Source of the DNA: a virus
Reading direction: 5' to 3' (one strand)
Length of the DNA: 64,000 nt
IMG/VR virus record: IMGVR_UViG_3300045988_180454
Location: 1-64,000 of that record
Positions 1-64,000 of the stretch are shown one piece after another. A model generated the notes under the pieces. It was not told where the DNA came from, searched no databases, and saw only the letters and a list, made by a program, of their open reading frames with translations. Position 1 is the stretch's first letter. The number at the start of each line of letters is the position of its first letter. The position numbers and the translations under genes were made by a program.

Positions 1-62
1 TTTCGCCAGACAATTCTTGCATTTTATAAGAATCTCCTTAGAGAAGTAGTGAGTGGTGCCGA

Positions 63-494
63 TTATTGATTATCAATAAGATCAGCAGCCATAAGGCAAG
101 ACAATTGATAGGTAGCAGAGTCGATATAAGCTTGGGCAATCTCTGTGATAGACTCTGCTTCATCTCCCCAGTCGATTAGTTCTAGCTGGGAAAATACCTC
201 CCAATGTTCACCAATGAAAACTATCATTTGTGACGCACTGATTGACCGAATCTGTAGCAGATAATCTACACCTTCATGCATGGCTTGCTGCAAATCTTCT
301 TCCGTGATAGTTTCGTCTTTGAAACAAGATTCGGTGAGGATACCCTTAGCTTCAGATTCGCTGATACCCAGGCCCCAAAGCATGTGAAGTGTTTCTGTGC
401 AAAAGTATTGACCCCACTCCCATTTTGACGTGCTGGTGATTTTGGTCACAAGTGCCTCAAAATCGGTTTTGGTGATAGAAAATTCAGGTAGCAT
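63..494 (-). CDS. hypothetical protein (143 aa)
   Basis: ORF 63..656 trimmed to the internal ATG at 494. That ATG has GGGAGA about 6 nt upstream and avoids a 76-nt overlap with the upstream gene. No motif recognised. Confidence 0.6.
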   Translation of the reverse strand: MLPEFSITKTDFEALVTKITSTSKWEWGQYFCTETLHMLWGLGISESEAKGILTESCFKDETITEEDLQQAMHEGVDYLLQIRSISASQMIVFIGEHWEVFSQLELIDWGDEAESITEIAQAYIDSATYQLSCLMAADLIDNQ

Positions 495-580
495 GTGAGT
501 CTCCCTATAGATCGTGAGTGATGGTAGCGACCAACCGCGGGGCCGGTCACTCAACCACCCCCGATTTGGGGGTGTGGGGA

Positions 581-889
581 TTATTCCCCTTGGACTAGGC
601 GATGAACAAATTTTGCCTGGTGAACAATCACCATTGAGATAATTTTGTCTCGACAATTATTCCATGCATGCAGTGCATGCAGCTGAAACGCTAGACTTGA
701 CTCAATGGTTTTGCCTTCCAAACGTTCCAGATCTTTCTTAGGATAGCCTAAATCCTCTAGTAGCATAAGTGCTAGATCACTGTCGCTATGGCGATACTCA
801 AAATCGTACAGCACACTTGCAGCTTCAAGAAACGTGTCTAGTTCTTTAGGCCAAACTAGTTTTTTGGGTTCAGGTTGGTTGATTTGCAT
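581..889 (-). CDS. hypothetical protein (102 aa)
   Basis: ATG at 889 is preceded by CAGAAAGGAAG, an extended SD. It is the first gene leftward of the divergent intergenic block. Confidence 0.65.
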   Translation of the reverse strand: MQINQPEPKKLVWPKELDTFLEAASVLYDFEYRHSDSDLALMLLEDLGYPKKDLERLEGKTIESSLAFQLHALHAWNNCRDKIISMVIVHQAKFVHRLVQGE

Positions 890-1184
890 GATGAAACTTC
901 CTTTCTGTGTATGTGATATAGATCATGCGTTTATGTGAGGTCTGTCACCCGTAGCAGTTCCACTATTGAGTTTTCAAATAGCACATCTTCTAAGTCTCTT
1001 GCGGTAGCACATATACTATGTCGGCTTTCGCACTCTAACCGCGGGGGGATCAGAGAAGTTTTTTTTGTTTGTATCAGCTGGTGAGGATTTTTTGTTTTCT
1101 CTCTTGCTGATGACTCCACTGTAGCGCGCGCTAGCGGGGGAATGCAAGTTCAAATCTATGTGTTCTGTATCACACATCATTTCC

Positions 1185-1460
1185 CCTGGTCAGAGTAGGT
1201 TTTTGTTACTGCAAGTCCGCTACTAGGTTGCACGCAACCGCCGATTTTTGTGTCGTTTTTTGTGTTTTTGAGGTTTTTGTACATCTACAGTGACGAAAAT
1301 CGACGCAAAACAGCAGGTCAAAGCACATTTTTGAAAACCCTTGACACACATACATAACACAAAAACTTGGCAAACATGCAGGTCAGAGTAGGTTTTTAAA
1401 CGTTTTTATGTGTTTATGTGACGTAAATAGACATAAAACACCAGGTCAGGGGCTATTTTT
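1185..1460 (+). promoter_or_regulatory. four plus-oriented copies of the ~20-nt motif SCAGGTCAGAGTAGGTTTTT
   Basis: Copies read directly: 1185-1204 CCTGGTCAGAGTAGGTTTTT, 1313-1332 GCAGGTCAAAGCACATTTTT, 1378-1397 GCAGGTCAGAGTAGGTTTTT, 1441-1460 CCAGGTCAGGGGCTATTTTT. A weaker variant lies near 1062 (GATCAGAGAAGTTTTTTTT). TAGGTT fits the actinobacterial -10 pattern TANNNT. Confidence 0.55.
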
Positions 1461-1479
1461 GTGTGTTTTTATCGCTTTT

Positions 1480-1670
1480 TGGCCGGCTATAGCATCTAGA
1501 TGCTGATCTAGCCGCTAGCGCATAGCGGCTAGCACCCCCCCCGCTAGCCGGATTCTCTCTATATACAGCCCCTAGCAGCGCGCTAGGGGCGATTGAGCAG
1601 GCGTTTTAGGCTTATCCCTCCCTAGGGCGATTTTCTATGCCCTAGGCACCCGCTAGCCTAGGGGCGTTTC
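1480..1670. repeat. CTAG-core palindrome cluster (GCTAGC, CCTAGG, TCTAGA)
   Basis: About 11 CTAG tetramers in about 190 bp by eye. Includes the perfect 14-bp palindrome AGCATCTAGATGCT (1491-1504), GCCGCTA-N5-TAGCGGC and CCCCTAGC-N5-GCTAGGGG. Confidence 0.75.
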
Positions 1671-1896
1671 ATCACACTGACGATAAACAAAACGCCTTAG
1701 GGTAGCCTTGCCTTTGTTTTGGTCTGCTATTTACTAGGTGCCAAGTTGTTAGTGGGCATAGAGATATTAGGTCATGGAAAAGATTAGGGGGCACAAAAGG
1801 TTTTGAAGTATGAAAAGTTTGGGGTATCTCATTTTTTACCACTTGACAATTAGGTGGGTAAAATATCTTAGGCTGCATGTGTGAAGCCAAGGGGAA

Positions 1897-1922
1897 CCTA
1901 ACTAAGCCTTGCCTTAGTTAGG
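1897..1922. repeat. 10-bp inverted repeat CCTAACTAAG-N6-CTTAGTTAGG
   Basis: Arms at 1897-1906 and 1913-1922 are exact reverse complements. It is embedded in CCTTAG/AACCT word-rich DNA, and a second palindrome TAACCTT-G-AAGGTTA lies near 2041-2056. Confidence 0.7.
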
Positions 1923-2059
1923 ATAGCCTTAGTAAGGGCAAGCTTACTTGAGGGTCAACCTCAACCTTCAACCTCACCCTTAATGTTTGGGGGCAAAACC
2001 TTAAAGTTCGGGTTGAAACTGCACATATGCTACATTCAACGTAACCTTGAAGGTTAGGG

Positions 2060-2320
2060 CTGCAAGTTTGCTACTGAGACCTGTTTTCATGTAGCAAGTG
2101 TGCAGCAGATAGCACCTTTGCAGCACATCGGTATCGCCATGAGGTGCAAAGGTGGTCCGCCTGGTCGTGGTCCGGGTCCGTCCGCTCACCCCAACCGCTC
2201 CGCCGGTGACGCACCTCACTCTCTCGCGGCTGGACGTAGGTGGGCGGGTCCGGTACCCTGGAGGGTATGCAGGAAGGACTAAAGTGCAAGCTTCCCTACT
2301 TCGATGCGGTAGGACAACAG
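2060..2320 (+). other. hairpin-rich, locally GC-rich leader upstream of the first rightward gene (possible structured RNA)
   Basis: Inverted repeats: TTGCTAC/GTAGCAA (about 2066/2091) and CACCTTTGCA/TGCAAAGGTG (2113-2122/2145-2154). GTCCGTCCGC (2177-2186) pairs with GCGGCTGGAC (2227-2236) around a C-rich loop. Positions 2151-2270 are about 72% GC by hand count against roughly mid-40s% flanks. The ORFs overlapping in 3 frames have R/T/P-rich non-protein-like translations. Confidence 0.45.
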
Positions 2321-2578
2321 ATGCCACGCATCCCGATAGGTGCAGGTGAGTTCGCAGAGATAGACGAGTACGTAAGTAGCATCAGAGAGCTGATCGCTTC
2401 AATGATTAACGAGGTGAACTTTGTCCTCGTATCCGAACATCTCGACGGCTCACACTTCTTCGAGAAGGTGGCTATTGGCGATGAGTTCTTGACTAGGCAC
2501 GGGATTTACTCAACCTGTTCTTTCTGGTACCGTGAGCGTCACTCCAATCAAGGTAAGCGAGAACTCTTGGAGTCTTAA
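2321..2578 (+). CDS. hypothetical protein (start uncertain)
   Basis: ORF 2240..2578 trimmed to ATG 2321, which has AGGA 6 nt upstream. The upstream part of the ORF lies in the GC-rich hairpin island. Confidence 0.5.
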   Translation: MPRIPIGAGEFAEIDEYVSSIRELIASMINEVNFVLVSEHLDGSHFFEKVAIGDEFLTRHGIYSTCSFWYRERHSNQGKRELLES

Positions 2579-2780
2579 CTGGGAGTACAATAAAGACAAC
2601 CGCGTACCGTACAACTTCTGTTACCACCTTGGTGTTATCCATGACCTGAAGCGTGACAGCTTGGAAGAATGGAAAGAGCTTGGGGACTTCATCGAGGAGA
2701 ACAACCTGTTTCCCCTGATGGTGAGCTGCACTTTTCACAAGCGGTTGCCGCTCGACCAGGTGCGAAATGTCCGCCCATAA
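2532..2780 (+). CDS. hypothetical protein (82 aa)
   Basis: GTG start with no SD, overlapping the previous ORF by 47 nt. The translation is protein-like (WEYNKDNRVPYNF...). It may be coupled to, or a frame-shifted continuation of, 2321..2578. Confidence 0.5.
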   Translation: MSVTPIKVSENSWSLNWEYNKDNRVPYNFCYHLGVIHDLKRDSLEEWKELGDFIEENNLFPLMVSCTFHKRLPLDQVRNVRP

Positions 2781-2827
2781 GTGCGCCCATCTGCATATAT
2801 AAAGTGCGCCCATATGTCCGCCCATAC
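2768..2827 (+). repeat. A-B-B-A set of direct repeats around an AT-rich TATATAA core
   Basis: ATGTCCGCCCATA occurs at 2768-2780 and 2815-2827. AGTGCGCCCAT occurs at 2781-2791 and 2804-2814. They flank CTGCATATATAA. Confidence 0.7.
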
Positions 2828-2843
2828 GAATAGAAAGAACATT

Positions 2844-3503
2844 ATGCTTCCCCCAATCTTATACTGTGGTGCAACCGAAAACCTACAAGACGTTTTAGAT
2901 GATGATTGGATCATAGGTATTTTAAGCCATGACTTCGCACTCATCCTAGTTGATGAGATAGAAGTCATTGAAGAAGAACTCAACACCGACACCAAGTATC
3001 GAGAAGAGTTCCTAAAGGCAAAGAACATGCAGCGCATTCAATCTTTCGGTTCCATCTGTAACATTCCCGCTGGTAAGAATGAAACAATTGAAATCGGAGT
3101 GATCCGGTACGGCAAAGGTTCTTGGGGACTTCAAGCCTACTTTATTATCCCAGAAGAAGATATTGTAGATGAGAGCCTAGAGTTTAGTCCGACCGAAGAA
3201 GAATGGGAAGACTTGTTTAAAAGCTTTCCCATTGATGCTAAGTATTCCAAGCCTAAGGTAAAAGAAAAAGTCTTTGAAGCAGTACAAGTCATCAATGCCG
3301 AAGATAAAAAGCGATTTGTTGAGCAATTCAATCGAACACTTCCTCGCTACCTAGTAGATTGGGAGCACCCAAATGTTTTTCATGACGAAAATTACCTGAT
3401 GAGAGTAGCATTCAGGAAGACCAATGATAACCGCTGGAGCATCAGCCCTCGTTTCATTATCGCTTTGGAGCGGGTATTACAAGACATAGAGGAAGAAAAA
3501 TAA
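2844..3503 (+). CDS. hypothetical protein (219 aa)
   Basis: ORF 2781..3503 trimmed to ATG 2844 because the upstream part overlaps the repeat set. Acidic protein with no motif recognised. Confidence 0.6.
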   Translation: MLPPILYCGATENLQDVLDDDWIIGILSHDFALILVDEIEVIEEELNTDTKYREEFLKAKNMQRIQSFGSICNIPAGKNETIEIGVIRYGKGSWGLQAYFIIPEEDIVDESLEFSPTEEEWEDLFKSFPIDAKYSKPKVKEKVFEAVQVINAEDKKRFVEQFNRTLPRYLVDWEHPNVFHDENYLMRVAFRKTNDNRWSISPRFIIALERVLQDIEEEK

Positions 3504-3925
3504 TGAGTGATGAAGTAAATAAACACAACAATGAATCATACCTGGAGCTAAAACAGAACTTGAAGGATCTGAAAAGCCTACTGAAAGATGCTTGGCGCCA
3601 CATCAAGAAAGAAGATCTTTCCGAAGAGTATTCACATCTTATCTTTGAGGTCACACCTGGGTATCTTGGGACCATAGCCAAGATGTTTAACGTTCCCGAG
3701 GAACATAAAGATAAGTTCGTTAATCTCTCCATTGTGGTGCCGAAGAGCCAAGAGATCACTTCTTTAGGATATATTACAGGTCGGTATAGCAAGGAAGAGT
3801 TAGACTTTACCCCGTCCGAATTACACACCGAGCTGCGGAATATCCATGAAGCGGGTGCCTTGAAGCTTATTCGACGGGTAGATTTAGGGACCAACTTTGA
3901 CCCTAAGACAGGTGAGATGAAGTGA
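3503..3925 (+). CDS. hypothetical protein (140 aa)
   Basis: TAATG stop-start overlap with the upstream gene. Coherent ORF. Confidence 0.7.
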   Translation: MSDEVNKHNNESYLELKQNLKDLKSLLKDAWRHIKKEDLSEEYSHLIFEVTPGYLGTIAKMFNVPEEHKDKFVNLSIVVPKSQEITSLGYITGRYSKEELDFTPSELHTELRNIHEAGALKLIRRVDLGTNFDPKTGEMK

Positions 3926-4416
3926 GTCAGCTTAGCTTTAACTATGATGAACTCGTTTTCATGATTGAGAAAGGACACGTTTCTGACTCACAAATAGAAA
4001 AGATCAAGCGCACCATAGGTGAGAATGTTTTTTACATTAAGAAAGTCAAAGACGAATTATCTTTGATAAACACTTGGTCATACGAAAAATTTGTACCTGA
4101 ACACCAAGAGTTTGCTGAACTAAAACTCAGCAAACTAGGGCTTGGTCTAGGGGAATCAGCAGGGGCAATAGGGAGAGCATCAAAGTATATATATCCCATT
4201 CTTCATCTTACGTTACCCGAAAAAGACAGGTGGTGTTTCAGATTTATGATGCCAGATAGTTTAAGGAAGAAATATATTGAAAGGGGATACCAGTTCTCTG
4301 AATTTGTTTTAAATAGGGAAGCTCAAATAAAGTTCAACTTCTGGAGTAATCCTTGGGGCGATGATCCTAGTGGATTGGAGGCATACTATGCATGGAAAAG
4401 GCATAACCACTTTTAA
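3922..4416 (+). CDS. hypothetical protein (164 aa)
   Basis: GTGA stop-start overlap. Coherent ORF. Confidence 0.7.
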   Translation: MSQLSFNYDELVFMIEKGHVSDSQIEKIKRTIGENVFYIKKVKDELSLINTWSYEKFVPEHQEFAELKLSKLGLGLGESAGAIGRASKYIYPILHLTLPEKDRWCFRFMMPDSLRKKYIERGYQFSEFVLNREAQIKFNFWSNPWGDDPSGLEAYYAWKRHNHF

Positions 4417-4816
4417 GACTTCACCTAGGCAGTTCTGCAAGATCGAAAAGATCTTCGTATACGCCAACGCCTACCAGCTTCGCAACAAGGTGCTAGCTCA
4501 GATTGAGCAGGGGAGACCAGTCAAGCTAGGGAAAGGGTTTGATCCAGATCTTGATGGTCGCCTTAGCTGCTCGCTACAGGAAGTGCGTCGCTGGTACGTG
4601 CAGCACGGTGTGCCTGTGGTGTACTTTTTTGTGCAAAACCCCTTTGTGTTCAGGAGTGATTGGGATAATCCCCACAAGGAAATAAACTATTACCAAGAGA
4701 TCTTCCCGTTCAACAGCACCCAAAGCGTGGTGATTGTATATAAAGGACAGTGGTTAGAGCGAGGATCCATCAACGTGATTCGGCTACACACGGAGGGTCC
4801 CTATGCCACAGATTGA
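4388..4816 (+). CDS. hypothetical protein (142 aa)
   Basis: ORF 4361..4816 trimmed to ATG 4388, which has GGAGG 7 nt upstream. Confidence 0.65.
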   Translation: MHGKGITTFKTSPRQFCKIEKIFVYANAYQLRNKVLAQIEQGRPVKLGKGFDPDLDGRLSCSLQEVRRWYVQHGVPVVYFFVQNPFVFRSDWDNPHKEINYYQEIFPFNSTQSVVIVYKGQWLERGSINVIRLHTEGPYATD

Positions 4817-5297
4817 TTTTGAAAAGCTTACGGAAAAGATTGACAAGTTTACCCCTTTATGGTTCGACGAGTTTACCAAAGTGAGCAAGCTTGTTGATGA
4901 AGCGGAGCAAGAGGGGAAGCTGATTGACATCTATGCTAGTGCCAGCACCGTTGAGCTGTTGCAGTATGTCATTGCAGACGAGGAAGGCGAAATCAACGCG
5001 AGACAGGAGACAAACAAGCTGATCTATGCTCTACGCACCTTAGAGCGCCAAGGTTACGTCCTGGACTACACCAGAAGCCGTTCAATTTGGCTTAAACCTC
5101 CAAGGCTTTACCGCAACGATCTTTACACTACTTTCCATTGGAAAGACAGTGGTAACCCTTACTCTTTTGAAGCGTACTTTTCGGTTCCAACAGGGCTAGC
5201 TTTTCCCCTTATCTCTCTAGGGTACGGGTTATTGAAGCCTGGTCAACATAAGATCTTTGACAGTAAAGCTTCAATGCGTTCTGGTTATGAGGAGTAA
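4803..5297 (+). CDS. hypothetical protein (164 aa)
   Basis: ATG preceded by GGAGGG. Coherent ORF. Confidence 0.7.
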   Translation: MPQIDFEKLTEKIDKFTPLWFDEFTKVSKLVDEAEQEGKLIDIYASASTVELLQYVIADEEGEINARQETNKLIYALRTLERQGYVLDYTRSRSIWLKPPRLYRNDLYTTFHWKDSGNPYSFEAYFSVPTGLAFPLISLGYGLLKPGQHKIFDSKASMRSGYEE

Positions 5298-5300
5298 ACT

Positions 5301-5723
5301 ATGCGGTTCTTCTTGCCAAAGACTGACCCTGATGTTTGCAAATATCAACCTGATATCGTTAGGAATGAAGGCCCTGACTTTACGTTCCACAACTTTGACG
5401 CATTCACAAGTGCTGAGCCGGACCTAAACACCAAAGAGCGAGAAGGCAGGGAAATACATATCTACCCTGCCTCACATAACCTAGACCGAATACAAGATTT
5501 CTTTTATTGCGGAGTAGATATCGGTGGAAGCAGTCGTCTACAGTTTTTCTTTGACTACCTGAAGTTTTTAGATAGAGGGAATGCTTTTTATGTTGTTGTT
5601 CACGAAGAGTACCGGAAGCCTCCGTTTTTCTGGAGACGTCCATGGGTAGAAATCAGCTCAGCAGATCATTTCTCTTGCAACTTTAATGCTAATTTTCGCT
5701 ACCGTATTCCATCAAAGCTGTAA
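5301..5723 (+). CDS. hypothetical protein (140 aa)
   Basis: ATG preceded by GAGGAG. Coherent ORF. Confidence 0.7.
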   Translation: MRFFLPKTDPDVCKYQPDIVRNEGPDFTFHNFDAFTSAEPDLNTKEREGREIHIYPASHNLDRIQDFFYCGVDIGGSSRLQFFFDYLKFLDRGNAFYVVVHEEYRKPPFFWRRPWVEISSADHFSCNFNANFRYRIPSKL

Positions 5724-5828
5724 CTAAGCGTATAATATAAAGCAAGCTTCCCATATAGAAATACAGGAAGCCAGATACTGTTTCTCCACATGGAAGATCA
5801 GCTACCACAATTATAACAGAAAGGAAGC

Positions 5829-6718
5829 ATGATGTTAACCCCCGTGACGGGTATTCTTTTGCGGATTTCCAGTATGAAGGGGAAAAGCTTATTGACCAGC
5901 GCAAGCGTTTTCCCATCACATCTCGCAAACTCAACCGTAAAGAGACAGAGAGAATCTGCAATGATTTATTCTCTCGCTACCATAAGTACGGTGTCTCTAA
6001 AGAAGACATCTCGCAGGTGATTTACTATGCCGAACACCCATGCGGAAACTTCTATCATGAAGGACGTATTACTTTTGGTACCGGAGTGAACATTCATGGA
6101 GGAGCGCTTTCTGGAGAAGGAATGCTCTCTAATGTTTCGATGCATCAGGCCACTATTAAGGAAAGACGAAGCTCCGAATCAAGCATCGTTTATTTCATCG
6201 CCAATTCAGATATCGGCTCTACGATGTTCTTTCTTGAACCAGGCTCAGTGATTATAGACTCTCATGTTGGCTGCTCAACTATTATAAATAGGAAAAATGC
6301 TATTCGCTTCGGCACATTAACCTTTGTAACATTAAAAGGTGATAATGAGATTAGCTCAAGCGATATTGAAAACTGTTTAATTGTAGACTCTGACATCCAT
6401 GCGTCCCGGGTTAAAGGTTTTAGTGAATCACTTATCATAGCGAATGCGGCTATTCGTTTTCAGAATGACGTTTTTGAAATCTGTCGATACCATTTAGAAA
6501 CAAAAAGGAAAGAAGGGGGACTTTTGTATCGGACAAAAGGCAAGGGGGTTGCCTTTTTTACCCCGGATTATGGGGTGAAAATTCTTGCAAATAAACATCG
6601 TACTTCAAAGATTACTTACTATATTGAGAAGTTATATGAAGGGAGCGCAAAAAAGCGAAATGAGTTAATTACTGGGGCACAAGACTTTATTGAAAAAGTG
6701 TTTGATGAGTCACAATGA
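5829..6718 (+). CDS. repeat-rich (beta-helix-like) protein whose full length needs a -1 shift at the C5 run 5839-5843; minimal uninterrupted ORF is 6017..6718
   Basis: The frame of 6017..6718 is open back to 5759 and reads protein-like (RDGYSFADFQYEGEKLIDQRKRF...SKEDISQVIYYAEHP). It has no ATG, GTG or TTG before 6017. The only strong start is ATG 5829 behind CAGAAAGGAAG, one frame away. The two frames meet at ACC CCC G. Confidence 0.5.
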
Positions 6719-6719
6719 C

Positions 6720-6748
6720 TTGCGAGGGGACATACACATACATATACT
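6720..6748 (+). promoter_or_regulatory. candidate sigma-A type promoter (TTGCGA-17-TATACT)
   Basis: -35 at 6720-6725 and -10 at 6743-6748. Followed by GGGGG and the short leader ATACAGAAAGGAAG before ATG 6771. Confidence 0.45.
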
Positions 6749-6770
6749 GGGGGATACAGAAAGGAAGTGA

Positions 6771-7112
6771 ATGATGACTGACTGGAAGTTCCCCCAGGCA
6801 GGCTATCATAGAGCACGTAAGCAATATGTTTGTTGTATGTGTGACTGTAATATTGAGCCTGGGGAGAGGTATTGTCGCATTGTTGATATTGACCGCGGGA
6901 AATATGTTGTCGATAGGTATTGTGCCCCATGCAATCTCGCTCTTGAGAACTACATTACAGATCATGAAATTACCGAAGATGATTTTCTCCCTGACGCATC
7001 AGAGCTGCATAGTTACCTAAGTGAAAATCTTGCAGGCAAGGATAAAATTTATCAAGATCTTTTGTCTAAGTGTCTTAATCGGCTCAGCAAGAAGCTGGGA
7101 TGGGATGAATAA
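6771..7112 (+). CDS. Cys-rich (zinc-ribbon-like) small protein
   Basis: Contains CCMCDC...YCRI...RYCAPC. ATG preceded by AAGGAAG. Confidence 0.65.
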   Translation: MMTDWKFPQAGYHRARKQYVCCMCDCNIEPGERYCRIVDIDRGKYVVDRYCAPCNLALENYITDHEITEDDFLPDASELHSYLSENLAGKDKIYQDLLSKCLNRLSKKLGWDE

Positions 7113-7452
7113 TGGCTTTATTATCAGATAAAATTATCCATAAATCCCGTAAAGAAGCGCTTTGCGGTGTCTGTGCCGTGGTAATGCCGAAAGGTACCCA
7201 CAGCGGGTTACAAAATGGATTGACGAAGATGCTTGTTGCTACTGCGTGATGCGGATTTGCCTGTCTTGTGATGGACTGGATTATGTAGATCGAATCAATG
7301 ATGCCTGGTCTTCAGAAGAAGGAGCCCCGCTTGATAGTGGAGGTTTCATTAAGTCTGCTGTTCGCTTTGATTCAGATGCTATGCAAAACTATCTCCTAGA
7401 TACAGTTTCAGAAGAAACAGATGATCGTTACCAAGCCGGCCTACGAAGGTGA
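7112..7452 (+). CDS. paralog of 6771..7112 split over two frames (7112..7250 and 7162..7452)
   Basis: HKSRKEALC (7112 frame) aligns to HRARKQYVC of the upstream protein. CLCRGNAERY...CCYC...CLSC (7162 frame, TTG start, no SD) aligns to CMCDCNIEPGERY...YCAPC. Joining the two frames needs a -1 change near 7150-7170. Confidence 0.4.
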
Positions 7453-7510
7453 CTTACACTCAACACTGGCAACAACTGGTTAGCCAGTTGGGACAAAAAG
7501 GAAGAAGAAA

Positions 7511-7846
7511 ATGAACCAGAAGACAATTGGCTACGCCTATTTTAGGGCTTTAAAAGCACGATTCCGCAACCGCTACAAGAAGTACAAAAAGCAGCTACAA
7601 TACGGCAAATGCCACCGTCCAATTTCTCGATCGTACATTGAAGAACCGCTACTTACTTTGGAAGAGTATTTCCCCTTCTTCCCCCGGTTAGAAGGCGATA
7701 CGAACCCTCCGCAGAAGGATTACGCGGGCTTTGCTGACGGCATTGAGAAGATCGGTTTTCCACCCGGCTACAAAGAAGGCGAAGTGGTAGAGCGGATGCG
7801 GAAAGCAATGGACAGTTTACCTGCTTTTGAAAACAAACCTGAGTAA
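7511..7846 (+). CDS. hypothetical protein (111 aa)
   Basis: ATG preceded by AAAGGAAGAAG. Basic N-terminus. Confidence 0.7.
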   Translation: MNQKTIGYAYFRALKARFRNRYKKYKKQLQYGKCHRPISRSYIEEPLLTLEEYFPFFPRLEGDTNPPQKDYAGFADGIEKIGFPPGYKEGEVVERMRKAMDSLPAFENKPE

Positions 7847-7850
7847 TGCA

Positions 7851-8144
7851 ATGTCTCATTATAACAGCGGCTGGTGTTTACTAAGTACTCTAAAAGAAAT
7901 TGAGATGATAGAAGATTATTTCGCTCAGTTAAGGGTTTGTAAGCACCAGAAGAAAGCGATAAAGCTAGCTAAAGATATCTCAAGAATGAATAGCTTTCTT
8001 GGACATTGTTATCATTCTCACAATGCCAAGCCTCGGATTTGCGCTCACTGTGAGGAATTAGTTCGTAGCTATTCCCAAAACATTGAGTCAAGACTTGCCT
8101 GGTGGCATAAAGAACTGGAGTTGAAACCTTATGTCAGATTATGA
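7851..8144 (+). CDS. hypothetical Cys/His-containing protein (97 aa)
   Basis: ORF 7827..8144 trimmed to ATG 7851, just after the upstream stop. Confidence 0.6.
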   Translation: MSHYNSGWCLLSTLKEIEMIEDYFAQLRVCKHQKKAIKLAKDISRMNSFLGHCYHSHNAKPRICAHCEELVRSYSQNIESRLAWWHKELELKPYVRL

Positions 8145-8424
8145 TGAGTTTCTTGAAGAAGAGCTGGAGCGCCTTTTTAATCTTGCTATTTTACGGGCTG
8201 AAGATGCTTGTTATCAAGACGATCAAATTCTCTCCCCCTTATCCGTAGGGCTTTTAATGTTAAGCCTTCTAGTAGAGAGAAGGGACAACGCCGAAAAACA
8301 CATGAAAAAGCCTTACCTTTCTGATAAGAAGCTTGTTCGTATGCTAGAAGAAGCACGACATTCAATTGACACTGCCCTGAGTACACATATCAAAAACCGA
8401 AAGGAAGCTGAAGGCAATGTGTAA
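8131..8424 (+). CDS. hypothetical protein (97 aa), paralog of 8943..9245
   Basis: The C-terminal KKPYLSDKKLVRMLEEARHSIDTAL aligns with SKPLLSNSETVRLIEEVRFAFNLVI of the other copy. Confidence 0.65.
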   Translation: MSDYDEFLEEELERLFNLAILRAEDACYQDDQILSPLSVGLLMLSLLVERRDNAEKHMKKPYLSDKKLVRMLEEARHSIDTALSTHIKNRKEAEGNV

Positions 8425-8950
8425 CCATGGGTTCCTTGAAGAAGATAACGAACCCCAAGAACTGCTAACTATGCGTCGCATCAGGAAATTCATAAATAAG
8501 CAGTTTCGTGAGACCGAGCAAATGCTGCAAGATACTCAAAAAGAGTTTTTAAAAGAAAATCATATTGACTCCTATTCTGAGCTCCCTTTGGATTGGGCAG
8601 TAGATATCCTTGAGCGGATCGGCGATGAGTTTTCTTTGTCTATTAAAGATTTCATCCGTGATCTAGAACTAGAAGAAGAGGAGGCAATAATGAAAACGCC
8701 AACTGTTAGTCTTGAGTCGGTAAAGTCATTTTTTAGTACAACCCAATTTCAGGTAAATCACCAAGTTGGGAAATTGGGTTTGGATCTGGTGGAAGACGGT
8801 CGCTATCCCAATGGGGAAATCCCTGTGGATTGGTTTACTAACTTCATGACACGAATCAAAGGAGATTTCAGCAAGGCCGTGGATGATTTTGTTGCTGATA
8901 TGTGCGCTCAAGCCGAGAAGGAGAAAAAGAAGGGATCAGAAAATGCCTAA
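8417..8950 (+). CDS. acidic hypothetical protein with an internal ~30-aa duplication
   Basis: ELPLDWAVDILERIGDEFSLSIKDFIRDL is repeated as EIPVDWFTNFMTRIKGDFSKAVDDFVADM. Confidence 0.7.
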   Translation: MCNHGFLEEDNEPQELLTMRRIRKFINKQFRETEQMLQDTQKEFLKENHIDSYSELPLDWAVDILERIGDEFSLSIKDFIRDLELEEEEAIMKTPTVSLESVKSFFSTTQFQVNHQVGKLGLDLVEDGRYPNGEIPVDWFTNFMTRIKGDFSKAVDDFVADMCAQAEKEKKKGSENA

Positions 8951-9245
8951 AACAATAATTGAACTCTGTACAGATACCATGAGAAGAAGTTTTGCTGCTG
9001 CCTTGGCTCAAACGAGATTAAATAATTCGCCAAAGTCTCAAATTTTTAGTCTGCTTGGTGGCGGAATCTCTTCTTTACAGCGATTGTTATATAACGATGA
9101 AGATAGCATCAAAGAAAACAGCAAGCCGTTATTGTCAAACAGTGAAACAGTTCGTCTGATTGAAGAGGTTCGTTTCGCCTTTAACCTGGTGATTGACGGA
9201 CAGCTGGAATTACTCAGGGATGAGAGAGAAGGGGAGGAATTATGA
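8943..9245 (+). CDS. hypothetical protein (100 aa), paralog of 8131..8424
   Basis: ORF 8883..9245 trimmed to ATG 8943, which overlaps the upstream stop by 8 nt. Confidence 0.6.
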   Translation: MPKTIIELCTDTMRRSFAAALAQTRLNNSPKSQIFSLLGGGISSLQRLLYNDEDSIKENSKPLLSNSETVRLIEEVRFAFNLVIDGQLELLRDEREGEEL

Positions 9246-9787
9246 GTGACCAAGAAGAATGGTTAGGTGAATCAGCTGAATACTGGAAGCAGCATGCTGA
9301 CAGCGCTCGGCATATGATGAGTTTGGTTGCAAGTCTTGAAAATTTGTTCTCATGTCGCTTCTCGCTCACCAGTGGTGGTGACTACTCTGACTTGTCCTCA
9401 GCTTTAGAAAAAAGTGTTTTCAATGAACTGGGGGACATAAATATCCGAGGCATGCGAGAATATATTGATGCTATAAAGCCAAAGCTTCGTATGACAAGTA
9501 ATTGCCATCATGACGAAAATAAAGAACCTGTGCCTCAAGCCTGCGTGTATCAGTGGCGACTGTCTGATTACATCGAGGTAACAGAGCATATGATTGCGGC
9601 TTCTCGTTTATTTTTGAAGCTAGAGGATCCTATGCTCTTTGGCCGCAAAGATATTATGGATAAGATCAATGAATACCTGGAAGTAATTGAGAAGTTCAAT
9701 TGTCTTCCTGCTTTTGAATACACCGATAAGTTTGCTAGAAGAGCAAGGATCAAACTAAAGGACATGGGATATAAGGAGGTAAAATGA
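9242..9787 (+). CDS. hypothetical protein (181 aa)
   Basis: ATGA overlap with the upstream gene. Coherent ORF. Confidence 0.7.
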   Translation: MSDQEEWLGESAEYWKQHADSARHMMSLVASLENLFSCRFSLTSGGDYSDLSSALEKSVFNELGDINIRGMREYIDAIKPKLRMTSNCHHDENKEPVPQACVYQWRLSDYIEVTEHMIAASRLFLKLEDPMLFGRKDIMDKINEYLEVIEKFNCLPAFEYTDKFARRARIKLKDMGYKEVK

Positions 9788-10257
9788 TTCTCGACATGAC
9801 CTGTGGTGGGAAAAGCACCTGGTTTAATAAGCACCCAGAAGATACGGTGTTCCTAGATAAAAGAGTGGAGAAGCTTACTCTTTGTGATAATCGAGAAATC
9901 GAAGTAAGGCCTGACGTTCAAGCGGATTTTTGTCAACTTCCCTTCGCCGACAATAGTTTTCATCTCGTGCTATTTGATCCGCCTCATCTAGAACGCCTAG
10001 GCGACACAAGCTGGATGTATGCAAAGTATGGAGCGCTTCTTCCTGATTGGAGAGACGTGCTAACTCAGGGCTTCTCGGAAGCGTTTCGGGTGCTCAAACC
10101 AAGCTGCGCTTTGGTGTTTAAGTGGAATGAGATTCAGATTCCAGTAAAAGAAATCACGGCCTTATCACCTTATCCACCCATGTTTGGTCACAGAAGTGGT
10201 AAGGTAAGTAAAACGCATTGGCTGACTTTTGTAAAACCGGGAACCCTAGATGAATAA
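9784..10257 (+). CDS. small SAM-dependent DNA methyltransferase (N6-A/N4-C type)
   Basis: LDMTCGG fits motif I and LFDPPH fits the DPPY-type motif IV. ATGA overlap with the upstream gene. Confidence 0.6.
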   Translation: MILDMTCGGKSTWFNKHPEDTVFLDKRVEKLTLCDNREIEVRPDVQADFCQLPFADNSFHLVLFDPPHLERLGDTSWMYAKYGALLPDWRDVLTQGFSEAFRVLKPSCALVFKWNEIQIPVKEITALSPYPPMFGHRSGKVSKTHWLTFVKPGTLDE

Positions 10258-10870
10258 CGAACAATACGAAGAGTTTATGAAGCTAGCTCAAGAGCAGAAA
10301 CAGATTGCAAAAGATCTAGCTCAAACAGCGGAGGAGCTGGATTCCTATATGTCGTATTACCGTGCCACCGGCGTAGGCAAAGGCTTTGCGGGAATGTTCT
10401 ACTCTGACGCAGAAAAAAGCCGTCTCTCTACTCTAGGCAGTTATTTTTCTGAGGAGATTGATAAGCTTCATCAAGCGATCAAGGAAATGAACGATGCTTA
10501 CTTGAAAATTCGCCTGGATATTCCCGAGCTGCACCAATCAGAATTGAAATCTTTGAGGGCAAAGGCACTCACTCTTCAGAAAGAAATTGCGTCCCAAGAA
10601 GCCTTACTGAAATTGGATGCAAGAAAGCGAAATTCCCAGGTAACGTTTAGCGTAATGTTTTTTGTTTGGCTTGGCGTTATTGGTTGGTACTTGGGATCCG
10701 TGATTATGTGCTTGATTGTCGCTAGCCTATTTCTGTTATACGGGTCTTGGGTAGCGTCACTCATTTTCTCTCCTGCTTTACAACAACAGCACAAAGAGTT
10801 AGAGGCAAATAAGGCAGAATTACAAGACAATGCTGCACGACAAGCAGAGCTGAGTTTGGAGATGTACTAA
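10250..10870 (+). CDS. coiled-coil / TM-hairpin / coiled-coil membrane protein (206 aa)
   Basis: Long heptad-like N-terminus, then hydrophobic VTFSVMFFVWLGVIGWYLGSVIMCLIVASLFLLYGSWVASLIF, then a charged C-terminal helix. Confidence 0.7.
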   Translation: MNNEQYEEFMKLAQEQKQIAKDLAQTAEELDSYMSYYRATGVGKGFAGMFYSDAEKSRLSTLGSYFSEEIDKLHQAIKEMNDAYLKIRLDIPELHQSELKSLRAKALTLQKEIASQEALLKLDARKRNSQVTFSVMFFVWLGVIGWYLGSVIMCLIVASLFLLYGSWVASLIFSPALQQQHKELEANKAELQDNAARQAELSLEMY

Positions 10871-11211
10871 TGTTATCGCCTGAGCTCAACGCAATGTTAA
10901 CTAAAAAGAGCGATATTGAAGAACGGATCATTGCCCTTAAAGCTGAGCGCAAAGCGATTATTGGTTACTATATTCTTTGGACAGGTTTATGTATTCCTGT
11001 ATTGGGTGTCTCGTGGTTGTTTACTGTAGTCTTGGGACATACCGGAATTATTCTCCTTGGAATAGTTTGCTGCACAGTTTGGATATTAATGGTTTATGTT
11101 GGATCTGACGAGGTTCATAGAGAACTTTTTGATAACATCGAGGCAATGAGCAAGAACAAGGGCTTACTCAAGAAAGTAGAGAATCAAATTGAGGATTGGG
11201 TGACGAGATAG
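10870..11211 (+). CDS. coiled-coil / TM membrane protein (113 aa)
   Basis: TAATG overlap with the upstream gene. Hydrophobic core YYILWTGLCIPVLGVSWLFTVVLGHTGIILLGIVCCTVWILMVYV is flanked by charged helices. Confidence 0.7.
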   Translation: MLSPELNAMLTKKSDIEERIIALKAERKAIIGYYILWTGLCIPVLGVSWLFTVVLGHTGIILLGIVCCTVWILMVYVGSDEVHRELFDNIEAMSKNKGLLKKVENQIEDWVTR

Positions 11212-11212
11212 G

Positions 11213-11899
11213 ATGAGTGAAGAAGAAAAACAAGTCGAGGCCCAACTCTTAACTCAGCTTCGCATACTCACAAGCAATCTCGAAACTGTATCTGACAAAG
11301 CAGATTATCTTGCAGAAAATCAAATTTCTTATGCAGATTTTGTTCATTCTGCTAGTTATTGGCCTATGGATTATCGTAGGTTAGCAAATCTAGAAGATTA
11401 TCGTCGGGAAATTACATTAACTGGCAAGTCGGCGGAAGCCGCGTTAGATCGAATATCTTCTATTGTTTATCAGACCAGAGGCATCATGTCGAATTTAAAG
11501 GAAGTTGTCGATAAACTTCCTGGGGTACAAAAAAGAAAGGAAAACCTGGAACGTATGAAGGAGACGAAAGAGCTAGATGAACGAGAGTTAGAGCTGAAGA
11601 AAGCCATTGTCTCAAAGCAGTCCGAAATAGAGAGAACACAGAAAGGGATGAAAAGGATCCTGGGTTTCTCTTTTGTTACAATCCCCGTTTTTACCGCTGT
11701 CGGAATCCTTTTTCCTGCGGTGTGGGTGTTGTGCGTCACAACTATTTTTGTGGGGATTATCACACTGTTTCTTGCCTTTGTTATGCTCTCGGGTCTCGCA
11801 AAAGACGGTATAATAGATACCGGAAAGCTAGAAAAAGATAAAGTAGAGCTAGATTGGGTGCAAACCAAAAAAGCTCAGTTGTTTTTGGAGTCAAACTAA
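11213..11899 (+). CDS. coiled-coil / TM membrane protein (228 aa)
   Basis: About 150 aa of charged helical N-terminus, then FSFVTIPVFTAVGILFPAVWVLCVTTIFVGIITLFLAFVMLSGL. Confidence 0.7.
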   Translation: MSEEEKQVEAQLLTQLRILTSNLETVSDKADYLAENQISYADFVHSASYWPMDYRRLANLEDYRREITLTGKSAEAALDRISSIVYQTRGIMSNLKEVVDKLPGVQKRKENLERMKETKELDERELELKKAIVSKQSEIERTQKGMKRILGFSFVTIPVFTAVGILFPAVWVLCVTTIFVGIITLFLAFVMLSGLAKDGIIDTGKLEKDKVELDWVQTKKAQLFLESN

Positions 11900-12246
11900 T
11901 GAAAAACACTGAACAAGAGCTCTTTCAGTTAGAGGAAGAAGCGATAAAGCTTCGGACGGCAATTGAAAACAAAAATCTTGAACTCAAAGACCTGAAAAAG
12001 AAAACTGTATATGCAGCAGTATTCTATGCAGTAATCACCGCTGTTTGTTTTAATTCCGCTTGGCACCAGACCTCAGATCTCAAAGCAGCGGGGCTTATCG
12101 CTTGCGGGATGCTGTTTCTTGGTATGTTCGGCACATGCCTTACCGACCGGAAAGACGAACTTAGCCTCAAGAAAGGAATCAATCACATTGAGGCAAAGCT
12201 AGAGCAAAACCAAAAGAAGCAAGCTGACTTGCTGTTGGGACTGTAA
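11899..12246 (+). CDS. coiled-coil / TM membrane protein (115 aa)
   Basis: ORF 11854..12246 trimmed to ATG 11899 (TAATG overlap). Two hydrophobic segments lie between charged helices. Confidence 0.65.
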   Translation: MKNTEQELFQLEEEAIKLRTAIENKNLELKDLKKKTVYAAVFYAVITAVCFNSAWHQTSDLKAAGLIACGMLFLGMFGTCLTDRKDELSLKKGINHIEAKLEQNQKKQADLLLGL

Positions 12247-12248
12247 AA

Positions 12249-12401
12249 ATGATTTTAACCATTATCAACATTGCAATGTTATGTGTCGCCTGTACCTTGT
12301 CCTTCCTGTCGGCGAAGACCCTTCGGGAAACATCTTATGTTAATAGACGAATAGCTGAGCTAGAAAGGCTCAAGAAAGCTTTGGAGGCGAAAGGTGAGTG
12401 A
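12249..12401 (+). CDS. small TM + coiled-coil protein (50 aa; below the ORF-track cutoff)
   Basis: Read by hand: MILTIINIAMLCVACTLSFLSAKTLRETSYVNRRIAELERLKKALEAKGE. It starts 2 nt after the upstream stop. Confidence 0.5.
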   Translation: MILTIINIAMLCVACTLSFLSAKTLRETSYVNRRIAELERLKKALEAKGE

Positions 12402-12585
12402 TACCTTATCCACTGTGATTTTCGCCTCCCTTGCAGGTCTATTTGTTGTCAATTACTACGTCGCTAAAAAGGATTATCAGAAAAGTGTTCAAAAAGATCA
12501 AGAAATGGTGCAAGAATTACTACGATGCATTCGTGAGTTTGATTCGTCACATCACCAAGCGGGAAACCCCGAAGCATCTTCCTGA
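12394..12585 (+). CDS. small single-TM protein (63 aa)
   Basis: GTG start overlapping the upstream stop. Hydrophobic segment TVIFASLAGLFVVNYYV. Confidence 0.55.
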   Translation: MSDTLSTVIFASLAGLFVVNYYVAKKDYQKSVQKDQEMVQELLRCIREFDSSHHQAGNPEASS

Positions 12586-12630
12586 GTTCCCAGTAGAAAA
12601 GTGGCTTGCGTTACAATCCGCTCAAGTTGC

Positions 12631-12660
12631 TTGACAACGATGATCTAGAAACCTTACAAT
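12631..12660 (+). promoter_or_regulatory. strong sigma-70/sigma-A type promoter (TTGACA-18-TACAAT)
   Basis: Perfect -35 TTGACA at 12631-12636, an 18-nt spacer, and -10 TACAAT at 12655-12660. No ORF follows. Confidence 0.6.
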
Positions 12661-12666
12661 GAAATC

Positions 12667-12847
12667 ATCTTCTTAACGAAGAGCCCTGGTAGGTTTACAC
12701 GCTACTATCTCCTTTTCACCTATTTTTGCGTTTGGAGTTCAATTCTCCAACAGGGCACGGGTTCAACTCCCCTCGCAGTACAAAATGGCGTTTCTGTGTA
12801 TGTGAACTGAGGTTCAACAAACCCCCGGTAACCCCGGGGGTTTTGTG
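12667..12847 (+). ncRNA. candidate ~180-nt non-coding RNA with a tRNA-like acceptor/T-arm module
   Basis: Bounded by the promoter above and the terminator at 12822-12847, with no ORF over 7 codons. GCCCTG (12683-12688) pairs with CAGGGC (12751-12756). This stem encloses a GTAG-N9-CTAC hairpin and a perfect T-arm-like hairpin TTGGAG-TTCAATT-CTCCAA (12732-12750). A second GGG-TTCAACT-CCC element follows. Confidence 0.45.
12822..12847 (+). terminator. rho-independent terminator
   Basis: CCCCCGG-TAACC-CCGGGGG followed by TTTTGTG. Confidence 0.8.
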
Positions 12848-12861
12848 TTACCATAATCACT

Positions 12862-13098
12862 ATGACTGAAACCAATCCAGAAATGGAAAAAGCACTAGCT
12901 GACGTGCTAAAATTTGTTGATGAGAACACCAAAACCAGTGAGAAGAAACCGTTCTGGCCTGGTGTTATTTTTGCCTTTGTGCTTGTTGCCGTAGGCTATT
13001 TGACGTTTGAATCGTGGTTTGCAATGGGACAATATGTCCTAGCGTCCATGGTTCTTTTGCTCTCTATGGCGCCACTTTTGGTCACAGAAAAGGAATAA
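12862..13098 (+). CDS. small two-TM membrane protein (78 aa)
   Basis: Hydrophobic FWPGVIFAFVLVAVGYLTF and YVLASMVLLLSMAPLLV. There is no SD. CATAAT ends 5 nt before the ATG, so the mRNA may be leaderless. Confidence 0.6.
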   Translation: MTETNPEMEKALADVLKFVDENTKTSEKKPFWPGVIFAFVLVAVGYLTFESWFAMGQYVLASMVLLLSMAPLLVTEKE

Positions 13099-13099
13099 C

Positions 13100-15244
13100 A
13101 TGAAAGAGTATCTTCAACTCAATTCCCAGCTCAATTTGATTGGGTCAGATGGCAAACCGCAGTTCGAGAAAGACAAAAATGCGCTAGAAAACTATATTGA
13201 GACTGAAGTAAAGCCTCGGGACTACTTCTTGGCTCACGGAATGAACTTGAAGGAGAAGTACGACTATCTCAATGAGAATATGTACATTGATAGCGGGGTG
13301 GTATGTAAGTACGGCTCTCAATTTTTCTTTAATTTAGTTACCGAGATTGAAGAAAAGATCGGTCAGTTCGGGTTCTTTGAAACATTCATGTCAGCCTATA
13401 AATTCTATCAGCAATACGCCTTGAAGAGCCGGGACGGCAAATGGTTCTTGGAAAACATTTGTGACCGGATTGTGCTCACCGCAGTGAGCTATTCCAGTAG
13501 TGAAGGTCATGCTAAAGATATGGCTCACTATATGGCTCAGAAGCGCTTTCAGCCTGCCACACCTACCTTCCTGAACGCTGGTCGTGTAGCAGGTGGAGAA
13601 GCGGTGTCGTGCTATCTTTTGCGAGTAGAAGACAACATGGAGTCAATCGGCGCCTCTATCACCAACTCCCTTCAGCTTTCAAAACGCGGAGGTGGGGTCG
13701 CCTTGTTGCTTACCAATCTTCGTGAGGCAGGAGCACCTATCCAAGAGATCGAGAACCGGTCTTCCGGCGTCATTCCGGTCATGAAGCTACTAGAAGATGC
13801 TTTTTCCTACGCCAACCAGCTTGGCGCTCGCCAAGGCGCAGGCGCGGTATATCTCAACGCACACCACCCGGATATCCTAAAGTTCCTAGACACCAAGCGG
13901 GAAAACGCGGATGAGAAGATCCGAATCAAAACCTTGTCACTCGGCGTAGTGATTCCTGATATCACCTTTGAACTAGCCCAGCGGAACGAAGACATGTACC
14001 TGTTCAGTCCGTATGACATCTACAATGTTACGGGTCAGCCACTAAGTGATTTGTCAGTGACGGAACACTATTACGAGTGGGTAGAAAATTCCGACATCAA
14101 GAAGACGAAGATTAGTGCTCGGCGACTTTTCCAAACCCTAGCAGAAATTCAGTTTGAGTCCGGCTATCCGTATATCCTGTTTGAAGACACTGCCAATAAG
14201 TACAATTGGTATCCAGAGCAGGGACGGATTAATATGTCGAACTTGTGCTCTGAAATTCTTCAGGTAAATTCGGCCTCCTCCTTTTTTGATAATGGCGACC
14301 CCAGCTATACAGGTATGGATATCGCTTGTAACCTTGGGTCATTCAACGTTGCAAAAATGATGGAATGCGAGAGTTTCAAGGACTTTCATCAGACAGTAAT
14401 GGCTGCGGTCAAGTTCCTCACTAATGTTTCGGAATCTGTCTCCACTAATCATGATTTCCCGGTACGAAGCATTCGCAACGGTGCCGCTCTTACTTGCTCT
14501 ATTGGCCTAGGTCAAATGAATCTCCATGGGTATCTTATTACCCAGAATATCGAGTACGGTTCTCCAGAAGCAGTAGACTTTTTCCGCCGATACATGGCGC
14601 TTATTGCTTATTGTGCGGAATCTGCATCCATGGAGACGGCTAAGCTGACAGGTAAAGTAGCTTCCCGAGCGGATCAGTGGCAATATATCGAAAAAATAAG
14701 GTTCTATAAGCGAGAAGCATCAAAGCTTCCTCAAGTGGGACAAGGCACGCCTGAGTGGTTTAAAGAAGATGTAGCTGGTCGATTTGAAGAGTTGTTCTAT
14801 CAGGTTAAAGGCAGTCTGTCTGATAATCCGGTAACCAATATGTACCTGCAAGCGATCCCACCGACTGGTTCGATTTCCTATCTCACAAACGCCACCCCTG
14901 GTATCCAGCCAGCGACAGACGTCATCGAGACGCGCAAGGAAGGCAAGACAGGCCGCACCTACGTTCCAACATACGGGGTAAATAAAGACAACTACCAATC
15001 AATTACCACTGCCTACAACCTTGACCAACAGCGAGTAATCGACATGTATGCAGCAGCAACTCCTTGGGTTGACCAGGGGATTTCCGCTGTTCTGTTTTAC
15101 CCCAACACAGCCACTACCCGTGACGTGGTGAAGAACTATATTTATGCTCACAAGCAGGGACTAAAGACCTTATATTACATGCGAGTGCGCCAACAAGCGC
15201 TTCCCGGTACTGAGGTAGCGGAATGCGTAAGCTGTGTTTTATAA
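13100..15244 (+). CDS. nrdE: class Ib ribonucleotide reductase alpha subunit
   Basis: 714 aa with an NrdE-like N-terminus (LNSQLNL...GKPQFEKDK). Catalytic NLCSEI motif, a C-terminal YY pair (LKTLYYMR) and a terminal CxxC (CVSCVL). Confidence 0.93.
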   Translation: MKEYLQLNSQLNLIGSDGKPQFEKDKNALENYIETEVKPRDYFLAHGMNLKEKYDYLNENMYIDSGVVCKYGSQFFFNLVTEIEEKIGQFGFFETFMSAYKFYQQYALKSRDGKWFLENICDRIVLTAVSYSSSEGHAKDMAHYMAQKRFQPATPTFLNAGRVAGGEAVSCYLLRVEDNMESIGASITNSLQLSKRGGGVALLLTNLREAGAPIQEIENRSSGVIPVMKLLEDAFSYANQLGARQGAGAVYLNAHHPDILKFLDTKRENADEKIRIKTLSLGVVIPDITFELAQRNEDMYLFSPYDIYNVTGQPLSDLSVTEHYYEWVENSDIKKTKISARRLFQTLAEIQFESGYPYILFEDTANKYNWYPEQGRINMSNLCSEILQVNSASSFFDNGDPSYTGMDIACNLGSFNVAKMMECESFKDFHQTVMAAVKFLTNVSESVSTNHDFPVRSIRNGAALTCSIGLGQMNLHGYLITQNIEYGSPEAVDFFRRYMALIAYCAESASMETAKLTGKVASRADQWQYIEKIRFYKREASKLPQVGQGTPEWFKEDVAGRFEELFYQVKGSLSDNPVTNMYLQAIPPTGSISYLTNATPGIQPATDVIETRKEGKTGRTYVPTYGVNKDNYQSITTAYNLDQQRVIDMYAAATPWVDQGISAVLFYPNTATTRDVVKNYIYAHKQGLKTLYYMRVRQQALPGTEVAECVSCVL

Positions 15245-15253
15245 CACAATAAG

Positions 15254-15281
15254 TTGTCTAGCCCCCTAGGGTTTGTATAAT
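15254..15281 (+). promoter_or_regulatory. candidate promoter (TTGTCT-16-TATAAT) between nrdE and the inserted ORF
   Basis: -35 at 15254-15259 and -10 at 15276-15281. Followed by GGGGG and the leader CATACATACACACAGAAAGGAAG. Confidence 0.45.
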
Positions 15282-15314
15282 GGGGGCATACATACACACA
15301 GAAAGGAAGAGGAG

Positions 15315-15896
15315 TTGTACCGTTCAAAACAACGGGTTCACTGCGAGTTTCGAGATGATTTCTTTGATAAACTCGATGAAATCCTTAATACATCAAATCA
15401 AAAACTAACAGTACCTCAAAAAGCAAAGCTCATCGCTGCACCTGGTTTTTCTGTTGCCACAGCTAAGGATCAGCTTTACTATCGGGGGAAGAAGAGTCCA
15501 TCAACTCAAAGGGTAGTATCACTCATGAATGTCACCCAGATGGACTTTGAAGAGGTAGTTTCTTACGTTTATATGGGTAACCCTCGCGTTCAGGCAAATG
15601 AGTCAAATGAGCCTAAGTTAGTGCCTCCATATGCCCCCGGCGGAAAATACTGTGCTTTCCGTCCCTGGGTGTTCCCGTATCTCCGCCGAAACCTACACTA
15701 TGCTAACTGGGAGGTTTTCACCAAGATTGTTGGTTTTGATTACAACACAGTAAACGTGCCCTCCCAGCGGGTGCCTATTCTTGAATCGGTGATTTACATT
15801 CTTGAGTTACTAAAGAAGATTGGAATGAAGAGCGTTAAGTTCCAAGACATCATCGTTATGGAACCAGATGTATTGCCTGAGGCAAAGGCAAGCTAG
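15315..15896 (+). CDS. hypothetical protein inserted between nrdE and nrdF (193 aa)
   Basis: ORF 15273..15896 trimmed to TTG 15315, directly behind GAAAGGAAGAGGAG. No nuclease motif (HNH, GIY-YIG, LAGLIDADG) recognised. Confidence 0.55.
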   Translation: MYRSKQRVHCEFRDDFFDKLDEILNTSNQKLTVPQKAKLIAAPGFSVATAKDQLYYRGKKSPSTQRVVSLMNVTQMDFEEVVSYVYMGNPRVQANESNEPKLVPPYAPGGKYCAFRPWVFPYLRRNLHYANWEVFTKIVGFDYNTVNVPSQRVPILESVIYILELLKKIGMKSVKFQDIIVMEPDVLPEAKAS

Positions 15897-15909
15897 AAAG
15901 GAAGAAAAA

Positions 15910-16875
15910 ATGGCTTTTACAGCCGTTGATTGGAATAATCTCAAAGATCCACTTGATCTTGACGTATGGAATCGGATGACTGGTAATTTCTGGTTGCCAG
16001 AGAAGATTCCGCTTAGCAATGACCTGCCTTCGTGGAGTACGGTTCCTCGGGAGGAACAGCTTGCGCTAGAGCGTGCTTTCGCGGGGCTCACGGTGCTAGA
16101 TACGATCCAAAGCGAGGTCGGTGCTCACGCTGTCGGCACCTACGCACACAGCCACCATGAAGAAGCTTGTATGGCGTTTATTGGTGGTATGGAAGCTATT
16201 CACGCTCGGTCTTATAGCTCAATCTTTACGACGCTCAACAGCACTGAGCAGATCGAAGCGGCTTTTGATTTTGCGCACACTAACGCAAATCTTCAAGCGC
16301 AAGCCCGGCTTATCGTTGAGTATTACAAATCCCATGCGGGGGACCTGGAAAGTCGAGAATTTTTCTGCCGAACCGCAAGCGTATTCCTAGAAAGTTTCCT
16401 GTTCTACTCGGGTTTTTATCCAGCCTTGCGGCTTTGTGCAGAGGGGAAGTGTACAAATACCGCAGACATTATCCGGCTTATTATGCGTGACGAGGGCATT
16501 CACGGATACTACATTGGCCTGAAAGCGAAAGCCCTTTTTGACACCCTGCCTCAAGATCGAAAAGAACTTCTCGCAGGACGTGCGTTGTTGTTGGTTCGTA
16601 AACTCTATGAACTTCAAGTAGATTACGTACATGATTTGTATGCTGATACCACATGGGAAGAAGACGCTCTAAAGTATTCCGCGTACAATGCCAACAAAGC
16701 CTTAACCAATCTTGGTCTTCCTGTCGAGTTTAAGCCTGAAGAGGTAGATGTGTCGCCTGCTATCTTGGCGCAGATGACGCTGGAAACCAATGAAACTCAT
16801 GACTTTTTCTCTGGGTCTGGGTCTTCGTATATCCTTGCAAAAACAGAAGAATTGAGTGATGATGACTGGAATTGA
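15910..16875 (+). CDS. nrdF: class Ib ribonucleotide reductase beta subunit
   Basis: ORF trimmed to ATG 15910 behind GAAAGGAAG. Di-iron ligand motifs GGMEAIHARSY and MRDEGIHG, plus FYSGFY. Confidence 0.93.
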   Translation: MAFTAVDWNNLKDPLDLDVWNRMTGNFWLPEKIPLSNDLPSWSTVPREEQLALERAFAGLTVLDTIQSEVGAHAVGTYAHSHHEEACMAFIGGMEAIHARSYSSIFTTLNSTEQIEAAFDFAHTNANLQAQARLIVEYYKSHAGDLESREFFCRTASVFLESFLFYSGFYPALRLCAEGKCTNTADIIRLIMRDEGIHGYYIGLKAKALFDTLPQDRKELLAGRALLLVRKLYELQVDYVHDLYADTTWEEDALKYSAYNANKALTNLGLPVEFKPEEVDVSPAILAQMTLETNETHDFFSGSGSSYILAKTEELSDDDWN

Positions 16876-17119
16876 TAACCCAAATGTGGTAAAAGGCAAG
16901 AGTCTAGAGATTATTCCTTGGGAGGGGCAGAAGGTTATTCTGCATAACCTAGCGTCAACCAAGGCGGTGAAGGAAATGAAAGCCCGCGGGTTTCTTTGGC
17001 AAGATAAAAAACCTGACGGTACACCGTTTTACTATTTTGATTTTGCCTACGGCACCGAAGAGATTTTGGTGAGTGTACTACACGGCCTCGGCTTCCAGAA
17101 GTGGCGAAAGGATAAATAA
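16856..17119 (+). CDS. hypothetical protein (87 aa)
   Basis: Overlaps the nrdF end by 20 nt, and its stop overlaps the next start (TAATG). Confidence 0.55.
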   Translation: MMMTGIDNPNVVKGKSLEIIPWEGQKVILHNLASTKAVKEMKARGFLWQDKKPDGTPFYYFDFAYGTEEILVSVLHGLGFQKWRKDK

Positions 17120-18666
17120 TGTTAGCCCCGTTTCAAAAGGACGGGGTGTCTTTTTTAACCAAAAGGCAAGGTGGCTTACTTGCTGACCAACCTGGGACAG
17201 GAAAGACACTCCAGATGATCGAGACAATAAAAAGCTTAGTTAACCAAGGAGATATTCTTGTCCTAGCGCCAAAGGTGGCAGCTGATGTTTCTTGGCCAGA
17301 AGAGCTAGCGAAGTGGTCGGACGATGAGGTTGTCGTTATTACAGGCGGGAAGGCTAAAAAGGAAAAGCTTCTTCAGCAAGTTGTTTCATCGAAGCCGCAG
17401 GGTCGTAGGTGGATTGTGGCCAATTTTGAGACAGCGAGAGTCCGGTATCTCCGTGGGAATCCGGTAATGAAAACCAAGCCTTACTACGAAGAGCACTTCA
17501 AGGATCTTTTCAAGATCTACCCAAGAGCACTTATCATTGATGAGTCGCACCTCGTTCTTCCAACGAACAAAACCAAGCTTTATAAACAGACCTTGGTGCG
17601 TCGTGGGATTATGATGTTGGCTAAAAAGTCTCTATATCGCTTTGCTGTCTCTGGTACCCCTGTTCGGGGGAGGCTAGAAAACCTCTGGGGCACCTTAGAT
17701 TTTCTATCTAATTCAAAAATTGAGTCCTATTGGACGTGGGTAGACCGGTGGTTTATTACAAGACCAAAAGAGATCTATACGAAGTCTAAAGCGGTACAGA
17801 CAACAGAAATCATTGGATTAAACCCCCTTCTTAAAGAAGACTTCGCTAAGCAACTAGACGGAGTGATGATTCGCCGTAAGAAGCTTGATGTGTTCCCAGA
17901 GCTTCCGCCAAAGCGTTATGCTGGTTCAACTCTGCATGGTGTTGTTGGTCACTGGATTGATTTAACGCCAAGTCAGAAAAGGTTTTATAAGCAAATGAAG
18001 GGGTTGGCATTAACCCGGCTTACCTCTGGAACCCTTGTTGCTCAGGGGATTTTGGCTGAACTCACGAGGCTAAAGCAGTTCGCTAGCGTTTCGGGTGATG
18101 TCGCTTATTCTGTAGATGGTGCAACTATTTTTAATCCTGCTCTTCCTTCTAATAAGTTTGATTGGCTCATAGACTTTCTCACTGAGCGTGGCATTATTGA
18201 CCAGCCAGAGGCGGAATCAAAAGAGGACGGCAAGGTAGTTATCGCTAGTCAGTTTAGTCAAGTGCTTGATCTTTTTGAGAAGGCCTTACTTGATAAATAT
18301 GGTGTCAAATGTTGGAAGATCACGGGGGAAGTTTCATCTAAGAAACGAAGCGAAGGGGTAGAAGATTTCCAGAAAGAGGATTCGGGGCTTCGAGTGATGT
18401 TACTCAACACCAAGTCCGGCGGTGTCGCGCTCACGCTTGACCGTGCCGATGAGCTGGTGATCTTGGATGAGACTTTTATTCCTGATGACCAAGAACAGGT
18501 AGAGGATCGGATTCACCGGGTGAGTCGGATTCACAATGTGATTGTGCACTACGTACGGTCAAAGGGCACAATTGAGGAGACCATTGCGAAAAAGGTTCAA
18601 AAGCGGGAAGAGCTACAAAAACAAATCTTAGATGGGAGCTATGATGTCAAGCAGCTATTTACCTAA
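17119..18666 (+). CDS. SNF2-family (DEAD/DEAH-like) helicase
   Basis: Motif I DQPGTGKT, motif II IIDESH, and C-terminal helicase motifs DETFIPDDQEQVEDRIHRVSR. Confidence 0.85.
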   Translation: MLAPFQKDGVSFLTKRQGGLLADQPGTGKTLQMIETIKSLVNQGDILVLAPKVAADVSWPEELAKWSDDEVVVITGGKAKKEKLLQQVVSSKPQGRRWIVANFETARVRYLRGNPVMKTKPYYEEHFKDLFKIYPRALIIDESHLVLPTNKTKLYKQTLVRRGIMMLAKKSLYRFAVSGTPVRGRLENLWGTLDFLSNSKIESYWTWVDRWFITRPKEIYTKSKAVQTTEIIGLNPLLKEDFAKQLDGVMIRRKKLDVFPELPPKRYAGSTLHGVVGHWIDLTPSQKRFYKQMKGLALTRLTSGTLVAQGILAELTRLKQFASVSGDVAYSVDGATIFNPALPSNKFDWLIDFLTERGIIDQPEAESKEDGKVVIASQFSQVLDLFEKALLDKYGVKCWKITGEVSSKKRSEGVEDFQKEDSGLRVMLLNTKSGGVALTLDRADELVILDETFIPDDQEQVEDRIHRVSRIHNVIVHYVRSKGTIEETIAKKVQKREELQKQILDGSYDVKQLFT

Positions 18667-19738
18667 AACGGTTTCCCACTCCTCAAAAAGGCGGTTTAAG
18701 GAGTGTCCTTGGTCTTATTTCCAGCGGTACGTGAATGGTGTTGAGTCTGTTTACAAGAATCAGCTTCCGCTTTTCTTTGGATCTGGAATCCACGAGGCGC
18801 TGGAGAAGTGGTATATCCCGGGCTCAGATCGTGGTATGCACCCTGTCGATGGCTGGGTAAGTTTTTTCACTTCTCAGACGGAAAATCCTGAGTATGCAGA
18901 GCTTTTCCGGGATCAGGATAGGATGAATCAGCAGCTTGATCTTGGCGTTAACATGCTTGAAGGTTATTTACACCACTGGGGTGAAGATAAGTATATCTAT
19001 GTTATTGCCAATGAACAGCGATTTAAATGGAACATCCCTTACGTAGGGCCTAATAACCAACAACTTCAACGCGATCTTATCGGCGCTGTTGACCTGGTGT
19101 ATCAAGATATGGATAACTATGGACGCTTCACAGTCATGGAACACAAGACTGCTTCCAAACTAGGAAGCGAGAACACCCAGTATCTCCCTCTTGATGAGCA
19201 AGCAACACTTTATCTCGCGGTGGTAACTAAAATGTTCCGTGACCAAGGGATTTTGCGTCCTGATGAGTTTGTCCAGGTGATCGTCTATAATTATCTACGT
19301 AAAGAAGCTCAAGATTTAACAGACGTTGATGCTGAAGGCGTCGCGCACAAGAAGCCAGAAAGGAAGCATTATGAGCAAGAATTACTTGGCGTCCCCTGGT
19401 TAACAGAGGAAAAAATCAAAAGCTCTTCGCTTGCAGAGCTCAAAGGTTTAGCTGAGGAACATGAAGTAGTTGTTTTCGGTGACCCGAAGAAGGTGCAGCC
19501 GGCACCTCGCTTCGTGCGTAAGACGACATCAAGGACGAAGCAGGAGATCAAAGACTTTATTTATCGACTACAAAGCGACCTGACGCTTATGCGCTATGTA
19601 GAAGAAGGCATTTTGGCTCCCACGAAGTCGCCAAGTAGTGCCTGTTGTCGATGTGAGCTTCGAGAGCTTTGTAAGCTAGATGAGCAAGGACGGCTGGATA
19701 TGGAAAAGTTACCAAATCTTTATAAAAGGCGGTGGTGA
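18644..19738 (+). CDS. PD-(D/E)XK nuclease, Cas4/RecB-like
   Basis: GAVDLVY and VMEHKT fit the D...ExK core. One N-terminal Cys (KECPW) plus C-terminal CCRCELRELC suggest a Cas4-like Fe-S cluster. Start chosen 5 nt after GGGAG; 18632 and 18641 are alternatives. Confidence 0.7.
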   Translation: MSSSYLPKTVSHSSKRRFKECPWSYFQRYVNGVESVYKNQLPLFFGSGIHEALEKWYIPGSDRGMHPVDGWVSFFTSQTENPEYAELFRDQDRMNQQLDLGVNMLEGYLHHWGEDKYIYVIANEQRFKWNIPYVGPNNQQLQRDLIGAVDLVYQDMDNYGRFTVMEHKTASKLGSENTQYLPLDEQATLYLAVVTKMFRDQGILRPDEFVQVIVYNYLRKEAQDLTDVDAEGVAHKKPERKHYEQELLGVPWLTEEKIKSSSLAELKGLAEEHEVVVFGDPKKVQPAPRFVRKTTSRTKQEIKDFIYRLQSDLTLMRYVEEGILAPTKSPSSACCRCELRELCKLDEQGRLDMEKLPNLYKRRW

Positions 19739-20055
19739 TGGAACGCAGGTATATTTATATCGACTGGGATAATTTATCCCGAAGGTTTATTGAGGACACT
19801 TATTTTCCTTATTGTGTAGTACTTTTTTACGACTCTCCAAAGAATATCCTCGCAGAGGAGAATTTGTTTTGCTGGGTAGGCAAGGTTGGAGAAGACCAGT
19901 ACTATATGAAATCCCAAGAAATGGTGGCTAAAGATATCGTTGCTTGGCTTCACCAGCGGGGATATGGAGTAGATGTTCAAGGTCCCGAATCAGAAGAAGT
20001 AAGAACAGTCATGACACAATACGAGGTGGTAATTTATGAGCGACCAGTTCCTTGA
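19738..20055 (+). CDS. hypothetical protein (105 aa)
   Basis: TGATG overlap with the upstream stop. GTG alternatives at 19732 and 19735. Confidence 0.6.
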   Translation: MERRYIYIDWDNLSRRFIEDTYFPYCVVLFYDSPKNILAEENLFCWVGKVGEDQYYMKSQEMVAKDIVAWLHQRGYGVDVQGPESEEVRTVMTQYEVVIYERPVP

Positions 20056-20767
20056 TAGCTTAGAGACAGCAGAGTCTGTGAGCGAAAAGGTTAACATCTT
20101 GGTGTATGGTCCACCTGCTGTTGGTAAGACCTTTTTTGCGGGTAGCGGGGCTAATGATGGTAAGGGTGTTTTAATTTTATCTATTGAAAATGGACTGAAC
20201 GCCATTAGCCGACCGGGCAATAAAACAAAAATCAAGCGGATAGAAACGTACCCTAAGCTTTTGGAAGCAGTGGAGTGGGTGCAGAAAAACCCTTACGTTT
20301 TCGATTGGGTTATTGTAGATTCGCTTTCTCGGGTGCAGTCAAAGCTTATTTGGCCGTGGATTGCCGAGAACCGCAAAGCGAATCGGGACAAACTTAATCG
20401 TGAGCTGCAAGAATACAATACTGCGTTTCTCCACACCGAAAAACTCATTGATGACCTTTGCTATAGTAAAGCAAATGTTATTTTCTTGGCGACGGATACA
20501 TCTTTAAAAGAAGACTCTCGCATCATTTGCCCTGACATTGATGGTCGCAAGGGAAAAATGCCGGATTACCTTATGGGTCGCATGGATCTTGCGTTCTATG
20601 TTTCTATCGCACAAAATAATCAAGGTGAAATCATACGAAAGTTTGATAGTACACCCCATGAATTTATCCGCACCCAGGATAAGCTGGGGCTTTATCCTAA
20701 GCCTGTGGCAAATCTCACACTTGAACGACTCACAAATGACATGCAAGCTAAATATGGGGTAGACTAG
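20036..20767 (+). CDS. AAA/RecA-like ATPase (Sak4-type recombination ATPase candidate)
   Basis: Walker A VYGPPAVGKT and Walker B-like WVIVDSL. GAGGTGG SD upstream. Confidence 0.7.
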   Translation: MSDQFLDSLETAESVSEKVNILVYGPPAVGKTFFAGSGANDGKGVLILSIENGLNAISRPGNKTKIKRIETYPKLLEAVEWVQKNPYVFDWVIVDSLSRVQSKLIWPWIAENRKANRDKLNRELQEYNTAFLHTEKLIDDLCYSKANVIFLATDTSLKEDSRIICPDIDGRKGKMPDYLMGRMDLAFYVSIAQNNQGEIIRKFDSTPHEFIRTQDKLGLYPKPVANLTLERLTNDMQAKYGVD

Positions 20768-20771
20768 AACA

Positions 20772-21374
20772 ATGCTGAAATTCAACATTCCTAACAGCCG
20801 TCCTTCCTTGGAAGACCTCAAGAAGGCTCGGGAAAATACCGGTGGTTACAGTGGTCCCACCCCGCAACCTGGCAAATATGACACTCGTCTTGTCCAGTTG
20901 AATCTTACTGAATCTCGCTCAGGCAATTTGATGTTCAAGGCTCGGCTCGCTATTGAGGATTATGAAGCCCAAGGCGCATATAAAGGTTTTGTCTTTACCC
21001 ATTATGTGGTGATTCCTTATAACCCATCTGCAAACGGGTTCTCTCTTCAGCTCAATAACCTTGATGACTTCATGAAAGCGATCAGCTTTGGTAAAGACAA
21101 AGCTGATGAATGCTATATCGCTTTAGAAAAGAACGATTATGTGGCCGGTGAAAACAGTGAAACCGATGGTCAGCTTTCCGAGTTTGCGGGAAATAAGATT
21201 GGCGATTTCATTAAAATTGTGGTTGTCTCTGGCCTTCAGGACGACACCCGAGACCCAGAAAAGCAATGGGCACGAGTGAAGTATATCGACGTGGCTGCAA
21301 CCAAAGCGCTTCAAGACGGCAATCCGCCTGAAGAAGACGGATTTGCAGAGCTTGGAGATATGGAGTTGATGTAA
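20772..21374 (+). CDS. hypothetical protein (possible DUF669-type ssDNA-binding partner of the ATPase)
   Basis: The call rests only on position after the AAA ATPase and on size (200 aa, acidic C-terminus). Function is inference. Confidence 0.35.
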   Translation: MLKFNIPNSRPSLEDLKKARENTGGYSGPTPQPGKYDTRLVQLNLTESRSGNLMFKARLAIEDYEAQGAYKGFVFTHYVVIPYNPSANGFSLQLNNLDDFMKAISFGKDKADECYIALEKNDYVAGENSETDGQLSEFAGNKIGDFIKIVVVSGLQDDTRDPEKQWARVKYIDVAATKALQDGNPPEEDGFAELGDMELM

Positions 21375-21375
21375 G

Positions 21376-21642
21376 TTGGTAGAAGTTGACATTTATTCTC
21401 TGCCTCGCTGCACTCAATGCGAGAAAGCAAAGCGATTTATCAAGAATTATCAAGGGGAGCTGAAGGTTTCTGATCGAGGTTTTTTATCAAATCACCCAGA
21501 TATCATTGCTTCAAAGCATATTCAGCAAGCCCCTTATATCTTTATCCGCCACTTAGCTAGCGGGAACACCTATGATCTTACGGGATTTGACCAAGCCAAG
21601 CTTGAATATGCCTTGTCAGACGGCGATGACCAAGCCTGGTAG
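21376..21642 (+). CDS. nrdH: NrdH-like glutaredoxin
   Basis: VDIYSLPRCTQCEKAKRFI carries the CxxC redox motif in the NrdH-typical N-terminal position. 88 aa with a TTG start. Confidence 0.7.
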   Translation: MVEVDIYSLPRCTQCEKAKRFIKNYQGELKVSDRGFLSNHPDIIASKHIQQAPYIFIRHLASGNTYDLTGFDQAKLEYALSDGDDQAW

Positions 21643-21644
21643 TT

Positions 21645-21673
21645 TTGTAAGATAAACATAACAATGTTATAAT
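21645..21673 (+). promoter_or_regulatory. candidate promoter (TTGTAA-17-TATAAT)
   Basis: -35 at 21645-21650 and -10 at 21668-21673, located upstream of the hairpin at 21682-21731. Confidence 0.4.
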
Positions 21674-21681
21674 AATGTTGT

Positions 21682-21731
21682 ACTCACTAGCTGATCTTTC
21701 TTCCTTTCTGTTTTAGCTAGTGAGTTTTTTT
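21682..21731 (+). terminator. hairpin plus T-run directly upstream of dnaE (terminator or attenuator)
   Basis: ACTCACTAGCT (21682-21692) pairs with AGCTAGTGAGT (21715-21725) and is followed by TTTTTTT. The 22-nt loop contains CTTCCTTTCTG, the reverse complement of the SD word. Confidence 0.6.
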
Positions 21732-21744
21732 ATTGGAGTCAAAA

Positions 21745-24700
21745 ATGGATTTTGTTTCACTGCATGGACACACCTCCTTTAGTTTCGGCGACGGTCACGG
21801 CTCACCAGACCAGCACGTTAAGCGAGTAAAAGAGCTAGGAATGTCGGCATTAGCAGTTACAGAGCACGGCAACGTTTCCAGCCATGTTCAGCTAGAGAAA
21901 GCATGCAAGAAGCACGGAATCAAACCTATTTTTGGCGTAGAAGCTTATGTGGCCCCACCTAATGAAAAACATAAATTTCACCAAACAATCCTTGCCATGA
22001 ATCAGCAAGGCTATCGACAACTCAATGAGCTGGTTACTCGCTCTTATCATGAAGGCTTTTATTTCAAGCCAACGATGCATCCTGAGTGGCTGCTAGATGA
22101 AAAGCTTACCTCTGACCTTATTGTCCTTTCTGGTTGCGCTGACTCGTGGCTTTCATGCACTCTGACAGGCGGGAAGAGTATTACAGATGTTCCCCGCTTG
22201 GACAATTTAACTAATCCCTCAGAAGCGGATAAGCAGCTGTATCTCAGCCGCTATCCTCTTGGTGTTGAGCTAGCTAAGCGGTTTCAGGAGTGTTACGGCG
22301 ACCGATATTATATTGAGCTTCAGCCCTTCTCTTTTTATATGCGCACACGGGTTTTAAACTCTATGAATGTTCGGATAGGAAAACAGCTAGATATCCCTCT
22401 GGTGGCCACAGCTGATGTTCACTATCCTTTTCCTGAAGATTGGGAGACTCAGGTTTACCTGAACGCTATCGCGTGGAATCAGACCCCTAGCAGTCTCACA
22501 GAGCGCCGAAATTACCAGCGGGATCCTCAAGCCTACCCGCGGTCTGAAAAAGAGCTATACGGTCGCTTAGTAGCTGCGGCTGTGCCAAGTGATGTAGCAC
22601 GTGAAGCGATTACAATTACCCCGCAGATCACTGAGCGCTGCGACGTCACCTTGCCGAAGAATGACCCTATCCGGTTCCAAACAGGTTGGACGGTAGAACA
22701 AGCAGAAACCCGGCTCATCAAAGAGCTACAAGACGGCTTGCTTCGGCGAGTAAAACAATCAGATACTTTTACTACTCACTATAAAGAAAACAGGCAAGCC
22801 TATATTGACCGCATCAAAAAAGAGTTTGCAGTTATTAAAGCAAAAGGTTTCTGTGATTACTTCCTTATCAATCAAGATGTGATTGGTTGGGCTAAGAAGG
22901 AAGGGATTGTAGTTGGTCCAGCCCGCGGCTCAGCTGCTGGTTCATTGGTTTGTTATCTGCTTGGCATTACAGAAATTAATCCAATGGTATTTCCACAAAT
23001 GCTGTTTGAACGCTTCCTTGACCCTGGACGCGAAGATGCGCCTGACATTGATACGGATTACGAAGACGCAAAACGAGACCAAGTTTTTGATTATGCGAGG
23101 TCTCGTTACGGGCAGGAAAACGTCGGCAATATCGGAAATTTCTCTCGCTATCGAGGGAAAATGGCTATTAAAGATGTGGCAAGAGTCACAGGTGTTCGCA
23201 TTGATGTAGCAGATAAATATAATAGCTATATTGAGCAGCTGCCGTTTGGTGACCCTCGTGAATTTGAAACAGCGAAAATCGCTTCAGAGAATTTTGAAGA
23301 AGCTAAGGCAATCATTGATAGCCACCCAGGCTTAGAGAAGGCATTTGAGATTGAAGGCGATATGAAGACGCTCTCTATCCATGCCGCAGGGATGGTTTTA
23401 AGCAACAAACCAATTAAAGAGACATGTGCTTTATATCACTCAACCAAGTCTAGTGGGGTAGACACGGAGGTTATTGCTTTTGATAAACGTGACGCAGCTT
23501 ACCTCAACCTTCTCAAACTTGACTGCCTAGGGCTTTCCACGCTCACACTTATCTCAAAAGCAATTGAGGGAGCCCCCGATTTCACCATCAATGACCTATA
23601 CAGTCTTCCCCTTGATAACGTCACAGTGCTGAAATCCTTTGCCAATGATGACCTCAATGGAATCTTTCAGTTTGAAGGTCGGTCTACCCGCGCTATTGTA
23701 AATCAGCTATTCTGGGATCGTCCAGACGCTTATCCAGATATTAACCAATTAGCAGACATTAATGCTCTAAGCCGGCCTGGGGCATTATCTTCAGGTATGA
23801 CAGCGGAATATATTCGCGTAGCGCGCGGTGCCGAGCCACGTAGCTACCACCCGGTTGTTGATAAAATCCTTGGCTCTACCAATGGGTGCTTGGTGTACCA
23901 AGAACAAGTGATGCAGATCGGTAAAGAATTTGGCGGGCTATCCGATCACGAGATTGGACGATTACGTAAGATCATTGGCTCTAAGCAGTCAGGCGGAGCT
24001 TTTGATGAGTTTAAGGCCAAGTTTTTATCTGGTGCAAAAGAGAATTGGGGAGCAGACGAAGCCCTCGCTTTAGAGATTTGGGACTACATGGCCGCGTCAG
24101 CGGGTTATCTTTTTAACGTGGCACATGCAGTAAGCTATGCGGTTATTGCTTACTGGTCAATGTATTTGAAGCGAAATTACCCAGCGAGTTTTTACGCTGG
24201 TGCGCTTATTATTGCCAGTCAAAAAGGCAAGGTAAAAGGGAAAGTCAATCCTGTCCGTCCTATCTTGCTTGACGCTAAGGCACACAACATTGATATCCTC
24301 CCACCTCATCCTGCTTATAGTGGCTACACTTGGACTGCCTCAGAGCGATCAGTGAGAGCCGGGTTCCTGCAACTTCCAAAGGTGGGTCCCAAGATTGCTA
24401 GCGCAATGCGGGATGCGCTAAATTCTAGTCCTGATGTTGCTTCTTGGGAGCGCTATATGTACGAAGTGAAAGGCTTTGGAAAGAAGACTGTAGAGGCTAT
24501 TCATGCTTGGCTAGATGATAACGATGATCCTTTCGGCGTCGAGTTTGACGAAAATCTTTATCAAATTGTTACAGAAAAGATCAATAATTGGGAACTAGAC
24601 CTACCAGCGCTCACACTTGATTCTAAAAACTTAAATGCTCAGCTCGGGAATCAGCTGGTCACAACAATTTTACGAGTCGAAGGCCTGAAACGAATCTTTG

Positions 24701-24939
24701 TGGATACAGATGGAATGGATTCACCCCATCTCAACCTCAAGGCGAAACTAACCTGTATTACTAGCAAAGGCAAGGAGGTTGCGGTAAACGTTTCTCGCTA
24801 TCAGTATCGCTCTTTAGCAAGAGAGCTGAAACACTATAATGATGATAAAGAGTTTCTTGTCTGTGTGACAGGAACAACCAGTTTTGAATACGGATTAGCC
24901 ATTCAAGGAAAGGATTTAACCTTTGTCCAACTCAATTAG
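21745..24939 (+). CDS. dnaE: DNA polymerase III alpha subunit (DnaE-type replicative polymerase)
   Basis: PHP motif HGHTSFSFGDGHG, GPARGSAAGSLVCYLLGIT, and the PDIDTD catalytic aspartates. ATG 21745 lies 7 nt after GGAG. Confidence 0.92.
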   Translation: MDFVSLHGHTSFSFGDGHGSPDQHVKRVKELGMSALAVTEHGNVSSHVQLEKACKKHGIKPIFGVEAYVAPPNEKHKFHQTILAMNQQGYRQLNELVTRSYHEGFYFKPTMHPEWLLDEKLTSDLIVLSGCADSWLSCTLTGGKSITDVPRLDNLTNPSEADKQLYLSRYPLGVELAKRFQECYGDRYYIELQPFSFYMRTRVLNSMNVRIGKQLDIPLVATADVHYPFPEDWETQVYLNAIAWNQTPSSLTERRNYQRDPQAYPRSEKELYGRLVAAAVPSDVAREAITITPQITERCDVTLPKNDPIRFQTGWTVEQAETRLIKELQDGLLRRVKQSDTFTTHYKENRQAYIDRIKKEFAVIKAKGFCDYFLINQDVIGWAKKEGIVVGPARGSAAGSLVCYLLGITEINPMVFPQMLFERFLDPGREDAPDIDTDYEDAKRDQVFDYARSRYGQENVGNIGNFSRYRGKMAIKDVARVTGVRIDVADKYNSYIEQLPFGDPREFETAKIASENFEEAKAIIDSHPGLEKAFEIEGDMKTLSIHAAGMVLSNKPIKETCALYHSTKSSGVDTEVIAFDKRDAAYLNLLKLDCLGLSTLTLISKAIEGAPDFTINDLYSLPLDNVTVLKSFANDDLNGIFQFEGRSTRAIVNQLFWDRPDAYPDINQLADINALSRPGALSSGMTAEYIRVARGAEPRSYHPVVDKILGSTNGCLVYQEQVMQIGKEFGGLSDHEIGRLRKIIGSKQSGGAFDEFKAKFLSGAKENWGADEALALEIWDYMAASAGYLFNVAHAVSYAVIAYWSMYLKRNYPASFYAGALIIASQKGKVKGKVNPVRPILLDAKAHNIDILPPHPAYSGYTWTASERSVRAGFLQLPKVGPKIASAMRDALNSSPDVASWERYMYEVKGFGKKTVEAIHAWLDDNDDPFGVEFDENLYQIVTEKINNWELDLPALTLDSKNLNAQLGNQLVTTILRVEGLKRIFVDTDGMDSPHLNLKAKLTCITSKGKEVAVNVSRYQYRSLARELKHYNDDKEFLVCVTGTTSFEYGLAIQGKDLTFVQLN

Positions 24940-25534
24940 GCATATTGAATTTGATTTCTCCAAAGAAGATCTTTGGGAGCTAATAAGGGACAATAAGTTG
25001 CGATTTAAGCCCCAAGAAGATGATTTTATTGCAGCAGTTGATCCGGGTGGAGTAACTGGAATCGCTGTTGCGTGTCTGAAAGACGAGCCGAAAGACTTTT
25101 CTGATATTTATTGGCTAGCGACATCGCAATATGATTTCCGAGAGTTTCAGACTACAGAAGATCTATTCACCGCAGAAGATGAATTTGTGCACCGATTTTT
25201 TGACTTCCTTGAAACCTGGCCTATTGCTGATGATTTTGATTACGGGTTTGTGCACATCATCGTTGAGGATTTTATTCTTCGCCAAGGCGGAATGGGGAGA
25301 GAGCTGCTTTCTCCGGTCAGAATTGCATCGAAGATTCAATATGCAGAAAAATTTCATGACCACGAGTATTACCCATGGACAGATCTTATGTATCAGTCTC
25401 CCAGCTCTATTAAAACTACCTGCACACCAGAAAGGATGAAAGCGTGGGGATTCCCAGAACTCAATCATTCACAGCGACACAGTTTCGATGCTTTGCGCCA
25501 TATCGCCTTTCAGGTCCGCTCATTGATGGTGTAG
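24923..25534 (+). CDS. RuvC-like Holliday junction resolvase
   Basis: AAVDPGGVTGIAV (first catalytic Asp), IIVEDF (Glu), and HSFDALRH (C-terminal acidic/His pair). The TTG start is uncertain. Confidence 0.6.
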   Translation: MSNSIRHIEFDFSKEDLWELIRDNKLRFKPQEDDFIAAVDPGGVTGIAVACLKDEPKDFSDIYWLATSQYDFREFQTTEDLFTAEDEFVHRFFDFLETWPIADDFDYGFVHIIVEDFILRQGGMGRELLSPVRIASKIQYAEKFHDHEYYPWTDLMYQSPSSIKTTCTPERMKAWGFPELNHSQRHSFDALRHIAFQVRSLMV

Positions 25535-26100
25535 AAAAACCAGGGGAAAAATTCTATCTTTGCAAGAAAGATATCTTTCAACTCTTAGGTGTTCCTCTTA
25601 CCCCGCAGGATCAAAACAATCTCGTCCAGAGAGCACGAAGAAGAAAACCTCCCATACCCACCCATTATTGGTATTCCTCCCATCACCGAATGAGCTTGGA
25701 AGAATCCCTCGCTTTTCTTGAGAGAATCAAGGGATATCCTAAATTTCAAAACCTAGACTTTGGTTGGCAAAAAGAGCTGATAATCAACGCCTGTTGTGAT
25801 TTAAAAGACACCTATCCGCTCAACGCTTTGTTGATTTATCTTGGTTTGTCTAGCTCATCAGGGATTCCTGGAAGCAAAAGGGATTTTTCTTCCCAGTATG
25901 CTAAAATGCCTTGTATACCTAAAAGCCTGACCCAGCGAATTTACCCCTGGATCAGAAGTACATATCTCGTAGATAAGGCTGTAGCAGATGAGATCAGCCT
26001 CCGGAAAGACAAAGGTGAAGAGCTTCACATGATAATTGCTAGTCTTGAGACTCCGCTTATGCTAAACTTGAGCTCAAGAAAAGGAGATATCAATGCTTAA
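25444..26100 (+). CDS. hypothetical protein (start uncertain)
   Basis: GTG 25444 overlaps the upstream gene by 91 nt. There is no ATG until well inside the ORF. A basic patch RARRRKPPIP is present. Confidence 0.5.
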   Translation: MGIPRTQSFTATQFRCFAPYRLSGPLIDGVEKPGEKFYLCKKDIFQLLGVPLTPQDQNNLVQRARRRKPPIPTHYWYSSHHRMSLEESLAFLERIKGYPKFQNLDFGWQKELIINACCDLKDTYPLNALLIYLGLSSSSGIPGSKRDFSSQYAKMPCIPKSLTQRIYPWIRSTYLVDKAVADEISLRKDKGEELHMIIASLETPLMLNLSSRKGDINA

Positions 26101-28690
26101 CACATTTGAGGTTCGTGACCAATACTTTACCGCTGGGTGGCCAGTAGTATTCCCAATTCCTGTGGGTAAAAAGTTTCCGCCACCAGGGGGCGTGACAGGA
26201 AAAGGTAATCAGCCAACCCATCAGGATGTCGAAAAAGTCTGGCAAAACAAACCTGCTAACTCCAATTTAGCGCTCCGTATGCGAAGCAACCACCCAGACT
26301 TTGACGTTATCGCCATTGATATTGACAACTACGGCGATAAAGTCGGCTTACAAACCATAAAAAAATTAGAACAAGAGCTTGGTGAAGAGTTCCCTTGGTA
26401 CGCTCCGTTTAGTACTCGTCGTGACCCACAAATTGGTACTGGTCAATACTTCTTTAAGGTACCGAAAGGCTTAGAGTTCCACGGGCAATTAGGCCCAGAT
26501 ATTGATATTATTCAAGATAATCACCGCTATTCTATGGTGTACCCGTCCGTAGTAGATGGTGACCAATATCAGTGGTATTACATGGGTAACCCCGCTCCTA
26601 TTCCTCGCTTAGAGAGCCTGCCTTGGCTCCCTGAACCTTGGCGAAACGTTGCCCTTAAAGGTGCCGCTCAGCCTGCAATTAGCACGGCAAAGGCTGTTAC
26701 CAAAGGGGCACCTCGTGGGACAGAATACCGCGTAGCAATTAACTGGCTGCGCAACAACACATTCGGTTTTGGGGGTGACCAAAAATCCAGCCCTGAAATG
26801 CTAGCTCTTACCGGGCCTGATTTTGAAGAAGCCCTCACCGGTGGTGCACATGACGCCATGCTCAAAGCGGTGTACAAAGCGCTTCATCTAGCTATGGATG
26901 GTAAGGCAGGACTCAAGCTTGCCCTTATGGAAATCCGTGACGCTTTTATTGAAGAGGTTTGTTTTAATCGCTCAGAAGGCCGGCGAGATCGGGAAACGGC
27001 CGAAGAAGAGTTCAAGCGCGCCGTTGTGAACGAGGTTGACAAACTCTCATCCCAAAAAGCAGAAGGCGAAAAGTTCCTGGTAGATACGGTAAAGGAAAAC
27101 CCCTATCGCCTTGGCGCAACCAGCGAAGCAATCCTTGAAGGCCGAGACATCATCCTGGAGAAAGGTATTGACGCTCGGAACTTCCAGAACACAGATCGTT
27201 TCGTTGCTGAAACATTCATTAACTTCTGGCAAGGGGATGTGTTGGCCACCCGGGATAAGGGAGGCCAAGAGTTCGTTGTTTGGAACCCTAAAACTCGTCG
27301 CTGTGAATGGAAAGCTCTAGAAGAGATGTACTTCTACCTCTACGTGGCCACTTCTGAGCGGCTACGGTACGAGGGGCATAAATTACTTCAAGAATCTATC
27401 TACAAACAGGAACACGAACCGAACACCAAGAAGAAGCGGGGGGAAGTCCGAGAATCAGAAGAGCTGCAAAAGCAGGCTCAAGTCATCTTTAAGATCGCTG
27501 ATTCAATCGAATCAACCACCAGAGCAAGCCGAATCCTGAAACAAGTTCACGCTATTTCTAAAGCTCAAACAAAGATTCAAGAGTTTAATGCTAAATGGAA
27601 CCTGTTGGGTTTGCCGGGGGGTAAGGTTCTTGATTTTGACAAGCTTCGGGATAACCCAGAAGAGGCTATCCGCTTAGCAACAATGCAGGACAAGCTTACG
27701 CTTACTACCGCGGTAGAGTACAAGCCTCAAGCTCAATCTGACGTGGTTGATAGCTGGATTACCCGGGTTGTTCCAGATATGAAGACTCGAAAGCTGCTGC
27801 AAAAGATCCTCGGCTACCAGCTGCTTGGTGGTAACCCAGAAAAGCTTTTTGTGGTGCTTGCTGGTCCCACCAACACCGGTAAAACAACGCTGGTTGAGGC
27901 TTGTGCAGCCGCTCTTGGTGAGTACGCAGGTATGTCTAATGCGCAGAAGATCCTTGGCTCAGATCGTGGCGGACCTTCACCTGAGCACATTACTGCTCTC
28001 AACTTCCGTATGCTTGGCTTCTCAGAGCTAGGCGAGGAGAACAATATTTCCTCCTCCGCTCTTAAGAGGCTCACCGGTAACGATACTCAACGGCACCGGA
28101 ACCTGCACTCTAACGAGATGATCGAGGCACGTCCGGCCTATACCCCTATTGCTTCGCTCAACACTATTCCTACAATCCGGGGTGCTGACGACGCCTTAGC
28201 CAAGCGCATTATCGCTATCCCATTTGAGCAACAACTTCCATCCCGACAGGTTCCTTTTGAGGAAGATATTATCAAGAACCCTATCCATCAGGAAGCCTTG
28301 TTGGCTTGGATGGTTGAGGGCTTAAAGATGTATCTCACAGAGGGTCTTGACCGGGAAGATATGCCTGAAGAGATCAAGGCAACCACGAAAGAGTTTAACG
28401 CCGGCGTTGATTTGCTCAATGAATTTAAGGACGAAGAACTCGTCCAAGAGGAAGGTTTGGAAGTAGAAGAATCCGCTCTTTGGGATCACTACGAAAAGTG
28501 GTGTAAGAAGTACAATGTCGACGCTAAAGATTATGGCAATCTTCGTAATTTCCGAAAGCGGTTCCGTGCTTTAGGCTTTAAAATCTTGCGGACAAAGCGT
28601 GCTGGAATCAACCGGTATTTCTATCGAGGATTAGGAATCCAAGGACAGGATATTTCTGGTCCGGTGGTGCCGACAATAATGTCACGGTGA
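26093..28690 (+). CDS. bifunctional primase-polymerase / D5-like SF3 helicase
   Basis: N-terminal prim-pol motifs (VIAIDIDNYGDK, HRYSMVYPS) and a C-terminal P-loop VVLAGPTNTGKTT with D5-type spacing. 865 aa. Confidence 0.8.
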   Translation: MLNTFEVRDQYFTAGWPVVFPIPVGKKFPPPGGVTGKGNQPTHQDVEKVWQNKPANSNLALRMRSNHPDFDVIAIDIDNYGDKVGLQTIKKLEQELGEEFPWYAPFSTRRDPQIGTGQYFFKVPKGLEFHGQLGPDIDIIQDNHRYSMVYPSVVDGDQYQWYYMGNPAPIPRLESLPWLPEPWRNVALKGAAQPAISTAKAVTKGAPRGTEYRVAINWLRNNTFGFGGDQKSSPEMLALTGPDFEEALTGGAHDAMLKAVYKALHLAMDGKAGLKLALMEIRDAFIEEVCFNRSEGRRDRETAEEEFKRAVVNEVDKLSSQKAEGEKFLVDTVKENPYRLGATSEAILEGRDIILEKGIDARNFQNTDRFVAETFINFWQGDVLATRDKGGQEFVVWNPKTRRCEWKALEEMYFYLYVATSERLRYEGHKLLQESIYKQEHEPNTKKKRGEVRESEELQKQAQVIFKIADSIESTTRASRILKQVHAISKAQTKIQEFNAKWNLLGLPGGKVLDFDKLRDNPEEAIRLATMQDKLTLTTAVEYKPQAQSDVVDSWITRVVPDMKTRKLLQKILGYQLLGGNPEKLFVVLAGPTNTGKTTLVEACAAALGEYAGMSNAQKILGSDRGGPSPEHITALNFRMLGFSELGEENNISSSALKRLTGNDTQRHRNLHSNEMIEARPAYTPIASLNTIPTIRGADDALAKRIIAIPFEQQLPSRQVPFEEDIIKNPIHQEALLAWMVEGLKMYLTEGLDREDMPEEIKATTKEFNAGVDLLNEFKDEELVQEEGLEVEESALWDHYEKWCKKYNVDAKDYGNLRNFRKRFRALGFKILRTKRAGINRYFYRGLGIQGQDISGPVVPTIMSR

Positions 28691-28720
28691 TGAAATTCAG
28701 TGATGTAAAGACATAGGAAA

Positions 28721-28740
28721 ACCCCGGAGAAATCCGGGGT
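28721..28740. terminator. convergent (bidirectional) terminator between the two arms
   Basis: ACCCCGGA-GAAA-TCCGGGGT. The T-run lies on the minus-strand side (TTTTCC), and TTTTTT lies further downstream on the plus side. Confidence 0.75.
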
Positions 28741-28754
28741 TCAAGGGAGATTTT

Positions 28755-29216
28755 TTAGTCCTCCTTCTTCGCCTTGTTCTTCTTGATCGTCTCTCGTAGT
28801 GCTTCGACGGTTACCTTAGCGTCAGCTTTGGCGTCGACATCGGGATGCGAAGCCGGACTAGGCGCCTGAGGCTTCGGCGGTTCCGAGGTTACGACAGCTT
28901 CCTTCACCACGTCTGCAACCGGAGGCGTGAGGGTGTGGGTAATTTCGTTTGCAGTTGCCTGGGAGAGACCGTTCTTGGTGAGCCGTGCAGCAATGGAAGC
29001 ACCGATAGCCGCAACAGCGGTGGTGATAAGCGCACGGAAGTCAAACGTGTCACTAGCCGGTACAGTGGCTGCCAAGGCAACCAGACCAGAGATAACACCG
29101 CCTGCTAGGGAGTTAATGGTGTTGGCATAGCGCCGATAGAACGGTTGGTTTTCGACGAACTCACCAATTGCATCACCGATGGTATTGTAAACCTCAGCAT
29201 TATAATTCTTAGACAA
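28755..29216 (-). CDS. holin-like two-TM protein
   Basis: Hydrophobic LAGGVISGLVALAATV and ALITTAVAAIGASIAARL with a charged C-terminus KKNKAKKED. Lies directly downstream of the endolysin. Confidence 0.6.
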   Translation of the reverse strand: MSKNYNAEVYNTIGDAIGEFVENQPFYRRYANTINSLAGGVISGLVALAATVPASDTFDFRALITTAVAAIGASIAARLTKNGLSQATANEITHTLTPPVADVVKEAVVTSEPPKPQAPSPASHPDVDAKADAKVTVEALRETIKKNKAKKED

Positions 29217-30606
29217 GAGGGATTCCTAACTCTATCTTACGTTGACGAATAACCTTATCTGGGTCTTCGTCGAGGATCTTTAGTAGCTGACGAAGCATAG
29301 CCTCAATATGGAAGCTGCGCTCATCATTGAAAAGCATATAGCTACTTGCAGGGAAACTCACATTTGGATTTACCCTGGAGGTGTAACTTTCGCTCAAAGC
29401 AATATCTCCTAAAATATCGTCACTGGATGAAACTTTGTTGGCGGAATACGCATAACCTTTTGGCGGAATGAGGGTTGCTAACTGCTCATGACTGATCCAA
29501 TACTCGTATGGCCAAAAACCAGAATCTGCAATCGCGTAGTGCTTCACGCCGTTGTCAATGGCATAACCCACCACAGCAATATAGTGGTAAATTTCACCAC
29601 CACCATAGCTAGGGGTGGTGCTGCCACGAGTACCAATAGGATAGTTACTCGGTGGAGCAACGATATTGGCTATCGCTGCGTAGCCTGCGTCAATGGATCC
29701 GGTAATGTCTTCCCAAAGCTTCTGCTTCTGATTCCATGTGGGCGGATCATTTGGCATATCGCTAAAGGTATAGTTGCCACCCTGAATCAGGCTATTGAGT
29801 ACCGGGATAAACTGACCGATGTAATCGGTCCCGTTAAACGTGGTGTTTAACCACGTTGCTAGCTCGCTCTCGGCGTAAAGGATCTTCGTTGCCGTCCAAA
29901 CAACAGTTTGTGTCGAGGCCGGACCACAATAATAACCTGTGTCTTGAGGCAAATAGCCATGGTTATAGTCAAGAACTTTTTCTACATTTTTGGGCAAATA
30001 TTCCTCCTCTGGCAACAAAGCGTCGCCGAAAATTAAAGCGTTATCGAACCGCATTTGGCGATCAGTAATCCCGTTGGTGCCACCATTTATCGCTTTTGTT
30101 GCAGCAATAAAGTTGTCGTAACGGTCAACGCCATTAAGGTTAGGATCGGCCGCACCATCTGCGTACTGGTTAAGCTTTGGCCTGGCCACCGTCCAGTACC
30201 AGACTGCACCTAAAAATCCGTATTCTTCACCCGAAAGCAGAGTGGGATTATCGACAAAGTAGGTGCTGGAAGGCACGTAGCCTTGGGCAAATGCCCATTG
30301 ACTTAGGTTCTTGTAGTTTGCACGTCCAGTAATTTGGATTGGTCCACGTCCTTTGTAGCGAACCCCATCTCCTGGATACACATTGCCGAGGTCACCTCGC
30401 CACTCGTACTCTTCTCCTGAAGCGTATTCTTCCATCGCAGATAGTCCGACGGATTCGTGACCTAACTGAGCGCAAAACATTGCGGCTCTTGGTATCGTTG
30501 TGCAGCCGGCCTGAGCGAGAGCCTTGTTAAAAGCAGGCGTCAGCTTGCGGTATTCATCAACCGACATGGCCCAATTCATCACTCGGGCTAAAACTTCAGG
30601 CTGCAA
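29209..30606 (-). CDS. endolysin: GH19 glycosidase domain plus cysteine-peptidase (C39-like) domain
   Basis: CAQLGHESVGLSAMEE...YKGRGPIQITGRANY is a GH19 signature. GYYCGPASTQTV is a papain-like/C39-like catalytic Cys context. Confidence 0.8.
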   Translation of the reverse strand: MQPEVLARVMNWAMSVDEYRKLTPAFNKALAQAGCTTIPRAAMFCAQLGHESVGLSAMEEYASGEEYEWRGDLGNVYPGDGVRYKGRGPIQITGRANYKNLSQWAFAQGYVPSSTYFVDNPTLLSGEEYGFLGAVWYWTVARPKLNQYADGAADPNLNGVDRYDNFIAATKAINGGTNGITDRQMRFDNALIFGDALLPEEEYLPKNVEKVLDYNHGYLPQDTGYYCGPASTQTVVWTATKILYAESELATWLNTTFNGTDYIGQFIPVLNSLIQGGNYTFSDMPNDPPTWNQKQKLWEDITGSIDAGYAAIANIVAPPSNYPIGTRGSTTPSYGGGEIYHYIAVVGYAIDNGVKHYAIADSGFWPYEYWISHEQLATLIPPKGYAYSANKVSSSDDILGDIALSESYTSRVNPNVSFPASSYMLFNDERSFHIEAMLRQLLKILDEDPDKVIRQRKIELGIPLV

Positions 30607-30608
30607 TT

Positions 30609-31643
30609 TTAAGGACGCCTCCTTAGACGTTTCTCATAATCTGAATTATCTTTCATAATTTTATCATTTTCATCACGAGTTGTCGAATTGTTTTGAGCAG
30701 CTACTTTTGGAGTAAGAAGTACAGCAGTAAGCGCATTGAGGTTGAGCCCCCCAAGCCAACTTCGATATTCATTTGATCGAACCCAAAGACGAACCGAATA
30801 ACCAGGCTCAGGGATAACTATCGCCTCTACCAACTGCAAGGTAGCTGATACAGGTGCATGCATATGACAATCACGATGCTCTCGTTTTTCATCGCTCTTG
30901 TTATACACGGAGAGTTCAGCCCAGGTCATACGGTTATTGTTTGGAACACCAAAACCTGTTGATGGGGTGTCTGTAGTGGCCCTGGCCGAGACCAACCAAG
31001 TCCCCGCTTCCTCAAAAACCACTCTGCGATTTGTTGCGTCCAACCTTGCACCTTTTGAGGGACCGAACTGCTGATTAAAAGGAATAAGCCGCTCAAGCTG
31101 TTGTGAGATAGGAATTCCTGTTCCGAAAAAGTCTTGAACTAAACCAAGAAACCCGCTGTTTGCAAAAATATTTGTATCACTAAAAACAGAAATATAACCG
31201 TCAGGAAGTAAGTCAAACCGGTTCCGAATATCAGCATCAAGCGAGGATAATTGATTATTAAACCGCTCATTATTCGTCCGCATTTGCGCTTCAATATTTG
31301 GAATCGTTTCTGTCTCAACCTTGTGGATTTTTTGCCGATTCGCTGTAACATCTGCCCTGGTTGCATCAACTACTTTCGTTGTTTTATCAATATTATCATT
31401 TGCCTTAGTGACATTTGTCACAATCCCGCCGATAAGAGTATTAGAATCAGGCACTGCCTTTACAGTAAACGCGCCTGATTCAGCCTGCTTTTCAGCATCG
31501 GTGCGGGTATCCGGGGCAATGCCTCCTGGAGTGGTGATAATGAGATCATCAGTATTGAGCTGAGTAGGGGACTGTTGTGCATGCTCGGCTGGAGAATCCC
31601 AGGTATCATTATTCCAGTGTGGATGGTTTATAATCTTCGCCAT
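30609..31643 (-). CDS. hypothetical protein, probable minor tail / fibre component
   Basis: 344 aa located between the tail genes and the lysis genes. No motif recognised. Confidence 0.4.
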   Translation of the reverse strand: MAKIINHPHWNNDTWDSPAEHAQQSPTQLNTDDLIITTPGGIAPDTRTDAEKQAESGAFTVKAVPDSNTLIGGIVTNVTKANDNIDKTTKVVDATRADVTANRQKIHKVETETIPNIEAQMRTNNERFNNQLSSLDADIRNRFDLLPDGYISVFSDTNIFANSGFLGLVQDFFGTGIPISQQLERLIPFNQQFGPSKGARLDATNRRVVFEEAGTWLVSARATTDTPSTGFGVPNNNRMTWAELSVYNKSDEKREHRDCHMHAPVSATLQLVEAIVIPEPGYSVRLWVRSNEYRSWLGGLNLNALTAVLLTPKVAAQNNSTTRDENDKIMKDNSDYEKRLRRRP

Positions 31644-32007
31644 CGTCTAATATCCCTTTCGTAATTTCTTCATCTAGATCATCTAGCATCTGCACCAATC
31701 TTTGCACCCGCGGATTCTCCTCAATCGCCGAAGCAGCAAGAGAGTTCCGCAGGACTCGAATGAGTTCAGAAGCAACCCGCTGCCAACGAACAAAATAGCG
31801 ATTCGTTTCTTCCAGTTCTTCGCTTGCTTGTTTGAGCTGAACCAGCTCTTTTTCTAACGATTTATACGACTTGAAACCGGGCTTATTCACCTGAAATTTA
31901 ATCCTCTGTCGGAGTACAGAAAGCAAAACTGTCAAAGCCAGTACTATACTGACTATCTGACCTGCTGTTGTTGAAGTATCTAGATGCCCGAAGTCAACCG
32001 GTATCAC
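31609..32007 (-). CDS. single-TM + coiled-coil membrane protein
   Basis: ORF trimmed to GTG 32007 (GAGGGGG 5 nt upstream, GTGA overlap). TM segment IVSIVLALTVLLSVL. Confidence 0.55.
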   Translation of the reverse strand: MIPVDFGHLDTSTTAGQIVSIVLALTVLLSVLRQRIKFQVNKPGFKSYKSLEKELVQLKQASEELEETNRYFVRWQRVASELIRVLRNSLAASAIEENPRVQRLVQMLDDLDEEITKGILDDGEDYKPSTLE

Positions 32008-32429
32008 TGCACCCCCTCGAAAAACCACACTTGGGAAATTGTTACATGTAAAGCAGCGATGAACATTGCCAACAACCCAACTCCAAAAAAGAAGTTATAG
32101 GAAAGAAACATTCCGCCAACACACCATAGTAACCCAAAGACACCCCAAACACCAGCGCTAACTATGTGAGCTAGATTGACTTTCTGAAGAATCTTAGCCC
32201 GCCATGTGAGATAAGCAGCACAGACTGGGAAAATAATATCCCAAATATCAATGCCAAAGAAGGAAGGCATGATGACAGGTATCGGACGAGGGATCGAAGT
32301 AAGCCCAATATGTGGATGAGCAGTCAAAAACATCAATCCGAAGCCCAACATCATAAACGCCAAGATGTAAGAACAGCGTTGAAGCGCAGCAATAGTTGAT
32401 TCTCCATGAAGGCCTTTTTGATTATCCAA
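32004..32429 (-). CDS. four-TM membrane protein
   Basis: 141 aa, almost entirely hydrophobic, with about 4 predicted spans by eye. Confidence 0.6.
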   Translation of the reverse strand: MDNQKGLHGESTIAALQRCSYILAFMMLGFGLMFLTAHPHIGLTSIPRPIPVIMPSFFGIDIWDIIFPVCAAYLTWRAKILQKVNLAHIVSAGVWGVFGLLWCVGGMFLSYNFFFGVGLLAMFIAALHVTISQVWFFEGVQ

Positions 32430-32937
32430 GGACTACTACAGCTCCGTTCGATTTCCGAATCTTTAACTTATTATCATGAAAATACATCACGCAACCGTTC
32501 GCTGGGGGTTGCGGTTCAGCTACGGATTCAAAATAAACCGGAAGAGTAAACTTACCAGGCACCACTTCGGAACCCCCACCAAACAAGCTTTCGATGGTAA
32601 CCCACCCACCACGGGTATAAAAGAAACCGGTTTTGGTTGGTTTATTAATTGCAAAGTAGCCATTGACTTCTTGATTTAGCGCCTTAAGCTGACGCGCCTG
32701 GGCTCGCAACTTCTCCATCGCTTGGAGGTCGGTAGGCTCATCAATAACGATGTCGGGACGAAGCGGCTTACCAGCCGGACCAGGGGGTCCCTGGTCACCC
32801 TTGGGACCAGTAGGAAGCGGAATATTAAGCTGATTATCTTCCATCAAAAGCGCCATGCGGCCTGTCTTCAAGAAGTCTAAAGCATCGGCCTCGGTGGTAA
32901 ACTCTAGCCGCGCCACTAAATCACGAACAGTTGCCAA
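32422..32937 (-). CDS. minor tail protein with a collagen-like G-X-Y stretch
   Basis: GPKGDQGPPGPAGKP. Confidence 0.6.
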   Translation of the reverse strand: MATVRDLVARLEFTTEADALDFLKTGRMALLMEDNQLNIPLPTGPKGDQGPPGPAGKPLRPDIVIDEPTDLQAMEKLRAQARQLKALNQEVNGYFAINKPTKTGFFYTRGGWVTIESLFGGGSEVVPGKFTLPVYFESVAEPQPPANGCVMYFHDNKLKIRKSNGAVVVLG

Positions 32938-32948
32938 AATAATTCTCC

Positions 32949-34724
32949 TTAATCTGAGTTGAAAGCGGACTCGATTGCTCGGGTGAAGCGGGCATTAGCA
33001 CGAGACTGAATGGCCCAGGGTTCTTCAGGACGATCTGTTTCACCCAATTTAATTTCAAAGCGAACCCCATTTGAACGATTAGAACTTAAGGTGATCTGTT
33101 TTACTCGCTCTGGAAATATCTTTCCGTCCGGGGACTCCCAAGCAACGGGATCAAGTACATCAAAGTCTTCAAAAATACGGAAAGGTAAAAAGCTAGCAGA
33201 ATCCCCGGTAAAGTTCGCTGTCTTGTAACCCATTGCTGAATAGCGCTGCATACGCAGTGCTTGGGCTGCATTTGCACTATATGCGGTTGAGCCCTTTCCG
33301 CCGTAGTCCTCAAAGAGTGCGAAGTCGCCAAGGAACTTCCGGTGCTCTTTGTCCTCTGCGCGCTGGTAAGCAAAAAAAATATCGTCCAACTTCCCGGTCA
33401 ACCAGCTTAGAAATAAATCAAATGCCACACCGATAAGCTTTAACGCCTGTTGAATTAAGGTACGAACAATGAGCTTGATTCCCTGGTTTAAGAACTCGTT
33501 TGACTTACCACCCGTGATAGAGCTAGTGCTTGTTGGTGCATAAGCACTGATTTCAAATTGAGACCAATGCTGCTCACTATTGCGGAAAATTGGCCAAGTA
33601 ACGTTGTACCGCCTACCATCTGTGCCAAAAAAGGATTTAAGGAAATCCGTGTTTTCTGTCGCGTCAAGGCTAGGTGGCATGTCGTACCGTCCAAACAGCC
33701 CGCGCAAATAAACTCTCGCTGTTTCGGTGAGGTTAGACCAAAAGTCACGATAGGTTGGATCCGTTCGAGACCGGTCTTTATCAATGAAATCAATGACCAC
33801 GCAAGGGCGACTCAAAAACAATCCGGGCGGGGAAATATCTCGTCCAGGAACGAAAAAGTAAACATTGGGGAGGATATTATAATCTTTACAACATTCAGCA
33901 CTAAGCTCTGCTAATGTATCCATTTGCGCCACAAGGGTAGTAAGTGGCGCAGTATCCGCTGTCTTTTTTGTTGGCACTACAACAACTGGATGCATAAAAT
34001 CTTGAAGATTACGCCAATTGGCTTCATTTTCTTGATACTCATGAGCAGCAATTGCCTGGTCAAGATCAAAAATTAATCGCTTAGAGGGGACCTGCAAACG
34101 GAAAGCAGCCTTAATACAGTATTGTTTTATTAGCCAAATAGCCGGGCCTGAAGCCATATCTCGCTTAGGCACTTGAGATTTTAAAGCCATAAAAGGACTT
34201 GGCCACGCAAGCATGTATTTAAGCCAGATTTTGTCGTGGTCGCACTCTACTTTGAGTTCTGATTGCGGGCCAGAGCCTGACCAACCTACGCGAGAAACCC
34301 GACCTGTCCATGTCTTAATAATATAGCCGGCTCGGGAAACAATAAAGTGCACCAAGCAAACCTGAATATTGGTGCGAAGAAAGTGTTTAGCCCAAGAACT
34401 TGTACCCGCCAAAGTAAAGCTGCTTGCGTCGGTTGCGTCAACCTCTGAGGTCCAAGTCACATCCGCTTCTACATAATCTTCGACGTTACCAAGCCACCGT
34501 CCTTGTCCGTCCCGAATTTCAATCGTAAGCTTGTATTCGTCTTCTCGCTCTTTGGCTGGGCGGTAAAATTCAGGAAGTTCCTCGAACCGTTCAGTTTCTC
34601 GCCAAGGCTCAGAGCCATAGTTAATAGGCAGTCCACCACGGGCTTGCCCTGGCTGAAGATTTAAATAGCGATTATAATCTATGTCCACGAAATATACTCC
34701 GGTGTAAAGCTGAGGTAGGGCCAC
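32949..34724 (-). CDS. minor tail protein (591 aa)
   Basis: Second gene after the tape measure, so called by position and size. The GTG start is uncertain (34688 is an alternative). Confidence 0.6.
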   Translation of the reverse strand: MALPQLYTGVYFVDIDYNRYLNLQPGQARGGLPINYGSEPWRETERFEELPEFYRPAKEREDEYKLTIEIRDGQGRWLGNVEDYVEADVTWTSEVDATDASSFTLAGTSSWAKHFLRTNIQVCLVHFIVSRAGYIIKTWTGRVSRVGWSGSGPQSELKVECDHDKIWLKYMLAWPSPFMALKSQVPKRDMASGPAIWLIKQYCIKAAFRLQVPSKRLIFDLDQAIAAHEYQENEANWRNLQDFMHPVVVVPTKKTADTAPLTTLVAQMDTLAELSAECCKDYNILPNVYFFVPGRDISPPGLFLSRPCVVIDFIDKDRSRTDPTYRDFWSNLTETARVYLRGLFGRYDMPPSLDATENTDFLKSFFGTDGRRYNVTWPIFRNSEQHWSQFEISAYAPTSTSSITGGKSNEFLNQGIKLIVRTLIQQALKLIGVAFDLFLSWLTGKLDDIFFAYQRAEDKEHRKFLGDFALFEDYGGKGSTAYSANAAQALRMQRYSAMGYKTANFTGDSASFLPFRIFEDFDVLDPVAWESPDGKIFPERVKQITLSSNRSNGVRFEIKLGETDRPEEPWAIQSRANARFTRAIESAFNSD

Positions 34725-35587
34725 TTACTCTTCGGCCGGTCATTGCCAACCTCATTAAGGTTACGAATTGTCACTTTGTTAATGGTTTGCGGCTCAAGAC
34801 AGTATAAAGGACGATTGCCAACCATAGACGGCCAGAGATTTTCAATCCGTCCGTTTTTTCGCTTGCAGGTAAAAGATAACGCTTTCTGGTCATAGTCAAG
34901 TTTTGCCACGTCTCCATCCGCTAGATTTGGAGTTCGGAAGGTTGGTTGTTCATAACCTAAGGACAGTTCCCATTGTCCAAAACCAGGGAGGAATATTTCT
35001 GGGAAAACCTGGGGTGCTGTCGAAGGGTTGTAAAAGTGAGCCTTGTATACCCCACCCCCTTTTGGTTTCAAAACCTTCTTCTCTCGGAAACCATAGAAGT
35101 AAGGACTGTCCGAAGTCCACCCCCATTCTAGGGTAGTGACCCCTCGAAGTCCTGGGTCTTTGTCATAAGTTGCCGAACCTGCGTTTTCCGCTGCATAAGC
35201 GGAAAGATAACGATGCTCACCGGTGTTGGTAAAAAACCACAGCCGACCAGGCGCACCTTCAGGATGGTTCAAGAACCAGCGATCCTTCGCTCGGCGCATC
35301 TCTTCTACGGAGTCGCCAAAAATATTGACGCTGCACTTTAGGCTGCGACGAGTGGCCACCGAAGAAACAAAGCGAGAGCCTGGGGTGTTGGCGTCAGTAT
35401 CATAACGAAACTCCCTTGTGGGAAATTCTAATCCATCAATGCCATTTGCCAGTTCAACCCCTAGATTACGATGGTTGAATTTATCCCCAGAGATAAAGAA
35501 CTTATCTCCGTTTATCCACTCTGTACCATCCCACCTCGGCGGACCCTGGTACACAATGATTACCGGAAGAAGATTCCTATGTGTCAA
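34679..35587 (-). CDS. minor tail protein (distal tail protein position)
   Basis: First gene downstream of the tape measure. 302 aa. Confidence 0.6.
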   Translation of the reverse strand: MTHRNLLPVIIVYQGPPRWDGTEWINGDKFFISGDKFNHRNLGVELANGIDGLEFPTREFRYDTDANTPGSRFVSSVATRRSLKCSVNIFGDSVEEMRRAKDRWFLNHPEGAPGRLWFFTNTGEHRYLSAYAAENAGSATYDKDPGLRGVTTLEWGWTSDSPYFYGFREKKVLKPKGGGVYKAHFYNPSTAPQVFPEIFLPGFGQWELSLGYEQPTFRTPNLADGDVAKLDYDQKALSFTCKRKNGRIENLWPSMVGNRPLYCLEPQTINKVTIRNLNEVGNDRPKSKWPYLSFTPEYISWT

Positions 35588-35595
35588 CCTTTATC

Positions 35596-38500
35596 CTATC
35601 GAACTCGTACTACAGAACGGCGCTGCTTAGAGTGAAGATAGTCCAGCTCTTGGCGAAGTTCTGCCTTGCTAATACCCGTATTAATAGTGCCAACCAGCGG
35701 AGCTTCCCGACCGGCCTTCCAGCTACCAGAAAGCGCAACCTCTAGGCTGGAAGCTATCGCACCAGGAATAAAGCTCTCTAAATCAGATTCGAGCTGCTTA
35801 TTATTCTTCTCTGCAATCACAGCTGAATTGTGAGCTAGACCACTTGGGTCACCTGCTGCGGCTGCCTGCCATGCCGGGATTGCCGCCTGTACATCATTGT
35901 TAGTATCTACAACAATATTATACATCTCAACAAGCGCATTAGCTAAACCACCAAGTCCGACTGATTCACCAACCTTTTGAACAGTGGCTTTCCCAATTTT
36001 TTCCTCACGGGTTTCCTCATGAGCATAGGGATTGTTGCCGTCAGCTGATAAGACCTTGTAGCCGTAGTAATATTCGCCGGTCTCTTTTAGCTTGTTGATC
36101 CGTTCGTCTTCTTCTTTTTCTTCCTTCTCTCGCTTCTTATCCTCAGCTTCTTCCTGCTTCTTGATCTGCTCATCTTCGGCCTTCCACTTGGCCTTGAGAG
36201 CATCGTTCTCAGCCTTGTGCTCAGCAGAAATCGCCTCGTTTTCAGCCTTGTGCTGTGCCGAAATAGCGTCGTTCTCGGCTTCGCGCTGCTCGCGGAGTGC
36301 GTCGTTTTCGGCGTCAGTCTTTTCCTCTAACGCCTTCTTCTCATCATCAGTGAGCTTCTTCCGGTCACCCTGAAGCTGTTTGCGTTCCTCACGCCGCTGG
36401 TTACGTCGCTCTTTAGACTCTTGACGACGTTCAGCCGCGCGTTCTTTACGCTCTTCTTTACGCTGCTCAGAACGGGCTTCGCGTTCTTTCTTACGCTGCT
36501 CTTGAATCCCTTCCCGAATCTTCTTACGCTCTTCAGCCCGTGCCTCGCGCTCTTTCTTCCGCTGTTCTTTACGGGCCTCCCGCTCTTTTTGCTTCTTCTC
36601 GTCCTGCTCTTTATCAAGCTTCTTCTTAGCTTCTTCTTCCGCCTTGAGATAAGCCTGAGGATCATAGTTGGCGATGCGGACAGCCTCGTCAGCCTTCTTC
36701 CAATGCCGTTCAGCCTTTTCTACTTCCTTCTTATCCTGCTTCTTGAGCTTTTCAAGATCGACAGGATCAAGCTTGACTTTCTTTTCAGCATGGTTCCGGT
36801 AGTCAACGAGGATCTTGTCAGATTGCGCATCAATCCACTTATCACGATCTCGGTCAAGGTCGCTACGTAGGCCTTTAAGCTCTTTAACCAGAAGCTTGAA
36901 ATTGCTGTCAAAATCAAACGGCTTCTTCTTAGCTTCATCAATATATGAAGGAAGCATACGATAGACAAGAATATCAAAAGCCCGAGTTTGAGCAGGCGAT
37001 AGAACCCGCTCAGGTTCAAGCGTGTACTTCGGCATGTAGCCAACACCGACAGCATGCCCGCCTTTATCGTAGCCGCCTTTGCCCCGCCCCCAACGAGTGG
37101 TGAGGTCATCCCCGTAACGGGCCTTATAGTATCGCAGAGCTGCAACCATGTTGGCCATTGGATCTCGGCGATCGTTAGGAAGCGACGGATCTCGATAGGC
37201 TTCAAAAGTAGAGGGGATAATTTGCAAAAGACCAACACCAGCTGCATCACCTGTTCCGTTCACATCCACGATGCGCTGGGCAGTCCCAGCGTCACCACTT
37301 GATTCATCCATGATCTGTTCAAGCATCGCTTGTACCTGTCGCGGGTCATCTGCATTAAATCCGACGCGACGCATTGCTGCCTTAGCCATCTCACGCCAAG
37401 ACTCAGCATTCCCCGCGACACCAGCGGAGCCACCAAAAGCTTTCGCTTTATCTAAAGCAAAATCTTTTACCCCGGATAGCATCTTCATGGCGAGGCCGGC
37501 TTGCAAGTCCTTCCAGCCGTTACCACCAAGTTTTTCCTTGATAAGATTCTCTAGCGGATCAAGAATAGCGGTAATTGCATGCATCACCTGCTGAAGTACA
37601 AGGTTGACGAACCCACCACCTCCCCGGCCACCGGAGACAAACTCACCCAAGAACTCTTTGAGTGTATAAGTGTGGTTGAACATTCCGTTGTCGGAACCGA
37701 TAGCTAGTCCACCAATTTGCACGCCGTTGCTGCCGCCGGATTCAATGTTTACGCCATCAATGGTGCCTGCCATGTGTCCATTTGTGCCGCCGCCTTGGCC
37801 AGAAAGTACACCAATGGTGACGCGACCACTGAGACCTGGCACATAACCAAAGCTTTCAAAGTTAGATTCGGTATTGAAAATCCGTCCGCCGCGGAGGTCT
37901 CCGCCATTGAGGAACTGGGTGATACCAGACCAAATGCCGGAACAGTCCCAGCTAGGATTGCCGGTACCACCGTACTGGTACGGCTTGCCATGCTCAGGCT
38001 TGAGCTCACGGAACAGCTCAGCAATTCGCTTATCAAGGTCAATGGTGCCACCCTTCTTGTAGGCTGCACCTTGCCCCAGCATCCGCCGGACAGCACCAAC
38101 CCCGCCTTCTCGTGCGGTCTTATTCATCGCCTCGACAGCAGCGGGTCCGCCGACAGCTTGTGTCCATTCCGGGCGCATAATGGCCTCGCCACCAGAGAGA
38201 TACAACCAGCCAAGATACGGATTATAATATTTGTGAACATCTGTGCCAGGTGTATAACCAGGAAGCACGCCGCCTGAGGCATACTTAGAAGCATAGCTGA
38301 ACTTCTCAAGCTTTTTATCGTCCATGCCAAGGAATCCAGCGACTTTATTCCAAAGCGCGACAATCCCGTCGTTATAAACGGTATTGACTAAGAACTCCAC
38401 AGGATCCGAGAAAATCTTCTTTAAGCCGTTCCAAATGCCCTTAATCATGTCAACCGCTTTACGGAAAACATTCTCAAGACCTTCTACAGGCTTGGTGATA

Positions 38501-41500
38501 AGGTTGTCGATCACCCATGAAATAAATTCACCAACGCCCTTCATTACGGCTTTCCAAATGTCAACCATAGGGATAATGACGTTGTTGACAAGCCATCCAA
38601 AGATCCCGCCAAGAACTTTGCAGGCACCAGCGATAAGTTCAAGAGCTGGGGCAATAATGGTTTTCACCGCAAACTCAATCACTGAGCTAATCACTGGCCA
38701 AACTGCCTGAATAAATCCCACAAAGGCTTTGATGACCGGGGTTACAAAGTCAACAATTGCTTTAGCAATTGCCACAATGGTATCAATAAGTGGTGGGATA
38801 AGTGGCTTCAACCAGTTAATAGCATCAACCAGCATCCGTCCAAGAAGATCAATTACTTCCTTGATTGGATCAACAAGTGGGATACAAGCAGCGAGTAACC
38901 GTCCGAACCCATCCGAAATCATCGGGATTACAGGGGCTAAAGCATCTAGTACCTTGAGAATTGCATCGCCTAATACCTGGGCTAATGGCTCAAGAGATTG
39001 TACTAGTTGAGCAATGACACTATCATGCCCGGTAAATAGTGGTGCGATAACCTCAAGAGCTTTCGCTGCAATCTGCCCTAATAGATCCATTACTGTTTGA
39101 ACCACAGGCATAAGCTGCGAAATTAGGTTAATAGAGGAAGTGATAATTGGCTCAAGGGCAATAAAGATTGCTGATAAGCCTTGCCCCACAGATTCAAGAA
39201 CTGGCTTGAGAGCTTCCATGGCAGGTCCCAGCGCGTTCATGATTGGAGTCAGCGCCTGACCTAAACCTTGGACAGCGATAGAAAGACCTGAAACAATTCC
39301 TTCAATAAGCGGAGCAAGTGCTGCACCAAGCCCTTGTAGTGCAGGGCCTAAAGCTGCAAATGCATCGCCAAGCATTTGTCCAATGCGTGGAGCAATATCC
39401 ATGAGTGGCTGTAGGCCAGAAGCTAGAGCATCTAACGCAACCTTGATCCCAGGGATAGCTGCTGCTGCTACCTGTGCTAAAGCAGAGCCAATAGAGGTTG
39501 CAATAGTCAGGATCGGCTCAATGAGAGTAGCAAGTTCACGCGCTGCATTGCTTGCTTGTTGGAAGAATCCAACAAGCGCTTGGAAACCAGGGGTACCCTC
39601 CGCCGTCAAGTCTTTGAGCTTCTGCGCTCCTTCAGCTAGGCCAGCAAGCATACCTCCGCCACCTTCGCTGGAGGCTTTAAGAATATTACCAATAACCCCG
39701 AATATCCCACCGAAAATATCTTTCAGCAGGGAAGCATTCTTCTGTGCGCTCTGGATGATAGAGTCAAACTTTGACATCCCTGTTGAAGGGTCAATTTGCT
39801 TCAGTCCTTCAGCCCAGTCACGGAACCGCTGGGAAAGATCGGCAAAGTAAGTACCGATACCGCCAAGATACTTCGCGGATTGTTCACCAAGAGACCCAAG
39901 AGCTGCAATAACGTTAGCCAACACTGGCTGCATATTATTCGCCATCTCGGTAGCGCCTTGCATGATCGTCTGCAATCCGGTTCGCGCTTGATCGGTTTGC
40001 AGTTCAGCAAAAGCCCCCTTGAATGCACCATTCCAAGCTGTTGCAATACCCTTAAGACCCTCACCAAACGTCGGCAAAAGATTCTGTAAGGTCTTCCCCA
40101 TCTCGGGGCCTAGATCCTGCAAGAGGTTTTCTTGCGTAGCCTTCTTGATATCGTCCCACATCGGCTTGAACTCACGAAGGGAGCGAGCAACACCTTGGAC
40201 GGAAGGAGAAAGCTTCTCAATAGCCTTCTCAAACTCTTCAGGGCTTTCAGCCGAGAAGGCCGCCTTCACGCCTTCTTTCACGCCATCTAAACCAATCTTG
40301 AGCGCAGCAAAGCTAATGCCAGCGGCCATAAGTAACCCTGGGGCAATGAGGGCCGCGCCACCAGCAACAGAAATCAGGGCGTTTGCTAGGGACATCACCA
40401 TACCAATTGCAGCTTGCCCTGCCATAGCGCCTAGTCCAGCGCCTACCGCCATAAGAGCAGGCATAATGGCTTGGAACAAAATACCGCCAATCTTAGCGAA
40501 CATCCCCACAGCCATTCGTGCAAAACCTGCAACATACTGCCCTAACCGAGCAAAGCCCCGCTTTAAAATACCAAACACGGCTTTTGATTTGGCGGCCCAG
40601 CGTCCAAAAGCTCCAATCAGTGGTGCCGTAAAACGCTTAGCCGTAGCAATTAGAGAACTGAACAGCCCTCGGATTTTTCCGAAAACAGCTCGGAAAGGAC
40701 GGAGGATAAAACTGCCTATCCGTCCAAAGAACGCAAAGAAGCGGGCTAGTTTAGCCCGAGCAGACCGCACAAACGTCGTTACGTGCTGTCCGAGGGCGGT
40801 AAACATGCGACCTAGCGCCGGAAGGTGCCTGAATGCTTCTAAGGACAGGAGAGCAAAAACTCCTGCAATTTTCGATGCCATCGGAGCAAGGGCACGAGGT
40901 AGACCTTGAATAAGGGGATTGGCAACCAATGAAGCAAACCAGTTGGAAAGACGACTTAACCCCTTGTATGCATCAAAAAATGCAGCTTCTAAAACTTGCC
41001 CAAGCAACGGGCCTATATTTGAGAGACCACTTTTTACAAAACCTAAAACAGTTTTCCCTACTCCAGATAGCTTATTGAGTGCAACACGGGCTTTAAAGAC
41101 CGCTGTGTGAAAGCTGGTGACTATTGCATTGCCAAGGCTTACAAAAGCATCCAGCATAAATTTCGCTTCACGCTTAGAGACGTGAACCAGATTTGCCCCA
41201 AACTGCTTCGTCGCAAGGCTGAGTTTATTAAATGCGTGGTAAATTGTATTAAGTTGAGGGAAAGTGGTTCGCCGAAGTGTGTGGAAAGCCGCTTTTGCAG
41301 CACCGGAAAACTTCTGGAATTTCGCTTTGAGCTTGTCTAGATCTTTCCCAGCCGATGCAGCCCCTCGTTTAAGGCCTTGCCAAAATTCCTCTAGGGTCTC
41401 AGTCTTCTCTATAAACTTGCCGAATTTCTCAAACGGCTCTTTCATCTTCCGACCGACCTTGACAATCATATTGACGTAAGGGTCATAGATCTGTCGGATA

Positions 41501-42174
41501 CCCGCCTCCCATTGGGAGGACATCACGCTCAGGAGTTTTGGAACAAAGTTCAGAGAGTTCCATTCTGTCTCAAACTTTTTAATATCTGGAACAGGAAGCG
41601 GGACGTCTGGGGCCTGAATAATAGGCTGCTTCGGAATAACAACTGGCCTCTGAACCTCTCGCTGTGGCATAACCTCTTCAGGACGGGGAATGTGGTCAAC
41701 ATCTGTCTTCACTGTCCATTTGAGATCGACATTATCGTACTCTTGTTTGAGTTGCCGAAGTTCTAACTCGGCTTGCTTTTTGTGGACAAACACATCAAAA
41801 TCAAGCCGATCATTTTCTTCTTTAAGATTTTCCAGCTGTTCATTGACATGCTCTAGAGCAGATTTTTCCAGCTCTACCTTGATCTCAATAGATTCATCAG
41901 ATAATTCTTCGCGGAAGCGCTGGAGGTCTCGTTTAAACTCTTGTTGACCCATAAGCAGCAGGTCAACCTCGATAATTTCCCCATCAAGATCAGCTATTTC
42001 TTGTTTAATGAGGTCAAGGTCAACGGTGAAGTCATTTTCCTCAAGCTTTAATGGGACGGCAATCTCGCTAACATCCTTACGAGCTTTAGCAAGAATTGCA
42101 CGAAGCTTAGTGTGAAATTCGTCTGCGTTCGGGAAGATCCGAATCGCGCCTTCACCAATTGGGATTGCTGCCAT
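35596..42174 (-). CDS. tape measure protein (2192 aa) with embedded NlpC/P60 and SLT lytic domains
   Basis: Largest ORF, located after the frameshifted chaperones. The centre is Ala/Gly/Leu-rich and helical. See the sub-features for domains. Confidence 0.92.
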   Translation of the reverse strand: MAAIPIGEGAIRIFPNADEFHTKLRAILAKARKDVSEIAVPLKLEENDFTVDLDLIKQEIADLDGEIIEVDLLLMGQQEFKRDLQRFREELSDESIEIKVELEKSALEHVNEQLENLKEENDRLDFDVFVHKKQAELELRQLKQEYDNVDLKWTVKTDVDHIPRPEEVMPQREVQRPVVIPKQPIIQAPDVPLPVPDIKKFETEWNSLNFVPKLLSVMSSQWEAGIRQIYDPYVNMIVKVGRKMKEPFEKFGKFIEKTETLEEFWQGLKRGAASAGKDLDKLKAKFQKFSGAAKAAFHTLRRTTFPQLNTIYHAFNKLSLATKQFGANLVHVSKREAKFMLDAFVSLGNAIVTSFHTAVFKARVALNKLSGVGKTVLGFVKSGLSNIGPLLGQVLEAAFFDAYKGLSRLSNWFASLVANPLIQGLPRALAPMASKIAGVFALLSLEAFRHLPALGRMFTALGQHVTTFVRSARAKLARFFAFFGRIGSFILRPFRAVFGKIRGLFSSLIATAKRFTAPLIGAFGRWAAKSKAVFGILKRGFARLGQYVAGFARMAVGMFAKIGGILFQAIMPALMAVGAGLGAMAGQAAIGMVMSLANALISVAGGAALIAPGLLMAAGISFAALKIGLDGVKEGVKAAFSAESPEEFEKAIEKLSPSVQGVARSLREFKPMWDDIKKATQENLLQDLGPEMGKTLQNLLPTFGEGLKGIATAWNGAFKGAFAELQTDQARTGLQTIMQGATEMANNMQPVLANVIAALGSLGEQSAKYLGGIGTYFADLSQRFRDWAEGLKQIDPSTGMSKFDSIIQSAQKNASLLKDIFGGIFGVIGNILKASSEGGGGMLAGLAEGAQKLKDLTAEGTPGFQALVGFFQQASNAARELATLIEPILTIATSIGSALAQVAAAAIPGIKVALDALASGLQPLMDIAPRIGQMLGDAFAALGPALQGLGAALAPLIEGIVSGLSIAVQGLGQALTPIMNALGPAMEALKPVLESVGQGLSAIFIALEPIITSSINLISQLMPVVQTVMDLLGQIAAKALEVIAPLFTGHDSVIAQLVQSLEPLAQVLGDAILKVLDALAPVIPMISDGFGRLLAACIPLVDPIKEVIDLLGRMLVDAINWLKPLIPPLIDTIVAIAKAIVDFVTPVIKAFVGFIQAVWPVISSVIEFAVKTIIAPALELIAGACKVLGGIFGWLVNNVIIPMVDIWKAVMKGVGEFISWVIDNLITKPVEGLENVFRKAVDMIKGIWNGLKKIFSDPVEFLVNTVYNDGIVALWNKVAGFLGMDDKKLEKFSYASKYASGGVLPGYTPGTDVHKYYNPYLGWLYLSGGEAIMRPEWTQAVGGPAAVEAMNKTAREGGVGAVRRMLGQGAAYKKGGTIDLDKRIAELFRELKPEHGKPYQYGGTGNPSWDCSGIWSGITQFLNGGDLRGGRIFNTESNFESFGYVPGLSGRVTIGVLSGQGGGTNGHMAGTIDGVNIESGGSNGVQIGGLAIGSDNGMFNHTYTLKEFLGEFVSGGRGGGGFVNLVLQQVMHAITAILDPLENLIKEKLGGNGWKDLQAGLAMKMLSGVKDFALDKAKAFGGSAGVAGNAESWREMAKAAMRRVGFNADDPRQVQAMLEQIMDESSGDAGTAQRIVDVNGTGDAAGVGLLQIIPSTFEAYRDPSLPNDRRDPMANMVAALRYYKARYGDDLTTRWGRGKGGYDKGGHAVGVGYMPKYTLEPERVLSPAQTRAFDILVYRMLPSYIDEAKKKPFDFDSNFKLLVKELKGLRSDLDRDRDKWIDAQSDKILVDYRNHAEKKVKLDPVDLEKLKKQDKKEVEKAERHWKKADEAVRIANYDPQAYLKAEEEAKKKLDKEQDEKKQKEREARKEQRKKEREARAEERKKIREGIQEQRKKEREARSEQRKEERKERAAERRQESKERRNQRREERKQLQGDRKKLTDDEKKALEEKTDAENDALREQREAENDAISAQHKAENEAISAEHKAENDALKAKWKAEDEQIKKQEEAEDKKREKEEKEEDERINKLKETGEYYYGYKVLSADGNNPYAHEETREEKIGKATVQKVGESVGLGGLANALVEMYNIVVDTNNDVQAAIPAWQAAAAGDPSGLAHNSAVIAEKNNKQLESDLESFIPGAIASSLEVALSGSWKAGREAPLVGTINTGISKAELRQELDYLHSKQRRSVVRVR
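36090..36660 (-). other. ER/K-rich charged repeat tract inside the tape measure
   Basis: Repeats EQRKKEREAR(K/A/S)E x3-4 followed by (A/S)(Q/E)HKAENEAIS-type units. Confidence 0.8.
37080..37400 (-). other. SLT lytic transglycosylase domain of the tape measure
   Basis: IMDESSGD (catalytic Glu codon at 37303-37305), GLLQIIPSTFEAY. Confidence 0.75.
37700..38040 (-). other. NlpC/P60 endopeptidase domain of the tape measure
   Basis: GKPYQYGGTGNPSWDCSGIW (Cys codon at 37942-37944), downstream GHMAG. Confidence 0.75.
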
Positions 42175-42224
42175 GAGTCAAATAGAAAACTTTCTTAGGT
42201 TAGATTAATAATAGTTATATTCTA

Positions 42225-43090
42225 TCAGAAACCTAACTCTCGCTCAATAGAGCGCTTTTCTTCTTCCTCGAATTGTTCTAGCCGCTTATCCAGCAGCTTT
42301 TCAAACATTGGCTTCGGTCTTGGGGTCGGCTTGAAATCCATAGAAGCCTTAGAATCAACCAACCCGATTAAAGTTTTCCTTAAAAGGGTTAAATTATCAT
42401 TGACCTGAGCTAACAGCTCCGAGTCGAGGGAAAATCCCTCCGCCGAAATATTCTGAGACTCTTCTATATCAGTAGAGATATTTGTAACAGAGGGCTTTCT
42501 GGACTCGTATATTTGCCGAAGCTCAATTTCGCTTAACGCTTCTAGGCGCTCTAAGGCAAGATCTTTGTCGTTTGCGATTGCCGCTTTCGTTTTTGAGTGC
42601 GGCGGTAGGCTTGCCATATAAGACAAAAAGAATTTATAAGACAACCCAGGACGCAGACTATCACACAGGTCCATGTGATAAATGGTACGGAAATCATAAA
42701 GTAATTCATCTCCGTAACGATCAACCAGAGTTTTTACTGTTCGGTATCTTTTGGGTCTTCGACGGAAAGGCCCCAGCCTTGATAGATCTTCTCAAGAACC
42801 TTACTGATAGTCTCAACGCCTTGTCCATGAAGACCCCGCTTAAACTTTCGAGCCAGAACCGGATCCTCACTGCAAATCACATCAATGATTTGATCGAAGC
42901 TGGAACGTTCGGCTAACTCAAAGATTCGGGTAAGGCCAATGCCGTCAGGGCAAGGAACCTTAAGAGTTGTTGTACCTACCTGCTGACCTGCTGCATTGAT
43001 GACCGGCCAGTTATTGATTACTGCTGTCTTGCGTTCAATCTCTAGAGGCTTTGTTTCTTTGACGATATCGTCGAAATTAATCCCTGACAT
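42225..43090 (-). CDS. tail assembly chaperone, -1 frameshift fusion product (about 288 aa)
   Basis: The frame of 42225..42674 is open upstream through the slippery site and lies -1 relative to 42734..43090. Confidence 0.75.
42734..43090 (-). CDS. tail assembly chaperone (short product, 118 aa)
   Basis: Located immediately upstream of the tape measure module. Contains the slippery heptamer 12 nt before its stop. Confidence 0.8.
   Translation of the reverse strand: MSGINFDDIVKETKPLEIERKTAVINNWPVINAAGQQVGTTTLKVPCPDGIGLTRIFELAERSSFDQIIDVICSEDPVLARKFKRGLHGQGVETISKVLEKIYQGWGLSVEDPKDTEQ
42749..42755 (-). promoter_or_regulatory. -1 programmed frameshift slippery heptamer C CCA AAA
   Basis: In zero frame GAC CCA AAA GAT, which fits X XXY YYZ. 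The -1 frame then reads AGA TAC CGA ACA GTA AAA... with no stop until 42225. Confidence 0.75.
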
Positions 43091-44365
43091 TTAAGTAACA
43101 TCCTTTCCTACGTAAGTCCCACTAAAGAACCATTGATTACCTTTTGATGTGGCATTATTAAATTTGTATAAAACAACTTTGCCGTCCTGCTGTATGCGGA
43201 CCGAAATTCCGAAGGTCTGTATTCCTTTCCCTGGTTCATCATAGAGTGCTACAGGAATGAAGGGGGCACCAAAGCGGGGGAGAGCCCAATCTGGCAAAGT
43301 CTTTTTAGCAAGCTCTTGTTCTATGTTGTTAAAATTGTTTGATGCACAGTCAACAGCAACAATTTGCCCGATCCGGTTAAATTGAATCTCTCCGATCCAA
43401 AAAGTATCTGTATAATGCTGATTAATCAACCTTTTTACTGACCGAACAGAGGTTACCGCATTAGGTACTTCAAGACTGAGATTCTGAGGGACCTCTATTT
43501 GCCCCCCTGTGACCCGTTGCACTAGGTTCCCCTCATTCATACTCACGAAATACCCAACGGGACCTGTCAACTTATGGGTTATCCGAGCATCAATATGAGG
43601 GGTGATGTCCGTTTTATTAAAATAGTTTTGCTTTAGATAACCAAGATTTACAACGTCATTATCTACCGCCGGAGGAATAAGTACTTTAAACCCACCGCCG
43701 GTTGAGCGTCGAGGAATCCAAGCTCCACCACGAGGCTGATTGCCGTTAGGCTCAATAACGTCAGCTATTGCTTTTAACTTTTCGCCTGTTTGGGGAAGTG
43801 TTTTATATCCCTCTGGTCCCTGCTGTAAGTTTCGCTCGGCGAGAGCATTAATTTCGCCGAGAGCAGAAGTTTTAGTAGTTGTAATTTCGCCTTGAGCAGC
43901 ATTTTTCTGAGTTCCAATTTCGGTTTTTGCTTGAGCAAGAAGATCTCTCGCTGTTTGAATATCTGTATTCTTGGCGGAAACAGTATTCAAAAACGCCTTG
44001 ACCTGTCGGTCATATTCAGCCAGTTGAGTATTCAGCTTGTCAAACTCTGGCTTATACTGACTTGCCTGAACCAAGATTGGGCGATTCTGATTCCAAAACT
44101 CAATGGTTTCAGCAAAAGTTCGTGCATATTGATCTAGCTTCACAATTGCCTCAGAAAGCTTATCGCTCTCTGAACTCTGCGACGCTTTGATTGCTGCAAG
44201 CTCATCTCGAAGAGCGGAAATGCCCTGATAAGTCTGCAGAATACTTAAAAGGTCCCGCTTGTCTGAAATAACTTCGGACACATCGGCGCGGAAATCCGAT
44301 AGTGACCAACCGTCTTGAGGCTTTTGTTTAGCCTCAAGTGCGGCTAAGCGTTTTTCTATAGACAA
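43091..44365 (-). CDS. coiled-coil fibre-like protein between the major tail protein and the chaperones
   Basis: About 200 aa of N-terminal coiled coil, then NDVVNLGYLKQNY, resembling the D-A-V-N-x-x-Y-L motif common in tail fibre proteins. Confidence 0.45.
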   Translation of the reverse strand: MSIEKRLAALEAKQKPQDGWSLSDFRADVSEVISDKRDLLSILQTYQGISALRDELAAIKASQSSESDKLSEAIVKLDQYARTFAETIEFWNQNRPILVQASQYKPEFDKLNTQLAEYDRQVKAFLNTVSAKNTDIQTARDLLAQAKTEIGTQKNAAQGEITTTKTSALGEINALAERNLQQGPEGYKTLPQTGEKLKAIADVIEPNGNQPRGGAWIPRRSTGGGFKVLIPPAVDNDVVNLGYLKQNYFNKTDITPHIDARITHKLTGPVGYFVSMNEGNLVQRVTGGQIEVPQNLSLEVPNAVTSVRSVKRLINQHYTDTFWIGEIQFNRIGQIVAVDCASNNFNNIEQELAKKTLPDWALPRFGAPFIPVALYDEPGKGIQTFGISVRIQQDGKVVLYKFNNATSKGNQWFFSGTYVGKDVT

Positions 44366-44395
44366 GCGAAACCTTTCTGTTTTAGAAACCTAATA

Positions 44396-45343
44396 TTAGG
44401 ATTCTACTTCAAAACCCATAAGCGGCGCAAGTTCCTTCCAGCCAAGACCACCATAAACGAAGCGGAGGGAATAATCCAGCTCGTCATCACGGCTAGCCTC
44501 AAGAGTGACACCGTACTTCACTTCCTTCTCAGCAGAGAAGGCGAGTTCGTCAGGGTCGGACACCTTGGTCTTCGGAGCATCAAAGATCATAAAAATGGGC
44601 TTTGCCTCGGTGCCATCACGGAAAATAAACAGCGCACGACGATAAACCGTCTCAGGAAGATTCGGCTTGATAATCTGAGTCTGCGTATTCTTCTTGACCT
44701 TGACATCAGTAAGGTCAATTCCGTAGTACATGGCAAGAGTAATCTTCTTGGTCTCCTGCATCTCGAACTTCGCAGACATCGTATCCTTGGTGATGTCAGA
44801 ACGAGTGGGTTCAGCTGCGCCGTAGCTTTCTACCTCGCTCTTGTCGGTAGAGCGGGTAAAGGACACACCGGCGTCCTTAGAAGTCCAGCCAACAGATTCA
44901 TAGCCTAGCTTAGCTAGGTTAATAATCTTACCCTCGTCGGTGAAGATGGTCTCCGGGACCTGCACGGTCATCGGGGCCACCAGGACAATACAGGTAAGAC
45001 CCTTGCGGATCAGATTACCCTTGGCGTTCTGGAGATCGCTAAAGGTTTCAATAGCTTCTAGGACAGCGGAAGCATTGACCACCGTGAAGTTCTGACCCGA
45101 GTCCTTACCGGTCGTAGCTGTATCATCCACCGTAAGGGTCGTAGCCGTAACCTCAATAGTGAACGGACCACCAGAAGCCCCGGTCACCTTAGCCGAAGAC
45201 TCACCAGAGAGCTTACGCACCTCAGCCTGGATCTTCGCAGCGGTAAGCGGGTGAGCGATTTCACCAGTGGTGGTGCCGCCAACCACCAGCTTAATAGAGC
45301 CGGCGAGGGTGCCGGTCGGAAGAGTTAACGTAAACTTAGTCAA
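44396..45343 (-). CDS. major tail protein
   Basis: 315 aa, located between the connector set and the chaperone/tape measure genes. Confidence 0.7.
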   Translation of the reverse strand: MTKFTLTLPTGTLAGSIKLVVGGTTTGEIAHPLTAAKIQAEVRKLSGESSAKVTGASGGPFTIEVTATTLTVDDTATTGKDSGQNFTVVNASAVLEAIETFSDLQNAKGNLIRKGLTCIVLVAPMTVQVPETIFTDEGKIINLAKLGYESVGWTSKDAGVSFTRSTDKSEVESYGAAEPTRSDITKDTMSAKFEMQETKKITLAMYYGIDLTDVKVKKNTQTQIIKPNLPETVYRRALFIFRDGTEAKPIFMIFDAPKTKVSDPDELAFSAEKEVKYGVTLEASRDDELDYSLRFVYGGLGWKELAPLMGFEVES

Positions 45344-45356
45344 CTACTTTCTCCTA

Positions 45357-45794
45357 TCATATCCATTTCACGCGAGCGTGAATCTCAAAACTTTTATCTA
45401 ATTCGATTTCATCATCTAGCAGGGGATCTTCTCGGTCGGGGCCGGTAAGCACCACTGCAAAATCCACCAAAAAACCCGCTAACTCGGTGCCTGGTGAGGC
45501 AAGAATCCGCTTCGTTGCTTCATCACACAAAGCTTGTGCGCGCTTGAAATCCTTGGCGAAAAATTTAATTTGTAGCCCCATGATGTCGGTGTACGAATCC
45601 GAGAGATAACCAAGCCGACGGCGGATTAAGATGTAATCAAAATCTTTCATCCGATAGGTTTTGCCACTTCCTGTCATCTCTTCGTACCGATCTAGCACGT
45701 GAGCACGCGATCCACCGATCTGTCCTTCACCGACAAGATCGTGCAGTAGCTCATACATCATGGCTTCAAGGTCTGGCAATATATAGTTATCCAC
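45357..45794 (-). CDS. tail terminator / head-tail connector protein
   Basis: Fourth of four small ORFs (145-153 aa) between the capsid-associated genes and the major tail protein. Called by position. Confidence 0.55.
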   Translation of the reverse strand: MDNYILPDLEAMMYELLHDLVGEGQIGGSRAHVLDRYEEMTGSGKTYRMKDFDYILIRRRLGYLSDSYTDIMGLQIKFFAKDFKRAQALCDEATKRILASPGTELAGFLVDFAVVLTGPDREDPLLDDEIELDKSFEIHARVKWI

Positions 45795-46227
45795 GAGTAC
45801 CTGCCGACTGAATCGCTTTTGTGATTGCTAGGCGTCGCTTTTCCAGCTGGGTGACAGCCGGGATAAACCGCTCTGGCACGGTTGAGTAAATCTCGTAAGT
45901 CTGACGATCGTGCTTCGCGCCGCTTGGCACACGACGGCGAACTCGAATCGTATCCTTGAGGTGATACCGTCCAGGATGGTCATCACTGGTACCGATGTTG
46001 TACTTCAGTGCCTGGGAAACCATCTCTGCTTTAGCACGAAGAACGCGATTGAGAGGTTTGCTTCGCAAAAGCACTTTTCGCATCCCCCAATAATCAGAGA
46101 AGTATAAAATGCCTTTCCGCTGACCAGACGCTTGTTTACGAAGACGATTTTGATTAAACACATTCGCCTTCTTAGTCTTGTCGAAAGCAGGTATCCTAGC
46201 CAACGGTTCGATCCACCCGCTTCCCAT
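45787..46227 (-). CDS. head-tail connector (neck) protein
   Basis: Called by position. 146 aa and basic. Confidence 0.55.
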   Translation of the reverse strand: MGSGWIEPLARIPAFDKTKKANVFNQNRLRKQASGQRKGILYFSDYWGMRKVLLRSKPLNRVLRAKAEMVSQALKYNIGTSDDHPGRYHLKDTIRVRRRVPSGAKHDRQTYEIYSTVPERFIPAVTQLEKRRLAITKAIQSAGTRG

Positions 46228-46642
46228 TCATCCGAGCAATCATGACTTCTTTCCCTGCGGTCATACCAGACCACGGGGAAACCCAATCCATGTCACCTTG
46301 GCCTTCAACAATGTAGACTTGTTTTTTCCCAGAATTATCCGTGAAAACCACATAGTCGTCGGTGACGACATCCTCTTCAATACCGCAGTAAAGAGACTTG
46401 CCTGTATAAGTTGTTTTGTTATAAAAAGGACTTGCGTCTTTGACCTGGGTAAGACGAGGACAAACTATTGCTTGATGAATTACATGGCTCTTGACCAATC
46501 CTACTAATGCAGCAGGCATGGACTCCTCAAGATCGTCCTTCGGAGGGGTGTTTACAGAAAACTGATTCTTACGCTTACGCCAGATTTCTACATCACCTGT
46601 ATAATCCGCCGTGCGGGTCAGTGCATCTAAAATCCGTACCAC
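46196..46642 (-). CDS. head-tail connector (head closure) protein
   Basis: Called by position. 148 aa. Confidence 0.55.
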   Translation of the reverse strand: MVRILDALTRTADYTGDVEIWRKRKNQFSVNTPPKDDLEESMPAALVGLVKSHVIHQAIVCPRLTQVKDASPFYNKTTYTGKSLYCGIEEDVVTDDYVVFTDNSGKKQVYIVEGQGDMDWVSPWSGMTAGKEVMIARMNGKRVDRTVG

Positions 46643-47088
46643 CGCCTCGGCTGAGCCTTAGGCCACTTATCCATCAAATTGGTTGTAAACATCAGACCTG
46701 AGGTATCAGTCTTCACCGACCGAACAGTATTGGTATCAGGTGCAAGAATTGCCTCAAGGGCCGTGAGATCCCTTGCTAGAAACAAGTTCTTGAAAGAATC
46801 TTCCGAATCAAACTTGCTATAAGCAAAGGGGCCGATAGTTTCAGCTGAGAAACCATCTGGATTATTCACCCGCTTTCGTACTGCCTCGGCGACCATGGCG
46901 GTTACGAAAACCCGCAACGGGGAGTTCTCGCCATCTGTATCCCAACGGCCCTTGAGCGTGGGATACCAACCACACAGCCGGGCCGAAATGTTCTCGGCAT
47001 AGGCTGTGACGAGTTTGGTCCGCTGCTCAGACGAAGGGCCCTTCAAGAAAGGCTCTACGTCATTAGCAGTTACGAAGCTGAAACCCAA
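46627..47088 (-). CDS. head-tail adaptor protein
   Basis: Called by position. 153 aa. Confidence 0.55.
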   Translation of the reverse strand: MGFSFVTANDVEPFLKGPSSEQRTKLVTAYAENISARLCGWYPTLKGRWDTDGENSPLRVFVTAMVAEAVRKRVNNPDGFSAETIGPFAYSKFDSEDSFKNLFLARDLTALEAILAPDTNTVRSVKTDTSGLMFTTNLMDKWPKAQPRRWYGF

Positions 47089-48138
47089 TTACTCACTTTC
47101 CTTAAATAGCTCTGGACGAACAGACTTGATGTACTCGACAATTTCGTCACGAGACAAAGACTTATCTACTTCCACACCGATCTTCTCAGCAAACTTCCGC
47201 CATGTGGCTAAGGCTGCTTTAGGGCGAGGAGGGGTAGGCAAATCTTCTTCGGAAGTTTCCTCTTCAGAATCTTGGTCCGGTTCGGATTCGGAAACGGTCT
47301 CGGAAGGTGCTTCCTCGCTCTCTGGAGTTGAAGGTTGCGGATCTTCAGCATGAGCTTCAGGCTCTACCTGCGACTCTTCCTCCTTAGGTGTTGAAGACTC
47401 TTCAGGAGAAGATTCTGGCTGAACCTCTTCAGAATGAGAATCAAGTTCCTTAGGAGTCTCCTGCGGATTCTCTACCTCAGATTTTGGCTCAGACGAAGGC
47501 TCTCCTTGAGGATTATCTTTATGTTCCTCAGCTTCCTTAGCCTTCATTTCTGCCTCCAGTTCATCATTGCTTGGAATGTGAACAGGGGGCTGCTCAGGAG
47601 CAGGCTCTGAATCCTCAGGGGGGATTTCACCAGGCTTTGGTTGATGACTCAGATCAGGCTCCGCCACCTGCGGAATATCACTTAGACGCGGTGGAACGTA
47701 CCATAAATCCTTCTGATACTGCTCCATGATCTCATCCTCGGTCTTCTTATACCGATCAGGAACATCATTTCGCTTATTCAGCTCAAGCTGCCATTCACGC
47801 CGTGCTTGAGCCAGGGCATGCCGGTCACCTAAAACACCAACATACATAATTGCCGACCAGGCTTGAGCCACAGTTTCCGGGGACACCTTATCAGGGACCC
47901 CTGGTTCTGAAATCGGGAAGATAGGAACATCATCGGCAAACGCATAGTAAATATGCTGACCGATTTTGTCCTCGGCCCACTCAGGGACTAATTCCCAAAC
48001 ATCAAAGAATCGGAGGCCTTGGTTGACCTCATCCCGAACAAGAGTTGGTAGCACAAACCGGAAACTCGGCATAGGGATGTTCTTATTTAGCTTGTGCAGC
48101 TTCCCATCCGAGACTGGCACTTGATCCTGGTCAGTCAA
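47089..48138 (-). CDS. hypothetical capsid-associated protein with an acidic P/E/S-rich linker and a helical C-terminal module
   Basis: About 170 aa N-domain, then about 120 aa of low complexity (EPEAHAEDPQPSTPESEEAPSETVSESEPDQDSEEETSEED). It ends with KSLSRDEIVEYIKSV, which is HeH/SAP-like. Confidence 0.5.
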   Translation of the reverse strand: MTDQDQVPVSDGKLHKLNKNIPMPSFRFVLPTLVRDEVNQGLRFFDVWELVPEWAEDKIGQHIYYAFADDVPIFPISEPGVPDKVSPETVAQAWSAIMYVGVLGDRHALAQARREWQLELNKRNDVPDRYKKTEDEIMEQYQKDLWYVPPRLSDIPQVAEPDLSHQPKPGEIPPEDSEPAPEQPPVHIPSNDELEAEMKAKEAEEHKDNPQGEPSSEPKSEVENPQETPKELDSHSEEVQPESSPEESSTPKEEESQVEPEAHAEDPQPSTPESEEAPSETVSESEPDQDSEEETSEEDLPTPPRPKAALATWRKFAEKIGVEVDKSLSRDEIVEYIKSVRPELFKESE

Positions 48139-49254
48139 TTAAATCACCTTCGCGGTAAAGATGTAGTTCGGCTTGAAGCAAACCGGAAGCATGATAGCAT
48201 CAGCCATCACTTCCAGCCCGACCGGGAAGGTGTTATTGTTAATAACACCAGCCACAAGACCGGGGGCACCGATGCCACCGCTGCTACCAACACCCAAAGC
48301 CTCAGAGCTCAGAGTCTCACCCCAATAGGTGCGACCCAAAGTGGAAGATTCAGGTTTAGCCGGATCTGCGCTCTTTGTGGTTAGCAAAATGGTGTCCTGC
48401 GGACAGAGCTGCTTAGTCTCCACCTGACCAGTGTGCAGATTATCAATCTTGAACCGAGAGGTGGTCGCCGTCTGGACACCGGGAATCTCAAAGATTTCCG
48501 ACATCAACCGCTCAAGGCGGGTACGGTTCGTCCGAGCATAAGCCGGATCATTGGTACCAATATAAATGCCTTGTGCAAGCAAGTTCGCCTGCTTGGCCAC
48601 CGTGGGATGGTTAGCAATAGCGCGCATAACCTTCTCAGGGGCATGCATCACCTCGGGATAGAACCCGTTTTCCTCGCGGTAAAGCTCTTTCCAGTCATAA
48701 ATCTGATCCAGCGGGTTAGCAGTAGGATCAGTAAAGAGCTTCGGAGCGGTAATCTTAAACTCCGGCTTCCGACCGAAGTTAATAACCTGGGTCGGTGCGT
48801 TCGGCATTTGCAACTCGACTTTATCGTTATACAAAATGTTTGCACGCTGCACAGCCGCAGTCATTGCAATAGCCTTAGCAGCACGCTTCACATAAGATTC
48901 GATAGCTGGAGAAGCAATATCCTTCTTGCTGTTGCGAATCTCGTACAGGGTCTTTTCATCAAAGACATAGTTACGAGAAATCAAAGCAAGCTGGAAGTAT
49001 CCCTTTTGCGTCTCACCGAACCGCTCAGAGGTTGCGGTACCGGAGAACGTACGGAAGTTAGCGACAACAATGTCGTCGATTTCCGGGCCATACTCGACAG
49101 CAGCCCGAATATCAGAAACTTCTTCGCTGGGGAAGAGCTCTGCGAAAGAATCCGGGTTTTGAAGATCAAAAAGTGCCTGCTCACGGCGGGCAATAGTGGT
49201 AAGAACTTCCGGGTCCCAATAATCCCGGTTAACTACACCGTCTAGTACTGGCAT
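48139..49254 (-). CDS. major capsid protein
   Basis: 371 aa, located downstream of the scaffold and a small head protein. Confidence 0.75.
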   Translation of the reverse strand: MPVLDGVVNRDYWDPEVLTTIARREQALFDLQNPDSFAELFPSEEVSDIRAAVEYGPEIDDIVVANFRTFSGTATSERFGETQKGYFQLALISRNYVFDEKTLYEIRNSKKDIASPAIESYVKRAAKAIAMTAAVQRANILYNDKVELQMPNAPTQVINFGRKPEFKITAPKLFTDPTANPLDQIYDWKELYREENGFYPEVMHAPEKVMRAIANHPTVAKQANLLAQGIYIGTNDPAYARTNRTRLERLMSEIFEIPGVQTATTSRFKIDNLHTGQVETKQLCPQDTILLTTKSADPAKPESSTLGRTYWGETLSSEALGVGSSGGIGAPGLVAGVINNNTFPVGLEVMADAIMLPVCFKPNYIFTAKVI

Positions 49255-49257
49255 TTA

Positions 49258-49719
49258 TTACACTCCGTTCGGTTCGATGTAGACGATCCGGGAAGGCACG
49301 TCGTCCTTTTCCGGTTTGTAAGCCGGAAGCCAAACGCTATAAATCGTGCCGCGTACAGCAATGCCGGTCTGAATATTTTCGTAAAAATTAAACTGACGAT
49401 CCTGAATCTCGTGGACGCCGAGGGTAAAGCCATCTACCTTCTTACCGGCTGCCTTCGCAGCTGCGTCAAACATTTTGTAGACGTCGCCGTCTTTGTACAC
49501 CGGAATGCCAGATTTAAGATAGCGAGATACGCGGTGGGCACCTTCCGCTTTCACTTCAGCGGTGATTTCGAGGATGCCATTGACACCCTTATTCAGCTCC
49601 CACGGGTCCGCCATCCAGCGGCGATCGTCAATGTCTTGAATGACCTTACCTTTGACGATCCCAAGATTGCTATTAACGGTTGCCAATAGCTTTCTCTCCT
49701 TACTGTATGTATTTGCCAA
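49258..49719 (-). CDS. small head protein (decoration or cement candidate)
   Basis: 153 aa, located between the scaffold and the capsid gene. The function call is positional only. Confidence 0.35.
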   Translation of the reverse strand: MANTYSKERKLLATVNSNLGIVKGKVIQDIDDRRWMADPWELNKGVNGILEITAEVKAEGAHRVSRYLKSGIPVYKDGDVYKMFDAAAKAAGKKVDGFTLGVHEIQDRQFNFYENIQTGIAVRGTIYSVWLPAYKPEKDDVPSRIVYIEPNGV

Positions 49720-50194
49720 GCCCGTTATCGGAGCCTAGCTGTTGTTTGTTGTTGCTCTTGGGTGGTTGCGAAGTTGCAATACCCTTAAGCTGTGAAACCA
49801 GTTTATTAATTTGTTCCTTGTCAGGTTCACCTTTATCATTGATAAGTTTATCATAACTAATAAAGTTATGTAAAGTTTCAACAGTGGAATTGTCCAGGCC
49901 ATTTGCAGAAGCAGCATTAACAAACTGTGCCTTGACCAACAAAGTCTGAGCTTCACTCATAAGCTTAGCTGCGGAATCATCTACGTTACCTTCAGCTTTT
50001 TTTTGGCTATTCTCAGCCTTTTGCTCTTCTTGAGCGGGTTCCTGAGAAGCAGCTTCCTTCTCCTCAGCCTTCACTTCAGGCTGCTCTTCCTGTTTTTGTT
50101 CCTCGACTTCTTCCTGCTTGGTGCCGTTCATTGCGCCAAGCATTTCAGTCATGAGACCCAAGAACTTCTCGGCCTGATCCTGTGATAGTGCCAT
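49700..50194 (-). CDS. scaffolding protein
   Basis: 164 aa, highly acidic and helical (QEEVEEQKQEEQPEVKAEEKE). Located upstream of the capsid gene. Confidence 0.65.
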   Translation of the reverse strand: MALSQDQAEKFLGLMTEMLGAMNGTKQEEVEEQKQEEQPEVKAEEKEAASQEPAQEEQKAENSQKKAEGNVDDSAAKLMSEAQTLLVKAQFVNAASANGLDNSTVETLHNFISYDKLINDKGEPDKEQINKLVSQLKGIATSQPPKSNNKQQLGSDNGLGKYIQ

Positions 50195-50199
50195 CTTAT

Positions 50200-51576
50200 T
50201 TATCCTTTCGCGCCAATGTATTCTACGTATTCTTCCTCGCCTGGTTTCGCATTGGCACTAACCAGGGTTGGTCCGTATTCTGGGTGGTCAACAACCTTAA
50301 ATCGTCCACGCTTCAGCAACTTCCCGCTTGTTGAACCCCCAACCTCGTTATAAAAAACCTCCAGATCCTCATCATTAATTGCCTGACCAGGGTCAATAAT
50401 CTTCCCGTCCACTTCGACAATCTCTGCCACCTCGCAGTGACAATTGGCATGGATCGGCAATAAATCTTCCCTCGTGTACATCATCGTCGAGGCAACCACG
50501 CAAAGACCACAAGATTCACCGCTTTTAGAAAGCTCAGGATGAATCACTCGCCGGTAGCCTTTCACCTTGTTCTTTGGCATACGTTTCATTGCTTCATGGT
50601 GCGTATTTCGGCTGGCAGCTTGAACGTCTTGGCTTACCATACGTTCTACTCGCTCTTCAGCTTTTTGTTCAGCCCATGTACGAATGATTTGCTGTTCGTC
50701 TCGGGGACTGAGGAAGGGGACAGTTTCGGAAGACGAATCTTCAGGTTTACGCTGGGTAATTTGATCTGCGGAGGGTTTGGAAACATCTTTTGATCCAAGC
50801 TTGGAAGCTTGATCCTGACGCTTCGATAAGTCGGGCGAGCCTGATTGCTTTGCTGCCTTCTCAACTCCCTGATCCTGGTTGCTGCGCGTTGGTTGTGCGT
50901 AGTCTCCGCCTTGAGTTTTGCCTTCTTGGCCGGTGGTTTTAAGCCTTTTTTCTGCCTGCTCAATTAACTCTTCCCAATTTTCCTTTCTGACTTCTCCCTT
51001 TGGCTGTTTCGCATCAGGGGTAATGTAGTGTAGCGGTTTGGTCGGCAAGACGTCTGCCTTCTCATACGACACCAAAAGCCGTTTAATCACAGGATCGTCT
51101 TTCTTCCTGCGAACATTTTTCCAATATTCATCGGCAATGCGTGCGTAAGCCGTTTCCAAATCGGTATTCCGAGACTTCGGAATCACCTCAAGGCTAGGGA
51201 GAGCCGCGGAAAAGGTTAAACCCATTGCCCTGGTGCGGGCAGTGGTTGCCGACCAGGTGACCATCTGAGATTGCCGAATGGCGGAGGTCACAATGGCTGC
51301 GGCTGACTTTGCAAAAGTTTGAATCCCCGTCCTCGTAGCTAGGTTAGCCGTCCGCAAAATAGCCACAATCTGATTCGTGGCTGCGTCAATAATCCGCTGC
51401 TTGGCTGCTGCTACCGCCGTTGTAATAGCCGCTACCTGAGCGATAGAGAGCTCTTCTTGTTGCTCTGGGGTTAACTGTTCCCCCGGGGCCACTAACGGCA
51501 TGTCTGCAATGCTCGGTTGCGGAGGTAGGTAGTGCGGATTATAGAAACTATCAATTGGCGCTGTCATCAGCTTCAC
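50200..51576 (-). CDS. MuF / SPP1 gp7-like minor head (morphogenesis) protein
   Basis: Follows the portal gene. The C-terminal CGLCV...HANCHCEV resembles the CxxC...HxxCxC signature of the family. Confidence 0.6.
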   Translation of the reverse strand: MKLMTAPIDSFYNPHYLPPQPSIADMPLVAPGEQLTPEQQEELSIAQVAAITTAVAAAKQRIIDAATNQIVAILRTANLATRTGIQTFAKSAAAIVTSAIRQSQMVTWSATTARTRAMGLTFSAALPSLEVIPKSRNTDLETAYARIADEYWKNVRRKKDDPVIKRLLVSYEKADVLPTKPLHYITPDAKQPKGEVRKENWEELIEQAEKRLKTTGQEGKTQGGDYAQPTRSNQDQGVEKAAKQSGSPDLSKRQDQASKLGSKDVSKPSADQITQRKPEDSSSETVPFLSPRDEQQIIRTWAEQKAEERVERMVSQDVQAASRNTHHEAMKRMPKNKVKGYRRVIHPELSKSGESCGLCVVASTMMYTREDLLPIHANCHCEVAEIVEVDGKIIDPGQAINDEDLEVFYNEVGGSTSGKLLKRGRFKVVDHPEYGPTLVSANAKPGEEEYVEYIGAKG

Positions 51577-53173
51577 CTCGCTTCTGAGCTATCACATCAG
51601 CTGATTGATTCTGCTGCTTAAGCGCATTATCGTCCTGCTGAGTCATTGAGTTAGCTTGCTTAGCGCGGGTAAGGGGTGTACCTTGATTCGACTGACCAAT
51701 AACCTGATTCCAAAGCGCCTCGTCGCGGATCTCCACTTGCGCACGAGTAATTTGTTCTGGTGTGAAATGTAACCCTTCTCGAAGCGCCGTGGAAATAGCA
51801 ACTCCATTCGCCACCAAAGTAGCAAAAGCTGCTGTCTTCTCTGTGAGAGTATAGGTTTGCAGCGGACCCCAGATAGGCTCAAGCTTATTGATATCGGCGC
51901 GCTCTTTCTCGCCGTTGAGTTCTAGCAGTAGTGAGACGTGCCGTTTCCAGGCTGGGGCAAATCGCTTTCGGCGGTCTTCCACCTTGGCGGTGGAGTTTTC
52001 CCGCGCTGCGTCAGCACCCGCTGAAGACTGATTCAGACTGTCTGAGAAGTAGGACATTGGGGTGTACGTCAACGACGCTAGGTCTTGAACGTCCTGCTTG
52101 GCGGCTTGCAAGAACTCTTGGAAGCTTGTTTGTGCTGATTCCTGGAAATTGCTTTCCTTCGGAAGCATCCAATTAATGCCAATTCCGTTTTTGAAAACGT
52201 TATCGTAGTCAATCGGGCGGCCTTCTCGGTCAAATTCCTTGAAGTTGCCGATAAACACTCGTTGGCGGAACGCCTGCATAGTAGCAATTAGTAATCGGTG
52301 TGCCACCATGTGGTTGATACGGTCAATGAGGGAGGTGTGTTCCTCAAACTCAGCTCTCGCGTCTTTGTTTTTCAGCACTGTCACCGGGATTCGGGAAACC
52401 TCTACTGGATCGTATTCTTTCCACCATGTCCAGCCCTGAGAAGCAAAACGATTATACGGCACTTCTGTGTCGTACGCAGTTATCCGACCACGATCTTTCT
52501 TTGCTGACCGTGCCCTGGCTTCTTCAATGGTAAGAGACGGAGTAACCGTGTTGAACTCCTTAACCGCCACCGCCATGTAAACGCCCCCGCCGGCCTCACC
52601 TGTGGCTGGGTCAATTTCACCACGGAGAAAGAGATTGAGAACATCTCGCTGGAGAGCTCGATCACGATACATCACTACCGCTGCAATAGGCTCCCCGTAA
52701 GGGTCTCGCATTACCGCCGCGTTTGTTGGCGGGAATACTTTTTGCCGTTTAGTTCGTGGGTCAATATACAGGTAGCTTTGCCGATAGCCGCAAGCAAGTG
52801 CCATTGCTTCCTGAGCTTGGATCCCCATTTCATCACGGTCAAACAGTTGTGCGATCACTTCATCGCCGTTTTCATCAGACGCTGCTGCGGAGCGGAAACC
52901 CAGGATACCTAAACGGTCAGTGGTGGCCGAGACAATAAGTTTGGCCCAGTTGGTCTGAGCCATGGACTTCAAAATCGGCAAGCCTTCTACTTGGTTTGTT
53001 TCCGGGGTGGAAAAATGATCGAGAAGGTTAGCCCCTGTGAGATAGTCTTGGTTTCGCTCAATATAAGTAGTTCGCTCGGCAATTTCAGCTAATAGTGAGC
53101 TAGCAAAAAAATCCGGGGAGTTACGGTCATCTGTTTTCTGAATCGCTTCGCCGTGTTTAATTCGATACTTCAC
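51551..53173 (-). CDS. portal protein
   Basis: 540 aa, located immediately downstream of the large terminase. Confidence 0.8.
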   Translation of the reverse strand: MKYRIKHGEAIQKTDDRNSPDFFASSLLAEIAERTTYIERNQDYLTGANLLDHFSTPETNQVEGLPILKSMAQTNWAKLIVSATTDRLGILGFRSAAASDENGDEVIAQLFDRDEMGIQAQEAMALACGYRQSYLYIDPRTKRQKVFPPTNAAVMRDPYGEPIAAVVMYRDRALQRDVLNLFLRGEIDPATGEAGGGVYMAVAVKEFNTVTPSLTIEEARARSAKKDRGRITAYDTEVPYNRFASQGWTWWKEYDPVEVSRIPVTVLKNKDARAEFEEHTSLIDRINHMVAHRLLIATMQAFRQRVFIGNFKEFDREGRPIDYDNVFKNGIGINWMLPKESNFQESAQTSFQEFLQAAKQDVQDLASLTYTPMSYFSDSLNQSSAGADAARENSTAKVEDRRKRFAPAWKRHVSLLLELNGEKERADINKLEPIWGPLQTYTLTEKTAAFATLVANGVAISTALREGLHFTPEQITRAQVEIRDEALWNQVIGQSNQGTPLTRAKQANSMTQQDDNALKQQNQSADVIAQKRGEADDSAN

Positions 53174-53177
53174 TTCA

Positions 53178-54866
53178 TTAACCGCCTAACCGAATCGGCA
53201 CCTGCAAAAAGTCCGTCTCAATTTCCGCTGCACCTTTCGCCAAAGCTTGCAGGCGGGCCTCCCAGGACAGCACAGCCGCCATTGCTGCGTCATATTTGAG
53301 CTCTCGCTTAATTTTGGTTAACCGCCACTTCTGGTTGTTTTCGTCATCGTACTGATTTAAAAGGTTTTTCCCTGCATTACCGATATGCCGTTCAAGATCA
53401 GGATTGCCAGTATGAGCTAGGTCACCGGAATCTATAGCTTCTTTATATGAACGCAGTGCATAATACATAGGGTTTGTTTTATTAGTATACCAAAAGATAA
53501 CTTTCTTTTCCCAACGTCCAGCCCAGGCGGACAATTGCTCTTGCCAATAAGGGGGATCGGCAAACATCCAGTAAACCTCGAAGTCTTCAAAAAGCGCCTC
53601 AACGGTCGCTTCAACCTCAGACACCGGAACTTCCCAGTTCCGTGAAGCTGGATCGTCCTTTGGTGGACGCTCCCAGAGACCCACAAGCTGCTGAACACCA
53701 GTATTAATATCGGTAATCACAATCGCTGTTGAGTCCTGAGTCTTAGCGCCGTCGAAGCCAATTGTTATCAGTGCCCCGTGCGGGATGCGAAGCTCTGGAT
53801 CTCCTAGGTCAGCAAATTTCTTTCGATCAAAGGCGTACATAGAGCTTGCAACCCAGCGGTTGCACCAAACCCGCTCAAGGCGGGAACGGTCCGCTCCTTC
53901 CTCGTCCCAAAGCTTCGCGGTAGCCAACAGATCACGCCACGTCGCCGGTCCCGCGGCTTCACGCAACGCCTTCAAGCGCTGAGCAATGGTGTCAAACTTC
54001 GCTAGCTCATCTGAGGTTTGACGATGATAAAAGAACGTGGTGCAGTCATCAATCTTCAAGTGTTTCTTGTTCGCGTTCTTGACGCCTTCTTCAAATTCGC
54101 TCTTTGCAATTGAGTCCTCAGAAGGATGTCCAGCGGTAGTAATTGACAGCTTCCAGGTGCCGAACATACCGAGCTTCGGTAGGCCGTGCACCACCGTAGA
54201 ATAAGCCTTCCGGTTCTGGTCGGAGGTAAACATATGGGTTTCGTCAAACACCACAAAGGTTGGTTTCAAACCTTCGGCGCTTCTTGAAGTAGCAGCTAGA
54301 GGAAGCGCTTTCGAGTTCACTTCACCCTGCACCATAATCCGCTCTTGGGTCACGTCAAACCAATCAGCATCTGGTATTTCCTTCGCAATCTCCATGGCCA
54401 CGCCATAACCAAGGTCAAACAGCAACTCTTTGGTTGGCGCGAAGAAGGGAATATAGGGAGATTGAACAGGAATACCGGGGGCTAACCCGCCGGGCATAGA
54501 GGGATCATACCCATTAAAACGAACCGGTGCCTCGGGATGCAGTTCACAAAGCGCAACAATCGCGCCTAACTCAGTTTTGGCGCAACCTTTAGGGACCGCA
54601 ACATTGACCGAATAGAAGTGCCTGCGACCGGACATGTCGATATATTCATCTTCGTACCTGGATTTATGCCCCTCAGGGAAATACTCGTAAGCACGCATGA
54701 GGATATATCGAAAATCTTCACGGACCTTATAGGGCTGTCCTTGCAACGGGCCTGGCCCGAACACAAAATGACTTTCAATAAAGTCAATGACTTGAGGCCC
54801 TAGGGTTGGCCAAATATCCAGCGTCCCATCTGGCTTTCTCGCTGGTTTAGGGGAAATAATTTCCAA
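53178..54866 (-). CDS. terL: terminase large subunit
   Basis: 562 aa with Walker A-like VAVPKGCAKTE, Walker B FVVFDETH and a C-terminal nuclease-type acidic residues. Located upstream of the portal. Confidence 0.85.
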   Translation of the reverse strand: MEIISPKPARKPDGTLDIWPTLGPQVIDFIESHFVFGPGPLQGQPYKVREDFRYILMRAYEYFPEGHKSRYEDEYIDMSGRRHFYSVNVAVPKGCAKTELGAIVALCELHPEAPVRFNGYDPSMPGGLAPGIPVQSPYIPFFAPTKELLFDLGYGVAMEIAKEIPDADWFDVTQERIMVQGEVNSKALPLAATSRSAEGLKPTFVVFDETHMFTSDQNRKAYSTVVHGLPKLGMFGTWKLSITTAGHPSEDSIAKSEFEEGVKNANKKHLKIDDCTTFFYHRQTSDELAKFDTIAQRLKALREAAGPATWRDLLATAKLWDEEGADRSRLERVWCNRWVASSMYAFDRKKFADLGDPELRIPHGALITIGFDGAKTQDSTAIVITDINTGVQQLVGLWERPPKDDPASRNWEVPVSEVEATVEALFEDFEVYWMFADPPYWQEQLSAWAGRWEKKVIFWYTNKTNPMYYALRSYKEAIDSGDLAHTGNPDLERHIGNAGKNLLNQYDDENNQKWRLTKIKRELKYDAAMAAVLSWEARLQALAKGAAEIETDFLQVPIRLGG

Positions 54867-54868
54867 GG

Positions 54869-55282
54869 CTAAACCTCAAATCCCTGATTCCGCATGCGTC
54901 GACGTTTACGTGCCCGCGCTGACACGGTTGTGTCATTCGGGTCAATAGGTGCAAACCGCTGGTTAAACGCCGTGGTTTTTTGAACGTGGTGCTCATAGCA
55001 AAGCAGCTGTAGATTGTCTAACCGGTTTGCTAAATGCTTTTCGTGAGGTTGGAACTCACTGATTTCTATGATGTGGTCTACTTCTGTTCCTGGTCCGCCA
55101 CAAATAGCACAGCGTCCGTTATAGAGCTCTCGAACCCGCTTACGCAAAGAATCGGTGGTGTGAGATTCTTTTTTCGGCAATGGGTGCTCAGCACATCTGG
55201 TTGTGCCAGGAAGAGCAAGGTTGTGGCAAGAATGATACACTGGGGTCTCTGATTCCCAGGAACAAAAAGTGACTTTCGGCAA
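54869..55282 (-). CDS. HNH endonuclease
   Basis: CAICGG...VDHIIEISEF...NLQLLCYEHHVQKT, which fits HNH with zinc-binding cysteines. Confidence 0.85.
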   Translation of the reverse strand: MPKVTFCSWESETPVYHSCHNLALPGTTRCAEHPLPKKESHTTDSLRKRVRELYNGRCAICGGPGTEVDHIIEISEFQPHEKHLANRLDNLQLLCYEHHVQKTTAFNQRFAPIDPNDTTVSARARKRRRMRNQGFEV

Positions 55283-55284
55283 AA

Positions 55285-55467
55285 TTAAGACATCCGTCCC
55301 GTGGTCTTACGACGGCTCGGCGCCTTCTTTGAACGGTAGGTCTTATTCTTGAGCTGTCGCGCTACAGCGTTTTTAGGGGTGAAATCATGCCCCCACTTGG
55401 AACCGGCCTTACCCTTGCCTTTTTTGTTTTTGTTGAGAGGCTTATTGCCCCGCCCTGATTTTGCCAC
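55285..55467 (-). CDS. very basic 60-aa protein
   Basis: About 40% K/R by eye (MAKSGRGNKPLNKNKKGKGKAGSKW...). GTG start behind AAAGGAA. First gene after the candidate late promoter. Confidence 0.55.
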   Translation of the reverse strand: MAKSGRGNKPLNKNKKGKGKAGSKWGHDFTPKNAVARQLKNKTYRSKKAPSRRKTTGRMS

Positions 55468-55500
55468 AAATAATTCCTTTGCTTTCGATTAATTAAACTT

Positions 55501-55509
55501 ATTATAACA
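55501..55509 (-). promoter_or_regulatory. extended -10 promoter (TGTTATAAT) for the structural operon
   Basis: The minus strand reads TG-T-TATAAT. The -35 is poor (AAGGTT at 17 nt). It sits between a terminator and the first structural-arm gene. Confidence 0.45.
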
Positions 55510-55544
55510 TATGTAGTTTAACCAACCTTAGTTTATTGTGGCAA

Positions 55545-55571
55545 GAAAAATAGGCCCCAGCTTTGGGGCCT
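55545..55571 (-). terminator. rho-independent terminator after thyX-mazG
   Basis: AGGCCCCA-AAGC-TGGGGCCT followed by ATTTTTCTT on the minus strand. Confidence 0.75.
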
Positions 55572-55582
55572 ACAACAACTAT

Positions 55583-56875
55583 TTATTCAGCTAAGCGTTC
55601 AACGGATTCAACCCATTGATTTACCAGGTCTTTGAAATCGGGTGGGACAAAGCCCTCGCCTTTTACAAACTTCCCTGTTTCTGGGTCGGTTTTCCCACCT
55701 TTGAACTTGGTGCGGTTTGATTCGCAAACCCGTTCGAGTGCTGCTGAAAGATCGTAACCGGTATGGGTTTTCACCGCCAAGCCTAAAAGAGTGAAAAGAA
55801 CGTCGCCGAAGGCGTCGTAAAGATCGGTGAGCACTTTTTCTCGGTATTCTTGATCCAACGCAAACTTGGGCTTCGCCATGAGGTTTACCGCTGATTTGAG
55901 TTCGTCTACTTCTTCGAGGAAGAAGTTCAGTGCTGGACGAAGCAGTGCTTCCCGGTCGCCTTCTGCATTCAACAGGATTTTCATATGGTCTGAAATGCTT
56001 GGCGGGATTTGTCCAACCTGCATGTTCCAGTTGCTTACTTCGTTGACGAAACCATCAAAAGCCCAGTTTTGTGATTCCTTATAAGTAGTTGGCGCTTTGG
56101 GGTCTGTGCTTAAGCCTGCGTCTTCAAGAACCTTACCAAAAACCGCACGGTCAAGATTGTAAAGTTCTTCGGCAATAAGTGCGATTACTGACCGGAACTC
56201 CGCATCTACACCTGCATCAGAACGCTTCTGAATAATTTCTGACCAGGTTCGGAAGTTACCTGTAACCACAATTGATGTCGCGGTAGCATTTGGCAATACA
56301 CAGCGAGCTGCTTCCGCTGCTTGTTTTTTAGAAGCCTCCGGGTGATAGCGCATTACCATGTCGAAAAGCTTATTGTACAGGTCTACGCTTTCGTTGGCGA
56401 AGCACTCTAGCTTTGCTTCCATTGATGCTTTAGGTGAAAGCGGAGGATAACTACCGCTATGAGTGAGGGGGAGGTCTTGTAAAGCCGGGGGAAGCACCAT
56501 CTCTAACCCCTTATCTGGGGAAACAAAACGCTGAGACAGTACGCTAAACGACAAGTGGCGGTGGCGCGTAAGCTCTGCCAAGAATGACCGGCTTACACTT
56601 TCAAGAAGGAATGTTGCCGAAGCGTGTTCCATGATGGAGTAGTGGTGTTTTTCATGGATCGTCTTCTCTACGTACTTAGTCGGCGTGTTGGTTTCCTCAT
56701 TTGGACGATCCCAAGACTGGTAGCAGTTCCGTCCCGCAAACTCAATAAGACGGGTTGAATCTGGATCACCTGGTTCATGAGGAAGCACGTGTCCAAAATC
56801 GTAGTTGAACTCTGGATTTAGCCGGGTGAAGGCAAGTAATGTTACTTGCGGAGTCTGAGAGATTCGCACATTCAT
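55583..56875 (-). CDS. thyX: ThyX (flavin-dependent thymidylate synthase) fused to a MazG-like NTP pyrophosphohydrolase domain
   Basis: ThyX signature RHRHLSFSVLSQRF in the N-terminal ~260 aa. The C-terminal ~140 aa carries FFLEEVDELKSAV...LYDAFGDVLFTLLGLAV, a MazG-type EExxE/D helix pair. Confidence 0.8.
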   Translation of the reverse strand: MNVRISQTPQVTLLAFTRLNPEFNYDFGHVLPHEPGDPDSTRLIEFAGRNCYQSWDRPNEETNTPTKYVEKTIHEKHHYSIMEHASATFLLESVSRSFLAELTRHRHLSFSVLSQRFVSPDKGLEMVLPPALQDLPLTHSGSYPPLSPKASMEAKLECFANESVDLYNKLFDMVMRYHPEASKKQAAEAARCVLPNATATSIVVTGNFRTWSEIIQKRSDAGVDAEFRSVIALIAEELYNLDRAVFGKVLEDAGLSTDPKAPTTYKESQNWAFDGFVNEVSNWNMQVGQIPPSISDHMKILLNAEGDREALLRPALNFFLEEVDELKSAVNLMAKPKFALDQEYREKVLTDLYDAFGDVLFTLLGLAVKTHTGYDLSAALERVCESNRTKFKGGKTDPETGKFVKGEGFVPPDFKDLVNQWVESVERLAE

Positions 56876-56876
56876 T

Positions 56877-57215
56877 CTACAGCACCTTGTCCGCTGCGTA
56901 GTCGTAGGAGAAACTGCCTTGGTTGTTCCGTGCTAGCTCACGCCGGCGCTGCTCAACATAAATGTCATTCTTATTCCAGAACGCTTCCATGAACATTGCG
57001 CGCAAAATAGACAGTTGCTGTCGCTTGTCTTCTTCCACTGAAGACGGATCTACCAGGAAGTACTTCGGTAGACCCGGGGAGTACTGAATTTCTTCCTTTG
57101 GTTTGCCTTGAATGAAAGAGGCGATTTCAAGGTCTCGCTGGTCTACGAGTTCGTCGTACTGGTCACGAAGAGCTTGTAGTTCTTCGTCGGTGTATTCTTT
57201 GAGCTTTTTAGCCAC
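56877..57215 (-). CDS. hypothetical protein (112 aa)
   Basis: Tightly packed ORF. Confidence 0.65.
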   Translation of the reverse strand: MAKKLKEYTDEELQALRDQYDELVDQRDLEIASFIQGKPKEEIQYSPGLPKYFLVDPSSVEEDKRQQLSILRAMFMEAFWNKNDIYVEQRRRELARNNQGSFSYDYAADKVL

Positions 57216-57227
57216 AATTCTTCCTTT

Positions 57228-58019
57228 CTAAAATAGTCGGTCTGCCATAGATTCTACCGGATGACCGCTTTGTAAACCTAATGTTTTGCGGATAAAGTTA
57301 ATGCCTTCTGTCTTTACAAAGGTGGTACGGATAGCAATTTTCCTTGCTGTGCGGGGATCAATTCGGTAGCCTTGCTTGACCTCAAAGTATTTCATGTACC
57401 GCTGATATGGCGTGTTGTAGTCATCTCCTCGGGAAATGAAAATGCCGCTATACCGAAGTTGGGCAAACAAGCTGTTTCGTCCAATCCCTAGGACTTTTGC
57501 CGCCTCAGCCATGGTGTAGAGACCTTCGGAGTCACAGAGTGCGTCGAAGGCTTCCGCTTTTGGTTGAAGTACCTTGTTTTCTGCCTCTAGGGCTAGTCGC
57601 TCTTTTTCTGTTGCGAGGGCAAGCTCTAGGATTTCTAGCCGGGACATATCACTTTGGGGGTTAGTCTGGTTCTGCTCTGCCCTGAGTTTGCGTTGCAATT
57701 GCTTCTCAGCTTCGATGAAGTATCGGCGTGCTTGCTTCCCTAGTTCTGAGCGTTGAATCATAGCAATTTCCTTTGCCATATCCAGACTCACAATGTGGTT
57801 GAGTCGGGGACGAGAAGGCATTCCCGCAGGTGGCGTCGAACGCTCATTTTTGAGACAGTAGTCAGTGCCTTCCTCGAAACCGTAAGCAGCCATCCGAGGG
57901 AACCAATCTTTATAATGAGCTCCTATTTGTAGGAACTTATGGAGGTCCCGTCCCATCACGGCTTGCACAGAATCTTCCATCTGCACAATGGGAAGCAGGT
58001 ACTTGATGAGATCAGACAT
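57228..58019 (-). CDS. antirepressor (AntA-like N-domain + KilA-C/ANT C-domain)
   Basis: GRDLHKFLQIGAHYKDWFPRMAAYGFEEGTDY is AntA-type. YTMAEAAKVLGIGRNSLFAQLRYSGIF is KilAC-type. AAAGGAG SD upstream. Confidence 0.75.
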   Translation of the reverse strand: MSDLIKYLLPIVQMEDSVQAVMGRDLHKFLQIGAHYKDWFPRMAAYGFEEGTDYCLKNERSTPPAGMPSRPRLNHIVSLDMAKEIAMIQRSELGKQARRYFIEAEKQLQRKLRAEQNQTNPQSDMSRLEILELALATEKERLALEAENKVLQPKAEAFDALCDSEGLYTMAEAAKVLGIGRNSLFAQLRYSGIFISRGDDYNTPYQRYMKYFEVKQGYRIDPRTARKIAIRTTFVKTEGINFIRKTLGLQSGHPVESMADRLF

Positions 58020-58074
58020 TTTTTGACTCCTTTGTGTTGTCTGATTGGGTGGACAATGTGTCTGGTTATCATTA

Positions 58075-58110
58075 TAGCAAAAACACCTAGACCATAAAGA
58101 TCTAGGTGTT
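58075..58110 (-). terminator. rho-independent terminator upstream of the antirepressor promoter region
   Basis: AACACCTAGA-N9-TCTAGGTGTT followed by TTTTTGC on the minus strand. TATAAT (plus-strand ATTATA, 58071-58076) follows immediately. Confidence 0.65.
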
Positions 58111-58388
58111 CCTACCTGTCAAATAATGTACCGACCAATTCTATGGGAGAGAACCAAGAGTCACCGGAAGTCCAGAAAAAGCCAGAGGCCGGGACTCTTG
58201 ATCGGTTAACTAATATGATAGCAGAAAATCCTTTGAAGAGCAAAACCCCTGGTTATTCCCAATACTCAAAAATGAGTACACGTAGAAAATCCCCCGGGGG
58301 AGTCAAAAACCCCAGGGGATCACCCAATCAATCACTCAATCCCTATAAAAAGAGACCCTGCGTTATCGTAAACGCAAAACCCATTATA

Positions 58389-58667
58389 TCACGATCCTTC
58401 TTGCAGCACAAGAATGGTTCGCTGAAGTAGGGCAATCATAGATTGATTATCTACGACATTGCAGCCTTCAATGGCAAGATCAAAACGATCTTTATACACG
58501 TCACCGTCCGCTTTTGCTTCTTTGTCTCGTAAAACAATAAGCACTCCGCCGACTAGTTCTTGAGACGGGTCTGCATCTGGCCATTGTTCTTCCTGCACTC
58601 TCCGTACTGCCTCTGCACAGGCGGAGTCATCAGTGACGTAGGTTTCATCAGAGATATGTTTTGTCAC
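58389..58667 (-). CDS. hypothetical protein (92 aa)
   Basis: 4-nt overlap with the upstream gene. Confidence 0.6.
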   Translation of the reverse strand: MTKHISDETYVTDDSACAEAVRRVQEEQWPDADPSQELVGGVLIVLRDKEAKADGDVYKDRFDLAIEGCNVVDNQSMIALLQRTILVLQEGS

Positions 58668-59182
58668 GGCAATTCACCTTCTACCTTTCGCATTTCCAGT
58701 TCAATAAGTCCATCGCGGAGGTCTTCGTATTTGTAATACCTATCCTCAAGTTCTTGCAATAATTCCTCAAGATCGTCTTTAGAAACAATGCTGTCAACGA
58801 AAGAGTAGATCCAATCAAAAGGATATTCCACCAAGTACTGGATGACTTCTTCAATGAGGATGCTTGAAGTAACATTTTCCAGATCGGGGAGCACAGGGAG
58901 CACTCTTTCCATATAGAAGTTCCGCAGGCCTGCTTTCTTTTGTTCAAACTGCTCCCAGAGTTGAAAAATATCCTCATCACTTAGGGGAGGTTCTTCTTCC
59001 TCGTGGGATTCAATAATGCTCTTGGGAAGCTTTTTGATTTCTTCATCAATCGCTTCTTGAAGAGAGTCTTTGACTGCAAAAAGCCGGTTGATCCGCTTGG
59101 TTTCTTCGGACTCCTCTTCTAGGGAGAGATATAGGCGTAGCAGCTCTTCATCACTTGGTTGGTTGTACATGTTTAGTCGCAT
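58664..59182 (-). CDS. acidic hypothetical protein (172 aa)
   Basis: ATG preceded by AAGGGAGA. Confidence 0.65.
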   Translation of the reverse strand: MRLNMYNQPSDEELLRLYLSLEEESEETKRINRLFAVKDSLQEAIDEEIKKLPKSIIESHEEEEPPLSDEDIFQLWEQFEQKKAGLRNFYMERVLPVLPDLENVTSSILIEEVIQYLVEYPFDWIYSFVDSIVSKDDLEELLQELEDRYYKYEDLRDGLIELEMRKVEGELP

Positions 59183-59295
59183 TCTCCCTTGTTATCGCTT
59201 TCTTCAAAGGCGTCCTCGAAAAATCTTCCCAGTAATCATCACTGCAAGGATGATTGGACATGAAAGAAGACTTTCTCCGGCTTTTTGAAGAGTTA

Positions 59296-59499
59296 TTAAA
59301 TTGTGTCCTTGTCCTGCGTCGATTGCGCATTGTTGTAGCCTTCCTTTCCTAAAATAGCCTGTTTAAAGGACTCCATTTGGGTTTCAAAGTCCTTTTGTCG
59401 GCGTTCTTCTGCTTCAGCATGAACTTTAAGAAATTCAGCAAAAGAACCAGGCTTGACATGAGTAAATTTTCTCGCTGGTTTATGGCTCATCTTGTTCAA
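59296..59499 (-). CDS. hypothetical protein (67 aa)
   Basis: Overlaps the upstream gene by 20 nt. Confidence 0.5.
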   Translation of the reverse strand: MNKMSHKPARKFTHVKPGSFAEFLKVHAEAEERRQKDFETQMESFKQAILGKEGYNNAQSTQDKDTI

Positions 59500-59881
59500 G
59501 TCCTTCTAGGTAGTCAGACATTGATACCACTTTTTTGTTGACAGCCTCAATGTTTTCTTTCTGACAATCGTGCGCTAGGCAAAGGTAAGAGGCCGCGTCT
59601 AGGCTGTCATCAATGAGTGATTCTGGGTATTCCTCGTAGACACTGCCTAGAAAATCAGGGTCTTGGTCAACGCATTGACTAAAGTCCGTGTTGGCGGTTA
59701 CTCGGGCAATTTTGAAAAGTGCCATCATCCGCGCTACGTCTTCTGGAAGCAGGGTGATATCCGCGTCTTCCCGGGTTGAAAGATACGCCGACCATTGCTT
59801 GGCAATGGCGAGAAAAGTTTTATCGCCGTAGCTTTCGCCTCGGGTTTCTAGAATGCGTTGAATTTCTTTTGCCGTGTCCAC
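59480..59881 (-). CDS. hypothetical all-alpha protein (weak MazG/DUF6378-like resemblance)
   Basis: The N-terminal RGESYGD motif and helical acidic body recall small phage NTP pyrophosphohydrolase-like proteins. This is inference only. Confidence 0.3.
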   Translation of the reverse strand: MDTAKEIQRILETRGESYGDKTFLAIAKQWSAYLSTREDADITLLPEDVARMMALFKIARVTANTDFSQCVDQDPDFLGSVYEEYPESLIDDSLDAASYLCLAHDCQKENIEAVNKKVVSMSDYLEGLEQDEP

Positions 59882-59894
59882 GAGTTTTTCCTTT

Positions 59895-60533
59895 CTATGC
59901 AGACTGCTTTGATTCTAGCATAGTGAGGAATTTTTCGGTGCGGTCACTGATGGTTGTTGCCATGTCCTCAACTTCGGCTTCTGAAGCACAAATGTCCACG
60001 TTGGCTACGTGAGTAATATCTGTGTAGCCTTGTGCCTCCAAAATCTTTTGAGTGTCTTTCACGGCTGCGCAAAAATCCCGACCAAACGTAAGGTTCCCGA
60101 CACCAATAATGAATTGGGGGGTGTCCCGCAAAATAAGTTTTTCTGCTTGCAAAAATTCTTTGAGTGGTTGGGGGATCATGTCGTCTTTCACCCGCCTTCC
60201 GATCGCTGGGTCGTCAACGAACCGTCCGTAGCTGGGAACCAACCACACCACAGAGGAATACATACGCTTTCCGCGGAACTGAGCTGCATCCATGTCGAGG
60301 GATGCGTATTGCTGTACAATTTCAAGCTTGATTCGATCCACCGCCTTGAGGTGTCCCCTTACGCCTTCTTTAAGGGCATTCGTGAGACAAATTCCTTCAA
60401 ACTTAGGAGCAGCCTTAGGGTTCCTTAGCCATAAAGTTTCCTTTAGCTTATCAAAGACTTTTTGAGTGTTACCGGAAAGACTGTAGGCAACAAGAAGATG
60501 GTTCATCCAAGGTTCAGGTTGGTTATTCGGCAT
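59895..60533 (-). CDS. nrdI: NrdI-like flavodoxin with an insertion
   Basis: LLVAYSLSGNTQKV, WLVPSYG and IIGVGNLTFGRDFCAA match NrdI landmarks (VYFSSxSxNT, IVPSYGGG, SGNRNFG). At 212 aa it is longer than the usual ~135 aa. Confidence 0.7.
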   Translation of the reverse strand: MPNNQPEPWMNHLLVAYSLSGNTQKVFDKLKETLWLRNPKAAPKFEGICLTNALKEGVRGHLKAVDRIKLEIVQQYASLDMDAAQFRGKRMYSSVVWLVPSYGRFVDDPAIGRRVKDDMIPQPLKEFLQAEKLILRDTPQFIIGVGNLTFGRDFCAAVKDTQKILEAQGYTDITHVANVDICASEAEVEDMATTISDRTEKFLTMLESKQSA

Positions 60534-60993
60534 CGAGGTTTTCCTTTTCAGTTACTAGTCCTAGTTTGAGTTTTTGAATCATTTCTTTTGCCAACTCCTG
60601 GTCTTCTTCGGATAGGGTGGTGATTCGCTCTTCCAGGTCCCGTACCGCGCGGAGGGAGTCGACGGTGATTCGGCTACAGGCAAAGGGGAAATGGTTGGTC
60701 TTAAACAACTCAATTAAAGCGTTTCCCGCTTCTAGGAATTGCCTTTTGTCTTCCGGGGTGAAAAGCAGCTCTGGTCCGTAGAGGGCCGGGACTAGAGCCT
60801 CACGGAGTTCTTCTGCATCAAAGACTTTTTCTAGAGGCAGAATGATTTGGATTTTGCCTGACTCAAGAAGTTTCTCCGCTAGTTCTTTTTTGACTCGTTT
60901 TACGGACTCTGGATTGGGGAACTCAAAAGTTTCTTGCCTGATTGCGGCGAGTAGCGCTAGGGAGTCTTCGTCTAGTTGGATTTCTAGCTTCAC
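60523..60993 (-). CDS. hypothetical protein (156 aa); first gene of the leftward arm
   Basis: GTG 60993 lies behind ACACAGAAAGGAAAA. A TATAAT (plus-strand ATTATA, 61031-61036) lies upstream. Confidence 0.65.
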   Translation of the reverse strand: MKLEIQLDEDSLALLAAIRQETFEFPNPESVKRVKKELAEKLLESGKIQIILPLEKVFDAEELREALVPALYGPELLFTPEDKRQFLEAGNALIELFKTNHFPFACSRITVDSLRAVRDLEERITTLSEEDQELAKEMIQKLKLGLVTEKENLDAE

Positions 60994-61162
60994 GTATTTT
61001 CCTTTCTGTGTCGTGACTCAATTATATATGACAGGGGAGGGGTTCAAGGTTTTGAGTCAAGATATCTTTGTCACACGTTAAAGCAAAACAAAAACAAAAA
61101 AAATTATGCAGAAAAACTTGAGTTAAGTGAGTTTTTGAGTTAACGGTGTTCAAAACATATCT

Positions 61163-61903
61163 TGACCTGCATAAATACCTAACTCAAATTCAAATCAAAA
61201 GTTGAGTTAGGGTTTTGAGTCAGAAAAAGTTGAGTTGGAGACGTTTAAACACAAAGAAACTCAAAAATTTACCCAAAAAAGTTGAGTTGAGTTGAGTTTT
61301 TGAGTTAAGTCAATGAAACCCACTCTGACCTGCACAAACCCGTAACTCAACTTTAACTCAAAAACTGAGTTGAGTTGAGTTAGGCGAAAAACTGAGTTGA
61401 AATTTAAAGCAAAATAAATCGAAAAATTTGTACAAAAAAGTTGAGTTACTTGAGTTAATTTGAGTTTACCCTATTTGACCTGCGGAAATGCTGACTCAAA
61501 TTCCAACTCAAGTTTTGAGTTGAGTTTTGAGTTGAGGATTGTCCGGGTTTCAGACTTCGGTTGAGCCGCCGGTGAGGCAAGGAAGAGACCGCAACCCACC
61601 GATTATGGCGCTGAAACAGGGTCTCAACTCAAATTCTGACTCAGTTTTCGCAAAAACAGCAAGACTCTGACCTGCATAAATACGTAACTCAAATTCTAAC
61701 TCAAAAAGTTGAGTTGGCCTTTTCGCTGGTCAGGATAGGTTTTTAGGGGCTAACTCAAAAACTCAACTTTTTTGTCGATATTTTATAACTAATAACGCTT
61801 TAACGCTTATTAGTTGTGCACAGCTGTATTTTCTCTATACGCATTATTTTACAATTTAAATTGAGTTATTGAGTTAGAGTAGTGAAAAGGGTATCTGACC
61901 TGG
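61163..61903 (-). promoter_or_regulatory. five minus-oriented copies of the GCAGGTCA motif (plus two plus-oriented copies)
   Basis: TGACCTGC/G on the plus strand at 61163-61170, 61326-61333, 61476-61483, 61668-61675 and 61896-61903. Plus-oriented CTGGTCAGGATAGGTTTTT at 61726-61744 and CCAGGTCAGAAT at 61943-61954. Confidence 0.55.
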
Positions 61904-62045
61904 TAAAACAGTAACTCAATTTCAACTCAACTTTTTATTTTCCCAGGTCAGAATTTGAGTTGAAACTGAGTTAGCAGTTCAGAGGGTATTTTTGAAACAC
62001 GAAAAACCGGGATTTCGGGTTTCCAACTCAAAAAGTTGAGTTAGG

Positions 62046-62095
62046 CAGAAAAAGACGCCTTGACTAAAAAACCGAAAGCGGCTGGTTCAAGGCGT
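62046..62095 (-). terminator. terminator after terS
   Basis: ACGCCTTGA (62055-62063) pairs with TCAAGGCGT (62087-62095). A CTTTTTCTG run follows on the minus strand. The loop is 23 nt and contains a sub-hairpin. Confidence 0.55.
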
Positions 62096-62119
62096 GTGCT
62101 CAAATTTGAGCGGCTGATT

Positions 62120-62644
62120 TTAAGAATATTGGTTGTACAGATTCTGCTGTTGCTTCTCCCACTCCTGAGCGAAAGTGCGGTCATTCGTAGCCGCGGCTCG
62201 GAGTTGTTCGCTGCGCTGCACCGCGGTGTTCCCTTGAGCGATAGTCCAGCGGAGCTTGACACGCGCCTCAGGCGTGAGTCCGAATTGTTTAATGCCGTCC
62301 ATCCAAAGCTTTTGGAATCGTGCTCGGTCGGCGGCCTTGTACATTGGGTTCAAGGATTCCTGGAGGTCTCCAGCGAGAATCACGAGGGTGTGATAGTCTG
62401 CGGCTGTCCATTCGCTCACCATCGGCGAGGTCCAGATCTCTTCCCACCAGCGGAGGACTACCGGGGACCATTTCGTCTCCTCGGCACCGATAAGATCGGC
62501 GGGAAAACCCACGACTTCGCTAGCAGGCGGAAGCTCTGGTAAGCTAGCTAGCAGCTCTTCTCGCGGCCTTTGTGCTAGCATGGTGGTAGCGGCCTTGGCA
62601 CCCTTTTTTGACGGGCCTCCGGGCTTCCTGGGGGGTCCTGGCAT
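62120..62644 (-). CDS. terS: terminase small subunit (P27 family-like)
   Basis: 174 aa with a basic N-terminus. FGLTPEARVKL and a preceding W/Y-rich helical region resemble phage P27-type small terminases. Confidence 0.65.
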   Translation of the reverse strand: MPGPPRKPGGPSKKGAKAATTMLAQRPREELLASLPELPPASEVVGFPADLIGAEETKWSPVVLRWWEEIWTSPMVSEWTAADYHTLVILAGDLQESLNPMYKAADRARFQKLWMDGIKQFGLTPEARVKLRWTIAQGNTAVQRSEQLRAAATNDRTFAQEWEKQQQNLYNQYS

Positions 62645-63718
62645 AGCGATATGGTCCTTTCCTTAGCTGAGCAGGGTCATCAAGGACATTTTACCCCAAT
62701 CCCTCGCAGAGCGAAATGTGCAGCACGCGCCCGGCTCGGCCCCAGATAGGGGGAGGGGGTACCCCTGGGTGAGGTAGAACGGGGGTAATTTGTGGGGGTA
62801 GTCGCTTTGTTTCCCCTGGTGAGTCGCAATATATATACCGCAAATTGGGCATGGGTGGGGGTATATAAGTGGGTTTCTCTGGTTGCATGGGGTTGTCTGA
62901 CCACCTGTTTTTACCGGAAAAACCCGGTTTTTTGCTTGTTTTATCAGTTTCTCTTAAGTCTTGCATGGATTTTGCATGCTATAGGTCAATCTTTTTACGG
63001 TCTATAGCATCAACTAAAAGTTTGATTGTAGCAATAGGTGTGGGTGGTTTTCCCTATCAAGGCCATTTCTTAGGGTAGGCTATGCTCACGTACGGGTGCA
63101 CGCAATCGGTATGGCAATTGAACTATAGGATTGTCCATAGGTGCCGATAGGCATACCGCATCAAAGGGATTGCCTATGTGTGCCTATCCACCATATAGGC
63201 AAGTGTATATAAAGCCGAATATAATAATTCGCAATCGTTTATATAGGCCATGCCTCAATATACCCGGCTAGGGGCTATCCGGGTGGTGCCTACCCCCTAG
63301 GCATGCCATGCAGCATGCCTAGCAGCCATGTGCTAGCGCTATGCCATGGCCTGCTGATCTAGGCCACTCAAAAGCGTATGGCCTAGCAGCCTCATAGACG
63401 CACGAACTCAAAGCCATATAGCCGATCATACCAGCGAGATATAAAGCCGCTGTATCGAGCTGCTAGGCTATCTATATCACATATCCCCTGGTGAGTAGAT
63501 AGTGATATGTGGTGTGGTGCCAGTGGATACCCCTATGATAGCAATGGTACTAATAGGCTATATGTGTGGTGTACTATCAGTATGCCATATGGCATATCCC
63601 TAGGCATGCCAAAACCCTACCTATAGTAGGTACCTATATAGATACCCCTATAGATAGGGTTGGTATATGGATACCCCCTATAGCAGGGGGCATAGAGTAT
63701 GCCTATACGATAGATAGG
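62645..63718. repeat. 1.07-kb ORF-free block of G-runs and ATAGGC / CATGCC / CTAGG / CTATAG words
   Basis: G5 runs at 62745-62895. ATAGGC/GCCTAT at least 9 times between 63070 and 63710. GCATGCC/CTAGC words at 63290-63400. TCCCCTGGTGAGT at 62811 and 63484. Confidence 0.8.
62908..62935 (+). terminator. weak plus-strand hairpin + T-run inside the repeat block
   Basis: ACCGG-AAAAAC-CCGGT followed by TTTTTTGC. The stem is only 5 bp. Confidence 0.3.
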
Positions 63719-64000
63719 TCAGTGGTAGTCAAACATGTGTTCGATACGGTCGATAAGCAGGGGGCTACCGGAATCGGTCAACCAAAAGTTTTTGGCACGG
63801 AAATATTGGTAAAAATCTACCCAGTTTTCCCACCAAAATAATTCGTCTAAAGGCACCCGGTGGGCGTCGTGGTGGATATCAAAGCCGGTTTTGGGGCGAT
63901 AGCCAAATACGTGTTTTTGTGCCATACCACCGGCTAAAAAGCGATTTTGATTGTGGTTATGGCTGACCCACCAAGTGACGCGACCAAAATCCGGGTGGAT
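63719..64000 (-). CDS. hypothetical protein, 5' end outside the window
   Basis: The frame of ORF 63719..63925 stays open to position 64000 (IHPDFGRVTWWVSHNHNQNRFLAGGMAQKH...). Confidence 0.55.
   Translation of the reverse strand: MHPDFGRVTWWVSHNHNQNRFLAGGMAQKHVFGYRPKTGFDIHHDAHRVPLDELFWWENWVDFYQYFRAKNFWLTDSGSPLLIDRIEHMFDYH

What the first reader, a model, noticed from the sequence alone, without database searches (positions are those of the whole stretch)
62645..63718. Second word-mosaic block upstream of terS: G-runs, ATAGGC/GCCTAT, GCATGCC, CTATAG
About 1.07 kb has no protein-like ORF. Sub-blocks are each dominated by a different short word and its reverse complement:
- G5 runs at 62745-62895 (GGGGGAGGGGG, TGGGGG x3), which could form a G-quadruplex or mark a cos region
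- ATAGGC/GCCTAT, at least 9 copies between 63070 and 63710
- GCATGCC/CTAGC palindromes at 63290-63400
- CCTATAG/GATAGAT words at 63600-63720

Together with 60994-62119, this leaves terS as a lone gene embedded in about 2.2 kb of repeat DNA.

The position immediately upstream of terS is where cos or pac and TerS-binding repeats normally lie.

A possible plus-strand unit of about 90 nt runs from TATATA near 62832 to a weak terminator at 62908-62935.
Basis: seen in the sequence. Interest (0 to 1): 0.65.

Follow-up and report, generated by a model that had tools for sequence, protein, structure and literature searches.

The report
Cohesive-end site and terminal repeat DNA
This 1.07-kb gene-free stretch is the cohesive-end (cos) packaging site and non-coding right end of an uncultivated phage, probably of a mouth Corynebacterium; cultured relatives have the same layout, so it is largely ordinary, though what most of its repeated words do is unknown.

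Summary
Window 62645-63718 has no credible ORF. It is far richer in repeated short words and local inverted repeats than shuffles or other parts of the genome.

It is the cos region plus the non-coding right terminus of a ~65-kb Zierdtviridae-like corynephage. Independent metagenome contigs start at exactly window 62722 (TGCACA..., 78 nt upstream of the terS ATG), one of them fused to an Illumina adapter. One contig arriving from the other side stops 9 nt earlier. Phages P1201, Zion and Darwin start their linear records at the homologous base, and P1201 has an annotated 10-nt cohesive end there. I infer a 9-10-nt overhang, probably 3', at 62723-62731.

The G-runs lie 20-140 nt inside the right end. 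A G-run element lies next to the end in the five related lineages where that DNA was available. The words GGGGGTA and CTATAG are more conserved than the rest of the block and recur in the right ends of P1201 and a Gordonia phage. ATAGGC and GCATGCC words are no more conserved than the block average.

That these words bind terminase is inferred, not shown. No RNA family, covariation, DnaA-box or promoter enrichment was found.

Verdict: a new member of a known kind, of modest interest.

The parts
62723..62731 (.). Inferred cohesive-end overhang (cosN core). On the + strand it reads GCACGCGCC; on the terS-sense strand it reads GGCGCGTGC. It may be 10 nt if G62732 is included. It sits inside the imperfect palindrome GTGCAGCAC (62718-62726).
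   Evidence: Contigs L004 and L034 start exactly at 62722 (TGCACA...). Distant relative L021 starts at the homologous base, fused to an Illumina adapter. L005 starts 2 nt inside. L039, coming from the other side, ends at ...GAGCCG, 9 nt before TGCACA. L002 and L003/L006 carry just these 9 nt and then unrelated DNA. The linear records of P1201, Zion and Darwin start at the homologous TG(C/T)A. P1201 has an annotated 10-nt cohesive end, CCTTCGGTGC.
62645..62722 (-). Left-end leader between the cut site and the terS ATG (a cosB-like position). It contains the conserved TGCACATTTCGCTCTGCGAGGGATTGGGGTAAAATG (62687-62722), a strain-variable spacer, and a ribosome-binding site.
   Evidence: 62687-62722 is nearly invariant in the relatives, whereas the 50-nt bin 62650-62699, which holds the spacer, is variable (0.68). 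Homologous left ends are: Zion TGTACAATATTTCGCGCGACAGTTGGGGAAATTG, L021 TGCACAATATCTACTGCGACAGTTGGGGAGG, P1201 TGCATATCTGCGTGTGCGAG, and Commandaria ...GTCTGGGGGTAAAA.
62745..62865 (+). G-run sub-block at the right genome end. It has GGGGGAGGGGG (62749-62759), the palindrome GGGGTACCCC (62756-62765), and four GGGGGTA words (62755, 62781, 62794, 62857).
   Evidence: Six of the window's seven GGGGGTA/TACCCCC copies lie in the block. These words are 0.963 conserved, against a block mean of 0.885. A G-run element lies next to the right end in Zion, Darwin, P1201, Commandaria and L020.
62812..62824 (+). TCCCCTGGTGAGT, first of two exact copies (the second is at 63484-63496). It is a variant of the family-wide C[AT]GGTCAGAG motif. 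A TATATATA box follows at 62830-62837.
   Evidence: Repeat family D13. Compare TTTCCCCTGGTCAGAGTAGG at window 1180-1199, the motif statistics, and the copies in other lineages.
62913..62935 (+). Intrinsic-terminator-like hairpin ACCGGAAAAACCCGGT followed by TTTTTTG. It is the possible 3' end of a small + strand transcript starting around 62840-62876.
   Evidence: Terminator scan. It lies in the most conserved 100 nt of the block (0.95-0.96). No covariation was seen and there is no Rfam match.
63000..63031 (.). Protospacer matched by a CRISPR spacer of the presumed Corynebacterium host.
   Evidence: The L033 contig is a chimera of a CRISPR array and the phage. The phage sequence starts at CTACAATCAAAC. 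The repeat is identical to an array in a Corynebacterium sp. MAG.
63076..63706 (.). Zone of TAGGC/GCCTA words (15 copies) with GCATGC, CTAGC and CCTAGG palindromes. Its conservation is only average, and it contains slippage and recombination variants.
   Evidence: Word counts. Conservation of TAGGC/GCCTA is 0.881 and of GCATGC 0.897, against a block mean of 0.885. A 10-nt deletion between ATAGGCA repeats is present in most relatives.
63263..63283 (.). Palindrome CCCGGCTAG-loop-CTATCCGGG. The loop is GGGG, GGG, CCC or CCCC in different strains.
   Evidence: Alignment of 17 copies.
63297..63322 (.). Perfect 10-bp palindrome CTAGGCATGC-N6-GCATGCCTAG. Its 6-nt centre is CATGCA in the window, the reverse complement TGCATG in L007 and L008, and AGCATG in most other relatives.
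   Evidence: Inverted repeat I23 and alignment.
63527..63683 (-). Distal words on the terS-sense strand: CTATAGGGGGTATC, CTATAGGGGTATC and TCATAGGGGTATC. They sit within a run of small palindromes (CCTACTATAGGTAGG, ATGCCATATGGCAT).
   Evidence: CTATAG is 0.996 conserved. The same words, in the same orientation, open the right-terminal non-coding DNA of P1201 (ACTATAGGGGGTAG, CTCTATAGGGGGT) and occur in Commandaria (CCTATATAGGGGTGTA).
62120..62644 (-). terS, the terminase small subunit and first gene of the linear genome.
   Evidence: Pfam PF25673 Terminase_7, E = 7.7e-14. It is 44% identical to Zion gp1 and 39% to P1201 gp2. Its homologues are gene 1 in several hundred actinophage records.
63719..64000 (-). 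3' end of a 235-aa gene of unknown function, the last gene of the right arm.
   Evidence: Complete in L001 at 8219-8926. No Pfam hit. It is only 72-74% identical at protein level in the relatives whose block is about 88% identical.

Best explanation
The block is the cos region and non-coding right terminus of a linear, cos-type, ~65-kb siphovirus of the Zierdtviridae kind. Its host is probably an oral Corynebacterium.

**Mechanism.** In replicating concatemers, terminase (TerS 62120-62644, TerL 53178-54866) cuts at 62723-31. This leaves complementary 9-10-nt single-stranded ends, probably 3'-protruding.
- terS then becomes the first gene at the left end, 78 nt in.
- Window 62732-63718 becomes the last ~1 kb at the right end.

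**Shown here.** A fixed DNA end exists at this nucleotide, and it is homologous to the ends of cultured relatives.

**Inferred.**
- The family-conserved words close to the cut are protein-recognition elements for cos recognition and for ending packaging, analogous in position to lambda cosB and cosQ. These words are TTGGGGTAA on the left, and GGGGGTA x4 plus the GGGGGAGGGGG/GGGGTACCCC element on the right.
- The distal CTATAGGGGGTA words may belong to the same system.
- The remaining TAGGC/GCATGC palindrome mosaic is conserved spacer DNA. Its word texture is maintained and reshuffled by slippage and template switching. Its specific role is unknown.
For: **1. Contig ends cluster at one nucleotide.** About eight independent contigs out of roughly 21 that reach this area end within 60 nt of 62722.
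- Three start at exactly the same base, one of them directly fused to an Illumina adapter, in a lineage whose TerS is only 40% identical.
- A 64,154-nt contig of a third lineage starts 26 nt before the homologous site.

**2. The 9-mer is missing from both ends.** L039 stops 9 nt short from the other side. Absence of the 9-mer from both ends fits a 3' overhang trimmed during end repair.

**3. Cultured relatives have the same ends.**
- P1201, Zion and Darwin records begin TGCATATCTGCG.. or TGTACA(A/T)TATTTCGCG.. and end ..GGTGC.
- P1201 carries an annotated cohesive-end feature.
- In Zion and Darwin, terS lies 93 nt from the left end and 1,096 or 1,062 nt of non-coding DNA lie at the right end. 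In P1201 the terS homologue (gp2) starts at nt 294, after a small annotated ORF, and 763 nt at the right end are non-coding.
- Gene order is the same: terS, flavodoxin, ThyX, TerL, portal.

**4. The terminase is related.** TerL is 58.6% identical to phage Darwin. TerS is 39-44% identical to the isolates.

**5. The block is under constraint.** It is 88.2% identical across relatives. terS DNA is 88.5% and the adjacent gene 77.4%.

**6. Some words stand out.**
- GGGGTA/TACCCC and CTATAG are significantly more conserved than the block (0.963 and 0.996 against 0.885).
- The block shares 37 distinct 9-mers with the P1201 right end, against 6.3 expected (maximum 15), although the two are not alignable.

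**7. Other corynephages with mapped cos sites** have 3' overhangs of 13-16 nt (PMC6132909, PMC5506516, PMC8002715).
Against: - The ends are inferred from assemblies, not from virion DNA.
- Only one contig marks the right end precisely. Five others stop 35-175 nt short, at different places.
- One adapter-fused contig end (L022) lies about 120 nt away from the site, so adapter fusion alone is not proof.
- Overhang polarity and exact length (9 or 10 nt) were not measured.
- No binding data exist for any word.
- The G-run element is inverted relative to cos in this lineage compared with Zion and P1201. This is compatible with a protein site in duplex DNA, but it shows the arrangement is not rigid.
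- The ~550 nt between 62940 and 63480 has no assigned function.
Confidence: 0.72

Rival explanations
1. A pac site for headful packaging. TerS would bind the repeated words and make a first, imprecise cut, giving circularly permuted, terminally redundant genomes.
For: The position is upstream of terS and the region is rich in repeats. Full-length contigs of 64.8-66.3 kb start at arbitrary points, as circular assemblies do.
Against: Contig ends coincide to the nucleotide in three assemblies and two lineages. The site is homologous to the defined ends of cos phages P1201, Zion and Darwin. Arbitrary starts are equally expected when concatemeric or ligated cos DNA is assembled.
Confidence: 0.04
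2. The breaks are assembly or sequencing artefacts. G-runs, palindromes or strain variation would stop assemblers, and the block would be merely hard-to-assemble spacer DNA with no defined end.
For: Right-side contigs stop at several different places in the G/C-run zone. Two of them stop at a strain-variable site. Contigs L002 and L003 have chimeric junk at the end. Contigs of 60.8-61.6 kb also lack the adjacent 4-5 kb.
Against: Left-side starts fall at one identical base, which is also the first base of the records of cultured relatives. Thirteen contigs read straight through the block without trouble.
Confidence: 0.06
3. The block encodes RNA. This would be either one large structured non-coding RNA or leader on the terS-sense strand, or one or more small RNAs. 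The best small-RNA candidate is a ~60-100-nt + strand RNA ending at the 62913-62935 terminator. Such RNAs could coexist with cos.
For: Both strands fold better than shuffles: z = -7.7 for the minus strand and -3.8 for the plus strand over 62940-63718. A canonical hairpin plus T-run lies on the + strand in the most conserved 100 nt. A copy of the family-wide CCCCTGGT[CG]AG motif lies about 100 nt upstream of it.
Against: No Rfam hit, even at E <= 1. The candidate sRNA shows no covariation signal: 1 of 33 predicted pairs has a compensatory change and the covariation term is about zero. Palindrome centres flip to their reverse complement between strains, and stems are equally good on both strands, as expected of DNA palindromes. 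Distant relatives share the vocabulary but no alignable structure. Sigma-70-like promoters are not enriched: 1 found against 4.3 expected.
Confidence: 0.15
4. A replication origin or early regulatory platform. The words would be iterons or operators for a phage or host DNA-binding protein, placed on the DNA end that enters the cell first.
For: Many short direct and inverted repeats are present, and the block is conserved without coding. By analogy with lambda-like siphoviruses, the last-packaged right end should be injected first; this rests on established knowledge and was not tested here. A host CRISPR spacer targets the block.
Against: DnaA boxes are not enriched: 13 matches in the whole window against 13.8 expected, with only one 1-mismatch copy in the block. 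There is no AT-rich unwinding stretch; GC is 41-52%. No single iteron dominates. The adjacent right-arm genes are not conserved in relatives that keep the vocabulary.
Confidence: 0.1

Closest known systems
Cohesive ends of Corynebacterium phage P1201 (NC_009816.1; Zierdtviridae, Chunghsingvirus)
   Same: The left end reads TGCATATCTGCGTGTGCGAG, against TGCACATTTCGCTCTGCGAG in the window. The annotated 10-nt cohesive end finishes in GGTGC, against CGTGC here. A terS homologue (39% identical) lies near the left end. The right end is 763 nt of non-coding DNA that opens with CTATAGGGGGTAG words and closes with GGGGAGGGGG.
   Different: The overhang sequence differs (CCTTCGGTGC against (G)GGCGCGTGC). 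P1201 has long GCCTAAGTTAGG arrays that the window block lacks. The G-run element has the opposite orientation. The two regions are not alignable. TerL is only 53% identical.
Genome ends of Corynebacterium phages Zion and Darwin (Ceetrepovirus) and Gordonia phage Commandaria (Foxborovirus)
   Same: terS is gene 1, starting at nt 94 in Zion and Darwin and nt 158 in Commandaria. In Zion and Darwin more than 1 kb at the right end is non-coding; Commandaria has about 480 nt non-coding, one small annotated ORF, then a final 175 nt. All have a G-run element 20-60 nt from the right end. TTGGGG(G)(T)AA lies at the left end. TATAGGGGT words occur in Commandaria.
   Different: Each lineage has its own dominant words. 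Zion and Darwin have about 40 CCTTAGTTAGG/CCTAAGTTAGG units. In the window phage, AGTTAGG-like words lie instead downstream of terS (60994-62119) and at 1890-1940.
Phage lambda cos (cosQ-cosN-cosB)
   Same: The cut site has partial two-fold symmetry and lies just upstream of the small-terminase gene. Conserved elements flank it on both sides, at the positions of cosB (between the cut and terS) and cosQ (on the other side). This comparison rests on established knowledge of lambda.
   Different: Lambda has a 12-nt 5' overhang, and its small-terminase gene, Nu1, was not compared with this terS. In lambda the R sites and the IHF site are experimentally defined. Here nothing is known about binding, and the non-coding flank is five times longer than lambda's ~200-bp cos.
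Short-repeat arrays next to the ends of T7 DNA and the repeat- and palindrome-rich terminal region of T5
   Same: These are arrays of short words and palindromes beside physical genome ends, and their function is still poorly understood. This comparison is recalled from the literature and was not tested here.
   Different: Those phages have direct terminal repeats, not cohesive ends. Their hosts, terminases and words are unrelated.

Membership tests
cos (cohesive-end) packaging site of Zierdtviridae-type actinophages | A fixed physical genome end at a defined nucleotide | tested here: met
   L004, L034 and L021 (adapter-fused) start at the same homologous base. L005 starts 2 nt inside. About 8 of roughly 21 contigs end within 60 nt. 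This is indirect evidence, because it comes from assemblies rather than from virion DNA.
cos (cohesive-end) packaging site of Zierdtviridae-type actinophages | Sequence homology of the end to experimentally set ends of cultured members | tested here: met
   The window junction GCGTGC|TGCACATTTCGC matches P1201 GGTGC|TGCATATCTGCG and Zion GGTGC|TGTACAATATTTCGC. P1201 has an annotated cohesive-end feature.
cos (cohesive-end) packaging site of Zierdtviridae-type actinophages | Complementary single-stranded overhang of defined length and polarity | tested here: inconclusive
   There is a 9-nt gap between the end of L039 and the start of L004/L034, and chimeric contigs share just this 9-mer. This suggests a 9-10-nt 3' overhang. 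It rests on a single right-end contig, and polarity cannot be read from assemblies.
cos (cohesive-end) packaging site of Zierdtviridae-type actinophages | Site lies directly upstream of terS, with terS the first gene of the linear map and the same terminase family | tested here: met
   The cut lies 78 nt upstream of the terS ATG. TerS is PF25673 and 39-44% identical to the isolates. TerL is 58.6% identical to Darwin. Homologues are gene 1 in most of the actinophage records listed.
pac site (headful packaging) | Imprecise first cut, circular permutation and terminal redundancy | tested here: not met
   Ends coincide to the nucleotide across assemblies and lineages, and they match cos phages. 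Read-level data were not available.
G-quadruplex-forming element | Four G3+ tracts with short loops, on a consistent strand | tested here: not met
   No pattern with loops of 7 nt or less. Relaxed patterns (loops up to 12 nt) occur only at 62749-62785 and 62847-62873 on the + strand. Relative to cos, the G-rich strand is on the opposite side in Zion (patterns; G-runs read).
Known structured RNA family (Rfam 15) | Covariance-model match | tested here: not met
   No match at gathering score in the whole window. Only two chance-level microRNA matches at E <= 1 in 60900-64000, and both lie outside the block.
Terminator-bounded small RNA gene | Promoter, conserved structure and intrinsic terminator on one strand | tested here: inconclusive
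   The terminator is present. The scan found no sigma-70-like promoter upstream of it. The consensus fold has no covariation signal: 1 of 33 pairs is compensatory and the covariation term is about zero.
DnaA-dependent replication origin | A cluster of DnaA boxes next to an AT-rich stretch | tested here: not met
   TTGTCCACA with up to 1 mismatch gives 13 matches in the window against 13.8 expected, and one in the block. GC is 41-52% across 62900-63718.

The most novel reading that the evidence does not exclude
The vocabulary flanking cos in Corynebacterium and Gordonia Zierdtviridae is more than a minimal cos site. It comprises CTATAGGGGGTA words, a G-run palindrome next to the end, lineage-specific TAGG-core arrays, and the C[AT]GGTCAGAG motif. 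Under this reading it would be an undescribed multi-site nucleoprotein platform spanning 1-2 kb on both sides of the cut. The platform would be read by terminase or another conserved phage protein to control the end of packaging, DNA ejection or the first events after entry. The words turn over while the architecture stays the same.
Probability: 0.25. Interest if true: 0.55.

Novelty: new member of a known kind. Interest (0 to 1): 0.3.

Why it matters
- **Genome map.** It fixes the true ends and orientation of an abundant, uncultivated human-oral phage genome. terS is gene 1 and the 1-kb block is the right terminus.
- **Host.** It points to Corynebacterium as the likely host.
- **Assemblies.** It explains why public assemblies of this phage break at one spot.
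- **Experiments.** It gives a concrete, short list of conserved words to test for terminase binding: GGGGGTA, CTATAG and the G-run element. The block's other words show no extra constraint.
- **Open question.** The long non-coding, word-rich flanks of cos recur across a whole phage family and have no assigned function, so a modest open question remains.

Tried and rejected
- **Nucleotide search of the phage collection.** Searching with 62000-64000 found nothing.
- **tRNA and Rfam scans.** Both were empty.
- **Sigma-70 promoter scan.** One site was found against 4.3 expected, so promoters are not enriched.
- **DnaA boxes.** Not enriched, so the ori reading was not pursued.
- **Consensus folding of the candidate + strand sRNA.** It gave no covariation signal: 1 of 33 pairs compensatory, covariation term about zero.
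- **Whole-block RNA folds.** Both strands scored better than shuffles. I read this as palindrome content, not as evidence for RNA.
- **Direct alignment of the block with the P1201 right end.** It failed, giving 66% noisy identity. Only words are shared.
- **Spacers of the Corynebacterium MAG array.** None matches the window. The host link rests on the identical repeat only.
- **Right-arm proteins (102, 143, 121 and 235 aa).** They have no Pfam hit and no tblastn match in the fetched end regions of Zion, Darwin and P1201, so no conserved neighbouring DNA-binding protein could be proposed.
- **Pattern scan of IMG/VR for further contigs starting at the cos site.** It returned only contigs already in hand.
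- **G-quadruplex reading.** Rejected as the main explanation.
- **Literature searches.** The SEA-PHAGES corynephages and P1201 repeats returned no paper describing these words.
Full report
**What is in the sequence**

Window 62645-63718 lies between terS and the 3' end of a 235-aa gene.
- terS occupies 62120-62644 on the minus strand (Pfam Terminase_7, E = 7.7e-14).
- The 235-aa gene runs from 63719 past the window end on the minus strand. It is complete in locus L001.
- No ORF in the block exceeds 91 aa. In relatives the longest ones are interrupted by 1-, 10- and 13-nt indels.

- ATAGGC/GCCTAT occurs 7 times as a hexamer. Its 5-mer core TAGGC/GCCTA occurs 15 times.
- CTATAG has 6 of the window's 11 copies here.
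- GGGGG occurs 6 times.

Repetition is well beyond chance.
- 49 distinct 7-mers occur at least three times, against 12.9 +/- 3.5 in dinucleotide shuffles.
- 39 local 6-bp hairpins are present, against 8.6 +/- 3.9.

No tRNA or Rfam family is present.

**The genome and its host**

The window is nearly a whole ~65-kb phage genome. On the minus strand, terS is followed about 7 kb further on by an NrdI-like flavodoxin, an Ant-like protein, ThyX, TerL and a portal.

TerL is 58.6% identical to the C. vitaeruminis phages Darwin, Zion and C3PO, and 53% identical to C. glutamicum phage P1201. These isolates are classified in Zierdtviridae.

Sample names show a human oral origin.

One public contig (L033) is a chimera between a CRISPR array and the block. 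Its repeat is identical to an array in a Corynebacterium sp. MAG. The host is therefore most likely an oral Corynebacterium. This is an inference, because that MAG's own spacers do not hit the window.

**A physical DNA end inside the block**

I fetched public contigs that carry the same or related terS. Many stop just upstream of it.
- L004 (a Logan assembly) and L034 (a 60.8-kb ENA contig) both start at exactly TGCACAT..., which is window 62722.
- L005 starts 2 nt inside that point.
- L002 and L003/L006 carry just nine more bases (GGCGCGTGC) and then unrelated DNA. In L002 that DNA is a human Alu element.
- In a lineage whose TerS is only 40% identical, contig L021 starts with the Illumina adapter GCTCTTCCGATCT fused directly to TGCACAATATC. 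This is the homologous nucleotide.
- A 64,154-nt contig of a third lineage (TerS 29% identical) starts 26 nt before the homologous site.
- From the other side, L039 ends at ...GGCGAGCCG, exactly 9 nt before TGCACA.
- Five further right-side contigs stop 35-175 nt earlier, at various points in the G/C-run zone.

Thirteen contigs read straight through. Joined forms are therefore also sequenced, as expected for concatemers or ligated cos DNA.

**Cultured relatives settle the interpretation**

| Phage | Record | Left end starts | Right end finishes | terS start | Right-end non-coding DNA |
|---|---|---|---|---|---|
| Zion | linear | TGTACAATATTTCGCGCGACAGTTGGGG | GGGGGGAGGGGGACTACCGGGGGTACCCAATCGGCGCGCCCCTACGGTGC | nt 94 | 1,096 nt |
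| Darwin | linear | near-identical to Zion | near-identical to Zion | nt 94 | 1,062 nt |
| P1201 | linear | TGCATATCTGCGTGTGCGAG | last 10 nt CCTTCGGTGC, annotated as the cohesive end | nt 294 (gp2 homologue) | 763 nt |

The window junction GCGTGC|TGCACATTTCGCTCTGCGAG is plainly homologous to these ends. I therefore place the cohesive-end overhang at 62723-62731, with 62732 possibly included.

The 9-mer is absent from both kinds of contig end, which fits a 3' overhang removed during end repair. Other corynephages with mapped cos sites have 3' overhangs of 13-16 nt. Polarity and exact length remain unmeasured here.

In the linear map, terS is the first gene, 78 nt from the left end. Window 62732-63718 is the non-coding right terminus.

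**Is the rest of the block functional?**

Conservation was measured across six relatives from one IMG/VR sample.

| Region | DNA identity to the window |
|---|---|
| Block 62645-63718 | 88.2% |
| terS | 88.5% |
| Adjacent 235-aa gene | 77.4% (72-74% at protein level) |

A non-coding stretch with no synonymous sites that keeps pace with coding DNA is under constraint.

Within a 17-sequence alignment the constraint is uneven.
- GGGGTA/TACCCC positions are 0.963 conserved and CTATAG positions 0.996. The block mean is 0.885.
- TAGGC/GCCTA (0.881) and GCATGC (0.897) are no better than average.

GGGGGTA/TACCCCC is almost confined to the block, with 6 of the window's 7 copies.
- Four copies lie on the + strand within 135 nt of the right end.
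- The others lie on the opposite strand at 63291-63672, fused to CTATAG as CTATAGGGGGTATC.
- One further GGGGTA lies in the conserved left-end leader (TTGGGGTAAAATG).

The same vocabulary recurs in other lineages.
- It opens the P1201 right-terminal DNA (ACTATAGGGGGTAG, CTCTATAGGGGGT).
- It occurs in Gordonia phage Commandaria (CCTATATAGGGGTGTA, and TGGGGGTAAAA at its left end).
- A G-run element lies next to the right end in the five related lineages where that DNA was available.

The block shares 37 distinct 9-mers with the P1201 right end, against 6.3 expected (maximum 15). The two cannot be aligned. Shared words without shared alignment are what arrays of protein-binding sites look like.

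The adjacent right-arm genes are not conserved in the isolates. Any reader of these words is therefore encoded elsewhere, and terminase is the obvious candidate.

**The mosaic texture**

The middle of the block (about 63076-63480) is a chain of palindromes with different sequences.
- The 6-nt centre of CTAGGCATGC-N6-GCATGCCTAG (63297-63322) appears as CATGCA, as its reverse complement TGCATG, and as AGCATG.
- The loop of CCCGGCTAG-N-CTAGCCGGG (63263-63283) is GGGG, GGG, CCC or CCCC in different strains.
- A 10-nt deletion lies between two ATAGGCA repeats.

These are footprints of template switching and slippage at DNA palindromes and repeats. They explain why each sub-block is dominated by one word and its reverse complement. 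They also argue against a sequence-specific role for the loops.

**Tests of the alternatives**

RNA reading:
- Both strands fold better than shuffles, with z = -7.7 (minus) and -3.8 (plus). That is expected of palindromes.
- No Rfam match was found.
- The + strand terminator at 62913-62935 is canonical and lies in the most conserved 100 nt.
- A copy of a family-wide motif (TTTCCCCTGGT[CG]AG) lies about 100 nt upstream of that terminator.
- The alignment shows no covariation signal, with 1 of 33 pairs compensatory, and no sigma-70-like promoter was found.
- A small RNA therefore remains possible but unsupported.

Origin reading: DnaA boxes are not enriched and there is no AT-rich stretch.

G-quadruplex reading: no canonical G4 motif exists, and the G-rich strand differs between lineages relative to cos.

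pac reading: it is contradicted by nucleotide-exact ends and by homology to cos phages.

**Verdict**

The guess that this is where cos lies is right.
- Firmly supported: the location of a cohesive-end site at 62723-62731, and the identity of the block as the conserved non-coding right terminus of a Zierdtviridae-like corynephage.
- Inferred: that GGGGGTA, CTATAG and the G-run element are terminase or accessory-protein sites.
- Unknown: the function of the remaining ~550 nt.

This is a new member of a known kind. Interest is modest. The open point is what the long word-rich flanks of cos do in this phage family.

Noticed in passing
L033:1-112 and window 63000-63031: Public contig ERZ773076 NODE_1325 begins with two CRISPR repeats (GGAACTACCTCCGCATGCGCGGAGAATAC) and a spacer, then runs into the phage at CTACAATCAAAC. 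A host spacer therefore targets this non-coding block. The repeat is identical to an array in a Corynebacterium sp. MAG (NZ_JAUNKC010000037.1). None of that MAG's 13 spacers matches the window.
   Followed up: partly
L002:1-25: The contig end is a chimera of a human Alu element (AGTAGCTGGGATTACAGGCGCGTGC) and the phage. The junction is exactly the 9-mer GGCGCGTGC proposed as the cohesive end. L003/L006 have a different foreign 11-mer joined at the same 9-mer.
   Followed up: partly
window 1078-1450 (+), 61324-61952 (both strands); also L028:1068-1700, L020:4860-5640, Zion 65553, P1201 105, Commandaria 36 and 1183: A motif C[AT]GGTCAGAG followed by 3-4 nt and a T-run recurs in non-coding DNA of every lineage examined. 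The pattern CHGGTSAGR has 19 matches in the window against 4.5 expected. In several places it points towards the downstream genes. It could be a phage-specific promoter or operator.
   Followed up: partly
window 890-2100: A third word-rich non-coding block lies in the divergent intergenic region. It has CTAGC/CCTAGG palindromes at 1490-1660 and GCCTTAGTTAGG words at 1890-1940. These are the same words that form ~40-copy arrays at the right ends of Zion, Darwin and P1201. By length, the 60.8- and 61.6-kb contigs that start near cos should end around here.
   Followed up: partly
window 60994-62119: The other repeat block, downstream of terS, is built from GAGTTGAGTT/AACTCAA words, some of them extended to AGTTGAGTTAGG. 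It resembles the AAGTTAGG arrays that the isolates carry at the right end. Related phages L028 and Commandaria also have 0.6-1 kb of non-coding DNA after terS. Zion and Darwin do not.
   Followed up: partly
window 63263-63283 and 63297-63322: Two palindromes keep their arms, but their centres flip between strains (CATGCA/TGCATG; GGGG/CCCC). This is a signature of template switching or cruciform-type inversion in this DNA.
   Followed up: yes
window 53178-62644: terS is separated from terL by about 7 kb of nucleotide-metabolism and other genes (NrdI-like flavodoxin, Ant-like, ThyX). The cultured relatives have the same arrangement. In P1201 a different small ORF next to terL is annotated as 'putative small terminase', while the true terS homologue (gp2) is unnamed.
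   Followed up: partly
L060 and L061 (3' ends), window ~62898: Contigs from two different samples and assemblers end at the same base (…GGTGGTCAGAC). This is a site where strains differ (CAGACAACC against CTGATGACC), so it is probably a strain-variation break rather than a DNA end.
   Followed up: no
L022:1-21 and L020:1-28: In the distant lineage, L022 carries an Illumina adapter fused about 120 nt upstream of the cos-homologous site, and L020 starts with a 28-nt T-run. Adapter fusion alone is therefore not proof of a genome end.
   Followed up: no
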